In this document: in pieces, positions 1 through 64,000 of the stretch
How positions within the stretch are numbered: the stretch's first letter is position 1
Layout: every line of letters begins with the position of its first letter
Assembly (NCBI RefSeq): GCF_000150275.1
Contig: NW_002060948.1
Coordinates: 3,361,183-3,425,182 of the forward strand
Source of the DNA: Trichoplax adhaerens
Taxonomy: Eukaryota; Animalia; Placozoa
DNA: 64,000 nucleotides
Direction of reading: 5' to 3'
Program-made: the position numbers and the translations under genes
The notes under the pieces: model-generated
Databases searched by the model: none
The model's input: only the letters and a program-made list of their open reading frames with translations
Told to the model about the DNA's origin: nothing

Positions 1-984
1 GAGGTGCTTGGAGCACGCATGTAGACCTGATGAAAATTGAATCAGTATGATTATATATATATTATTGTCTGTATTATCCTCTAGACCTACAGTATTTTCG
101 TTCAAGTCTTTTGAACCTTGAACCACTATATTTACTGATGTGGAATTAGAACTCTTATTACTTTTTTCAATGGCCAACATTAAAGGGGATCATCCACACT
201 TCAGAAATTGCTAAACCTTTTAATTTCCTACATCACAAATACTCTTAGCTTGTAAACGCGAAATTAATAAGCTAGATAACAAGTCTCATACGGTATACCA
301 GTATCAGGCGATTCTTGGTAACCGCCGCTTGCCCCATGAATGCGCCTATAGAGCTCTTAAATCGCCGTATCATTCTTTTAAAACACATACAATATAACAA
401 TCCAGAGCAGCTTACTCCTTTTTTTGCACATATTCAGCGATGTATGATTTTCTTTATTGATTTAATTTTATTTAAAATTTACCACTTAATATGCACCCTC
501 ATTATTTTTGAAGGCCAATATCAATCTGTGATGAACTTAAAGCAAAACACAGAAATTGCTGGCAGTCTTGCATTCTGTGTCATGTGCAATGAGCAGCAAA
601 TGAATGATAACATTGCTGTCTTATATACGTTCACAAATAATTTATTTACAGTAGTCGGGGTATCTCAAAATGGATACATCATTCCTTTTCAATTGATAAA
701 AATAAATACTCATTCGATATCAAATTTGCTGCTTCTTTTCATTTTACTTTCTGCTATTTATACGTACAATGAAAATATCTTCTTATTTGACATATTTTAT
801 TTTCTTATCTTGTCTCCGAGTGTACAGTATAATGCACGGGTATATCTCGTAAATACCACAACACAAATGAAATTAAATGTCCATGTATTGCATTTATAAT
901 TATAATTTAAATATTTTGTAGATTGTATCTCGCAATTGCGGAATAGATATCTGGCTCAAGTTTTGCCGTGTCCATTAAATTACA

Positions 985-3900
985 ATGGCAATTTCCTCCC
1001 GAAAATTCAAAAATACACTCCAATTCGGGTTCATCCTGGTCGTTTTCATCTGTTTATTTTATGGCATGTTTACTTTTCGCAAGCTAAATCAACGCATGGA
1101 AGATGCAAATGAACAAAATAAGAAGCACAAAGCCGAGAATGAGCACTTATCTTCACAGTTGAAAGGTTGCTTTTTGAAACAGTACTAATGCAGAAGAAAT
1201 TTAAGTGTCATTATTTATCCGTCAAAAATCGGCTACTTTTAATTACCGCAATACGGCAAAGATTTTCCAATATACGTAGTATTTACTGTTTACTTTTAGG
1301 TGCAATGTAACCGAAAATATTTGGATAGTTAACCGATACATACTGTATATAAATATAGATTGACTTACTGAATATCAGTATACTGTACGTAATTTACTAC
1401 CTTAGGCATACCCGTAATTCATTACTATAGTCATACACTGAATCTCTGGGTTTTGAAAATATCTAAACTTGTACTCACAAGCATAGTTAGGTTTAGGAGA
1501 TTACTAGTACAGAGCTTGTGTTTTCTGTACAATATGATACGCTTTCGTTTTAGACTCCAAAAATTATCCAATATCATGATTACTTGTAATTATCTTAATT
1601 CATACAGTAGTATGCGTATATTCGTATCTTATCATCCTACTCGTATGCAACTACGTTTTTGTGAGCATAATCCGGAATAGTACTCAAAACTTAAAATTTT
1701 GTTGCATAACACTGTCTTTTACAGTACCTTGGTAACCTGTATGTGAATATTGAACTAAAATACTGATGCCACAATTACTTTATACTGCACCATAATCAAT
1801 ATCGAAATTCTTTTGTTAGCTCATCTCCATCAATTTGCTGCATAGTACGCACCATTGCGATTCTTACTTTAGGAAAATCTTGCACATGATGTAGAATTAT
1901 CACCCAGTTCTTATTGCAGCAAGTCGTCTTAACCGCTGTCGTTACTTTTATAAATCGCAGATGCACATAATAAGAGAGTTTCACTAGAAGGATCTCTAGT
2001 AATCTCTAATAAGAAGTTAAAACAAGTAACAGCAGGTATGTTGAAGATACATTTCTCTACATGTTCTACTCGTGTGTTGGCTTTTGTATAATTTTCTTAT
2101 AATTAATACATATAACGAGTGCTGACATCATTACGCGTATAATACCGTAATAATAAAGGACCGAGTTGCAATGCTAACCATCATTATTTTAGCAAGAATA
2201 CAGTAATTTTTAGTAGGTCACAGCTATACTTACTGTACGAAGCTGAAATGATTGATAATGCACGAGATGTAAACTTACGAATATCGATTTTAGCGTTATA
2301 GTATATTAGTGAGATTAAGCAGGTCAGCCGCATTAATTAGCCTTTAAAGTAACTTGATTTCTATTTTGCACAATTTCTAGATTTAAGGGATCGTGAGAAA
2401 AACATAAAAATTCTACTGAATGAAAAGGTAAGATCGTAGAAATTGTTGCGGTAGTTACCTTGTACATATACAGCAATCTGAGTTTTTTTATAAACGGTAC
2501 GCAATTACTTGTGCCAATATTATAGTTACAGTGCTATGCATTTGTCAGAATAGCCACTAATACTTATGCAATCAAATAGAACGCAAAGGAATCAAGCATG
2601 AATCAGATTAATCAACAGCATGATGTTTTACAGGTATTAATATTACGAATTTGATGTAATCATTGTTAGCATATTGAGCAATTTGCGAAGTTTAATGAAA
2701 ATGATTGAAAATTTTTAATTAAGATATTTATTTTTTGTGCTGCCAATTTAGAGCAAATACAGCTCATTGCTGCATGATAATAAACAGTTGCTAAAGAAGC
2801 ACACAAAGTTACTTTCGGAATATCAGAATTTGCAATCAGAGAACGTTAAGGCTAATCAAAAGGTGCAATCCTTAAACGATCGCAAGGATAAAGATCAAAT
2901 CACTTTCTTGAAAGGTATTCAAATATGTTCTGTAGATTTACGCAATTCACAAAATTATCAGAAATTGATAGCAAACTATAGATAAAGGTGTTTGAGTTAT
3001 TTAAGATTGACAGCATTTTATGCGTTACCGTTATAGAACAATTACACAAAGAACGACTGGAAACGGCAAGATTAAAGGAGAGTGAAAATAAAATGATAGA
3101 ACAAGTGTCAAGTGCACAAAAACTGTATCATGATAGCGTACGAAAATTAGATAAAGCACGTAAATTTATAAGTCAACATTTACATTTGACATCGTTGAAA
3201 AATCAGAAGGCAAAGAATAAGAAAACCTTAAATGCTAAACCCTTACGTGGACTATATCAAGAATGGATAAAGAAGCAAAAGTCAAAGGGTGACTTACAGA
3301 AATCTCAGCTAGGCCACGATAATGTATCCGCATCTAGCCAGCAAACAAGGCAAGGATCCGATAATACAAAGAAAGACTTGCAGAAAAGTAACCATCATGA
3401 AAATAACGGGCAAAATAAAGTGAATAACAAATGGTCAAACGACACTGATTTATTCAACCGCAAGAGTAATGTGAAGTTAGGCTCAGCCATTGGGGAGAGT
3501 AAAATAAATTCAAAAGATCAATCCTCTGAGATAAAAACTGCAAACAATGAATCTGCTAATAAGAATTCTGAAGGACTGCATTCACAAGAAGAGAAACAGA
3601 GTCGCAAAAGCAAATATTACAATGATAAAGTTGTCGTAAGTAAAACTGGCATGAGAAGAAGACGAAAATACAGGAAAAAAAATAGATTCCGTCTGAATGG
3701 TAGCAGTGTAGAAAGGGATGAAGGATTAAAGACCGTAAAAACGGATAATGATCCAAATAAAAGTTACAATAAAATTAATATCAACGATGCCGATAAGGCG
3801 GAACTCCAAGCTAAGAGCAATAAAGGTGATATTATTTTAATAGTAAATATACCACATACAAAATGAAACGAAACAGTTTCTAATATTTTAAAGTCATTAT

Positions 3901-6494
3901 GCTGAATTTGTACTTATAATTGGTAGATGTACAGTATATCTAATATAGTGCAGATAGCGAGAAATTTTTCTTCACAGTTTCAAGTTTTTTACTAGTTCGA
4001 TAACATTTTTATTGACTATGCCTACTTTTTAGAAAGAGCAGCAAATACTCATGAAGATAATCGATCGGAAGAAGAGGGGCCTGTTATAAAGAAGCTAATT
4101 AATGACGTTAATAAAAAATCGCATAATCAATCTAGTAAAGCAGGTTATATAATTATAAAATGTTATAGTAATATGTTTAGTTAATGATATATTCTAAATA
4201 TAGTTAAATTACAATTTGTTCCTGTAAGGAATAATACAGAATCACTAAGTATTTAAGAATGTAAAGGTGCACTTTATCTGTTATCTATGAAGTAGTAGCA
4301 ATTATTAAATTCTTCTGTATTGGCAGATATTAGCAAGGAAAATGTAAAACAGCCTGGAACACTAAATGACGATGACAAATCGGAAACAGTCAATAAGGAA
4401 CAGTCCGACTTAAAACGAGGTAGTTTGCTATTGGCAACATTACTTATTCACATATAATAATAATATTGAAACTAATCGTGAAGCAAATCACAAAGGTTAT
4501 CCATCTAAGTTTTGTTTTGGTTATAGTAATACTGTTCGAAGTACTGCACTTCCATTAGATTGACTGTCTCAAGTCATCCATTGATAGGTTTAAATTACCA
4601 TAAGATAAAATTTAAGCTTTAAGAGTCGTCATAAATGGAATTAATTGTTCGCAGTAATACAAGAATGAAATACAAGATATCTAATAGCGATTGCTATGCT
4701 GCATTCTAATTTTATGCTTTTACTTCTTGTATCGTGAAATGTAACTGCCGTTGACTTTCGCGATAGATTTTACGGAAGAAAACCAACAAAAACCTAAAGG
4801 TAAGCTATTTGGAATTCAGTTATAGAGCATTCCTAATTGCGATTTACTTTATTATTGTACACTATCAGTTTAATAATAAGTATTATAAGTACTCAACTAT
4901 ACGTTCATTCCATTAATAAAGTTGTGAAAGATAAGAACATAAAACCTGTAGGGGAATCATCAGACAACAAAGATGAAGAAGCAAAGAAAACTAAGGACGA
5001 TTTAGAGGACTCAGAGAACAAAAGTTCAGGTATGTATGCATTCTAACTCCGAAAAGTATTAATAGTGTTAATTAGGCTGTACGGTAGCTGATATATGTCC
5101 GTGATATCTAGCTGTGTGGGGAGATCTACTTGATGCAAGTGTTGTACATACAGCAATATCAGTCCTAGCAAATTTAGTGATACAGATTGGCAATCAACTA
5201 TTTAGTGACTGTAATTTCTTGCTAAGAGCGTGCAATATTCGTATTGAAGTAATACAAGAGTTGAGATTTTGCTAAGCTTTTATGTAAATGAAGCTACATC
5301 GATAGAATCTTAATTGTGCGGTGGTATTTTAGATAAAGGTAAGAAGGGAAGTCTTAAATGGTGATAACGTTATGGCCCAGAACACTAACGATGACGGTAA
5401 TAAAAAGAACGGCAACGAAATACGCGTAGGAAAGAAAGGTACTGAATACATAGTGATGTAATTTATCGCCTTTCTATTTGTTATGGAAAATTATTATTAA
5501 CAATAATGCATCTACAATATACCGTGTAATATATACCGCGTATTTAGGAATAGGTCATTTATCGAGTGAAAGGGATCAAAAAACAGAAGATGAAGACAAA
5601 GATTCGGACTTGTTTGATGAAAACGATAAAAATGTCAGAGGTTATAAAGGAATTCAAAAATATAACCTTAAAAGTAGATGCTAATTAGGACCTGATATTT
5701 GCTATCGCAATTAGACAGCTAACATTTCCAGTACTTATTGTTTGATTATTAAGTAGTCATTTAAATTAACGAGTATAATCATGAGTATGTTGTGTATAGT
5801 ACGATATATCATATTAATATAATTCACAATAAGCGACATGAATTTAATTTTAATTATAGTAGAGAGTCATCAGGACACTAAAGATCGCATTTCGGACAAG
5901 GAAAGAAACGAATCAAATAATTCTAGTAACGATAGTGATGAACTTGACAGTATGTAGGAATTAAAACATGCATTTAATATCGATAATTATACGTACATTA
6001 AGAGCCTTACACCCAATTTAGTTGTAGTACTGACAGTATTGCACTTTAATTGGGTAAAAGGTAATAGTAAAAGCGAGGACGAAATCAATGAACGTGAAGA
6101 AAAAAAAGGTATAGCAAGATATTCGGATTAGTCAGTGGCAATTTACAGTTTCAGTAACTTTAATATATTATCTGAACAGTCGTATTAACAACTATTTTTG
6201 AAATCTTTTAGTCTATAACAAAAACACTGCAAACGATTCTGATAGAGAAGATAAAGTTGATAAACGGTATTAACTTTATTTTATTTTATTATATTATTAC
6301 TTCCAAATGCCTGATATGTATTAATAAATTTGTAGTAAAGATAACTATGCAGAAAAATCAGACATTCACAGAGAAACAAACGCAGGTAATGGAGAATGAC
6401 GTGACTGTATATTTGCCCTTAGAGTAAATAACTACGTAATTGCCTGATAAAATGATTATTATAATTACAAACTAACGCAGATCCACAATCTTAA
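985..6494 (+). CDS. GOLIM4: Golgi integral membrane protein 4-like type II membrane protein (about 16 exons)
   Basis: Exon 1 MAISSRKFKNTLQFGFILVVFICLFYGMFTFRKLNQRMEDANEQNKKHKAENEHLSSQLK has a short basic tail, one TM helix and a coiled coil, resembling the GOLIM4 N-terminus as I recall it. In-phase GT-AG exons follow at ~2381-2427, 2580-2633 (NAKESSMNQINQQHDVLQ), 2752-2914 and 3037-3824, then many small K/E/D/N/S-rich exons ending DPQS* (TAA 6492-6494). The exon at 5333-5438 is out of frame (see findings). Confidence 0.75.
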
Positions 6495-8524
6495 GTTTTG
6501 ATATTACAACAACTTTACTAGATTAAGTGCGAGGACTTTCTGCCATCCTACTTTGAACAGCAAATTTGATGGATACTTTGTTAAAATTGACATTAATCTG
6601 ATCTACGGACATTATATATGAAGACAAAGATATATATTCTCGGTACTCTTCCTAGAATGTTTTAACTTGGCTTGATTCGATTACCATTTCATATCGAGAA
6701 TTAGTATCGCGGTGAATCTTTCCTTCCTATTTTTATAATTTAAGTGATACGATATGAAACCTGGACAAAGTCAGATATTGCACATTGCGAGTATACATTA
6801 AAACGCCAGTTGAAATGACTTACGACGTATTATGGTTAGCCGTAAAGACAAATCATTTGTTACTCTTTAGGTTCATATGAATGTATTTATAGTCGATGCT
6901 ATGATCGTGTATAAGCGTGTTGTGACCGTACCTACTGTAACTTCTTCATTCAAGTCTGAAATGAATTTTTTAACACTTATCATGGCTGCGTGATCTGCCA
7001 TGGATCTACTTATACGCATAATTTGATAGTACAAGCAACTGTTGCACAATCAGCAGTGACATATAAGTGATAATGTGCCCACCTAGAATCCTGATAATTG
7101 CAGAATAGGGTACTTACACATTTTAAGACAGTATGGATAACTACGCATGTTTAGGTAATATCACTATTGCACTGGCCGTAAGTTTTAATCCTCGGTAGCT
7201 AGCTATATAATTTATATTTATTCTTACATCTTTCTAAAGATGACTAAAAATTTTAGTAATTTTTGACTGAACTGATATTAATTATTGCGGTGCAGTAATT
7301 ATATAATCCTTAAGCATTTAATGGTTATGAATTCATATCACCTTAAGTGGAACAGGAAACGATTTAAGATGCGCCAACGACTAATGGACTGTATTCACTA
7401 TACCATACAATATCCAATTAATAACGCCGGATGTACTGATAAACTCTAGTAAATCGATGCTTATTGCATGAATATATGGTTATGAATTGTACTTATTTGA
7501 TAGAGATTAATCTTTCACGTAATGAAATAAATGTTTTAAAATCATCGAGTCATGAATGATGCATTTCCATTCTAGGATTTGTTTTATGAATTAAACAAAA
7601 CCTTAATGTCATAAGGAATCATTTTAGATTAGAAATAACTGCAGAATTATGATCATGGATATGGATAGTATTATTGCTATCATAAAGAATGTTTACTTCT
7701 TCCTTTATTGTTATTGGAACTACCATCACCGCAACGGCATATCCTTATTTTATCAACGAAGCGCATCTTCTTATGTCCTATAGAACACTCATACTTGATA
7801 CTCAGAGATATGCAGAAAGATAATTATAATTCAGTATTACGGCTTAATAGAAAGTGACCAATACAGCGGATTAATTCAAAGAAATAAGAGAAATAAGTTA
7901 TGACGCCAAGTAAAATAACGTTCTTTATAACTGAACGGATTTGATTATAGCATTGTAGTCAGCTGCTAATAAATGTCTCACCAAAACAGGTTGCAATACT
8001 GTAATGTATATCGATTACTAAAATTAAGAAGGCACAATCAAAATACTTTCTTTATTAAACATAAACCGAATAGTATCTGCTTGACAAATAACAACTGCAA
8101 ACATAGCGATAATCGATTAATAAGAATTATAAGATTGTCCAACGTTCATTTCGATAACAACGTTAAACATGTTAAAAAATTCAGGTTGTCTTGAACGCTT
8201 GTAACTTCGAAGTTTGGAAGAAGGGAATTTAAGCATACTCATATAAAGCCCTAAACACTTATCGAAAAAGGCCTGCACGGTGATTGACCTACTGCTAATA
8301 GCAATGATAAGATGACTATAATAAATTCAACTTTTGACTAGTCTTCCAAGTCCATATACTTAGCTGCCATAGCAGTTTACAGGCTTTACATCAAATTGCT
8401 AATGATTGACGTTAATTTTGTTGATGTAAACAAAACATAAACTAACAAACGTCAATTCGAATACTATCTACACATACAGTATATATGTTATATACAGTAC
8501 ATTACATTGAGAAATCAATTCTTT

Positions 8525-10644
8525 TTAACTTTTCACCTCACATTCCAACTTTGCAATTTCACTAACATACTGCTCTTTGGTTTCTTTATGATTTTGAATT
8601 AATTTCTTTTTATCAGCTATTTCTTCTTCTACCTTTTTCGCTGCATTGGTAATTAATGTCATGGTTTCTTTTTCATGAGCAATATCTATTTTAATTCATA
8701 GCCGAAGATAACGATAGGGGATAGTCAGTCTACTATCACAATTTCTATCACCTATTTCAAGTACGTAATACGTAGGAAATTTTATCGGTTGGTAACACTC
8801 TTACAATCAACTTCATGTTTTAGTGATTGCTGAGGCGTGGCATTCATCAGACAAGAATACATAAAATGAGTTGGATCGGTAAATACCTATTACGTTATAA
8901 AATTAAATTGTTAGAAGTAATAATAATTCCAAAAGTTATATTGATAATTGCTTATGCTGGAAAATTCGTAGACATTATTTAATCATTTGAAGTTTATCGC
9001 AATACAAGTTTCATTAATGAATTGCAAAACTAACGCACATTTATATACTTACAATTTCATCATAATGTTCGCTAAAGACTCTTTTTCCAGGGGTTAATGT
9101 AACTGGAGGAGTTGCAAATAATTTTAACGCATGATATAACGTAACCTATCGTTGAATTTTCAACAAATGAAGGATTAAATTTACAACATTATAAAAATGA
9201 TCAGGTTTTTAGGACAATAATATTGATATGATATCAAGTTAGCGATTTTGCAATAGTATTCGCTACATGCTGCTCATTCATGCATGTCTTTTATTATATC
9301 ATTTATAATACAGTTGATATATCTGCTTTTCGGCATTATCCGCCAGATATCCTGGCTGCGTTGCAGGGAGGACAGAATACTACATAACGGTATTTTGTGC
9401 AATGTGCTGCAGCATCGTCAGTGCAATGAGCTATTACCATAACTATCAGGTCCATGACGATGATGATAAGCAACAGGCCTAATCATAGTAATTAGCGTAC
9501 GATGCGAAGTGACCATGTGTAGATAGATAACTTGATTATACTCTACAGATCAGCAAGGTCTCCCCATCCATGAGGGTTAGCATAACACAGTATCATTACA
9601 TCCTGTTACCAAGTATACCCTACTTGATTTGAAATGGCATACAAGGCAATCATCATCTATAACTAAGTAGATTTCTTAACCATGACGATGATGATAATTA
9701 AGTAGCAGGCCCATTGAAAGTACTTAGCATACAATGCGAAGTGATTATACAGTATGTAGACAACTTGATTATAGAGTACAAATCAGTAAGGTCTCTTTAT
9801 GCATTAGCATATACGGGTATGTTTAATTTAAAATCGCATACTGTATAAAGCAACCATCAACTAAAGCTAAGATTTATTTATCAGTACTCACCGGTTTTTC
9901 AGTTGGATCGGTAAAGAATATTTTAATAACAATTTCGAATTCACCCCAGCCAGTTTCAACAACTTCAAACGGTGCGCTTGTCAACACTATGATTCAATCC
10001 AGTCATGAGGATATCAGTTGATAAGTAAAGCAGCCATCTCCAATCATGTAGTTTATTTAAAAATAGATATGCAATAGGTAGACTAATTGTATTGGCTAGA
10101 ATAGCATAGGTATTAGTTGACTGTGCTATTTGATACACAGGACAGTAGGAAATGGGTGAAGTAGTAGAATTTCATGCGAGGATCCAAAATGAAGCAATCA
10201 ATATTCAAATATCATCGCTATTTTAAACGACAAACAATAATCGACGCCATACCTCGAACAGGATCAGTATAACTGTCGTGTAATTTAAATTGGACCTTCT
10301 TAACCCATTGAGATACATCCTAAATACGGATTGTCTATTTTAATACCTCTACATTTCATTCTATTGTTGATATGGAATGACTAACCTCATCTTTATAGGG
10401 GCGAACAAACACAGTCCATTCATGAGTATGATTATCTTCTTCACGCTTCTTTCCAAAGGATTGTGCAATGTTACCATAAATGATTGGTTTAATCACAGTA
10501 GCACCCTATGACAAGAAAGTAAGGCATCCCTAGGTTATTATACAGTCCCCTTCATGATTACTGTTACAATTTATTGATTAAAATCATGATTTTATTAACC
10601 TTAACTCTGCCAGGTTGACCGTCACTAGAGGCTAATTCCGCCAT
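8525..10644 (-). CDS. YEATS4: YEATS domain-containing protein 4 (GAS41/Yaf9), 7 exons
   Basis: Spliced translation [15 protein letters not shown]|[40 protein letters not shown]|[22 protein letters not shown]|[32 protein letters not shown]|[10 protein letters not shown]...SEHYDEI|VFTDPT...|C-terminal coiled coil...CEVKS*. It carries the YEATS motifs HTHxW, LHxSY and GWGEF. All introns are GT-AG. The ORF track missed it because the exons are short. Confidence 0.96.
9452..9880. repeat. Diverged ~228 bp tandem duplication inside YEATS4 intron 4
   Basis: Blocks ccatgacgatgatgataa...tgcgaagtga...aacttgattata...atcag(c/t)aaggtctc recur at ~9452 and ~9680. Confidence 0.85.
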
Positions 10645-11299
10645 AACTGAATATTAGCTGATCAAAGGTAGCTGATCTCACTACCGTAATATTGCATATG
10701 GATTTCCAATAGAGATACAAGAAAATCCGCGATTTTCTTAAATCTCTATCAGACTTTTACTACTGTATGGAAGAGATCATAGTGGTCTTATGCAGTGCTC
10801 CATGTTAGTGTCCCATCATTACTAAATCAGTATGGATTTATTTTGTGAGCTACGACACACTACCAGATGACCGCTAAACACTGTACCAAGAGTGGCTATT
10901 CCTCGGATGGACAGACTGTTTTAGACCGAAGATGAGCGAAAATGTGGATAGAAAAATAGCTACTTAATACGGATCTCCTATTCCTGTTTTTTAATCACTA
11001 CTATTAATTCAAAAGTATTTCTGACACTATACACTATAACTGTTTTCAAGCAGAACTTATCAAAATATAAAATACTGAATTATACTCAGAAAACATGTAC
11101 GCGAGGTATCACAAGTAGTTAAACTAACATTACTTACTGTATTATGTATAAGATAGTTGATATGTATATCTAGCATATATAACTCATAGTTACGTTAAAA
11201 TTCTATTTTACTAGGAGGTATAATATAGTAAAGGAAACGTAATATGACATGAGACTCGACTGCTCAAGTTGACTGTTTCCATTTTACAACGAGTATTAC

Positions 11300-14200
11300 G
11301 AAGCTAGTATACTGTATCTAAGTTAATAAATGCGAATACAAATATACGTAAATATAGCATTGCTTGCAAGCCGAACCCACACAATATTCTGTGTGAATGA
11401 GAGTTTTGATAAAATTTATTCATGTAAAAGTCAGCACACAGCCATATCTCAACAGTTAGTCTGCCACGGGTATTACAGACATCAAGTAATATTAAAGAAA
11501 TTTCAGTAGTACAGAATGGTGTGCGGTTTAATTAAGTCAGTATAGAATGCATATATGTAATTTAGGAAAATATGTCAAATACAGAATAATAGAACTTCTG
11601 CATACTAATATTATAGCGAATTTAAAGTACTTGAAACAGATTATCTGTCTAGTCCGGGTGCATCTAGTAATCCGTGACTGTATAGAGAAAGAAAAAAACA
11701 ATAAAAATAATAACAGCCACTACTTCCATGGCGTGTAATCGGCTGATGTAATCCAATTCTGCAGTTTACTACAAATCGGCAGCTGCTGTACATGCAAACA
11801 ATAGAATTTGGGCGATAAAGCACTATCATCTTAGCTGTAGGGACAGTTCATAATTACTTCCGTATTATTATTTCTTATTAATGCTGATTTCATAGAATCT
11901 TTCCCTAATTGGATTGACTCACAAGAAATCATTTCTTGCCATTTAAATTAGAAGCATTCAAGCGATAGTGTATAGTGTGAGAAATGAATATTTCACAGAA
12001 TTCTACTGTATACCCGTTCTAACAATATATAGTATTGGCCAATATATTATATTGTATCCGAAATTTCTATCTAATTCATCTGCTATCGGATAGCTAGATA
12101 ATTTTGTTAGATATTGATAAACGCAATGGCATTTATTTGAAATAGTCAACATCCTTATTGATAGTAAAAAAGTGAAATAATAAACATACAAGATATTCGT
12201 TAAGGTCTATTTAGGTATCATTGGTCACAGATGATTTGAGATTGAAATTAATCCATATTTTATTTCAACAATTTCATTGTTAAATTATAGGCAGTATTAT
12301 ATCTATTTATGATATGCTGGATTCTTATAAATAGTGAATAGAACAATTTTCCCATTTTGCATAGTTCTTTAGCAGTGTCATTTTTTTGACTATAGACCAA
12401 ACTAATATTAATATCTGATCTTCCTAGTGATTTAAAATTCTTATAAATGATGAAGTAGATCATTGCAGGCTGTGATCTATTTTATGTCCCTCTTGTTCAG
12501 TAACCGCTGTTATTCCATCGTACCTTTATCAACACAAGCCTTATGAGCGTTTTGAAACTGTAATAGAATTCATTTCATCTAATTGAGAAATACCCAGATA
12601 GTCATATTTGCCGAAGTTTATAAATTGAGCAATAAAATCGATAATAAGTAAATATCTTTTCTTGACTTAATGTAATTATTACTTTATATTAGATTCAAGG
12701 AAATCCTTGGAAAACTGAAAGCTTTATTACACTAGCAGCCATGCATACTAAAGCTTATTAAATTATACCTTACTAGATCTTGATTTTTCTAGCTAATGCA
12801 TAGTAACTGCCTCTTCTTGAAATGGTAATCAATACTTACAAATATTTTATTCTATTGCATTTATTGCAGAAATACATACATAACTATATGAAATTCAGTA
12901 GAAATTGTAAACTGCTACATTACGTTATATGATCAATTAAGTAAAATTTATGAACTGATAGGGGAACTAGAGATGCAAATTATGAAATGTAACTGCTTTA
13001 ATTACGAAAATTACTTTTACATGCTACGATTACCATTAGGTATCAAAAAAGATCACTTTTACTACTAGTAGTTTAGGTGCAAAGTTATGATTAGAATATA
13101 CTATAGTTTCTATAGTCCAATGAAATAGTGTAATTAAGAATAAGCTCGTCAAATTTGTAAAGCATATATGCGAGAATATTCATAAAAGTTACAGTAATAA
13201 ACTTAAAGTTTTAGATTTGCCCGCCTTAATTAAGCCTTAAGTAAGCACAGTACCATATGTATTACAAATCGTGACGTCTATATCTCCCTCACTTTAAACC
13301 GATGTAAATTCTTAGGGTTAAGCCGTTTGATACCGAAAATATTTCAATTTAAAATCTTTTGATTAAAGTAATTAATTGATTAATAAATTTTATGTAATGT
13401 ATACTATAGTATTTAAGATTTGGTCCAAAATTATATTTAAAATGATACCTTGATTCTTATCCAGTATCATGTTTAGAGGAAAATTTTTACTGCTTTTAAT
13501 GGCATAATTAATGTAATCGCTACGAGAAATAACTAAAAACCGATAGGAAAGGAAAAAGGCTTACGACGGTATATACCCTATTAACATATCTTGCATTGTC
13601 TACATAGTTGGTAACCAACTATGATACCGTCTGATGTTCTTAAATAAGATTAGGTTGATATTAGTTAAAAGAAGTACTGCTAGAAAAGTTCTAAACGAGA
13701 AAAATTTCGAAGATAACAAATTTTCACTTACTTTAATGATACATTACAATAATTCGCTAGGGGGAGTAACTAAATACTGATATGATAGGAAAGGGAAAAG
13801 GCTTATGATGGCATAATTCTATTTACATATCCAGTATTGTTAGATACGGTTGATAACTAGCTGTGATACCCTTTGATTTTGTCGGACATAATTAAATTGA
13901 GATCACCCAAGAGTTCTATAAGCGAGAAGATTTTGAAGGTGACAAATTTTTATTGATTTTAATGGTACAATTAATGTATTCGCTATGGAAATAACTAAAT
14001 ACCGATACAATAGGGAAGGGAAAGCTTCAGGCGGCATATACCCGATATGCTTATTCAGTACATATCCTATATTACTTGATGAATAAATTTAATATCGTCT
14101 GATTTTCTTAGATAAAATTAGATTAATGGCAACTAAAGATGCACTATTATTCAGTTCTATAAGCAAAAATAAAATTAAAATTAATTAGAGAATTTCGTAA

Positions 14201-15200
14201 TGTGTTCTAAATAGTAAAAGGTCCTTGTATGAGTTAGTTTATTTTATACATGTCATCAACCGTTAAGCTGCAACTTCCGACTACATACCTTCTTCCTGCG
14301 GAAGCAACTGCAACGTCAATGTTTTGTATCGGTTTATTAGAGCTAATTTTAGAATTCTATTAAACCAAGAATTCATCCGCAATATGTAAATTGTTACAAA
14401 TCTAGGATGTGAAATAAATTTTGAAATATCCAGTACATATTTACTAAATATTTACGGAATTAACAAAGGTTACAGCAATTTTAACATGACCTCATTGTAT
14501 GACGGCAGAGTTGAGCACGGACGACGATATATTTAATTATTAGCTGGTATTTCTTGTTCATATTACTGTTGACAATTTGCAAATACACCTACAGTATAAT
14601 AATAATTAGCTAAAGGCCGCAGTCATAGAATAACACAAAGCTATTAGCAACACACGATTAAATCCTTTATTTTTTAATGCAAAGATACAGCCATAGCATG
14701 CTGTTATCTAATTAACAGGCTACTTTGCTTTCGGATGATTGCAATGCGTGTATAAAATGGATATCGATAGATCGAATTTGAAGATCGAATGGTAAATCCA
14801 TTGGATAGTAGCCTACTGCATAATTATTTTATTGAATGAAATAGTTTTGTCCCTAACTTAAAGTGTCAGCAATTTAATCAATGGAAACCAAGATGTCCAA
14901 TATTGAATCGAAATAGATTAACAGCGAGCAGATTCTACGTGTCGAGGTATATATGACAAAAAGTAGATCATTTAATTATTCAAAGAACGGATCTTTTATT
15001 ACAAGCAGTATTGAAGAATAGAATTTTTGAGTCCTCTTTGAAATAGTATGCAGCGGATCGACTTCAAGCTTCTACTATACAAGCGATTGCATAGCTATAG
15101 ATTAAGAAATCATTGTATTAGTATTGTTTAGTTTAGTACCCATGGATATCATTTGTGTCACGATCACTGGATACGAAGGAGGTTAAGGGTTCTCACAGGA
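11300..15200 (-). pseudogene. Probable heavily decayed LRR-containing GPCR (LGR/GRL101-like) relic
   Basis: Broken minus-strand frames give LRR-like fragments (YVLDISKFI and ILRMNSWFNRILKL at ~14340-14450; FKTLIRLVLIKVRWNN at ~12510-12555). Downstream are TM2/ECL1/TM3-like fragments (PVAD*LL; IWLCADFYMNKFY...LCGFG...LRIFVFAFINLDTVY at ~11310-11470). Many stops and frameshifts; pattern recognition only. Confidence 0.3.
13480..14170. repeat. Diverged tandem repeat, ~230 bp x 3
   Basis: tcgcta...taactaaa(a/t)ac(c/t)gata...ggaa(a)gg(a/g)aaa(a)g(g)ctt recurs at ~13517, ~13754 and ~13980. Confidence 0.85.
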
Positions 15201-15284
15201 AATACAAATACCCTTTTTATCATAGAAATAGGGACCTTTATTACTCTAAAGCACTAATATAGCTCAAACTTCCTGTATTAGTCA

Positions 15285-16100
15285 CAATTGATTAAATTTA
15301 GTTAAGAAGTAATTGTTAGTGTGTTCTGCTGTACAAGTGATTGTATGGCTATGGATTCAGAAATCATTTTATTGAAAGGGAAGTGCATTTCATAGTAGAA
15401 AATGAGTAGATATTCTCCATGTATTATTTAATCTAGTACTAATGCATGTCGCTTGTATACTTTCATTTGCTCCTGATTAAATTTTAGTTTAGAAATAATC
15501 ATTACTGTGTTTTATTGTACAAGTGATTGTATGGCTATGGATTAAGAAATTGTTTTATTGAAAGGAAAATGCATTTTTACAGTAGTAAAATGATTGAATA
15601 TTCTCTTCTAGCAAGTGATTCCTAGTACTTTTAGTATAATATTAATAGACATCGCTTGTATACCTTCATTTGCTCTCTGACTAAATCTTTATTAAGAAAT
15701 AATTGTTAGCGTGTTTCTACTGTACCAGTATTTGTATGGCTATGGATTCAGAAATTATTTTATTGAAAAGGAAGTGCATATTTTTACAGCAGTAAAATGA
15801 TTGTATATCCTCCAAGTATTATTTAGCTCAATATCAACGGACGTCGTTTGTATACTTTCATTTGCTCTCAGACTAAATTTTAGTTAAGAAATAATCGTTA
15901 ATGTGTTCCTACTGTGCAAATAATTGTATAGCTATGGATTAAAAAATCATTTAATTGAAATAAAAGTGCATATTTTCACAGCAGTAAATTGAGTAGATAT
16001 CCTCCTAGTATTATTTAGTCAAATATCAATAGACATCATTTATATGCTTTTATTTGCTCTCTGAATAAAGCTTAGTTACGAAATAAATCGTCAGTGTATT
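15285..16100. repeat. Diverged tandem repeat, ~190 bp x 4
   Basis: tgtat(g/a)gctatggatt(c/a)a(g/a)aa...ttattgaaa...tgcat...tttcatttgctc recurs at ~15342, ~15529, ~15733 and ~15925. Confidence 0.92.
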
Positions 16101-16794
16101 CATGATAAAGAGTTAGTTTGTATCGATATTTTAAAGTATCCTATTTAGCTTCCTGTATAATTTTATTAGCAATACAATTGTATAAATAAACAATAAGTAA
16201 ATGAGAAAAGGATGGAATCAGATGCTACACCTGCAAATAGAAGATTGCCTATGTCAATATAATTGGCTCATAATGGTTTAGTATTAATCATAATTACTCC
16301 TTTCAGCCTTTGAACCAGTCGGTTCCATTGTAATTCCTTTTATGTAGAACTTTTCCATCATGGAGATTGCTTGTTCAGTCCTGCTAGAAAATATTGGTAT
16401 AGGTGGTTACAGGGGAGCAGCTTTTTCTTTGTTATCGCTAAGTTAATCGTTTTCACCAACAAACTCATGTTGAATACCTTAAATTACTATTCAATAAAAC
16501 AGAATCAAAATTTTTCTATTATTGTTCATTTCGAAAGAAATTTCATCATTTACATTGGTATTTTCTTTCTATAAATACTTGAAATGTCATATGCTAAGTA
16601 GAATAAATAGACCGCCATTCAATTAAATCCAATACTGTACTCAGTACCAGCAATTCTTAATTTTGGCTTTTATTTTTTTCTGAAACATTTTTCTTGTTTT
16701 GAATCTTCCTTATCCTGTATCTGTATAATATTATTTACAGTCTAAGCATTATCCCGATAGCAGATCGCTCGCTATAGGTAAAACCAGTATTTGT

Positions 16795-17215
16795 AGTCAA
16801 TATCAATTTGACTAGTCTAACAGCTCTAGCACTAATCTCTTATTGAATCTCAATTTACTATTATCCAAGTAATACATTATCAATTCTTAACAAATTTTAT
16901 TCGTCGATTCAGCTCTTTTGATTCTTTATTGAAGAAGTGGCCGTTGTAAGAAAATCAGAGAAGACTGTAAGTAATTCAGTTGATTTATGTGTAAAACTAC
17001 TATACATGTACGCTGTCGATATCAACTTTCCTAGCCTAGAAGATCTAGTATAAATTTCTGCATTGAATCATAATCTGTTATAATCCAGTTGTAGATTATC
17101 CATTCTTAACAAAATTTTTCTTAATTAATGTGGTTCCTTCAAACTTTAATTGCATAAGAGTTATTCTTTCTGCGCCAATCGTGGTAGATTGTAAGTAACA
17201 GTAGTGATTTAGGAT
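16795..17215. repeat. Diverged tandem duplication, ~220 bp x 2
   Basis: atatcaa..t..ctag.cta, attatc(a/c)attcttaacaaa and ga(c/t)tgtaagtaa each occur twice, about 220 nt apart. Confidence 0.7.
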
Positions 17216-17509
17216 TTAATAATGTCCAATTTACATATGCCGCTACAACGTGTATATTAAAAGTGCTCGACTATTGATAGCTATTATTGTGGTGCTGGTA
17301 AAGGTTAATTTTAATTTCTTGATTTTAGATTTATATTGTGACAGACAACAGCAGATAGAGCACTAATAAAATATATCGAAAGCATGATTAAAGACCAGGG
17401 TCCAATTTTTGAATACTAATAAACGCCAATCCTATTTTCATCAGTACCATATCACTTACTCTAAATGTGACCTATGGTTATATTGCTTAGTATATACGAT
17501 GGTAAAAAT

Positions 17510-18340
17510 AAAACTGATGGCTTGGATCTTTTCCTTACGTACCAATGTTATAATTCGTTGACTAAATTATATTAGGTTTTTGTCGTCAATATACTATTAG
17601 ATACTGTATATCCGTACTGCTATATCATTGGTAGTATCCATCTACCAAGAACTAGGTTAAAACCTACCGTAAAATATAAATATTGAGCAAAAATCGCTAG
17701 ATATACCTTTAAATACCTTTCATGATCAAGTAATCCTACTGTACAATCTGTCTTTTAAACACTCACAATTTCTAACTATAGAGTTTTTTCTCTATGATCC
17801 TAGCATAGCTGTACATACGGAGAGAAAAATAATTCCGATGCCTTGAATTTATTCCTTACTTACGAATGATTTCAATTCGTTGACTAAATTATGTCAAGTT
17901 TCTATCCGGTTTATACTATCAGATACTATATACTCGCAATGATATACCGTTGGTAGTAACCATCAACCAATAACAAGGTTAAAACCTGCTATGAAATACT
18001 AACATTAAGCAAAAAATCGCTCGATATATACTTCGATGTCTTCTTTAATGTAGAAACCCTACGCTATAATTCGTCTTCCTAACACTTAAAAATTTTTAAC
18101 CATATAAGTTCTCCTCTATGGTCCTAACATACGAGTAAGTTGTACATAAGACGGGAAAAAATAAATCCAATGCCATAGATCGATTCCTTACGCACTATTA
18201 TTATAAATTCGTTGACTAAATTATATCAAGTTTCTGTCCTATATGTACCATCAGATATTGTATGCATCAGTAACAAGGTTAAAATCTGCGGTCAATTATT
18301 AATATTAAGCAAAAATATCGCTAGACATACTTTTAAATGT
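17510..18340. repeat. Diverged tandem repeat, ~325 bp x 2.5
   Basis: aattcgttgactaaattat occurs at ~17552, ~17874 and ~18206. aggttaaaa(c/t)ct...aat/catt(g/a)agcaaaaa recurs after each copy. Confidence 0.9.
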
Positions 18341-18399
18341 TGTCTTACACGTGCTAAGAATAACAGTATTAATGAAGATGTACATAACAGTTATTCTGT

Positions 18400-21300
18400 G
18401 GTTTATCCTAAAAGCTTATGTTTATTTTCATTTTTACTTTTGCAATATTATACCTACGCTAAAGATCTTGTAATTATGACGGTGAGAAGTGCAATGATTA
18501 TATTATATTTAGTACCTTCATTAAGGCCGAAACCCTTTTCAATTTACATGGAATTTATTATTTTTGTATCAGCGAATAGATTGATATTAAAAACGATCTC
18601 TAGTATGTCCATTGCTCTTTATGTATTTAAAATTTTTGAAAAATTTTAATAGCAAGGGCTTCTAAGGAAGGCAGAATATGATATCAATAGTAAATCATAC
18701 TGTCAACTGAATAATATTGTGCAAGTTAGAAAACCCATAATTAATTCAAGAGTATCCTATTAGAGATTGGTTGTGTTTAAAAAAATCTCAGTTTCATAAT
18801 GTTTAGTTTATTGTCAAAAAAATAATGTCTGATAAATTTAGCAAAGCGAACACATTCCTTCGTCGACGTCGATAGCAATGAAATCAAAAAGTTGGCTCCA
18901 TTCTTATAAGAAAATTGGGACATTAGTCTAATTATTGTTTGTACTTCAATACCTTATTTTCTCTATCGAATCCACTTGCCATCTGTTGACTTGTAATATC
19001 TATTATCGGCATTTTTAATTTCGTGTGTTGGTAGGCAGTAATAGCACACTATAGATATTATCATATGGGCTTAATAATTTCTGAGCTAAGCTCACGGTCT
19101 AACTATCCTATTTTATAATCTTTCCATCATTAATTACAAGTTTAGGCAACACAAGGCACATGCTTACTGCTAGTGAGAGCAACCGTATTATATTACGGTA
19201 GAATATAAAAGTGGGATAAATCATTTCATTTCGATCATTTATAGCCATAATGCCAGTAAATTTTGCCCTTACATACGAGTTGTATATCTTTATTATTATA
19301 CAGATATTAGCGGAGACTCTCAATTCAGATCGATTTATCCTTAAACATTATCTGTAATATCAAGTTCCTTTTAATAGGGCGTACAGTTAGATGCCTTTTA
19401 TTTTCAATAGTACCATAGAGCTTTATATTCTTAACCGAATGGAAAACACCATCTTGCTACTATAAATTACTGGTAGACAAATCCTATATGTCGTAACAAG
19501 CAAAATACCGTTTATGATTATCGAGAGCACGATATAGGCTCATTTGGGATTTATTCCCGCCATTATTTGGTCTAAATATTGATTTGAATTTTACCATCTA
19601 AATTGTCTAAGGTATACGATTGTCGTCTATCATTATCAATTACAACTATTCCCTAGACAGGAAGCGTCTATTGACATCAGGCATTATTTACCACAACAAC
19701 TATCTGCAGTGCGAACCATCGTTATAAAAATTCAACTTTGATCATCGCCATAATTTTTTGTAGAAAGAAACCCTTATGACGTGGTAAGGATGTTGTCCCA
19801 AACTATCATATCGTGTTAATTGTTGGCTAAAGAAGGAAATGTGAATTCTACAGTATCGTAATTTTCTATAGGACAAGTAATTTCTGTATAACAATATAGT
19901 TCGTAAGATTGTCCTCTCAATGTACTAAAGTATCACATAAAGCAGAAAAAAGCATGATAAACTCTCATTTTACAGTTTTTTTATCGCTTATACTCAACAT
20001 TTTCTGATGTTCAGCTCTTAATTTCCTCTCAATCAGTACTATCAAGATTAATCAACACTTTAACCATGTTAAAAGATGTTAATCTTTTCTTATTCAAGGA
20101 TTTGTATACTCATGCAGTTAAAGTGAAATCGCAGTTGTGCCAATTTGATTATATATTACGCCTTCTTTAGGATTTCGGCTGTAATAATGTCAGATCAAAT
20201 ATCAGAGTAGTAGAAATAATTTATCAATTACATACTTTACCCTGTTAAGCTATTTAATTCTTTTATTTCGACTTCGTCTCTTAAAATGGAATAGTATCAC
20301 TTTAATACATCTCCCGTTGGGATCATATCCGATATTCTGCACTTGATTATTCAATCAATAGAAAAAAAAAGTGATCGCTTACATTGTTGAATACTGCCAA
20401 GCCTTTTCACCTCTTTTTGAAATAGAAATCTTGAATTACCAATCATATGCATTGCAATAGCAGTGGTCTCGAATTTTAACGCAAATCTTATTTGTCTAGA
20501 CAAAATTGATACCTATTGTTTTTCAAAAGATGTGATGTGAAGATTTTCATTACTCTTACAAGATCTATCATTGATTAGACCAAGGTCTCAATAGAATCTA
20601 ATTTTAAATGGATTACGTAACAATAAAGGCCTTGTGGCATTTTATCTGGTCGAATTTCAATGTAACTTTCATTGTAGACTCTTTAGTAAATTTCCAATTA
20701 TAGAGATACGTATATATTGAGCTGTAGGGTCGTATAATAAATTAGTTCAGTTGATTATAACTCCAAGCTATAAGATGGTAGCTCGAGACAAATGATGCCA
20801 AAGATTTATAACAAGATTTTCGGGCTTAAAAAATGTAATTTATTCCTGTAATAAATGTTGAGTTTATCATGTATATTCTCCTATTCTTTATTAATATTTA
20901 TATTTTATATTTGAGATAAAGATAAGTCTTTTTGGGTGATAATTTATAATCAGTTGTTGATAAATGGAAATCATTATTAATATTCCTTGAAATACAACAG
21001 TAAGACGCAATATTGACTCATATTAGTCATGTTTACGATGTACATAGAAATTCTTAAAGTAGGACAAAATTGATTAGTTACAGTTTAAAATTCAGCCACC
21101 GATTTTTTCTTTTGATAATCAAAATAAAGCTTTAATTAATTTTTGCTTGCCTAAGCAGCAAGAATCGCACCTCCAATGCAATATACCAATGATAAGAACT
21201 ATTTAAACAGTAATGCGATATCTTTTCTAATTGTATCATGTTAACGACAGATTTGGTGCTGCAGAAATTGTTTCCTTTTGCTTTTTAGATCATATGCAGT

Positions 21301-22200
21301 ATCAATTTTTGATTTGCTTTTATATGTAATTTTATTCCAGCGGTTTTCCATTCCAAAGTATTTCATTTACGGGTATAAGCTTCCGTCAGCAGCTGAAAAA
21401 GTTGAGATCCTATCTATTCTATGTTGTGCTATTTGTTGTTTTAAATTAATGGAATAATGGTCATAGACTCATGCGTTAAGATATCGGTTATCATTAGCTT
21501 TCAAATTGAATATCCTGAATTTTATACCATTGCAAGATCTTGCTTACTTCACTTCACTTCAATTTGATCAATTTGCTAGAAATTAGCAAAACACTATCTT
21601 ATCTCACAGTAAGAATAACCGAAGTACTTATAACTAGAGTATTACTTAACTAGTTAATACTAAAGAAATCTTAAAATTTACGCGGTACTACAACCATATT
21701 CGTATAAATATGCTAAATTAAACACACTATAACTACAAGATGCTATAATGAAGATATCGTTCATTAGCTGGTTATAGCTGAATATTTTTCACCCGGGTTG
21801 CTAGATTGTTATCCTTTGTTAAAATGATGAGAAATTTTAATAGTTCTAGTAGTAACAGCTGGATGTAATGGAGGAGTTGCAATGACAATAACCTTTACAT
21901 ATTTACAATCTATTATAATGTATTCATTCTTATGCAAAAACCACAATGTATCTCAAAATCAGTGCATAAACTAAGAATTCCGTTTGTTAATTTTATTAAT
22001 ACGTTAGTAGTCTTTTATACTGTGCAGCTAATCTTTGCAGAGCATTTGATATTAATGCAAAATATAAAAACACGTTAAGCTAATAATTGAGACGGATTCT
22101 CATTATAACTTACTGTTACAATTTTGCTTCAGTTTGAGTATTGTTTTGACTTGCAGTAGTTAATACTACAAGGAAAATAGTTTCAGCTTCGACCAGCGAT
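18400..22200 (+). pseudogene. Probable decayed leucine-rich-repeat gene (possibly LRR-GPCR)
   Basis: Plus-strand fragments fit LxxLxLxxNxI: SFVDVDSNEIKKLAP (18856-18900), QIDLSLNIICNI (19326-19361), IEILKVGQN* (21044-21070), YLNSNAISFL (21200-21229). A hydrophobic TM1-like stretch EILIVLVVTAGCNGGVAMTITF follows at ~21830-21900. Frames are broken by stops and indels. Confidence 0.4.
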
Positions 22201-23903
22201 GATCAGCTTCTTTGAATGATCTATAGTAGTGATACCAAAGTTCTGAAATGAATTTATTATGAATAGTTATTAGCTAATAGATTTAAAAGTAATTATTATT
22301 TTCTTATGTACAAGATAAACTACTTCATTGCTATGTAATAACAATTTAATATACTGTATAATCTAGTCATAGACAGTAATTTACTGTCCCGCTTATTGCA
22401 TATTGAGTAACAATATAATTCAATTCCAAAAGAATACTACCTGTAATAAGGGAATAATTGTAGTTTTGAATACTATATGTAACAGAGAATATTCGTGGTT
22501 TCATACTTTAAGTTTGATCTTGATATGATAAACTGCAGAAAGTTTTTCTGAGTCAATCAATCTCTTTTTTTGTACAAATTACAGTATATACTCTTTATCT
22601 TGATACATAGTATAGAAAACTTTATCCATAAATATTCCTAGATTGTCTAATTAAAGGTTTATACTAAGCATAATAGCCGATATTGTTAATATTCCATTTA
22701 TTTACTAAACGATATAAATCAAATCTATATCATTCGGAGAGCATTATTATATTGCATATGATGACAACAATGCTTTTTAAAATATTAGAGTCTAAGATCG
22801 TTGGGGATTATTTCAGCTTTATCCTAAAGTATATATCGTAGAGCTCTACAAAAGAGTTTAAACTTATCTTATCATCACCTTACAAATACTTTGTTATCGT
22901 TAAATTTTATTTTATGTCTCATAATCATATTTCATCATTACAGACATTAAAGATTAAATTACGAATCTTAAACTACATACTAAAAAAAATAATTGATCTA
23001 GAAATCTTTATGTATTTATAAATGATTTTTACCGCAATTATCTATTAAAATGATATCCCTATCATGTTTCACTCACTGGAAATACTTATAATGCTCTAGA
23101 TTAATAAGTATTACTGATTAATAACAAGTTAATACATGTAATATTTTAAATTAACAGACATTAGTAATTGTAAACTCGATATTCCACGAAAATTAATGAC
23201 ATTATATAGTAGTCAGCACATAATTTTATGCTAAATTATGACTTGAAACTTATTTAACAAACACTAGAATTAAGGATATTATATGAAACTTAGTATATGA
23301 ATGTTGGACGAGGCAAGACTTAAGATTTACGAAAACAAATGCTTTATTATTAATGATATTATTTAATAATTAGAACGTTAAACTAGACCATGGCCTGAGA
23401 TTTATGAAATTAAGTACACTCACTAGAATTGTTTATATTTTAGTGATAGAATGATAAATGCTCCTTATACCCAGCCCTATCATATGATAAATAATGCATA
23501 TTTTTTTGTAAAAGAATTTATCGTAAATAACATTTCTAACTGTTATGCGGTATCAACGCCTAACATTACGAGCGTCTCTAGTCGTTATCTAAGTCGTCAG
23601 AAATATACAAAGTTTATAAAATGAATTAATGATACGCACACCTTCCCTTTTCTATACATAATTATTATTTTATTATTAAAATTGTTAATATATCTGTTCT
23701 ATGACCTTCACTTGATATAAATCTGAAATAAGTTGTATTGTTTCTCATAATTAATTAGCTTTTTCTAATAGCTACCATCCAATCATTGAATTATTACGCC
23801 ACATTTTAATTCATTGCTCTTCCATATTCTTTAATTTGTATATAGTGCAAGGTCAAAGATAAGCAGCCACACTTTAATTTTATCTACTTGGAAGCTAAGA
23901 TCA

Positions 23904-24986
23904 ATGGCGTCGATCAATAACCATACAAATAACGTCTCAGGTTACGATTTCAACAATACGACCACTCCTTCCTTCGAAATTTTACCTTATTTTTTCGATT
24001 TTGTATGGCTAGCGCTAGTAATATTCATACTTATCCCCAACTTGTACTTATTTCTGTTGATTATTGGTAAACGACGTCTTCGTACTCGATCAAATGCATT
24101 AATTGCTAGCTTAGCTTTAGTTGATATGTCGTATGCACTATTTTTTATCTTACCAATGTCTGTATTATTAATTATGCATCACCATAGCGGACAACATTGG
24201 ACTCGGTTAAATAGTATACTTTGTCAGTCTGCATATAGTATTATTCGGCCAATTTTAGATTTTAATATTAATTTACACATCTGTTTTATTAGTTTAGAGC
24301 AATTTATTGCTATTGGATATCCTTTCAAATATCGATCGTACATTAATAATAATTTAACCTTTGTTTTCACTATCATAATAATTTATACTACTTCTATTAT
24401 ACTTGGAGCTATGCCGTTTATTGCTACTTGGTACGATTTTGACTTTCCGGGCTGTACCATACAACTAAATGCGTTTTCCATCTTGATTGCTGGGGCTTAC
24501 TTTCAAGCTTGGAATATAACTTGTTTGGTTGTACTTTTTCCTCTACCATTTTTAACAATTACCATGTTTTATACTAAAATCTATAGTATCGCAAATCAAC
24601 ATTTTCGTCGTACTATACCTAACGCGTTTAATATGAGACCATCAGTCAACTATCGCGTTGCAGTTAATAAAAAGGCTGCTAAAGCGATAGCAGTCCTATT
24701 GGCAGATATTATCATTTTAAGACTACCTTATGTTACTGTTTTAATTATTATTTATTCAGGCTTAGCTACTGTTGGAAATGCTACAATTTTTGTTACTGCT
24801 TTAATGATCACTCAAATTATGGGTGCATTTACTTCTGTGGTCAATCCTTTTCTTTATTCATATTATAATAAGGATTTGCGAAGATCATTTTATAAAAGGC
24901 GTTACTGTATTTTTTATCAAGCAGTTCAGGTAATGGCATCAGCTAGTTCAACGACACGAATTTCAAGAATACTGCAACGACGTTGA
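23904..24986 (+). CDS. Intronless class A (rhodopsin-like) orphan GPCR, 360 aa
   Basis: Seven hydrophobic segments, N-terminal N-glycosylation sequons, TM2 SLALVD, TM3 Cys and ISLEQFIAIGYPFKY, TM5 FPLPFLTITMFYTKIY, ICL3 KKAAK, TM7 VNPFLY and helix 8. Confidence 0.95.
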   Translation: MASINNHTNNVSGYDFNNTTTPSFEILPYFFDFVWLALVIFILIPNLYLFLLIIGKRRLRTRSNALIASLALVDMSYALFFILPMSVLLIMHHHSGQHWTRLNSILCQSAYSIIRPILDFNINLHICFISLEQFIAIGYPFKYRSYINNNLTFVFTIIIIYTTSIILGAMPFIATWYDFDFPGCTIQLNAFSILIAGAYFQAWNITCLVVLFPLPFLTITMFYTKIYSIANQHFRRTIPNAFNMRPSVNYRVAVNKKAAKAIAVLLADIIILRLPYVTVLIIIYSGLATVGNATIFVTALMITQIMGAFTSVVNPFLYSYYNKDLRRSFYKRRYCIFYQAVQVMASASSTTRISRILQRR

Positions 24987-26622
24987 TGGCAATCCTAATT
25001 TTTAACTCTCAAGTTTTATGCTTATTCAAGTTATGTAATTAAAAAATTAGAAATGCTGTAATGAAATATGGAATGGTACTGTATATAAATAAATTAGATG
25101 AAATGTAATAGTAATATACGAGTATATCGCTATATAAGATACGATGTTATCTAGATGGAAATTGTGATCATTTTTTGTATTATTTTAATTGCCAAAGCTG
25201 GATATTGTACATGATTTATTTATTTTAAGGCAATCTTCGTAGTTGATCATAATTGCATCATTTAGTTGAGTATTTCTATACTGCACTGTATTATAAAAGT
25301 GCAAAACTGGCATCATGATTTTATTTTATGGGAAATAACGAATAAACTGCAATTGCCTACGTAGCCTTTGAAATGAATTTGGTGTTGTGAATATTTTGTG
25401 TACGCGTCTGCCACAAGAAAGGTTTCTCTTTCATTCTTTCTAGGCAGTTATTACCATTGAAAGATTCATTCGGTTACTCATTTTAGATTTGAGTTATTAC
25501 TATCGATGTCTAAGATACATTATAACGCAGTAGCATTTCATAGGAAAGCATTGGATTATTACTGTATACGAGAAACAACGATAACGTCCATTTTAGCCTC
25601 AGATCTTCTGTGTTGGTATATGTCGTCATACAAGCATTATTGAAATGGTTGTTAAGAAGCATTTTACTCATATGTATTCATGCGGCCTTGTCTAATATAT
25701 CATTCGATTGTAGTGCTTAAATTTATGTATAGATATTAATTATTATTAATAATTATGGCCTAACGTAATCTCAAGTATTACGTCATTTACATGGATTCCC
25801 AGAATTGATTATAAAGAGCACTGTAGGTGAAATGGAGGAAGATAAATATCTTTCCACGATGTCATAATTGGCAATATGACAAATGGTTGAATACTAGGTG
25901 CTAACTATAAAGACGTAATCATTCCACAGTAGTCTTCAATGCAACAGCCAATAAGTATCACATATATCATATATAACTTAAGCCATTGAATAAACGTGAA
26001 TATATTGCTTCAATGTCACTTGTGGCCTTTACTGACTAATCTGATAGATTAATTGTCTAAAATAAGATTTCAATATTGTTTGAAATACTGGCTTCGATAG
26101 TTGTCTGACTTACTACTCATCTCGTTGATCATTTTAAGCGTATGTTAAACTCAAAGTTATGGTTAGTCTTGTCAACTGTGAGCCACATTAAGGACAGGAA
26201 TTTTTAGCATAAAACAACATATTACTGCTTTTATTTTGTTCTCAGAAGATGATTAAAGTGTTTATAAGCTTGATAGCGGAAATTAATTTTGTTTTGATAA
26301 AATACTGTCAGCTCGTTCAGTATAGTAGTACAGTTGACATACGTCTCCATACTGATCGGTTATATAGTTCCAACCGCAGCAATTTGTAGATTAGCCTTAC
26401 ACATATTTAGAGAACTAGTAATAGAAACAATTACTTTTCACGTTATAATAGCGCAAGTAACTTGAGATATACAGTAAGACAAGATCGTCTAGCAGCTAGT
26501 CAAACAGGCAACAGATAGAAATGGAAAAAAGTTACAGCATATTGACAATGCTCTAATTGCAAGTAAGACCCACATTAGTTCAGTGATATCCAAGGATATG
26601 ACCACTAGGAATCTTTTCGACA

Positions 26623-26967
26623 TTACCAAGTTTCCATCTCTTTCAGCCATCCTTCCTCTTCTGGTGTTAACTTGAGTACATGAGGTGGTGGTGGTATATT
26701 TCTCTCATATCTTACACCTCCAGGACTATCAGGATGAACATAGGGATCGGGATGCTTGTAAAGGTTAAATTCTTTCATTGCTTCTTCATATAATTGGTTT
26801 GCCACCGTCATATTGGTTATATTTTTATTAGCATCGAAACGAGCTCGAATACAAACAGCTTCCCTTCTCCATTTATCTCGTTCAATAATCCATGATAGCG
26901 AATGTCTTAGGCATTGACGATAGAGTCTTGTTACACGCTGAGCGTGAGTAAGAGCAACTTCGGCCAT
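26623..26967 (-). CDS. NDUFB9: NADH dehydrogenase 1 beta subcomplex subunit 9 (B22, LYR family), single coding exon, 114 aa
   Basis: MAEVALTHAQRVTRLYRQCLR...IRARFDANKN...HPDPYVHPDSPGGVRYERNIPPP contains the LYR motif and the B22 HPxP...SPGG..Y.R signature. The ATG at 26967 is in AAAATGG context; the upstream ORF extension is non-homologous. Confidence 0.95.
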   Translation of the reverse strand: MAEVALTHAQRVTRLYRQCLRHSLSWIIERDKWRREAVCIRARFDANKNITNMTVANQLYEEAMKEFNLYKHPDPYVHPDSPGGVRYERNIPPPPHVLKLTPEEEGWLKEMETW

Positions 26968-27089
26968 TTTGATTGCTAACCCAAGGATTCTGGGCACTGG
27001 GCAAGCGCAATAACAAATATGGGGGAAAAGACGCAGCTTACCAAGCCATTTTTTCTCTCCACGCCATGATGATTTATACCTGCTATTCG

Positions 27090-27872
27090 CTACTGTATTA
27101 TACACTATACTATATTTTCCACATTAGCAATCACATCAAGACTGCCAGTTGACCAGTCCCTGTCCATTCTAACCTGCCTTATGTATAGTCATGGACTACT
27201 GTATTATACACTATACTAAACTTTCTCATTTGACCAGTAGGGCCCAGCCCATATCAACTGCAGCGATGCTTGCAATGGCAGCTACCAAATCATGATCAGT
27301 CTCTCTCGGTTCCAGAGTTCCTTATTATAATGTATAGTCATGAACTACTACTGCTATGCTTGCTATGGCAGCTACCAAATCATGATCAGTCTCTCTCGGT
27401 TCCAGAGTTCCTTATTATAATGTATAGTCATAAACTACTACTGCTATGCTTGCTATGGCAGCTACCAAATCATGATCAGTCTCTCTCGGTTCCAGAGTTC
27501 GTTATTATACTGTATAGTCATGAACTACTACTGCTATGCTTTGCTATGGCAGCTACCAAATCAAGACTGCTCGTTGAGCAGTCCCTGTCGATTCCAGAGT
27601 TCTTTATTTTAATGTATAGTTATGAACTACTACTGCTATGCTTGCTATGACAGCTACCAAATCAAGACTGCTCGTTGATCTGTCTATCTCGATTTTAGCT
27701 TATTCTAATGCACAGTCATGAACTACTACTATACTTTCTACGGCAGCTACCAAATCAAGACTGCTCGTTGATCAGTCTATCTCGATTTTAGCTTATTCTA
27801 ATGCACAGCATGAACTACTGCTATGCTTTCTACTGCAGCTATCACATCAAGACTGCCAGTTGATCAGTCTCA
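27090..27872. repeat. Minisatellite of ~8 units (90-105 bp) between divergent NDUFB9 and EXOSC10
   Basis: The near-identical 90 bp unit ctactgctatgcttgctatggcagctaccaaatcatgatcagtctctctcggttccagagttccttattataatgtatagtcatgaacta occurs about 3 times in the core, flanked by longer, more diverged units containing tcaagactgc. Confidence 0.97.
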
Positions 27873-28629
27873 CTTAACAATAGGATTGTATAGAGCAATG
27901 CCTCGAACCATAGGGCAATGTGTTTTACAACATCGTTTTGCTTTCAGTCACATAAGCTAGCCAACACGATGCACGAAATCGAGACATGAACTAGCTTGAT
28001 TTATGCACTTCTACCACGATATCGACATAGTAACCAACACTTTCTATAATATACTGCATCGATAGATCTATTTCATCGATCCTTACTGTACAATGTACAT
28101 ACATACAGTACAGTGCATGAAAATAGAAATGCAATTACACCACTATCATTGCAGAATGTGCAAAATGACTCGTCACCCCTGCTCGTCCCGAGAATTTTGC
28201 ATGTTGAAGCATGGTTCACTAGAAAATACGGTCTAACCTTCTTGTGTGCATGTCGATTTATGGAAAAGAAAGAGGATGAATGAAGATACCTGTGGACAGT
28301 GTAAAAACGGACTTTTTTTTATACAAAATAAGGTAAAAAATGTCGAAAACTACAGTAGTTAGTTACTTTATAGTTCGGATTGTTGATATACGGTTTGAAA
28401 AATTAGAAAAATAAGTCAACAACAAAATCGTTTATCCACCATACTGGCGTCGTGACGAGTAGAGGTGTTTGGAACAGTAGAGCATTTCATTTACTACCGT
28501 CACCGCAGTCTCTGAAATGAAATTGAAATGTCCGGCCATCCGAGTTCATTTCCGTCCAGTTGTCCGGTACCGTGTAGACTACTATATTACGGTAGTCGAT
28601 AACAACTTGGTTGCTCTACAAGCGGCAAC

Positions 28630-31600
28630 ATGGCTGAGACCTCGACTTCGGATAAAAATCTTCAGCAAGATATTGCTGGCTGCGAAAGCGTCGAAGCATT
28701 TACAAAGGTACTTCAATCCAATTATTGAACTATTGCTATATATTACGATATAGGATGGATTCTTAGACTCATCGTTCTCTTTGGAAATTTTATAGTATAA
28801 CTTGTAATAATGTAATATTGGAAGCACAGTAAGGTAGTCATTGTTACTATGGATATAGCTGAAGGGGACAGTAATGAAATGGATGCATGATGTAAAGTAG
28901 TGTTGCAATAGATTGAGTTAGTATCATATACAGTACTGCTATAAAAGATGCATTCTTGGATTCATTAATGTCTTTGAAAATGGCAATAGTACTATACTAT
29001 ATAATTAGAGTACTGTTGTAATATTGTGTGAATATGAGGTAGGCATACAGCGGCTACTAAAACCATAGCTGAAGGATACAGTAAAAGGATGCAGCATGTA
29101 CGCGAAGTAGCGTTGGAATAGATTGAATTATTACCGTATGCAGTGGTGCTATAGCAAATGAATTCTTACATTTATCGATGTCTTGAAGAATTTCATAGTA
29201 TAACGGAAGCACTGTAGTATTATATGAGAATGTCAGGTAGTCATTGTTGTTGAAGACTGCACCAGAAGGATACAAAATGTAGTAAAATAACAGTAAATAT
29301 AATTTAGACAGAGAAAGATGCTAATCGATAAAGATGCTAATCGATTCTCTTATGGGTTTTACTGTCTACACCTAAACTGGATGGTAGCAAGATAAACTAA
29401 ACTAATGTTATAGACTGTACCTAATGCGATTATATTTGCAAATTGTTCCAATTAATGATTAACTGGATTTCTTAGCTCTTTTGATGAATACTTAAAAAGA
29501 AGTTTAATAAACTATCGTACTGTAAATGAAGTTACGTAGTGCATATTAATAAGGCTATCATGTAAGCTTTTTCTATCTACTAATACCCGTGTACTGTATT
29601 TTTACGTAATCCTCGTCTCATATTAACAGTTAGTATTTCCTCCGCTGATCAAAGCAACACAATGTGGCAATAAGTTACCAACTGCTGGTGATGACTACGA
29701 TTTTTACGCTTCTTATTCATCTTTTCAACAATTCATGCAAGAAGCTGGAGATCGTTTACTCTCCCTGTAAGTAATCTTCTCCTTAATTGGCTCTGATCCT
29801 TGGACTATTAATGCTTTCAATTTTAATTTATTTTAAATCATTATTAAACCTACTCTGGCAGCCTGTGCTAAGTAATATTTATCATTTTACTAATCGTATA
29901 ATGACCACGTGTGTTGCAGCAATGGAGCATTGATTCGCCACTTAGGCCTTAATTGTAGATGGCCACTTCAGTCAGATGCTTTTGATATTGATGACAGAAC
30001 CGACTCGTTAATAGACGCTAATGATGCAATATTAGAAAAAGTCGTAAGTTTGTTGATGACAATAAGCTGAACCTACTGTGCAGTATCTGTCTATGCTGTC
30101 GGATTTGTAATGCAAGTGTTGCACTAATACTTTTTACTGCTGAACAGTAAACTAATTCAGAATGCCTTATTAGGATCTACTAATAGATGAAGCTCAAGGT
30201 ATCAAAAGAAATGTTGAACCGATGATTCCTGCCAACTCTAATCAAAATTATCCTAAAATCGCTAGTTGGAACACAAAAAGGGTTTGTTAACCGACAGTAA
30301 ACAAAATCTGCTATCGCACTTTAGTTTTATATATACTCGTGCATTTCCTAAATTGGTTTAAATGCGGAAAATTTCTTCTACAGTACAGTACATAGTTAAT
30401 TATCTAATCCTACGTACGTATACAAGACCATTCTACAGCTTGTTAAGCCTAATCCTAGCATCAACTTGCATATTCGATTTCCTTGATAAGTTACGATTTC
30501 GAACATTCTTACACAGGATAAGGTCAGAGCCATGGCGGAAAACTTCAAATTTCTACATGCTAAGAATATTCAAAGACCTCAACTACAGTTCAAAACGAAA
30601 ATCGATAATTCAAGCTCACCCTTTATACCAAAACTGAAATGCAAGCCGAATGCCCTTGTGCCATTACCTAAAGGTATGCCACTGCTATGACAGCGTCAGT
30701 GTACGTATGCCTTTCGTAGTATTTTTAATCTTAACATTGAAGTACGAATAAGATAAAATACATAATGGCAATACCATGAGTAACGTCATAATTGTATTTA
30801 CACTGGTTAGAGTACATGGAAGATGAACAAACTGCACGCACCGACAAATTCTCTTCGAAAGTGATAAAACTAGATCCGGAAGCTGAAGACGATAACGTAG
30901 ATGGCCAAGAATCCAGGTAAAATCTTCTTGATAATGTTATCAATAAACAAAATGGTCCTGGATTATTCTCTGTCTGGCTAATATTAAATTTATGATTTAT
31001 GGAATTAGACACCCCTATCGGTACGAAATTAAACATTTACAACCTATGGATTGGCAGCTGAAATCAAAAAAGCCTATGGTATATATTAGTTAATGTATCT
31101 GCTTGCTACTGCATTGTTATCATGTCTTCTTCAATATTACAAATACTTCTTCAATTATAGATGTATCTTCCACTTGATGAAACCCCGTTGAATGTAATTA
31201 CCGAAAAGGATGAATTAAAAGATTTGTTGGAAACATTAAAATCTGTTACTGAATTTGCTGTTGATTTGGAGGTACTATTTAAAGATTATTTGTATAAGAC
31301 AGAATTAGTAAATTATCACATTATAATGCGCCTATTTTAGGGATGTTTTATTTATATCAAAATTATTTTCTGGAAAGCATCATAGTTATAGGTCATATCA
31401 AGGCTTTGTATGTTTAATGCAAATATCCACACGTGATGCGGATTACATAGTCGATACTCTTGCACTTCGAAGTGAATTATGGACATTAAACGAAGTTTTC
31501 TCGGATCCAAAGATTATCAAGGTTTTAACGACAATTTAAATAATGAAAATTCTTATCAGGAATATTATCTGTTTTGGTATAAAGATATTAGGGTTTATTC

Positions 31601-34600
31601 TTCGATGATTAAAAATATTGTATCTTAGATTTTGCATGGAGCTGACAGTGATATTATCTGGCTGCAACGAGATTTTGCTATCTACGTGGTTAACATGTTT
31701 GATACTGGGCAAGCAGCTCGACTTCTACAGTTTCCTCGCTTTTCTTTATCATATTTACTTTTAAAATACTGTAATGTAACTGCAAATAAGGGATTACAGT
31801 TAGCAGATTGGAGAATTAGGTAAGATTTAATGTTGCAAGGGCCTTACGTGTACATTAAACTAAAATATTGTAACTGATGCAATCAGTATGGTAGTTGAGT
31901 GAACTGTTGTACGTTACAGGCCTTTGCCTCAAGAGATGGTCCAATACGCACGAGAAGATACCCATTACTTATTGTACATATTTGATGTCCTTACAAATGA
32001 ATTAATGAATGCTTCGACGTCAGTGGATTTGTTAAAATCAAATTTCGACAGAAGCAAGAAGATTTGTTTACGCGTAAATAGCAGATTAATCCATTAAACT
32101 TTGATAGTCTACCTGTTATGGCTATGCTTGAAATGATTCTTGGCAAGTAGATTTTATGGAAATAAATCTTCTTTTACTACCTTTAGACTTACGAAAAGCC
32201 GGTTTTTAATAAAAAGTCTTATTTGAATTTATTATATAAGCATAAAGGTCGCTTTAATCATCAGCAAGTAAGAGGGGAATCAACTTATTTATCATTCTTC
32301 AATTTTCTGTCTAACCTTGGATTATTTAATGTAAAATTTATCACATTTTATATTGAGAAATTATTGGCTAATGTTGTATTTACGGCGTGCTTTTAAAACA
32401 GAATTATGCATTTGCAAAGCTGTATTCTTGGCGCGATAGTGTTGCTCGAGATAATGATGAGAGTGCAAAGTAGGCCAACTATAGTTATGCACGATGGATA
32501 CTTTTTTATTATTATTTTCAATTCGATAAACTTTTATACATGTTTCTTTCAGCTTTGTCCTTCCAAATCATATGCTGCTACAAATTGCAGAAAATTTACC
32601 AAGGTTAACATTCACTCTTTCTTCATTTTGCCTTTTATTTATCATACTGTACATACAATATATATATATATACATCTGATCTACAGAGAGCCTCAGGGAA
32701 TATTAGCTTGCTGTAACCCAATTCCGACTTTAGTGAGACAGTACATAGGAGATATTCATCAGATTATCAAAAAAGCCCGAGAACGAAGTATCAATGAAGT
32801 AATGTAAAATTATTGCAGTACTTTTATTTAATATTTGTAAATTTCTGAGATTAGTACTTAATAATAACTCTTTTTGCTGATAGGATTTGGATGAATTAGG
32901 TGATACAGGTGTACATAGCAATTCTGAATCCAAAGTCGCTTTTTCTAATCGAGAAAATATATTTGAACAGCAGGATATAAACGGTTAGTTTTACATGGCG
33001 AGTGATGCTAATCACTTTATAACTTAATTAGTATGTTTAGATATCACCTATAGCAGTAACGATTATTGAGAGCATTGATGGAGAGGTTTACATCTTGTAA
33101 CCTGCATCTCTTTTAGAACAAAAATTATCGATTGAAGCGGTTGGCCCGGCTGTCACCGTCTTAACCACCCCATCCTTACAGCAGTTAGACTGGACGTCAA
33201 ATAAGGTACTACATAATATAGAATTGGAGCTACAGTGAGATGTAAATAGCCATGGAGGTTATTGTAAAATATGCTTCTTTAGGACATGAATCAGGACATG
33301 AAACACAAAATTACTTCGATACTAAATTCATTTCCGAACCCTTTCGATAGTGTAGGTGTATCATTGCTGCTAAGATTTTAGTTTGAGTAGCGGAGGTGTA
33401 CTTCAGCTTATTTCGGTTATTGGTATTTCTCAATATAGGTGTATCACTTCAATAGCAGCAATCCGGTTTTTGTTAAATCTAGCGATCGCTCAAAAATAAC
33501 TGGTAGCAGTTCTCATCAAGAATTGTACGTTTATTGCAATATAACGTAGATACTGAATAATATTTTTAACTGATATTAATGTTTACTTTAGTCATCAGAA
33601 AATTTCTCATGACAGTAGTAAAAGTGATGGAGTTGAATGTGATGCTACATCCATTGAAAATTTGGTAGAAACAACGAAAGGTAAATAACTTATAGAGCTG
33701 ATTTCTTAATTTGTTTATTACTATTTTGGATCACGATACCATCTATAGCTAGTGCTAGTTGCTGATCTAGAGGCAAATGGAATGTCCTTGTAATTCGTAC
33801 GTAAATTAATCGCGGTACAATTTTACCATAATATTAAACTATCTTTACTGTTGCAACTTTCAGGCCAAAAACGGTCTCCAGAAGATATTATCTCTGAAGA
33901 AATTAAAGCCATTCGACAGAAGGTAAAAATTTTCCCCATGGGTATTGAGCAATAAAATTTGTTCTTTAAATACATTTCTTGAACAAGGATTAAATTTATA
34001 TATTTTTTGATATTATAGAAACGCAAGAAAAATAAGAATTATAAAACCCTGCTGACTAGCCAAGAAGAACAGTTTACGCCATTTGATTACTCCAAGTCTT
34101 CTGACAAGTTATTTAGTAAGGATGTCATGATTGTAGAAGATATATGAGCTAAAGCTATTGTTGCGCTATTAATATTAATGAATTATTTTGAAGATTAGGA
34201 ATTATACTCGATTGTAATAATTCGAATTTAAAAATATTATTTTAGGTAGTGAGCCATTAAAAACTGAGCCACAGGAAATGGTAAATAATGCTAAGGCCTA
34301 TGATCCGAACCGAAGAAATAAAGCTTCAAAATACGCTAAGGTACGTATACACTTTTCTGTCTCTTAGAAAGACTTGATATTTTGACATTTTCCTTTGAGA
34401 TAGTATAGTCGTGGAGTATTAATAGACTGTAGTATTGAACGTTTGTTCCCTATACTGTATACCCTTAATAACAATAGAAAGTTGCACCGCGTGGTAAAAT
34501 CAAGAGTAAAATGGGCCAACGCACCGTGACCTTCAAACAAGGACCGTCACAGTAAGATTAATTATCCTTTCAGTGATACACAATAAGATAAAAATTAAAT

Positions 34601-34665
34601 TTTTTGAAATTTTTATTTATTATTGAAGTAGGTCAAACAGTCAAGTGTTCTGGCCGAAGCGCTGA
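28630..34665 (+). CDS. EXOSC10: Exosome component 10 (RRP6/PM-Scl100), DEDD-Y 3'-5' exoribonuclease, >20 exons
   Basis: Exon 1 [10 protein letters not shown]...AFTK (28630-28707); PMC2[16 protein letters not shown]; exonuclease EFAVDLE|[52 protein letters not shown]; [29 protein letters not shown]; [13 protein letters not shown]; ends VFWPKR* (TGA 34663-34665). Confidence 0.97.
28750..29280. repeat. Diverged ~200 bp tandem repeat (x2.5) in EXOSC10 intron 1
   Basis: atg(g/c/a)attctt...tct(t)tg...aat...atagta at ~28755, ~28948 and ~29158; atagctgaagg...acagtaa...ggatgca...aagtag.gttg.aatagattga at ~28855 and ~29064. Confidence 0.8.
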
Positions 34666-35678
34666 CCAATTCCAGTAGATATTTTTAGATCGATGACTAT
34701 TTGCTACGGTAGTAGCCAAAGTTATGGAGGGTAGAATTACATTGCTAACATTTGTAATCTTGTGTAAAGATTTCGATATAACAATATTAATTTAAAGCAT
34801 TGTAAATAGCCCTACGACGATATTCAAATCCGAAAAAAAGTCGTTATAATCTGTATGAAGTCATATAACCAGATAATTTTATAAATTAAATGCTTTTACA
34901 GAAAGTACTTTACTTAATAAAGCTGTTATATATGTTACATCAATGACTGTGTCACATGAAGCCGTTGTCAATGCATGAAATGTTCTTACTGTACTTTCCA
35001 TTATTCAACTTCGATAACTCGTACTGTGTTCGAGCTAAATTGTGCCAAAGTTAGTAATCGCTCTAATCCAAGTATATTACCATTACATGACTAACGATCT
35101 GTAATTATTGTTCAAATAGCATACAATACGGACTAGAATAAGACCGCTGTATATCTGTAGAGCGAAAATGATTATAGCATTATCCTTCACAAATACTCGT
35201 GCGTAAAGACAAATCAATCACTGCACTAAAAGAGATATAATCAAAAATCTGAAAAGTTTTTTCAAAGAGCTTAACAGCAGTCATCAATGGGTTAAATGAT
35301 ATTGATAAATTGTTCTACTATAATTCATAGAAATAGGATGTCAGTAGATTCTGAATTTAGTTTGTAAAGAATATACAGTAAGAAGAACAAGAGTCAACAC
35401 TTTAGTGCAGAATAAAAGATGCCGTGTAGTATAGATGAATACTATCGAAATCCAGTGATTGTAATTTTGTTATGAATGAAAGAAAAAATGTATAAGAAAG
35501 TGTTTAACAGAAATGTATCGCACTTAGGTAAAATTAATAAGAATATGTGGAAGTTAAATGGCCTCTCCTTGAAAAACTGTATTAATACATAATATTAGTA
35601 CAGTATATAAAATTGATTATTTTTAACCTAAATTCATAAATTGGCAATCACGACAAAGACAATAAAGTTTTATATCTA

Positions 35679-38600
35679 CTAGACAGCAGTTTCAACAGAT
35701 AGCGGACCTTCGCGATGCTCATCATGGTGGCGTCTGTTATCATTATGATGGTGATGATGCCCAGTTCGATGATGGTGATGTCGGTTGTGGTGGTGCGAAT
35801 GGTGATGATGATGATGATGATGATGACCACGATGTTTGCGTCCTTGTTCATCATCGCTCTCTGATTCAGAACTGCTAGTACTACTTTCGCTACTGCTGGA
35901 ATCTATTGCAACTGGAGTGTGATGCAATAATTTAGGACCCATTAATACAATAAGAGCTGCTCCTAAAGGGGCTGTGATTAAGATACTTAAAACTGCAATG
36001 GTTAAAATAACGTTCCCACGACGAAGGTCATCAGGATCATTGCCCCTTAATCTAGCAGTATCCAGGGCAATAGATCCAATAGCTGCCTGAACTGTTGCTT
36101 TAGGTAGCCAAGCAATTGCTACGAACAATTTCTCTTTCCATGCAAGATCGTTATGTGATACACCAATGTAGGTAACTACGACCCTAATTGCTAATCCAGC
36201 AGATAACACAGCGAAACCTATTCAAAACAACAGTAGTAGTAATTAACTTAAAAACGATGGACTTTAAATCACATCTAGTAATCGGCAATTGGTATGATAT
36301 ATTTTATAGGTAATATTGCACATGAACAACAACGGTTAACAATGTATGTGCTTGTGAAAAAAATCGAGTCAGGGCCGAGGAGATTTGTTATTCTTGTATG
36401 GTACACAGACAGTATAGGTTCTTATCGTTATAGATCATGCTAAATACAATTTTTAAACTTACTTCCTCCAATAATACTACCAGTAAGAAAATTAATATCA
36501 ACTTCAGCTCCAATTAGACCAAAGAGAATTGGCTGAAATAATTGCCATAGAATGTCAATGCTATGTTCAACTGTTTCTTTAGTAGTTCTCCATTGCATAG
36601 CAGCTACAAAAGAGCAAACTAAAGCTGCCAGAGCACCTGCACCTGTTAAAATATTTCATATTGTAAAGCATATCATTAATAATCAATCAAACAGTCGATA
36701 AATTGAAGTAAACTGTTCTATCTACATTCGTAGTATGATCAAACGCTAAATTAAATTGTTCCATTTGATACTGTTCCTACCTGAAAATTCTACAGCACGA
36801 CTACCAAATATAAATAAGTTATTAAGACTCAGCAATAACACAAATCGATTTCGTGATACGCCATCTTCATCATTGTTAGGGAAGAACCAACAGACTATAC
36901 CGGCTACTACACCGAAAGCAATTCCTACTAATATCTCCACCGGACCACGAAATATGTTAAATATGATGTCGCCTGTCAGTCAATCATAAAGAGAAACTTA
37001 ACCATGTCGTTGGATAACCTTACGCGCATATTAAAATTATTGAAATAGTCCACACTCTCTACTACCAATTCTATCATATAATTTTTTTTTACACATTTAC
37101 TGTAGCTTCGATAAAGACGTGCAATTTAACTACGGTACCTGTAGAAAAAGCGATACCAAGGAAAACTCCAAAGCCACTGATGGCAAAAACATCATCGATC
37201 GATGCTGCGGCAATAACCAATGTGGGAATCCCCTTATTGACACCATAACCGCGTTCTTGTAGTGATAATAAAGTCGGAATGACTACAGCAGGTGAAACTG
37301 CAGCCATAACAAATCTAAACAGTATTACAGTTACAAATTAATTGTGATATACGCGTCAATTATATATGTATATCGCTCTAGATATTCAACTATTGCATAG
37401 GATCGGAAATTACCCTAGCATAATTCCCCAAAGCCACGGTAAATCCATCACGTATCGAGCAACAATTGCATCTACTACAGTTTCGCATATGCAAGGAAGG
37501 AATGCAACACGTAAAACAGTAAATTTTTGATGGATTAGAGCTTTCCAGTCCAAACCTAAAATACACGAAAGTAATGTTGGAAAGGAAAGTATTAAAATAT
37601 TACTCAACCAGTAATTGCAATTTAGCAAGCTAGTCTTTATTTGATACTGAATGCATTACTTTACGACGTAAAATTTATAATTATTTCAATAACATCCAAT
37701 GGATATACTATACTGTATACAGTATCCAGGGGAGGAGCTGTGTTACGACTGAAAATTCTCAAATAGCAAAATAGTGCTAGGTTATTTTTGACTGATTGAT
37801 TGATTTGTGCCGATAGCCTTTTTTAGAATACGGGGATTGTTTATACTGATATGAAGCAAGAATAGTAATGTCATGTACGGCGGTATGATGTAGAAATGTT
37901 TAGTATGTGTAGAATACGATAATTCAATTGCCAAGCAATCGCTTATACGTGGTTAAATAAAGCATCATCCAATTCAGCAATAGGTCAATAAATGATGATT
38001 GTATATCAAATTACACAACAACTGCTATCTAGCAATCAATATCGAGAACTAATATCGTCTAATTTCAGCAAATAAAATACAGTTCAAAGTAAAGTTGGAT
38101 GTCTATCGTACTGTATGTCGTAGAGTGTGTCATGGCATAAAAAACTGGATCAATGCCAGCACGTTAGTAAATAATGGTATGTAAGCTTTTAGAATCGTTG
38201 GCCATACTGAAAACAATTTAAAACTACAGGATACCGAGAAAGGAATGTAGAAAACTATGCGGATTGAATATGGATACTGTATATTGAGATTTAAAATAGT
38301 TTTAGTATACGCAGCTCATTTAGACTGCCTGAACAGGATGGCTAAGAAATGATACCACTCTCGTGAAATATTAAACAACATGTTCAACTGCTGCATTCAG
38401 CAAAGGAATTGCGAGCAATTATGTGTACTGTACTTTAGAATGATAACAACAGTTATTATTACTGCAATAATGAATCAATTACAGTATTGTATAGTCAATT
38501 ATACTTTACTTTTCTCTTTTACAGCCGTATACTGCATGGATAGAATTCTAGCTAAAACAAGAATATGCATATACTGTACGCTAACTAGTGCTAAACGATG

Positions 38601-41583
38601 CATTCCTTCAATTTTGTATAATTTTCTCTTGTACTCAAAATTATTTTAGGCATGTACCGCATTTACAGAATCTTTCACTACAACAGAATAGTCTTTCTTC
38701 CACTAAGAATTATAGTCTCATACAGTAGAAAACTACAGTATTGTAGTAGAAATCAGAGTTGGATTGCATCTTCAATTTTGGATTATATGTAAGCGATAAA
38801 GCAAATCAGCCAATAAATAATAGAGTAAAGTACTGTACATTCATTCAGTTCGATCACATTCTAATCGACAGTGCAGCGTTAATTTATCCACGCTTGTAAA
38901 ATAGTACGTAACAGTAGATAACTTGTTGGTGAAAATCAATCCAAGTAGTAGATATGTATGATCATAAAGCATGAGATGAGTAGAACATCCATCGGATAAG
39001 CACATTACTGTACAATCTTTCATATTATAATTCGGTAAAGGGACTACAGCTTGAAAGGGTAGTTCACAACGATATGCAGTTTACAAAAGAGTCGTTCTAT
39101 TCAACGTGAAGTACTGTATTAGTTTTTTTTTGGACATCTCAACCTCACCCCATGTTTGCGTACAGTTGAACAACATTTACTGACGAAAAATTGGCACACT
39201 CTTTTCTCGATTTGAATGATTTTGTTCAACTTCCATCCCCTTTCATACCATTGGCAGACAATTGGAGTCGCCGATGGAAAATTCACGATGCAATTTTTTT
39301 CCCCTCAGTACGTCTTATCGTGCGGCAAATGGCAATCTCTAGTCATCATTTTCGATGTAACTTGCTCAACCAATAGTAGTAGGAATGTTATTTCCATGGT
39401 ATTTGATTGCGTGTTTACTGATCTGTCTTTAGTAATAGGTAACAATTAAACTGTCTATGCATTGCGCAAAACAGACATTTACTAAATATTGATCTTTTGG
39501 ATTGATATTATTGATCGTCATTATCTATCATTGTCGTCCATAGAGTACCGTATAAAAGAGTCCTAACCAGTAAACGATCGATTGATCATTCTATAATTTA
39601 CATAATTAATCGGTCCAAGCGATTGAATGATTACGCAACGGTATTAACGAATTTTAAAATAAACGTTGCAAGAATAAGAATCCATCTCGATTTTACCAAA
39701 TGAAGCAATGGAAACTATCGTATTGCTGATGAAAGTGAACTGTGTGACAAAAGTTACGATACATTAATTTATGTATTATTCAAGAGTGAAAATTCTGATT
39801 GTGTGTCATGATCTTTGCAGGTAGAGAAAAAAATTGAACAGCATCATCAAATAAGACGAACTACTCGGTTCAAATTGCTCATCGCGATACATGACCTACT
39901 TACTGTATCGTATGTCTTTTAAAAGTGTAAGCAATATTATTGATTGGTATATGGAGTTGATAGTATTGACAAAAGTAGACAAAAAACAAAGTGCGAATAA
40001 AATAGCCGTTTGCCAGTTGCCTGCTATATGAACAAGAAATGGTCAAGGCATTGCCTAGGCGTGAAGTAGGTAGGACGGACATCCTCTAGCCATAATAATA
40101 ATAATTAGAGTACAGTAAATTAGTTGTCAAATTAGTTATCCATTTCTTTTCCAGTGTCATCGATTTACAGCCATGAATACTATGGAGACAGTAGAGTTGG
40201 ATTTTTTGTTGGACTTTCACTGGATTGAGAACAATCTCAAATGTTGTGAAAGTTTGCTTTGCGTCACTTTCACACTCATACTATAGCCTTAGGTCGTTTT
40301 AGGAGCAATTACCAGTTTTTCTCCATTTTTTAATCACCATTATATTCAAGGGATAAGATGAAGATTATTTACTAGCTATCAATCAGTTTATCATCATGTC
40401 CTAAGAATCAAGGGTCAATCAACGATTGGTGTTGATGAGGCCAAAGAAGAGCATGAAAAGTCTGGATAATATTGTATTTAGTGTTGTATAGCATGAAAGG
40501 CCTGGATCATGTTTTATTATCATTGATGAAACCAACAATAAATAGTTTAGAGTTGATGGCATTCAATAGGAACAGAAATAGAATGTTGTAAGGGAAGAGT
40601 TGCTTGACCAACTCATTGATGACACGATCAACATTGCTGATGATGTGACCATCTCTAGCAATTGATGATGCCATGAGATAGATTTGAAAGAAATGTTTTC
40701 TTAATCAAGCAACTCTTGATTGTTGGTCATTAAATGGAGAAAAACAAACATGGATGAAATAGATAGCAAGGAGTTGACTTGACGTCTTAGGACTGCAGTT
40801 GGACATTATTGATCAAGTGAGATAGATGGAAAGAATTGGTTAAGGGGATAAAAAAATGGTAGGAGTGGATGGATGCCTTTGGTTAAGTCATGGTCTATCG
40901 ATCTATTTTACTGTAGTGTACAGCATGTCAACTGTGGAAAGTAGAGTATGAGGGGAAAAAGTGTTTTAGGCCTTGAAATTGTACCATAGTCTTATCCATT
41001 GGATGCTATCAAGAATGTGGATATCATTATCACTGACTGAACGAGGCAGGCGTCCAAGTTGATGAACAACTAGGAGCGAACATATTGGATTATAGAATTA
41101 AGGATAAAAACGATGATGACGCTAATCATCAATGCAGATTATTGATGGATTGGATTAAGGAATATTTTAATTGCATATCATTTGTTGCACTTCAGTCATA
41201 CCTAATCCCGCTCGTGTTAGAATTACGGCTAAAGCCATGGCTCGCAGTGTACCCGACCATTTTGGATCGATACTTTTAGCAACATTAATTGTGGGCGCAT
41301 TACGCAATGTAAAGCCAACCACCAACATGCCAAGCAATGCTGGACCTTTCAATTTGGCTACAATAAATCCACCTAAAGCTGAAGCGGTTATCACCACAAA
41401 TAAGGAGAAGATATTACCACCTGGTAACGCTTCCTTGCCCAAGATAGACCATAATAAGCCATAAGCAATAGCGACTTGTAGAATTCGTGTTAAGATACGA
41501 GCCAATTTTCCCGATGGTGGTGAACAGATCCGATTGCTGCTAATAGAACCGGAGTAGTTTTTATTATCGTTGATTTCAGCCAT
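35679..41583 (-). CDS. SLC9B2: SLC9B/NHA-type cation/proton antiporter (CPA2), 6 exons, with Ser-rich and His-rich C-tail
   Basis: Exons encode ALPGGNIF..LLGMLVVGF..LRAMALAVILTRAGLG|LD..RVAFLPCICE..WGIMLG|FVMAAVSPAVVIP..GYGVNKGIPTLVIAAASIDDVFAISGF|..GPVE..|..QPILFGLIGAEV..|..IAWLPKATVQAAIG..ILITAPLGA. The DD motif is intact. SLC9B1 and SLC9B2 cannot be distinguished; additional 5' exons are not excluded. Confidence 0.93.
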
Positions 41584-41729
41584 TGGATCAATGGATTGAA
41601 TGATGACGACAATGCAAATAATGAATTTTTCCAATTTTTTTTTTTTCCAATCTTGAAGGGTAGTTAGTGTATCAAAGCCACTTTGTCAAGAGAATGATCG
41701 TCTGGTTGTCGATGGAGGGTAATTTTTTG

Positions 41730-41748
41730 CACACACACACACACACAC
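41730..41748. repeat. (CA)9 microsatellite upstream of the SLC9B start
   Basis: cacacacacacacacacac. Confidence 0.9.
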
Positions 41749-42813
41749 TAGTATATCTCGACCAAGTTGGCGATAATAGTGATCGGCCAAGGCATGGATG
41801 GTTAGCGGAAAAATGAACGAACCAATATTAATGTTGTGTCGTGTGATGGCAATGTGGACTGTCTTGTTGTGGCCAAAATCGATCACACTGGGGCCTACAA
41901 TGACTTTGGATTATACCTGATCCTTTCGTCTAGTCCACGCGTTATCCAAAGGCATCCAACTCTTCTACTTGAACTCTTTCCTACTAATAATCCTTGCTGC
42001 AATGATGAAAAGCGATCGATTGGACGCTATTGCATCACCAATGGCGAGCAGAAGTAGTGTTGAGAATTGTCATGCTACAGTATGTCCCCCGATCGTCTTT
42101 TGGAGGCGATTTTCTAGTCCAACCACAGGCCAGGCTGGTACCAGTCTGATGCCTGTCAGTCAGGTTAGCGTTGGACACGAGACAGTACAGTAGACGGACG
42201 CATTGTACGCTGGAGTACTGTGGACTGTACACTGTAGAGGGCTACAGTGTACAGTACTGGGCTGGACATTGCCAGTACTGTAGCAGTGTCACTCTCCGTG
42301 CCTGCCAGTCCTGGTACCGGTACTGGTCTTGCTTGGACATGGACTCGACTCTCGTCTTGAAACGTTTGTTGGACTTGTTGAAAAGGCCAGCGAACCAAGA
42401 GTACAGTACTAGAAAGAGTGTATTCAATCCTCGATATGCACTGTACTGGAAGACGATTGGACGCTGTTACCCTACTACTGTACTGTCAACAACAATGAAA
42501 TAGAGTCCGTCTGTCAGGTCTGCTGAGTGAGTAGTTGGTGCCACTGAGTCACCTTTCTTTCAACACAGCAATACAGTGTACGGTACTCACATGACAAGTT
42601 CTCGTACTGTACACTGTACACTGTACAGTAAAAGAGAATACTGTATACGAGAATAGCAAAAGTTGCTTGAATCATTGCTTACCCCCCTCAACTGAGATAT
42701 TGACAATGACACACCGATCATGTTGAAAACATGATGTCAATTGACATACTTTTAGGCGTTTTAGCACTCGCGCAAGACCAATTGACGCAACGTCCAACTC
42801 CATTGTACTATAC

Positions 42814-42885
42814 TGTACAGTACATTGTACAGTACATTGTACAGTACATTGTACAGTACTGTACTGTACTGGACTGTACTGTACA
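42814..42885. repeat. 12-bp tandem (TGTACAGTACAT x ~4) followed by inverted GTACTGTACA-like units
   Basis: Read directly. TGTACAGTAC and GTACTGTACA are reverse complements, giving an imperfect palindrome centred near 42857. Confidence 0.9.
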
Positions 42886-43104
42886 ATGTGCTGCACAATC
42901 GACGTCAACCGAAATCCCTCTCACCACAGCAACTGTAGTGCTTCCATTCAATGAAAATTGTCCCAACGTCTTATCCATGTACCATGGATTCGTCCATTTC
43001 CCCATAGGGGTCCGATATCAGCACACCAGCTCTTCATTCTTCATCATTGATTTCACCCTGGTAGTAGACTGTAACATACTGCTCCAAACCAACTTGGCAA
43101 CATA

Positions 43105-43215
43105 CAGTATTCGCACATCATTTCCATGGCAATCGTCGACCGTCAGCTCACCAGTCACCAGCGCTTCATTCTTCATCAGTATTCGCTCATCATTTCCATG
43201 GCAATCGTCGACCGT
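43105..43215. repeat. 39-bp direct repeat x2 with 72-bp period
   Basis: cagtattcgc(a/t)catcatttccatggcaatcgtcgaccgt at 43105 and 43177; caccagc(t/g)cttcattcttcatca also occurs at ~43025 and ~43156. Confidence 0.9.
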
Positions 43216-43959
43216 ACAGTCCGTCAGGCCTATCTGTAGGTGTACCTGACCACTGGCTACACGCGTCGATACTGGTAGACTGCCGTACACAGAAATAGTG
43301 TTGTTAATTTACTATTAGTAACTACCAAACAAGGATAACCAATCATTCACAAACTTCATCATCATTCTCAAAATGAATTACAATCAATCAATCAATTGAA
43401 TTGATCGAATATCAATACTCACTCCTGTATTGATATATGCATACATTATGGATTGATTGGTTTCTGTCATGAATCGACATTAAAATAGAAAATGAAACTA
43501 CAGTATCTACTATGATGATCAAGCTTTCAATCAAATTTGACTTTGAAACAAACTGTATTGAAAATAAACAACATGCAATCAATTTGAACTCAAGGCATCC
43601 ATTCTTTCCCAATCATCATACTGTACATTGTACAATTGTGATGCATAGCATAACAGCACTACTGACAACCTTAACATTTGTATGTCAGAGATGACAAGAT
43701 AATATTCACGCAGCTTGCTACACTCAAGAATTGACTTTGGAAATGTAACCTATTTGACAATACAATCACTGAGCTAAGGTAACTAAGGTCCATGAAGTCA
43801 TCGATCAAGTGGTATACGATAAAAACTGGACAATAACCAATAGATCGCTAGGCGAGGAGAAAGCAATTTCTTGCAATAACGCTATCTTTCGGTACAGCTG
43901 ACATCAACACACCGATACCCATTCAAATAATGCTTTGAACTATTTTTGAGGCTGACATA

Positions 43960-44195
43960 ATATCCTTTCTTTCTCATGCTGACTATATCAAGGACAATAA
44001 CAATATAATATTTCTCTCAACAAATAAAGGTATACGCGTACTTTAGTGCCATGGGAAAATGGATCCAATCGCTTTTTTTACCGATATCCAATCCTTTCTT
44101 TCTCATGACCGACTGTAATCAAGAATAACTACTGTATACAATACTTACAATAACGGTATAGTGCACAATACTTCTTCCCATAAATAAAGATATGC
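43960..44195. repeat. Diverged short tandem duplication (~130 bp x 2)
   Basis: atcctttctt(t)tctcatg..gact.ta(a)tcaag...aaataaag.tat occurs twice. Confidence 0.65.
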
Positions 44196-47100
44196 TTCAG
44201 CACAGCGGAACTAAATACAGTGCACCGGTAATATTACAAAATTGATTGAAGCATTTGTTATGAATACAATATCGCTTCTTTCTTATTGTTGACAGTAAAA
44301 AAAATGAAAAGCAAAATAGAAAATGTAATTTATAAACGCATCATCACAACGCTCTTCAATAGTATGATGAGACGACTACCAATAATTTAAAAATTATTAT
44401 ACCCATTTCTAACGGAATGCCTTCTTTCAAACAATTCAGTAAGACTGCAATCCTTTCTTTGCATAGCATTAGAAGTGGCGAGTAAAAGTATCAATAATGT
44501 TGTTCAGGAAGAAATTGAATCGATACGCCGATCATTTAATTATATACGAGGATATACAATTTTTTCTTAGATTCGTATCATAATTCTCATATTAAATTGA
44601 TATGAATGAAATCCAATCATGCAGGTGAAATAATACCGATATAGTGGAAAGGCGACATTCATAGTAATATAAACAATTGGTTGAAGTGAGTAATAATATG
44701 ATGGGCATCTTAATAATAAATCTACTAAAGCATCATTTATCATTCTAGTTGCAAAAATAAACTATTTTCATGAAAGATACTTCAATCACACCTAGTACAG
44801 CCAAATATGCACCATGTATTCAAGAATAACACACCTATTTTTAATGAATTATTTACGGTTCTTAGAGTACGCTACCCTTGATGCTGTTGTTCATCCTATC
44901 ATTACCAGTAAGACATATGTGTACGGTGAAAATGAATCGTGCAGCTGTACTGGATTAGTTTAGAATATCGTTATAGAATACTTTTTGAGCTATATTTACG
45001 GGAACGATGACAAGTTTACATACGGAGAGTCGTCGCCTTTATGACCAAATTTATGCCAACTAATTTTCTATGCTTAATGAATGCACGGCATATAGATGAA
45101 TTCAAAGTCTTGTCATATCTGTAATGATGAAATATAATTTTCTACCATTTTATGATATGAATTTGTCTACTATAGAGTATGATATCCTTTATAAATGTGT
45201 CGCAATATGTGAAAGTTCAATATGTAAATGTAAGTAAGATGCAGTTACTTGAAGGAAAATAAAAAAAAGCATTGGCCTTCCGGCCTTGGTATTTTCTAAA
45301 TGCTATGGGTGTTTTAATAAAACGATGTTTCTGTATTAGCGGAGCAAAGTTCACACCTGTCGTATTCCGCATGTCTAACCTTAAAAGTAGATTTAAAGTT
45401 GGAATTGAATAATTCTCTTATTTGCCTATTTCGTCTGGATATATATGAAAGTGAAATTTATAATTTTATCAATCGGATCGATCAGTCAATATCTAAAAAA
45501 TGTAAATTAAAATATTGGATTAGCTGCAATGATACGTATTATGTATTAAGTGACAAGCCCTGTCGAGTCTCACGCGAATCCCCAATGAATAGGCAAAATT
45601 ATTTTTTTCTTTATTTTTATGTCAGCTCTTTCTAGATATCTTATTAACTTTATATAATATATACATATATACACATTTATACTGCTAAGAGCTCTGTGAT
45701 ATTACAGCATCTATATATAGTAGCCAAATAATTTGAATACATCTATACGAGCATATCTAAATTATAATCAAAATTTTACACTGCTGTAAACTGATTAATA
45801 ATGACTGTGTATATTAGCAAAATTAATATTTTTCTTGACATATCTGAAAGATTGCTACCCGAAAAAGGTCAAAATAGAATATCCCACAGGCACTCATGAT
45901 TATCATGCAATCACAAATACTATCGTGGTATAAAACAACGTAAATATTAATCTACTTCGGATATACTTTCCGATAATTAGTAAGAAACTACCGTATCATG
46001 GGAAAAGATACCATTTTTCCGTAGTACTGTACTATATAGTACTTGCAAAAGTATCCGCCCAATGCGGTATTTGTACAAGTCAAAAAGTTCCAAAATTGTA
46101 TCTTAATGAGTGCTTCAATTTCTCAACATCACTAGATACGAGTATCAAATAAATAAAACAACATGCGATTGATTAATTTATTTTTGTAATGCGAAGTGAT
46201 ATATGTCATAAGATTCTACCTGTACTGTACTTAAGTCTACGATTTTTTAAATAAATACTACACTCTATAGTATACAATACTTTTTCTGAATACGTTAGAA
46301 TACTGTTCACGAGCAAAAGTTCGCTTTTTATATACCGAAGAGATACATCAATCACAGCATCATTATTATTCCATATCTTATATATTCCCTGCTTACATAG
46401 ATTATCTTGCAGCATGGTATACTGATCTGAGAATAAGAATCACTAGGGATAATGTAAGGTTAACGTATACATTAAAAGACAATTACATTTAAGCTAATTG
46501 TATTCGATTTAGTTATAATTCTACTATCCGTAGGAATAAATACTGTAATATCAATAGTAATGTGATTAGTAACTATCTTAATTAAATGAGTGAGGAATAT
46601 GGAAATCAAGTTATTGCCTAGATGCCTTAAATACTAGGCTGATTTCAAATTTTTACCCTGCACTGTCAATTCATTGATAATGAGTATAGTTTCGCCTATT
46701 TATGGAATTCTAGTGCACGAGCATATGCGTACTACTGATCGTATACCTAGATTAACGTTGATCAGATCCAAGATTATGGTGGTTTAGTCAGATTATGAGC
46801 ATATTCAATGGTATAAAATTTTGTTCAAAATAAGGATATAATAATATCTTAATAGATACCCTGTGAGCAATAGAGAATGGAAAAGAGAGATGCGTAATAA
46901 CCAGCTTAAGTTATAGCCTGAATGTTAGAAGTACCTTTCCGATCTATGTTAAGCTAACGTCAGTGCCATAGAATTCAGTTCAGAATAAAGATACTACTGT
47001 ATAATATCACAAACAAACTCCGTGAACGATAGAGTACCAACAAATGTGATAAAATACAAAGCATGGGTATACCGTTTAACATAAAGATTACTTTAGCTAG

Positions 47101-48089
47101 TTACAAATTTCAACGCGCCATTTCTTAAATCTTTAAAATCAGAAATTACCCATATTGCTATTAACTAATAACTATCTATCGCTACACAGTTACTTTTAAA
47201 ATTCAACTGAACTTTGATATCATTATCAAATCTACTATATTATAGACTGGATTAAAAAATTAATTTTAAAATTAGTAATTTCCCAACAGCTTCACGGTAT
47301 AGTGTACATTAGTGGCAGCCTCCTGATATAATTTTAGAAGGAATTCTATTTACTAAAAAGTCTACTGTACTATTGAAAAATACCCTAAAAATAAAATAAA
47401 GTAGAATAAAGTATTGCAGTAGAAAGAAATATAATATGGATTGTTACAGTAACAAAACAATCCTCGTAAATTACAGATTTCCAACATATAATTTCTTAAG
47501 CAGTTAAAGTCTGAATTTATGTTATGATCTACCATTGAATATTTAAATGCAGTATCTGCAGATTGAAAATTTTGAATCCAATTGAAATTAATTTTTTAAA
47601 TTTTAATTTCAGAATGTATACTGTGTAGATACCGTCAGACATTTTGGTTTATAATAAAATACGTTCAGATTACAAACCGCGAATTTTAGAAATATTTAGA
47701 TAGTGATTACTCAAGAATGACTAGTGTATTCGTATACGCGTATTCGATAATAGTATATATTATTGTAGGCATAATTATTATATCAATGCTGTTAACTCAC
47801 AATCAACTGCAATGATACTCCGACATGTGCAAGCATTCAAGTATGGTACTATCCATGAGGACAAACGAAGATCAGCCAGTATTTGATCAATATTAACGCG
47901 AGGTAGTTTCAATATATTTCATTTATGGTGCTTTTTAAAATCGGCAACTTTATTAAAATCTTGCGTAATATTATAAAGATCATTGGTAAACTACTGATAA
48001 TAACCGCAATAACAATTATTCCACTTAAAAGCTACCAGTCTACATTTAATTCTACAATTATCTTAATCCTTGTAATTAAAAAAGGTATA

Positions 48090-48116
48090 ATTATTATTAT
48101 TATTATTATTATTATT
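48090..48116. repeat. (ATT)9 microsatellite in the presumed 3' UTR of oxygenase 1
   Basis: attattattattattattattattatt. Confidence 0.9.
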
Positions 48117-48186
48117 AAGAATTGGGTTAATGTTATTGGAATATTAAAAGTAATTTAGTTTTTGATGCCGTTGCTATTCTGGAATA

Positions 48187-50398
48187 TTATAAATTGCGTA
48201 TAATTTTATCTGACGTCTTTACGTGCATTGAAGCTAATCGATCCACAAAATTTTTTAAGGGCTCGCGTAACTTTTCTCCTTTTCCATCGGCGGATTTGAT
48301 GTTGGAAACTATCGTATCAAATTCCTTCATTACATATTTACTTGCTCCTTCATTTTCTTCGAATTCATAAGCATGTGTGTAGATGCGTGCTGAAATAGAA
48401 AATAATATTTTTGAGTTACTTCAATTACAAAAAAATCTAGCTATCATAACTTGATACTCATGGGTAGGTAAAAGTATAAAGCGACTGTAATTGTACTCTA
48501 AGATTTTGATAGCAAAATTAGAATAGTTTCAATTCATCTTGTGCTTTTTAATGTATAACCTTAACAATTTCCAAATAAGCACCGTAAGTCAAATATCAAT
48601 TTTCGTTACTTAAACTAAAAAATTGGATAATCATTAATTATATCTTACTTGGATCCATTTCTTCGCGGTCTTGCTCCATTCCTTCACCTTCACCTTCTTG
48701 TCCTTCATAACCCTCTTCACCTTCGCCTTCTGGACCTCGTTCACCTTTATATCCTGGTGGTGGTCCTTCTTCTTCTTCTTCGTTTCCTTGTGCTTGTTCT
48801 AACTCAGGTTCCATTTCATCGGTAGTTAATCTATTGATCAGTGACTTTTCATATCGAGTTCTACCTCGCATCCGGATAGCTTCTTTAGCTGATTGCAAAG
48901 TGCCATCAATTAATCCTTTGTATAAGCGGAAATCTTCCATAAAACGATTAACACGAGCTTGATGTTCAGTATTGGCCATCTTGACTGCAAACGAGTATCG
49001 AATGCCTTTGAAATCATGCGCGGGTGGTCTTGCAGAATGTGGTATGGTACCTTGAAAGATCACAACTCGGCCATATCGAGGTCGAACTTCAGTTACAAAT
49101 TCGCTAATATCGGAATTATTAGTCGTGTAAGCAGTTTCACCTCCATAGGAACTTTTCCAGCCAGGATTTAAGTAGAGTAAAAATGTCCATTCATCAGCAA
49201 CATCCGCACAATCTGTATGGATTTGAGTGTGATCAGCACTTCGTATCATATTGCATGCTACATCGTAGGGGTACCATTGATCTTTTCCACTAACATAAGC
49301 AGCAACTTGTTTTTGAATTTGCCAAAAGTAACTCTTGGTATAGGAATCAATATTAAAGCCAGCAATCCATTGAACATTATCAGTACCACTATCGACGGAA
49401 TCATCGTAGTAAAATCGTGCATTCTTGATCGATTGGCGTAATTCTTCCAATTCTTCATTCTTGAAAAGACCGTCAAAGACGAAAATTTTCTTACCGTCGG
49501 GAGTTTCAACTTTTTTAGTCTGATATTTACTGATGTCCAATTTAGGTGCTTCTTTACTCTTATGAGCGGTTACAAAATCAGCGTTACGTGCAGCATTTCT
49601 CTTGGAGTATTTGAGTTTCCATTGATCATGAAATTCCTTCACCTTCTCTTCAGATTTTGTCAATTTAATAGTTAAGAACATTTGACCAAATTTATAATCA
49701 ATAGATGGTGGTTTATGTATGTAAGGGATAGATGCATCAAAGATAATACAACGCGCTAATCGTGGATGGATAGCAGCAGCAACTTCTTCGTCTTGATCAT
49801 AGAATAAGATGTCGCCATAATCATTTTTCTTCCATTTACTTACTAACTGGATAACCATGGTAATGTCTTTCTCTTCCGGAGATGCATCAGTTGAGATAAG
49901 TGGTATATCACCGCGTCGTACCAGTTTAAATGCTGCTTCATAGAAATGATATTTACTTTCAGAAGCATTAAGAAAATGATTAACACCGGCCAAAAGTCTT
50001 TGTCCAACACTTGTTTTCTCAAGTTTAGCAAAATTAATCCTTGTTTTCCATGTTATATGATCTTTGTCTACGGTCTCTGCCTTGATACCATCATTAGGAT
50101 CTTTCAATGTATGTTCCCACTGGCCAAGAGAAACAACATACAAGCGTAGCAGGTAGATATCACTGGGTCTAAGGAAATCATCGTAAACCGAAATTTTCTC
50201 ATCGCTAAGGGTACGAAATGTTTTAGTTAAATGGGCATCGAAGTCAAAATTGCCTGCTGCCGAATATTTAGTATGAGGTTTTTCCTTAGAATGAGATTTT
50301 TTCTTTTGATGATCATATTTCTTCCCTACTACACTATCTTGCCAAAGGGCAAAAACTAGGACGATAGCAACAAGTGATACCGACTTGTGATACCTCAT
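48187..50398 (-). CDS. Secretory tandem-domain Fe(II)/2-oxoglutarate dioxygenase (prolyl-hydroxylase-like fold), paralogue 1, ~650 aa, 2 exons (48649-50398, 48187-48389)
   Basis: Signal peptide MRYHKSVSLVAIVLVFALWQDSVVG. The C-domain has IHTD..WTFLLYLNPGW..YGGET..PRYGRVVIFQGTIPHSARPP..RYSFAVK (HxD..H..RxS); the homologous N-domain has degenerate ligands. A phase-1 intron (GTAAG...TTTCAG) is followed by exon 2 TRIYTHAYEF...IIRNL*. Confidence 0.88.
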
Positions 50399-53300
50399 TC
50401 TTAGTTTTGCAAAAACTGGCTAGTTAATGATATTGATTCAATTTACGGAAATAGATGAGATTAAGGTAGAAAAAGATGAAATTTTTACCAGGAATAGGAA
50501 AGACAGAAAAGAAAGGATTGGCAGTCCCAAGTCGATGACTGTCAAGATTGAAGTCAGTTGAATTAGGAAAATAACCCTTATTCAATAGTAAAATCGCTGC
50601 TCTAAACAAAGATCGCAAGCAACCGCTAGTCACGATCAGTTTTCTATGTATTTAAACTAGCGTTAACATGGGCAGTTCCCAGTGTCATCATTGTTGTAAC
50701 TCCCTCAACAGTCAAGATTTCATTATAATAACTATTTAAGAACGTCGGAGAAATCAATAGACATTTATTTGTATTTGTTCTTGATAATGGAATTTCTCAG
50801 TTATTGTTATGCACAGTCGATAATAGTTTTCAACTCGTCACGTCCACCATCGACTACAGATGAATAATGAATAAATTGAAAGGATATACACTAAAAAAAC
50901 GTTTTACTCCATTAATCCTTATTTCCACGATTAAAATTAGAGATCAATCCGGCTAATATGAGCCTTCAATGGCTAACCAGTTATCCTCTACAATCTATTT
51001 TAGAGACGCTATCCTTGTCGTTACATTGTATGTGCTATCAATCTGAGCAGACTCTTAATCATTATGACAAGAGGTGGAAAATTTTATAAGCAGTAATTTT
51101 CTTTACTAATTCATTCAGTAAAATTGGCGTTACTACGTCAGTAGACGATAGATACATGGCGAAACTGACTTCAAAGAATGCTCACATTCACGGAAACAAA
51201 AACAATCTCTAATGTATTATTTATTCTTTAACAAACATATTCAATTAGTCCATTGCGACTATATTCGATTATGAATGAATGATAGAATTGTATAATAGAT
51301 CAAAAGAGATAATTAGTTACTTTCTACGTAATTCGTCCTGCCAATTTTACCATCATACACATTAAATGAAGACAATCTACGCGTATGAAAATGGTAGAGT
51401 ACGCGTACATCTATACTCTTAATCATGGGTAGCAGTAGGTAGGTTAATATGGAACAAGATATTTAAAGAAAAGCCCTATTTCTTAACCCCTAAATTATTC
51501 CTAACCCTAAACCTTTCTTGAAAAAAAACTTACTATGACAAGAATGGCGATGAATTATTCCAGTCAACACAACCTATAAATACTGTAGTCCTCTTATGGA
51601 ATATCAAGTTGTTATTCATATATTGAATTTCCCTTTCCTGTAATTCAACTATGTTATTAAATTGACTAGTCATTGCTTCTACATGCTAGGCGATAATTTC
51701 TCATTCTGCGTCTGTCTGAATAATAATCTGTATGATAGAATTGGGAATGTAGAATAAAAATAATATTGATTCCATTCAGCTGGCATTGAATTTTCATTCT
51801 ACGCCCCAAGGCATTACGGTGCTTCATATTAACTTCTATCGGAAATTGGGATTGCCATATAGAAATGGACAGAGACCTGTTAAGTAGGTTAATAACAAAA
51901 TAAAAATACATAATAAGTAATGGATTGTTATTTTACCAACAGGGGTTTTAGCTATTGTACCACAGCAGTAATGATTTGATATTCTTCTGCTATTATTTGC
52001 AATAGTGAACCGCCTGACTTGTACTCAGGTGTATATCAGTAAGTCCCGGTAGTATTTTGCCAGTTAAGAATTAATAAGACTTATTAAAGCATGATGCGAT
52101 ATCAGAAAATTCATCATTACCAACTCACTTCCTGCCTTGCGTTGCATAGACGTTAATTTAGGAAACTTCTGTTATGACAATTGCATAATTTGAATGTTTA
52201 GGAGTGTTTGCATTTATTATCTATTAATCCCTATCAAGTAAGTGAAAATATTGCATACTCTGCTGCCCATTCAAGGTATAAATGAATGAAAATCGATTGA
52301 TCTATTACCAGCAATAATAAAGATGAGCCAAAATTATTATTAGTAACGTTTGGCTACCGAGTGTTTATGGAGTCAAGAGGCACCTAGGCAGAATCAATTT
52401 TTGAATAAGATAAATACTCATGTTGCGATGCTTTGTAGCTGCATGCTATATGACTAAAATGGGGTTCAATTTAATCGAAAGGCAGTCAAAATAGTTTACT
52501 GAGATTAATTTTAGTAGTCTAAATTAATGATTTACGCCAAATTTGACGTTAGTTTCTTTGCTGTAGACGTTCATTATTCCATGCAATCTGTTTGGATAGA
52601 TTCGTTCTCAGTCTTCCGGTAATGAAAGCGACTGCAATTAGTTCGCCATAATTTAGCAGATTACAGCAGTTAGTACTGTGTCTATACGTTCATAACTTTG
52701 AAATAACTTTTAAAAATATAAGCCTTGCAATATCAATAGCATAGCTTGCCACTAATTGAATGATCAAATCATGCAAAACATGACTATTGAAGGTAGACTA
52801 ATTACTGCTGAGATTCTTATACATCTTACTTACTCTTTCACTAGTTTTATATGGATCTCCGATAGCAAAGCATTAACTGGATTACTAGCAACCTTTAGCG
52901 AGTCTTGCTCTAGCTTGTAATTTGATTAAATGTCCATTTTGATTTTTAGTAGTATATGTAAAGCAATACTTTGACTACTAGTTGTCTTTACTCTGTCCTG
53001 CCTTAAACTTATATTTAGCATCTGAGCATCCACTGAAATAAACATTTGATATCTCTAACATTAACGACTGAAATGAAATGGTAGCAGCATGATGGCTAAG
53101 ACAAATATCGTAACTATTGATCACCATACCTCTTTCATATCAATATATATTTGCTTATTAGCACCTAAGATCATGAAATGATATCGTTGCTACATGAATT
53201 TAAAACGATATACTCACATGATTTAAGATTTTAATATTAAAATTACAGGAAAAAAAGGAGTTACGGATACACGAAAATTTAAATTATATCTATTTATAAC

Positions 53301-53569
53301 TAAATCACACTACTGCCTCAAATAATTTAAGAATTAATATCAACTAAGAGAAATTATCCATCACAGACATAAAAAATAGAGTTATTTAATACGATGCCCA
53401 TTAAATATTAATTCAAAACGTAACGATGGCCATAATAGGTAGAAATATTAACATATAAGTGACATGGTACAATCCAAATCAAAATATATTAAATACGAGT
53501 TAATTATGACTATATCAGTAGGCAGTTTGTGAATGAAATAAGGATTTATACAACTGCCCATATGTCCGA

Positions 53570-56500
53570 TTATAATTCATCACGATCCCTTCGTGGGTCT
53601 TCGTAATCTTCGTCGGCTTCATCGTCGCCATTTTGGCCTCGATAGCCTTCCTCCTCTTCGTTCTCTGATTCGTCATATCCTCGAGGCCGTTCGCCTTCCT
53701 GGCCAATATCTTCTTCCGATTCCTCATCTATAAACTCGTCATAACCATTATCACCTCCATCTCTACCTTGGAGATAATCTTTATCCGTGACTTCTACCAT
53801 ATCGTCAACCCTATCAGTATCGAATAACTTGAGCAATTTTTCTAAGTTTTCTTTGAGTTCTTTTTTGGTGATAACACCATCATTATCACCATCTAGTACT
53901 GCCATGTTCTAATATTTAGTAAAATAATAACACGCCATGTTATTAAAGTAAATTTTGAAATACAGACTTTTTTCGCCAAGATGATGAATAACAGTAACTG
54001 TAAAATTATCGAAAGAGTGTGCGTCTTAATAAAAATACTACAGATTAAACTAACTTACCTTTTCACCGAACGGGACAGAACCTCTTACTTTCTATTAATA
54101 TAAATAATACGTACAACCGTTATGATTGTAAACAGAGTATAAACATTTGTATTAATCAGATTAAAGGTTTTTAGTGTATAAATCTAAATTGAGATAGAGC
54201 TCAATAGTACCAGATAATTTTTCATAAATAGTTCCTTGTCTAATCCTCCGGTTTTTTTATCGATTGATTTCTTAATTACTCCCCTAAACGAAAGTTAATA
54301 TTACTGATGAATTAAATGTAGTAAAGATTGAGAATAACATTACGAAATATTTACTTTATAAGCCTTCTATCCATATTATAGTATTCAAAATCTTCTCTAT
54401 TTGCAAAATCTGGATCAAGGAATGAGGTGAGGTAAGTCCAATTTTTGAATGATAGCTCCTTAACATCTTTTGACGTGATATAATCCTTGTTTTTAACATC
54501 AAAAAACTCTTCAAACTGGAAATAAGGAAAAAAGACATATCAACGATTAGATCTACACTTGATATAGTGCCTTCTTTTAGCTAATGCTAGTCCATCAGAT
54601 TCCCGTATTAAAATAAAATTTTCATATCTATTTTCTGGATCATGGACTTAAAACAGATAAATAAATTATTTATTACTGCTACAACATTTGTTTAATCCTT
54701 ACAGCTCTTATTTGGATTTTCATACGTCCTGGATTATCTTCCATGATTAGTCCACGCTGATATTTTAAAATTAACAGAAGAATATAAAATTACATGATTG
54801 TATTAGCAGTATTCAGTTAGGAGAAGAAAACATGCCGATTACAAATTGCTATTAATAGATGTTGGGTCTTACTTTTCTAATGTGTTTAATAAAGTTTTTA
54901 GCTTTAACTTTCTTATCTCCTCGAAACGTCCGGATAAATCCATCCCTAACATAGAATAAAGAATCCGATTTTTACTTTGGAAAACAAAACTTTGTCTCTT
55001 ACTTTCAACATTTCATGTACCGTTTTCAGATTCACTTTAAGCACAGTACTAATTATAAGGTGAAGATTTATTGCTCTACAATTTGTAATACAGAAGATTT
55101 CACTAGCCTACCTGATACCCCAAGGACTTGGATTGCCCATGGTCATGGAACCAAAGCCAGGATAATTCCATACGATTTTGGAAGCATCCAATATTTTATA
55201 GTCACGATTTCCATTACATCCAGTATTGTCAAATTTGGGCAAATAAATAAGATTGTAGTCGAGTAACAATGAGTACGCTAAATTTTTCGGTCCAGTTGAA
55301 CGAACTTGATGTAAGTAACCTATCATAAATTATCATTTAAATGATAGTAGAATAGGCAATAATAAGTCATGATAGTCGCCGACGAGATGAGATAATTTCA
55401 ATTGACTAGGATTGAGACTGACAACGTGAAGTATAACAACTAATGGAAAAACTACTACAAATGCTATAAAAAATTAAGGTAAACACTTATGGACGCTACT
55501 ATGCCTTTAGCGATAGTTTAGCTTAATGTGGAACAGATCAATTATAAAAAAGACTTGTCTTTCTGTCTATTTGCTAATTAGCTAGCAGATAGAAAAGCGT
55601 GTAGATACCTGTTGGAATATACAAGCAGTCGCCTGGTGTAACATTTGCATACTGCCATGGTACTTTAGCAAAGTTTGGGTAACGTTCCATATTTACTTTA
55701 TCGACGTTTAACATGGAGAAACCTCCAATTTCAGATTCAGGTTCTTTAGCCATAGGTACATTTTTGATGTGTTTATCACTGATCATGATCCAATCCTTAG
55801 TGCCATTAACGAGGCAATTTAAGGTGTTTACTAGAAAACGTAACCATAGTATAGCTTTAAAATGGATTGTACTATAATAGAAGTAACACCAACTCGTTTA
55901 TGCCTGAAAATTGATGAGAATCTAAAAATGATACCAATCTCAGTGAAACTGTACAATAATATTGAACTGAATGTAGTCAAATTGATATTAGAAAGAATGT
56001 CTAAGTTCCTTGGTAATGCTATATATATATACGGATAGCTGACTGCAATGGCATAAAAAGTTCAATCGTTCTATGAAATATCGTGCTGTACAGTACTTGA
56101 AAGTTGAAGGTAATAAAGGAAGTATACAAGCTTTAAAATGCTAAATAACATCTGCTATCGATTAAAGATTAAGGACAGTTCTATAAAATGACTACCATTT
56201 GATAGATTTACCACTCAATGGGAAGAAATCGAAAAAAAGATATAGCATAATGAATTGAAAAAGTCAAGGGAAAGCTAGCGATAGTTGTTATAGCTAGACT
56301 TACAAGCATCTTTGTGCAATAAGCTACTTGTACCACCATTGCTAACCCATAAATTGGCTTCCATAATTCGATTAGTAAATGAACCGCAAGTTAGATATGG
56401 CGGAACCATAACATCTTTGGCCATGGGATCGGGCAACTGAGAAACGACATAGACATCTCGGGCTTTATACGTATTTAGAAAGTGCCTGATAGAGTCACGT

Positions 56501-56862
56501 CCTAGCCCAACATCACCAACAGGTACGACTTTTTTTTCCAATTTCGATTCTAACTTGACCTGTAAATCGCCAAAATTTTCCAATAAATATTCATCAGTCC
56601 ATTTGGCAATGGCAGGAGATAGTTTAGCAGCACCACGAAAGAGCGCTGGCCTTTTCGCTTTAACATATTTATTAAAAAAATCAGTCGCAGATGGAAGTTC
56701 ATTAGCTTCATAAGTATCAACATGGCCATCGCTATCACGATGATAGCCTAAAGGCTGCATATGACCACGAATAGTTTTCTTCCCATGACAAGGAACTGGA
56801 CTAATGATTGCCAAGGCGGCAATCCAAGCACCAACTATTAAAAATCTATAGCTTATCGACAT
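53570..56862 (-). CDS. ER-lumenal JmjC (cupin-8-type) 2OG hydroxylase with EF-hand(s) and C-terminal RDEL, ~573 aa, 9 exons
   Basis: Signal peptide MSISYRFLIVGAWIAALAIISPVPCHG. JmjC elements: FFNKYVKAKRPALFRG..KWTDEYL, NLWVSNGGTSSLLHKD(A|L)NTLNCLVNGTKDW, VTPGDCLYIPTG|YLHQVRS. Canonical EF loop DGDNDGVITKKE and EF-like DVKNKDYITSKD; acidic tail ending RRDRDEL*. All splice phases are compatible. Confidence 0.9.
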
Positions 56863-58885
56863 TATGTTGATTCTATTCAATATCCGTCGCCAATCTCTCA
56901 CTCTTTATTTTTCTTTTAATCTCTGACTCACTAAGTAGTAAGTAAAGATTAAAAAAATGACTCTAGTAGAATCCTACCGATAGCTATACACTAACTCCCT
57001 ATGACAATAGTTGAATTTTAGTCCAATAAAAAATAAACAGGTATAACGCACAATAATAGCCAGATTAATCATTTTTGCAGCCCATCTCTACCACCTATTG
57101 AATGAATTTGATGCCTTTGTTATTTTTCGACCTTTGTTGCCAAATTTATTAATTGAATAATAGAAATGCAAATCAATTTGAATTCAATTAAGGAACAAGC
57201 CATCGAACGTATTTGGTTTATATTTGTCTATCTAAAATAGATATAGGCGGTATCCTACATCAATATGAAATATGATTTATAGACATTGTCGCAATTTAGA
57301 ATTGAGCCATACTATTCTTATTCATGGCTTTTCGTTACCTAGGGGCGTGATTGATTAATAGACGCGTAAGAATTAATCTTTACGTATATGAGGTTCATTA
57401 AATTCTGTCAGCGTTTTCAATGAGTGGTAGGATTGTCCCTTCTATACTCGATTGATATCGGTTGGATTCTAAGGATACTATGGAAATGATAGACGGAGGC
57501 TATCGTCGTTCTTTCTTATTTAACATAGAAATAAATGAATGGAATGATACTATTATTATAGCTTGCTCAATACGTAAGAAATCAATTTTTTCTATATCCA
57601 TTTGAGTTTGGTTGCTTCAATTCTCGAACAGTTTCGATGAGAGGCGAGCTGCTTCATTCAGTTATATTGGTGGTTTCCACGAGTGATCGGATTGCCCCCT
57701 TCTAGACTTGATTGATTAAATAATTATTACTGTATCGGTTAAAGTTTATTATTTTACTATAGAAATGAGAGTCACAGGCTATTACTCCTCTACTTCATTC
57801 CAATTTTAACACACAAGTTCATAAATAAAACAACGCCATTAACAGGTTGCAGTTGAACGTCAACATCGAAAATTTCTTAAGTTTCCGTCTATGTTGATTT
57901 AATCAAGCAGACGACATTTCTTGTTTGAATACGACTGTTGTGAACTATCATAACTTAATTAATAGTAATGTAAATAGACTGTCGCGATCAATAATTGCTT
58001 TGAAGAGTTTAATAAGTAACGTATTACATCTTTGCCAATAAACAAAGTTTTAGACGTGTATTAATGTCTTGTCGTTATTAACTAATGGGAGTGACTATAA
58101 ACCGTAAATTAATTTGTGATAGCGAAAAATAATTTTAGTACACAGTTTCGATACTGTAATTATTCGTTTCGTTGTGTATTTTTTCATCAGTTCCGCTTCC
58201 GTGGATACCTTCGAAAGAATATTAACCGATACTATAGTAGAGCTTAAAAGTTTCTGTCCTTCCTATTTTTTTAGATCAAATAGGTAGTTATATCCTTAAT
58301 AATCCTGATCGATAAAATAAGATAAAATTTGAGCGAAATTGATTTCATCACTTCCTGAATTATTTCTCGGTGGTTGGATCTGTGACAGATCGAATTGTAA
58401 ACGCTTGCCCGTATTTTTTAGATGAGTTAAGTCGATAACTCTAAGATATGCTATCAGGATTAATTTACTTTCGATAAATAATATGGTGGCATTGAGATTA
58501 TGTTAACACGCAAAAACTTTTGTGGTAGAAACAACTGAACGAGGATACCGAATAGTTCAGTTCATATTAGATGTGAATTTAAGGAGAGAGACTAGATCTG
58601 ACCAATAATAGATTAAAATAAATTTGTTTTGGAATCAGCTATCGGTATGGTGGAAATATACATTCATAATTTCAGCTTTGTAGATTTCATTCAATGAATA
58701 ACCTTTTATTATCTTCCTTATTTGATTTCTAGATGTACACAAGTAAAACAGATCTTATAACGTACGGTAGTTGGTAATGTATTACTCTATTTATGAAATT
58801 TTAAAGATATCAGAGTTATCTTAGGCAAACCATTGGCGACTACAGGATTAACGTTTGCTAACGTTAAACTATCCACTAACATTCG

Positions 58886-60910
58886 CTATAGATATTTACT
58901 TAAAGTTCCTGATAGTTTTTGTAATAAGTTATTTATTTGACGCTCAAAATCATTTTGGATTTTAGCCATGGCTTTGTCATTGGATCTAACTCTATCTATG
59001 CTGTCGATTAGTTCTTGACGTTTCTTGGCAGCTACTTTATTGGACGTTTTTTCTATTTCTTTATGAGGATTGCGATATTGTTCCAATTCGCGTTCTAGAA
59101 TAGTTTAGAAAAATGCTTTACTATTTTTTCAACATGATTGCAAGCTAAACATCTTCATATAAGTAAAATGGGTTGAATAATGAATTTATTAAATAAAAGT
59201 TAGATTGAAATAAAGGATAACCCTTAGTTTAAATTTACCATATTCTGGATCTTGCATGGGTTGATTTTCAAAATTTTCATTATCATCTTCAGACCAGTCC
59301 TGATTGCCCTTTACATTTCGTCGACTGGGCTCATCATCTTCTTCTTCTTCTTTCTCTTTCGACTTTGAAGCAGAAGCAGAACCGACAATAGATCGAAATG
59401 CGATTCTCTCAGTTCTTTCTTCACCCATTTTATAACCAATCTTGATTGCACTGCTAACTTGTTCAACATTTGCAGCATAGGTAGAAAAGTCTTCTGTTAC
59501 TCGATTTACTCTTGCTTGAGCTTCATCTTCTGCCATCTTAACAGCAAACGAGTATCGTATGCCATTATAGCCATTCGCTGGTGGTCTAGCTGAGTGATAA
59601 ATCATCCCCTGAAATATAACACTTCGGCCATAGCGAGGTCTTACTTCAGTAATATATTCATTATCATTGCCTTTTCGTTCAAAGAAAGCGGTTTCTCCAC
59701 CTGATTGTGCTGTCCAATTAGGATTTAGATAGGTTACCATCGTCCATTGATCAGCGACTTGAGCGCAATCATCATGCAAGCGAGTTTTATCGCTAGTTTG
59801 GACTAAATTGCAGGAAACATCATAGGGAAAATAGGTAGTGCGATTGCCAACATGCTTCGCTACTTGTTGATGGATATCCCATAGATGACTATCGATAAAA
59901 TCTTGTAATGAGAATGTTGCCACCCAAGAAACGCCATCACTGCCTTCATCAAATCGATCAGTAAAGACGTAGCGTTTATACTTTACAATTTTTCGTAATT
60001 TTTCTAAGTCGTTTTCGTTGAATAAATTATCTAAAACAAAGATCTTTCTACCATGAGGTCCAACATAGCGTTTAGTAATATACTTTTCTACATCGATGAC
60101 ATTAGAAGTTGAGGTAGTTAACTTGCTCAATGTAGTTTTGCGGCCAACAATTCTATTTTGTGATCTCAATTTCCAATGTTGAACAGCATTCTTGACTTTT
60201 TTAACTGATTTAGTCAGCTTAATTTGTAACGTTTTCATAGCTACGCCATTATCGATCGCTGGAGGTTTATAGAGATGTTCAATGGAAGAATCAAACATGA
60301 TCATTCTATGCATGAGTGGATGGACAGCACCAACAATTTCTTTATTATCATCATAAAATAAAATATCGCCATAATCATTTTTTTTCCAACTGCCAATTAG
60401 ATAGAGTATGGCACTGACATCACCTTCACTATCGGGGGCATCAATAGTACTCTTAGGGATATCGATTCTTCGAATTAATTTAGCAGTCGCATCATAGATG
60501 TGATAGCCATCGCCATCTTGCTGTTCTTTAAAATGGTTGACAGCTCGGATAATTTTTTTCCCGAAACGTGTCTTTTCGATAAATTCTGGATTTAGAAAAG
60601 TTTTCCACATGATATGATCTGGGCTTTCTTCACCAAAATGGCTACCATTACTGTAATCTTCTAACGAATGTTCCCATTGACCATAAATAGACAAATAATT
60701 TCTAATGAGAAAAACACTTGATGAAAGTAGAAAATTATTGTAAACAGAAATTTTTCGATGATCACTTGTGTAGAACGATTTGATTCGATTTTGATCGAAA
60801 TTATCATCATTTAGGGCATTTTTCTTTGATTGAGTTGATTGTTTAGCCCAGCATACAGCCAGAATAAGGCAGGTAACCCATAGGATTAGGTTTGAACATG
60901 AATTAGCCAT
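58886..60910 (-). CDS. Secretory tandem-domain Fe(II)/2OG dioxygenase, paralogue 2, ~626 aa, 2 exons (59239-60910, 58886-59094)
   Basis: Signal peptide MANSCSNLILWVTCLILAVCWA. C-domain LHDD..WTMVTYLNPNW..GGET..PRYGRSVIFQGMIYHSARPP..RYSFAVK. Collinear with paralogue 1, including the single phase-1 intron after the acidic tract; ends TLSKYL*. Confidence 0.88.
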
Positions 60911-61968
60911 TTTGTAGCAATTCTGAACGATTGAAAGAGAAGGAATGTTAATCGTCAGATAAATATCACTTTTACTACTCCAATCAAGAATCTACAGATG
61001 TTGCGTAAGATCGAAGAGCCTAAAGTAAATGTATATATATAATCATCAACTACTCTTGTGATTAAGGAATCAGGTAGAGTTAGTCATTTACACTTTGGAA
61101 TTACTACTAGGAAACTACTACTCTAGTTTCCAGCCAGAGAATTCTTCTTTTAGTTTTCTATCACACAGGCTAACTGGATCACCGATGCTGCTTTAGTTTT
61201 ATTCCAAATAATATATTAACACACAATTGCTGTTACACCTTCAACAACTGTAAATAACAGTTGATTAACAAGCTATGGTAAGAATACATAGTCGCGATCA
61301 TAATTCATGTAGGTAGAAGCTTTCATTCTTATTCATTTTGTAATAGATTATATTTTATAGCTTTACATCATATACAATATAATCTTTTCACAATGAAAAC
61401 AGAATGAGAACTATAGATCTAATTCAATCAGCATTAAGAATTCCATGACGCTGATTAGCAGCAAATAAAAGGAAAGCATTCATTATTATTCAATATTCTG
61501 TTTATGATTTATTGAAATGCTAATATTACCAACTTGGTCGGTATGGTTTAAGCTTGTAAAATAGTCATCTTGTTAATTGAGTTAAAATCAGTTATACCGT
61601 AGAATTGAAACGAATCAATAAAAAAAAGTATTACTATATACATATATCGTTATTGTAGTGTATTTGGATTGTACTGTAACTGTAATCTACTCTTAAATAT
61701 AAATATTTTGTATTGTTATTAAATACAGACACATTTACAGTCTGTTCGCTCTACATTCAAATATGGCTTACTACATTTAGTTATTACAGTCCTCGCTATC
61801 TTCTACAATCATCTGCTATTCTATAACCTGTTATGGTATATGTTGTATCTAATTCTACAATCATGTTCTCTGCATGTATTCTAATGCCATAGCTATAAAT
61901 ACCGATAAAGATATTGGTTGGCTATCGCAAGTAGCGCAGTAGCTACCTAAAAATTATACTATAATCGC

Positions 61969-64000
61969 CTATAAGATTTTAGCAATAGTCTTGCTATGGT
62001 TTATGTGCATATGATTCTTGCGCTTTTCAACTTCCATTTGTAATTTGGCCATAACTTTTACGTCATTTCTAGCTGTATCAATAGCTTTAATCTAGTGCTT
62101 ACGTTCTTTTCACCTTCTTTATTATTCACAGGTGACAATTCACGATGGGCATTTTAGAAGCTCTGAAGTAGCCTTTCATTTCCCGCTAATTTATGAGATA
62201 TTAACATAAATCGATTAACCGCATTGAAAAGTTTTACCGTAATTTGGCACGGAGATTAACTACAGCTAAAATATAAAAGAGCTTTGATTCTCTACTAATT
62301 ATTCGGATTATTAGTACGCATCAATTAGCTATATTGAAAATTTTTTATCATAATTAGATATCCAGTTAAACTACTATTCATCCTATAGTATATGATACTA
62401 AAGTAGAATAGTTATAATGTTATCCTTCCAGTACAATATTAATAAAATTTATTGACACTGCCTCTTTTCTCCTCTTGTATTGCTTTCATATATTCTTTAC
62501 TTAGCTCTTCATGATTCTCTTCTTGTCCTTGATCTTCTTGATTTTCTTGATTTTCTTGATTTTCTTGATTACTTATTTTCATCATCCTTCTCCTCTCCTG
62601 CATCTTCGCCCAATATCATAGATTGAATCATCTTCTCAGATCTTTTGTTGCCGATCCCATTTATTGCCTCTGTTAGTGATTTTCTTCCATCAAATTTCAA
62701 TGCGTAGTTCATAAAATCTTCTGTTAGTCGATTTAGTCTAGCTTGTGCACAAGTTCATCTTCTGCCATCTTAACCGAAAAGGTATATCTTATACCATCGA
62801 AATCATTGGAAGGTGGCCTTACCGAATGAAATACTGTACCTTGGGAAAGAGCACTCTGCCCATAACGTGATCGTACCTCTGTAATATAGTTATTATCATC
62901 ATCAGCACTCTCAAAGTACGCAGTTTCTTCACCCTTTTGTGCAATCCAATTGGGATTTAAATAAGTTACCATCGTCCATTGATCAGTAATCGATAAATAA
63001 TCGCTATGCAATCGTCTATTAACGTTATTTCGAATCATATTACTTGAGACATCATAAGGGAAATAAATATCACGACTACCGACATGATTAACCACCTGCT
63101 GATGAATTTTCCATAAATTGCTATTTGCAAAATCTTGTACAGAGAAAATAGCCATCCATGATACACCGTCACTGCCGTCGTCATGAATATATGTGTAGAA
63201 ATATTCCTTGTATTTCACAAGTTTACGTAATCCTTCCAGTTCTTCAGGAGTAAATAAGTTGTCTAATACATAGATTTTTTTACCATTTTCGCTAACATAT
63301 CGTCGTGTAATATATTTCTCTACATCAATTACTCGATTTGCCGATACAGACGCGATATCATTTAACTTTGTGTTACGAATATTTCTTCGATGTTCAAATT
63401 TTTTCTTATAATATTCGATACCGTTTCGTAACTTTTCACTTGATTTAGTTAATTTAATATGGATTGTTTTGAGAGGATCGTAACGATCTATTGCTGGAGG
63501 CTTATAAAGATGCTCGATTGACGAATCGAACATAACCATTCTAAAGGCAAGAGGATGGACAGCACTGACAATTTCGTTATTATCATCATAGAATACAATA
63601 TCGCCGTAATCATTCTTTTTCCATTTGCCTGTTAAATAGAAGATAGCACTAACATCGTCGTCACGAGATGGAGTATCAGTAGATTTCTTGGGAATTTCAG
63701 ATCTTATAACTAATTTAGCAGCGGCCTGATAAATATGATAGTCGTTACCTTGTTTATCGCCTTAAAATGTTTTACAGCTCTAATAAGTTTTTGACCGATC
63801 TTTGATTTTTCCATAAACTGAGGATCGAGAAATGTTTTCCATAAAATATGATCAGGGCTTTCTTCTTTATAATCGCTACCATTATTATAGTTGTTAAGTG
63901 TCATTTCCCACTGTCCAAGACTGGATAAATATCGTCGGAACAGATAGATACTGAAAGGTTGTGTAAAGTTATTATATATCGAAATTTTTCGATTATCGGA
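61969..64000 (-). pseudogene. Pseudogene of the tandem 2OG dioxygenase family (paralogue 3); 5' end lies beyond the window
   Basis: Homologous to paralogue 2 from SDNRKISIYNNF to a last-exon remnant (IKAIDTARNDVKVMAKLQ..TIAKIL*, TAG 61969-61971). Frameshifts occur at ~63761, ~62750 and ~62575, with further lesions in the last exon, plus substitutions GGET>GEET and PRYGR>SRYGQ. Confidence 0.85.

Follow-up and report, generated by a model that had tools for sequence, protein, structure and literature searches.

Between positions 48187 and 64000 of the window (the whole stretch of DNA analysed, 64,000 nucleotides of a Trichoplax adhaerens scaffold, NW_002060948.1), four genes on the minus strand encode Fe(II)/2-oxoglutarate (2OG) oxygenases. 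Three of them, two intact and one frameshifted, belong to a tandem P4H/PHD-like two-domain oxygenase family for which we coin the name T2OG, and the fourth is an intact JmjC gene. As a whole, the locus is probably best explained as an ancient linked neighbourhood of two unrelated secretory-pathway 2OG oxygenase families, each tandemly expanded. The window would hold the start of a neighbourhood of approximately 100 kb in which both families expanded around an ancient gene-pair linkage, and this neighbourhood looks ancient and possibly functional because the same two families are adjacent in a stony coral. The features are the following.

48187–50398, minus strand: T2OG copy 1, intact; exons 50398-48649 and 48389-48187; 650 aa
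48959–49546, minus strand: catalytic C-terminal double-stranded beta-helix (DSBH) of copy 1, approximately residues 285-480, with the HxD...H triad and the 2OG-binding Arg
49649–50251, minus strand: N-terminal pseudo-oxygenase domain of copy 1, approximately residues 50-250, homologous to the C-terminal domain
53570–56862, minus strand: ER-type JmjC gene (HRJD family), intact; 7 exons, 544-aa open frame
56862-56304, 55830-55609, 55319-55112, 54945-54873, 54515-54355, 54283-54211 and 53908-53570, minus strand: exons of the JmjC gene
58886–60910, minus strand: T2OG copy 2, intact; exons 60910-59239 and 59094-58886; 626 aa; matches TRIADDRAFT_57485
62572–64000, minus strand: T2OG copy 3, pseudogene, extending approximately 160 bases beyond the window end

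The exons of T2OG copy 1, joined at GTAAGA/TTTCAG, gave the annotated protein P0001 exactly, and those of copy 2 gave P0002 exactly. Pfam PF13640 (2OG-FeII_Oxy_3) matched two stretches in each of the open reading frames 48638-50398(-) and 59189-60910(-), with scores of 59.0 and 59.5 bits for copies 1 and 2 (cut-off 27). Copy 1 comprises a putative signal peptide, a dead N-terminal DSBH and a live C-terminal DSBH, followed by an acidic linker and a C-terminal domain that is helical. The best Pfam stretch of its catalytic domain spans residues 388-470, while in its N-terminal domain His1 is replaced by Ser and His2 by Tyr, and the Arg is gone. The small second exon of the P4H-like genes adds the helical C-terminal domain, which is conserved and approximately 65 aa long. 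Copy 3, whose start codon and signal peptide lie past the window end, carries frame changes at approximately 63750 and 62754, and tblastn breaks the locus into three frames. In copy 3, residues conserved in the five paralogues are also substituted, both in the GGET motif and near the second His of the iron site, and the PF13640 match of its open reading frame 62733-63539(-) is weak (20 bits, under the cut-off of 27). In the tree, copy 3 is sister to an intact copy 12 kb further on (78% identical; scaffold offset 75.3-77.0 kb), and copy 1 is the earliest-branching placozoan copy.

Overall, Pfam supports all four consecutive minus-strand loci as Fe(II)/2OG oxygenases, as the initial annotation had proposed, with PF13640 and Cupin_8 separating two unrelated families that both have secretory-pathway features; its count of two intact P4H-like genes and one pseudogene was likewise confirmed. 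The signal peptides it had noted on the three intact genes appeared typical by inspection and hydropathy, as did that of the pseudogene. The acidic tails ascribed to all four genes were found as such in the JmjC protein, where the tail ends in RDEL; the acidic stretch of the P4H-like genes is instead a linker that precedes the C-terminal domain.

Within the C-terminal domain of T2OG, 43 homologues all keep H394, D396, H454 and R467. The N-terminal and C-terminal halves are homologous to each other, as seen by local alignment in four species and by tblastn cross-matches between the halves. All four species examined have Tyr in place of the second His of the N-terminal domain and have lost its Arg, and both Trichoplax copies examined lack the first His as well. 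The C-terminal copy, with HxD...H and Arg, would thus be the catalyst, and the N-terminal copy, devoid of iron and 2OG ligands, a substrate- or partner-binding module. An AF2 model of copy 1 (pLDDT 83.3, pTM 0.80) searched with Foldseek over both domains returned Tpa1/OGFOD1 as the top match, while single domains returned PHD2, bacterial P4H and PolD; the probability was 1.00 for Tpa1, OGFOD1, PHD2 and P4H. By sequence, phmmer against the PDB found no relative better than E 0.007, the nearest being PolD, a Streptomyces sp. hydroxylase. With copy 1 as query, a protein-cluster atlas yielded nothing beyond generic single-domain PF13640 clusters, all scoring below 0.9. From its fold family, T2OG would be expected to hydroxylate proline or another residue of secretory-pathway proteins.

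T2OG is present in sponges, ctenophores, placozoans, cnidarians, echinoderms, hemichordates, amphioxus and tunicates, and homologue searches did not find it in vertebrates or protostomes. Its tree tracks the species tree with a placozoan-specific burst, and most species have a single copy. Of 68 family members, 54 have a hydrophobic N-terminus. A KDEL-type end is missing in T2OG genes, apart from a distant Acropora subfamily ending in KDEL or NDEL, and T2OG may therefore leave the ER and act elsewhere. For the same reason, of the shared compartment proposed in the initial annotation, the secretory-pathway features hold for both families, while a common ER compartment is what we infer. T2OG is a conserved, uncharacterised metazoan family with a tandem architecture unlike any characterised ER enzyme; we found no name for it, and literature searches that covered the Trichoplax genes, secreted or tandem enzymes resembling OGFOD1, and PF13640 in invertebrates gave no publication on it. 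The suggestion that both architectures were undescribed thus applies to T2OG; the JmjC family has been published.

For the JmjC gene, homology searches used single exons and full-length relatives as queries. In its splice model every intron is GT-AG, the phases fit and there are no internal stops, and the exons are homologous to full-length relatives. The protein starts with a putative signal peptide, followed by a GHxxPLGxHR motif, the JmjC domain and an EF-hand-like region, and closes with an acidic tail whose last residues are RDEL. By inspection, its N-terminus can be divided into an n-region, a hydrophobic core (14-17 residues) and a c-region of small residues. Cupin_8 (JmjC) matches were obtained in open reading frames 56275-56901(-) and 55574-55786(-), which correspond to exons 1 and 2, and the domain keeps H-K-D ... 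H and the 2OG-binding Asn/Lys. The last exon (open reading frame 53570-53905(-), ending in RDEL) contains an EF-hand-like loop, D-G-D-N-D-G-V-I-T-K-K-E; its EF-hand Pfam score was 20 bits against a cut-off of 25.9, and the Patiria orthologue passed EF-hand_7 at 38 bits.

This gene most likely belongs to the HRJD family, which was described by Cao et al. (2019, Genome Biol Evol; PMC6390904). Similar to HRJDs, it is JmjC-only, has KDM8/JMJD5 as its nearest human relative, occurs in many T. adhaerens copies and shares their taxon range, which among the matches listed runs from sponges to tunicates, molluscs and annelids and leaves out vertebrates, insects and nematodes. The only direct bridge is its grouping with the ascidian ‘Mina53-like 1’, listed as an HRJD in PMC6390904. 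That study placed HRJDs in a clade separate from JMJD5/JMJD7, counted 16 HRJD genes in T. adhaerens (its Table 1) and proposed, by analogy with other JmjC proteins, that they are histone demethylases. RNAi of HRJDs in planarians leads to regeneration failure (PMC6390904; PMC11077316), and HRJDs expressed in flies are found outside the nucleus and act non-cell-autonomously (PMC11295675). The HRJD papers treat the family as probable histone demethylases and make no mention of signal peptides, EF-hands or KDEL-type ends (PMC6390904); the family is thus already described, but without reference to ER targeting.

The N-terminus was hydrophobic in 68 of 73 long and 49 of 57 short HRJD proteins, i.e., 117 of 130 family members reached an N-terminal hydropathy of at least 2.0 (a hydropathy measure, not a dedicated predictor). 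Nearly all full-length HRJDs end in KDEL, HDEL, RDEL, HEEL or HTEL, and the RDEL of the window gene fits the pattern used for ER retrieval, a C-terminal [KRHQSA][DENQ]EL. Because nearly all HRJDs examined combine a signal-like N-terminus with a KDEL-type end, they are likely ER-luminal. In the family alignment H177, D179, K192, H257 and four Cys are invariant. The HRJD model (pLDDT 82.6) superposed on JMJD5 with a TM-score of 0.82-0.85 (rmsd 2.4-3.0 Å), followed by JMJD7, TYW5 and FIH, and JMJD5 was also the best PDB sequence match (E 4e-6 for exon 1, 6e-15 for the full-length relative P0077); proteins of the family annotated as ‘JMJD5-like’ scored only 70 bits against human JMJD5. With their signal-like N-terminus and RDEL/HDEL/KDEL end, their invariant cysteines, EF-hand region and acidic tail, HRJDs would sit in the ER lumen. 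There, judging from their nearest structural relatives, they would act on luminal or secreted proteins as calcium-controlled hydroxylases of Arg, Lys or Asn-type side chains, and not as histone demethylases.

Beyond the window, within 90 kb, lie three further T2OG copies and eight further ER-type JmjC genes. All six T2OG copies of Trichoplax are on this scaffold, which carries nine HRJD genes with signal-like N-termini and acidic xDEL tails; the eight other copies end in HDEL, LDEL, RDEL or HEEL. The JmjC gene between the two intact T2OG copies, which had been thought to need a special explanation, is thus a member of the neighbouring array, one of nine scaffold copies next to its own tandem array. 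Genome-wide, 24 matches to HRJD exon 1 are spread over at least four arrays in Trichoplax.

Conserved linkage, the check set beforehand as decisive, was positive as far as it was run. In a scleractinian coral contig (L019; 99.8% identical to a second record, L017), a T2OG gene and a secreted HRJD-type gene are divergent, with starts 2.4 kb apart. This head-to-head orientation differs from the co-oriented genes of Trichoplax. Used as a protein query, the JmjC exon of the coral matched unnamed relatives only. Both families also occur on a common chromosome-scale contig in five species, Dendronephthya, Branchiostoma lanceolatum, Strongylocentrotus, Patiria and Ptychodera (contigs equated by identical size). 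On tunicate contigs, the 4-10 kb of flank contained no JmjC neighbour. In the tree, the coral neighbour, a short HRJD, has a long branch and falls outside the EF-hand subclade to which the window gene belongs, and the linkage is therefore one between families, not strict orthologues. That several deuterostomes and cnidarians have both families on a common chromosome may stem from one ancestral linkage group and not from repeated selection.

The initial annotation had read the genes as a functional cluster, and this is supported in part. An alternative explanation, somewhat doubtful in our judgement, is that there is no shared function, i.e., two independent arrays with unrelated substrates lie on one ancestral segment and one JmjC gene was dropped among the T2OG genes by local duplication or rearrangement. 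In both families the tandem arrays represent lineage-specific bursts, the two main arrays have unrelated genes between them (a serine carboxypeptidase, a GST/FAX-like gene and a large multi-exon gene), and three further HRJD arrays on other Trichoplax scaffolds have no T2OG nearby. In addition, protostomes have HRJDs and no detectable T2OG, suggesting that HRJDs do not depend on T2OG in general, and conserved ancestral linkage groups could account for the common chromosomes. However, the coral adjacency would arise by chance in approximately 1 in 1000 cases (a rough estimate that assumes some 10 family members in about 25,000 genes), and T2OG has its unusual taxon range in common with the EF-hand HRJD subclade, neither being found in vertebrates or protostomes among the matches listed. 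A bolder reading, which we put forward tentatively and would not expect to hold in full, is that T2OG and the EF-hand HRJDs form an ancient two-enzyme secretory-pathway hydroxylation module, linked since before the placozoan/cnidarian split and lost together in vertebrates and protostomes. Such a module would act on secreted or matrix proteins, perhaps with T2OG retained in a complex by its KDEL-bearing JmjC partner, and would underlie the regeneration and tissue-integrity phenotypes of HRJDs.

It is unlikely that T2OG is exported and has an extracellular or small-molecule role (matrix cross-linking, defence chemistry or detoxification) in place of ER protein hydroxylation. A signal peptide without an ER retrieval motif would suit export, as would PolD as the nearest PDB sequence, and fast lineage-specific copy gain with a recent pseudogene is typical of environment-facing genes. 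However, Fe(II), 2OG and ascorbate are scarce outside cells, the family is mostly single-copy and species-tree-like, as in housekeeping modifiers, and its fold relatives are chiefly protein prolyl hydroxylases.

Retention and complex formation in the ER have precedents in P4H-alpha/PDI and P3H1/CRTAP/CypB. By analogy with PDI holding collagen P4H-alpha, an HRJD with a retrieval signal might hold T2OG in a physical ER complex, docking via the helical C-terminal or the dead N-terminal domain of T2OG, which we regard as decidedly unlikely. The linkage in coral, and the pairing of a conserved helical domain without KDEL in T2OG with the nearly constant KDEL-type ends of HRJDs, are consistent with such a complex, whereas the Acropora T2OG subfamily with its own KDEL/NDEL shows that retention is possible without a partner, and protostome HRJDs exist without T2OG. 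Complex prediction for copy 1 residues 44-650 and the Trichoplax HRJD paralogue P0086 (residues 24-400), run without alignments, gave 0.00 against a mark of 0.34, which is no evidence either way. Finally, it is highly improbable that HRJDs are histone demethylases and epigenetic stem-cell regulators with no compartment in common with secreted T2OG, as the published JmjC analogy and the planarian RNAi phenotype might suggest, given the signal-like N-termini, KDEL-type C-termini and invariant cysteines across the family, the nearest structures being protein hydroxylases (JMJD5, JMJD7, FIH) and not lysine demethylases, and the non-nuclear, non-cell-autonomous action of expressed HRJDs (PMC11295675).

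A linked neighbourhood of two secretory-pathway families, our preferred reading, points to two more luminal oxygenase families, kept by most invertebrate phyla and missing in vertebrates. To our knowledge, the list of animal secretory-pathway hydroxylation enzymes is currently short (collagen P4H, P3H, PLOD, ASPH, P4HTM and JMJD8). HRJDs have been presented as “regeneration genes” with a role on chromatin. Their signal peptides and KDEL-type ends argue for ER protein modification and not chromatin action, and if HRJDs act in the ER, the planarian and fly phenotypes need reinterpretation. The conserved adjacency makes T2OG and HRJD a concrete candidate partnership.

Among known systems, T2OG resembles the uS12 prolyl 3-hydroxylases OGFOD1/Tpa1/Ofd1 in having tandem DSBH domains, one live and one dead. 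However, the live domain is N-terminal there and C-terminal in T2OG, T2OG adds a putative signal peptide, an acidic linker and the helical C-terminal domain, and structural identity was 10-13% with TM-scores of only 0.2-0.3. The two halves of T2OG are each other's closest relatives, suggesting an internal duplication independent of that in OGFOD1/Tpa1. Membership of that family was rejected based on the reversed domain order, the absence of OGFOD1/Tpa1 among phmmer matches in the PDB and the frequent hydrophobic N-terminus. With PHD/EGLN and P4H enzymes (collagen P4H-alpha, P4HTM, bacterial/viral P4H), T2OG shares the fold, HxD...H, the 2OG-binding Arg and PF13640, and, similar to the secretory-pathway features of T2OG, P4HTM and collagen P4H work in the ER lumen; T2OG differs in having a tandem pseudo-domain in place of a TPR, peptide-substrate-binding domain or transmembrane anchor.

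The HRJD JmjC domain finds its best sequence and structure matches in the arginyl and lysyl C3-hydroxylases JMJD5/KDM8 and JMJD7, with the triad and Asn/Lys kept. Identity is only 18-20% (E 1e-6 to 1e-15) and the clade is separate, and JMJD5 orthology was therefore rejected; unlike HRJDs, JMJD5 and JMJD7 are nuclear or cytosolic and have no signal peptide, EF-hands or KDEL. JMJD8, ASPH and P4HTM are likewise 2OG oxygenases of the lumen, and each has a signal sequence or an anchor. EF-hands are also present in P4HTM, and acidic luminal regions that bind calcium are encoded at the ASPH locus; both enzymes differ from HRJDs in catalytic fold or subfamily. For JMJD8, we know of no description of a KDEL end or EF-hands, and its name was absent among the 120 relatives listed. 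Compared to the published HRJDs themselves, the difference lies in the reading: histone demethylase in the literature, whereas the sequences examined here indicate the ER lumen.

Pfam searches confirmed the initial annotation of four Fe(II)/2OG oxygenase loci that follow one another on the minus strand of the cluster. Three of them are copies of a tandem-domain P4H/PHD-like family, here named T2OG, and the fourth is a JmjC gene (53570-56862) assigned to the HRJD family of Cao et al. 2019:

48638-50398, minus strand, ORF of T2OG copy 1, two stretches matching Pfam 2OG-FeII_Oxy_3
between T2OG copies 1 and 2, minus strand, JmjC/Cupin_8 gene with an EF-hand-like loop in the last exon and a C-terminal RDEL
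59189-60910, minus strand, ORF of T2OG copy 2, two stretches matching Pfam 2OG-FeII_Oxy_3
62733-63539, minus strand, T2OG copy 3, weaker match to Pfam 2OG-FeII_Oxy_3

The translation of copy 2 matched Trichoplax adhaerens TRIADDRAFT_57485 exactly. T2OG genes have two exons each, a large one for the signal peptide, the two domains and an acidic segment, and a small 3' exon encoding a conserved helical C-terminal end of ~65 aa. Because this small exon adds the helical end after it, the acidic region of the T2OG genes is a linker and not the tail that had been annotated. Copy 3, whose start lies just beyond the window end, carries two frame changes as well as substitutions at conserved sites and is a pseudogene. 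A whole-genome search (105.6 Mb, 1414 contigs) identified six T2OG copies, all within one 28-kb run of this scaffold; three further intact genes were located past the window (L001-L002, window-equivalent 65958-77000). In the family tree, which mirrored the species tree with a single burst within placozoans, copy 1 was the first to branch among the placozoan copies, while the pseudogene copy 3 grouped with copy 6, its parent or sister.

The JmjC gene was modeled under the guidance of full-length relatives, and exon 1 together with these relatives was used for the searches. The model comprised seven exons, with all introns of the canonical GT-AG type and phases that match, giving an uninterrupted frame of 544 codons from the ATG at 56862 to the RDEL at 53570. 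Within its intron 3, a 46-nt segment (55048-55003, minus strand) is flanked by a good acceptor and a GTAAGA donor; the peptide it encodes (..VNLKTVHEMLK) shows homology to the corresponding helix in other HRJDs (..ELNETIHEM..). The segment is in frame only when it replaces exon 4 (54945-54873), not alongside it, and may represent either a relic or an alternative exon used in a mutually exclusive way. HMMER searches of 1.8 billion representatives returned 888 relatives of the JmjC gene. Named relatives from crinoid, sea star, sponge, jellyfish and Trichoplax shared a common plan of signal peptide, GHxxPLGxHR motif, JmjC domain, EF-hand region (exceeding the Pfam cut-off in Patiria), acidic tail and KDEL-type end.

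The JmjC gene had been noted as interleaved among the T2OG genes, but it is one of several: eight more HRJD copies lie on this scaffold 38-90 kb past the T2OG array, all of them beginning with a signal-like N-terminus and ending in an acidic xDEL tail. Unrelated genes separate the two arrays; two of these genes were identified by Pfam and are listed here together with the eight HRJD copies (L004-L009 are stretches of this scaffold past the window end):

L004:253-1617, plus strand, single-exon serine carboxypeptidase with a signal-like start (Peptidase_S10, E 7e-127)
L004:3652-4626, plus strand, GST/FAX-like gene (FAX/metaxin-like; GST_N_4/GST_C_6)
L004-L009 (window-equivalent 102000-148000), six on the minus and two on the plus strand, eight ER-type HRJD genes with acidic tails ending in HDEL, LDEL, RDEL or HEEL

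One of these copies (~114.4-115.1 kb) resembled exon 1 weakly (33-35% identity). Other HRJD arrays were found on three further scaffolds. Elsewhere in the window, the GC maximum (0.418) falls at 42100-43300, where overlapping open frames on both strands contain short TVQY/YSTVQ-like units; this is probably a repeat element or minisatellite, and a similar repeat occurs just past the JmjC array (L009 ~3740-4200, window-equivalent 148.7-149.2 kb). The window also holds a 360-aa ORF without introns that encodes a 7TM receptor domain of the rhodopsin family (23904-24986, plus strand; 7tm_1, E 3e-22) and a Complex1_LYR (LYR-motif) ORF in a locally GC-richer stretch (0.385; 26623-27105, minus strand). 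Exons of a multi-pass membrane protein were observed at 35679-36209 and 41167-41634 (both minus strand), the C-terminal one with Ser/Asp/Glu runs, long histidine runs and a weak match to ZIP transporters (E 6e-4, below cut-off).

Both families have the make-up of active 2OG oxygenases that pass into the secretory pathway. In the C-terminal domain of T2OG, H394, D396, H454 and R467 were invariant across 43 homologues. The N-terminal domain shows clear homology to it, but Tyr replaces the second His and the Arg is absent; in Trichoplax, the first His is also replaced, by Ser. The C-terminal domain would be a prolyl-hydroxylase-type module, and the dead domain may serve as a binding module. The JmjC gene retains the H-x-D motif, the second His, and the two residues, Asn and Lys, with which JMJD5 binds 2OG, and the HRJD catalytic residues and four cysteines were invariant across 52 relatives. 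Signal peptides in both families were judged by inspection and hydropathy only: a hydrophobic N-terminus was present in 54 of 68 T2OG members and, together with an xxEL end, was the rule across 130 HRJD members, whose location in the ER lumen is well supported by these features. A KDEL-type end was absent from the main T2OG family. Acropora palmata LOC141884239 and unnamed relatives (P0038, P0040, P0043) form a more distant T2OG-like subfamily of ~545 aa with a single recognisable PF13640 stretch; these proteins end in VKDEL or VNDEL and therefore bear an ER retrieval signal themselves, which the main family lacks.

T2OG homologues were found in sponges, ctenophores, placozoans, cnidarians, echinoderms, a hemichordate, amphioxus and tunicates, with none from vertebrates or protostomes among them. 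Those that are named were labelled “uncharacterized”, “hypothetical”, “predicted protein” or with automatic domain-based names, and a literature search found no paper on the family. The proposal of an undescribed hydroxylation system was partly supported: of its two families, T2OG is undescribed. HRJD is described, having been named by Cao et al. 2019 for JmjC-only genes with KDM8 as closest human paralogue, found in molluscs and in phyla with high regenerative capacity, while vertebrates, arthropods and nematodes have lost them (PMC6390904). That study counted 16 copies in T. adhaerens and included Ciona “Mina53-like1” as a member (PMC6390904); a Phallusia protein of the name Mina53-like1 was among our JmjC matches and grouped beside the window's gene. 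Histone demethylation was proposed for HRJDs, and the text makes no mention of signal peptides, ER, EF-hands or KDEL (PMC6390904). In a later study, HRJDs expressed in flies were cytoplasmic, not nuclear, and acted non-cell-autonomously (PMC11295675), which fits a secretory-pathway enzyme. HRJD has been described, but probably misread.

Linkage of the two families was also found beyond placozoans. The T2OG alignment gave 41 loci in metagenome contigs, including one in the 13.4-kb coral contig L019, which matches L017 of a separate record at 99.8% identity. There, T2OG and a JmjC gene are divergently oriented, with 2.4 kb between their starts. This T2OG shares 67% identity with its counterpart in the coral Oculina. 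The JmjC gene shows the signal-like start of its family together with the GH..FG.HRP motif, and its iron ligands are intact. It is a short HRJD on a long branch, falls outside the EF-hand subclade, which is well supported, and is conserved in several corals. On the far side of this JmjC gene lies a putative aldo-keto reductase, recognised by eye (L019:193-2232, minus strand). In five species, T2OG and HRJD were further found on sequences of equal length, and therefore presumably on one scaffold or chromosome: Dendronephthya gigantea (3.5 Mb), Branchiostoma lanceolatum, Strongylocentrotus purpuratus, Patiria miniata and Ptychodera flava. In Styela and Clavelina they were not on equal-length sequences, and tunicate contigs showed no JmjC neighbour within T2OG flanks of 4-10 kb. 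The T2OG-HRJD linkage predates placozoans, and we read an old linkage, which would have been followed by separate tandem bursts of each family in placozoans, as the most economical history.

Such linkage, together with the taxon range common to T2OG and the EF-hand HRJD subclade, argues for cooperation of the two enzymes. However, protostomes have HRJDs without T2OG, T2OG is missing from the vicinity of three HRJD arrays, and the genes are oriented differently in Trichoplax and coral. Cooperation is unproven, and we consider functional coupling a rather unlikely hypothesis.

Structural models were compared with known enzymes. The model of the Trichoplax HRJD paralogue P0086 (pLDDT 82.6) superposed on human JMJD5 with a TM of 0.82-0.85, followed by JMJD7, TYW5 and FIH, all of which are protein or tRNA hydroxylases and not lysine demethylases. 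By analogy with JMJD5, JMJD7 and FIH, HRJD would hydroxylate side chains of luminal or secreted proteins, and calcium sensing would run through its EF-hands and acidic tail. The AlphaFold2 model of T2OG was confident (pLDDT 83, pTM 0.80); its single domains matched PHD2, bacterial P4H and PolD structures, and the top PDB matches spanning both domains were Tpa1 and OGFOD1. Sequence identity to these two was only 10-13%, and no PDB sequence matched T2OG better than E 0.007. The polarity of T2OG is reversed compared to Tpa1 and OGFOD1, because their live domain is the N-terminal one, whereas that of T2OG is C-terminal.
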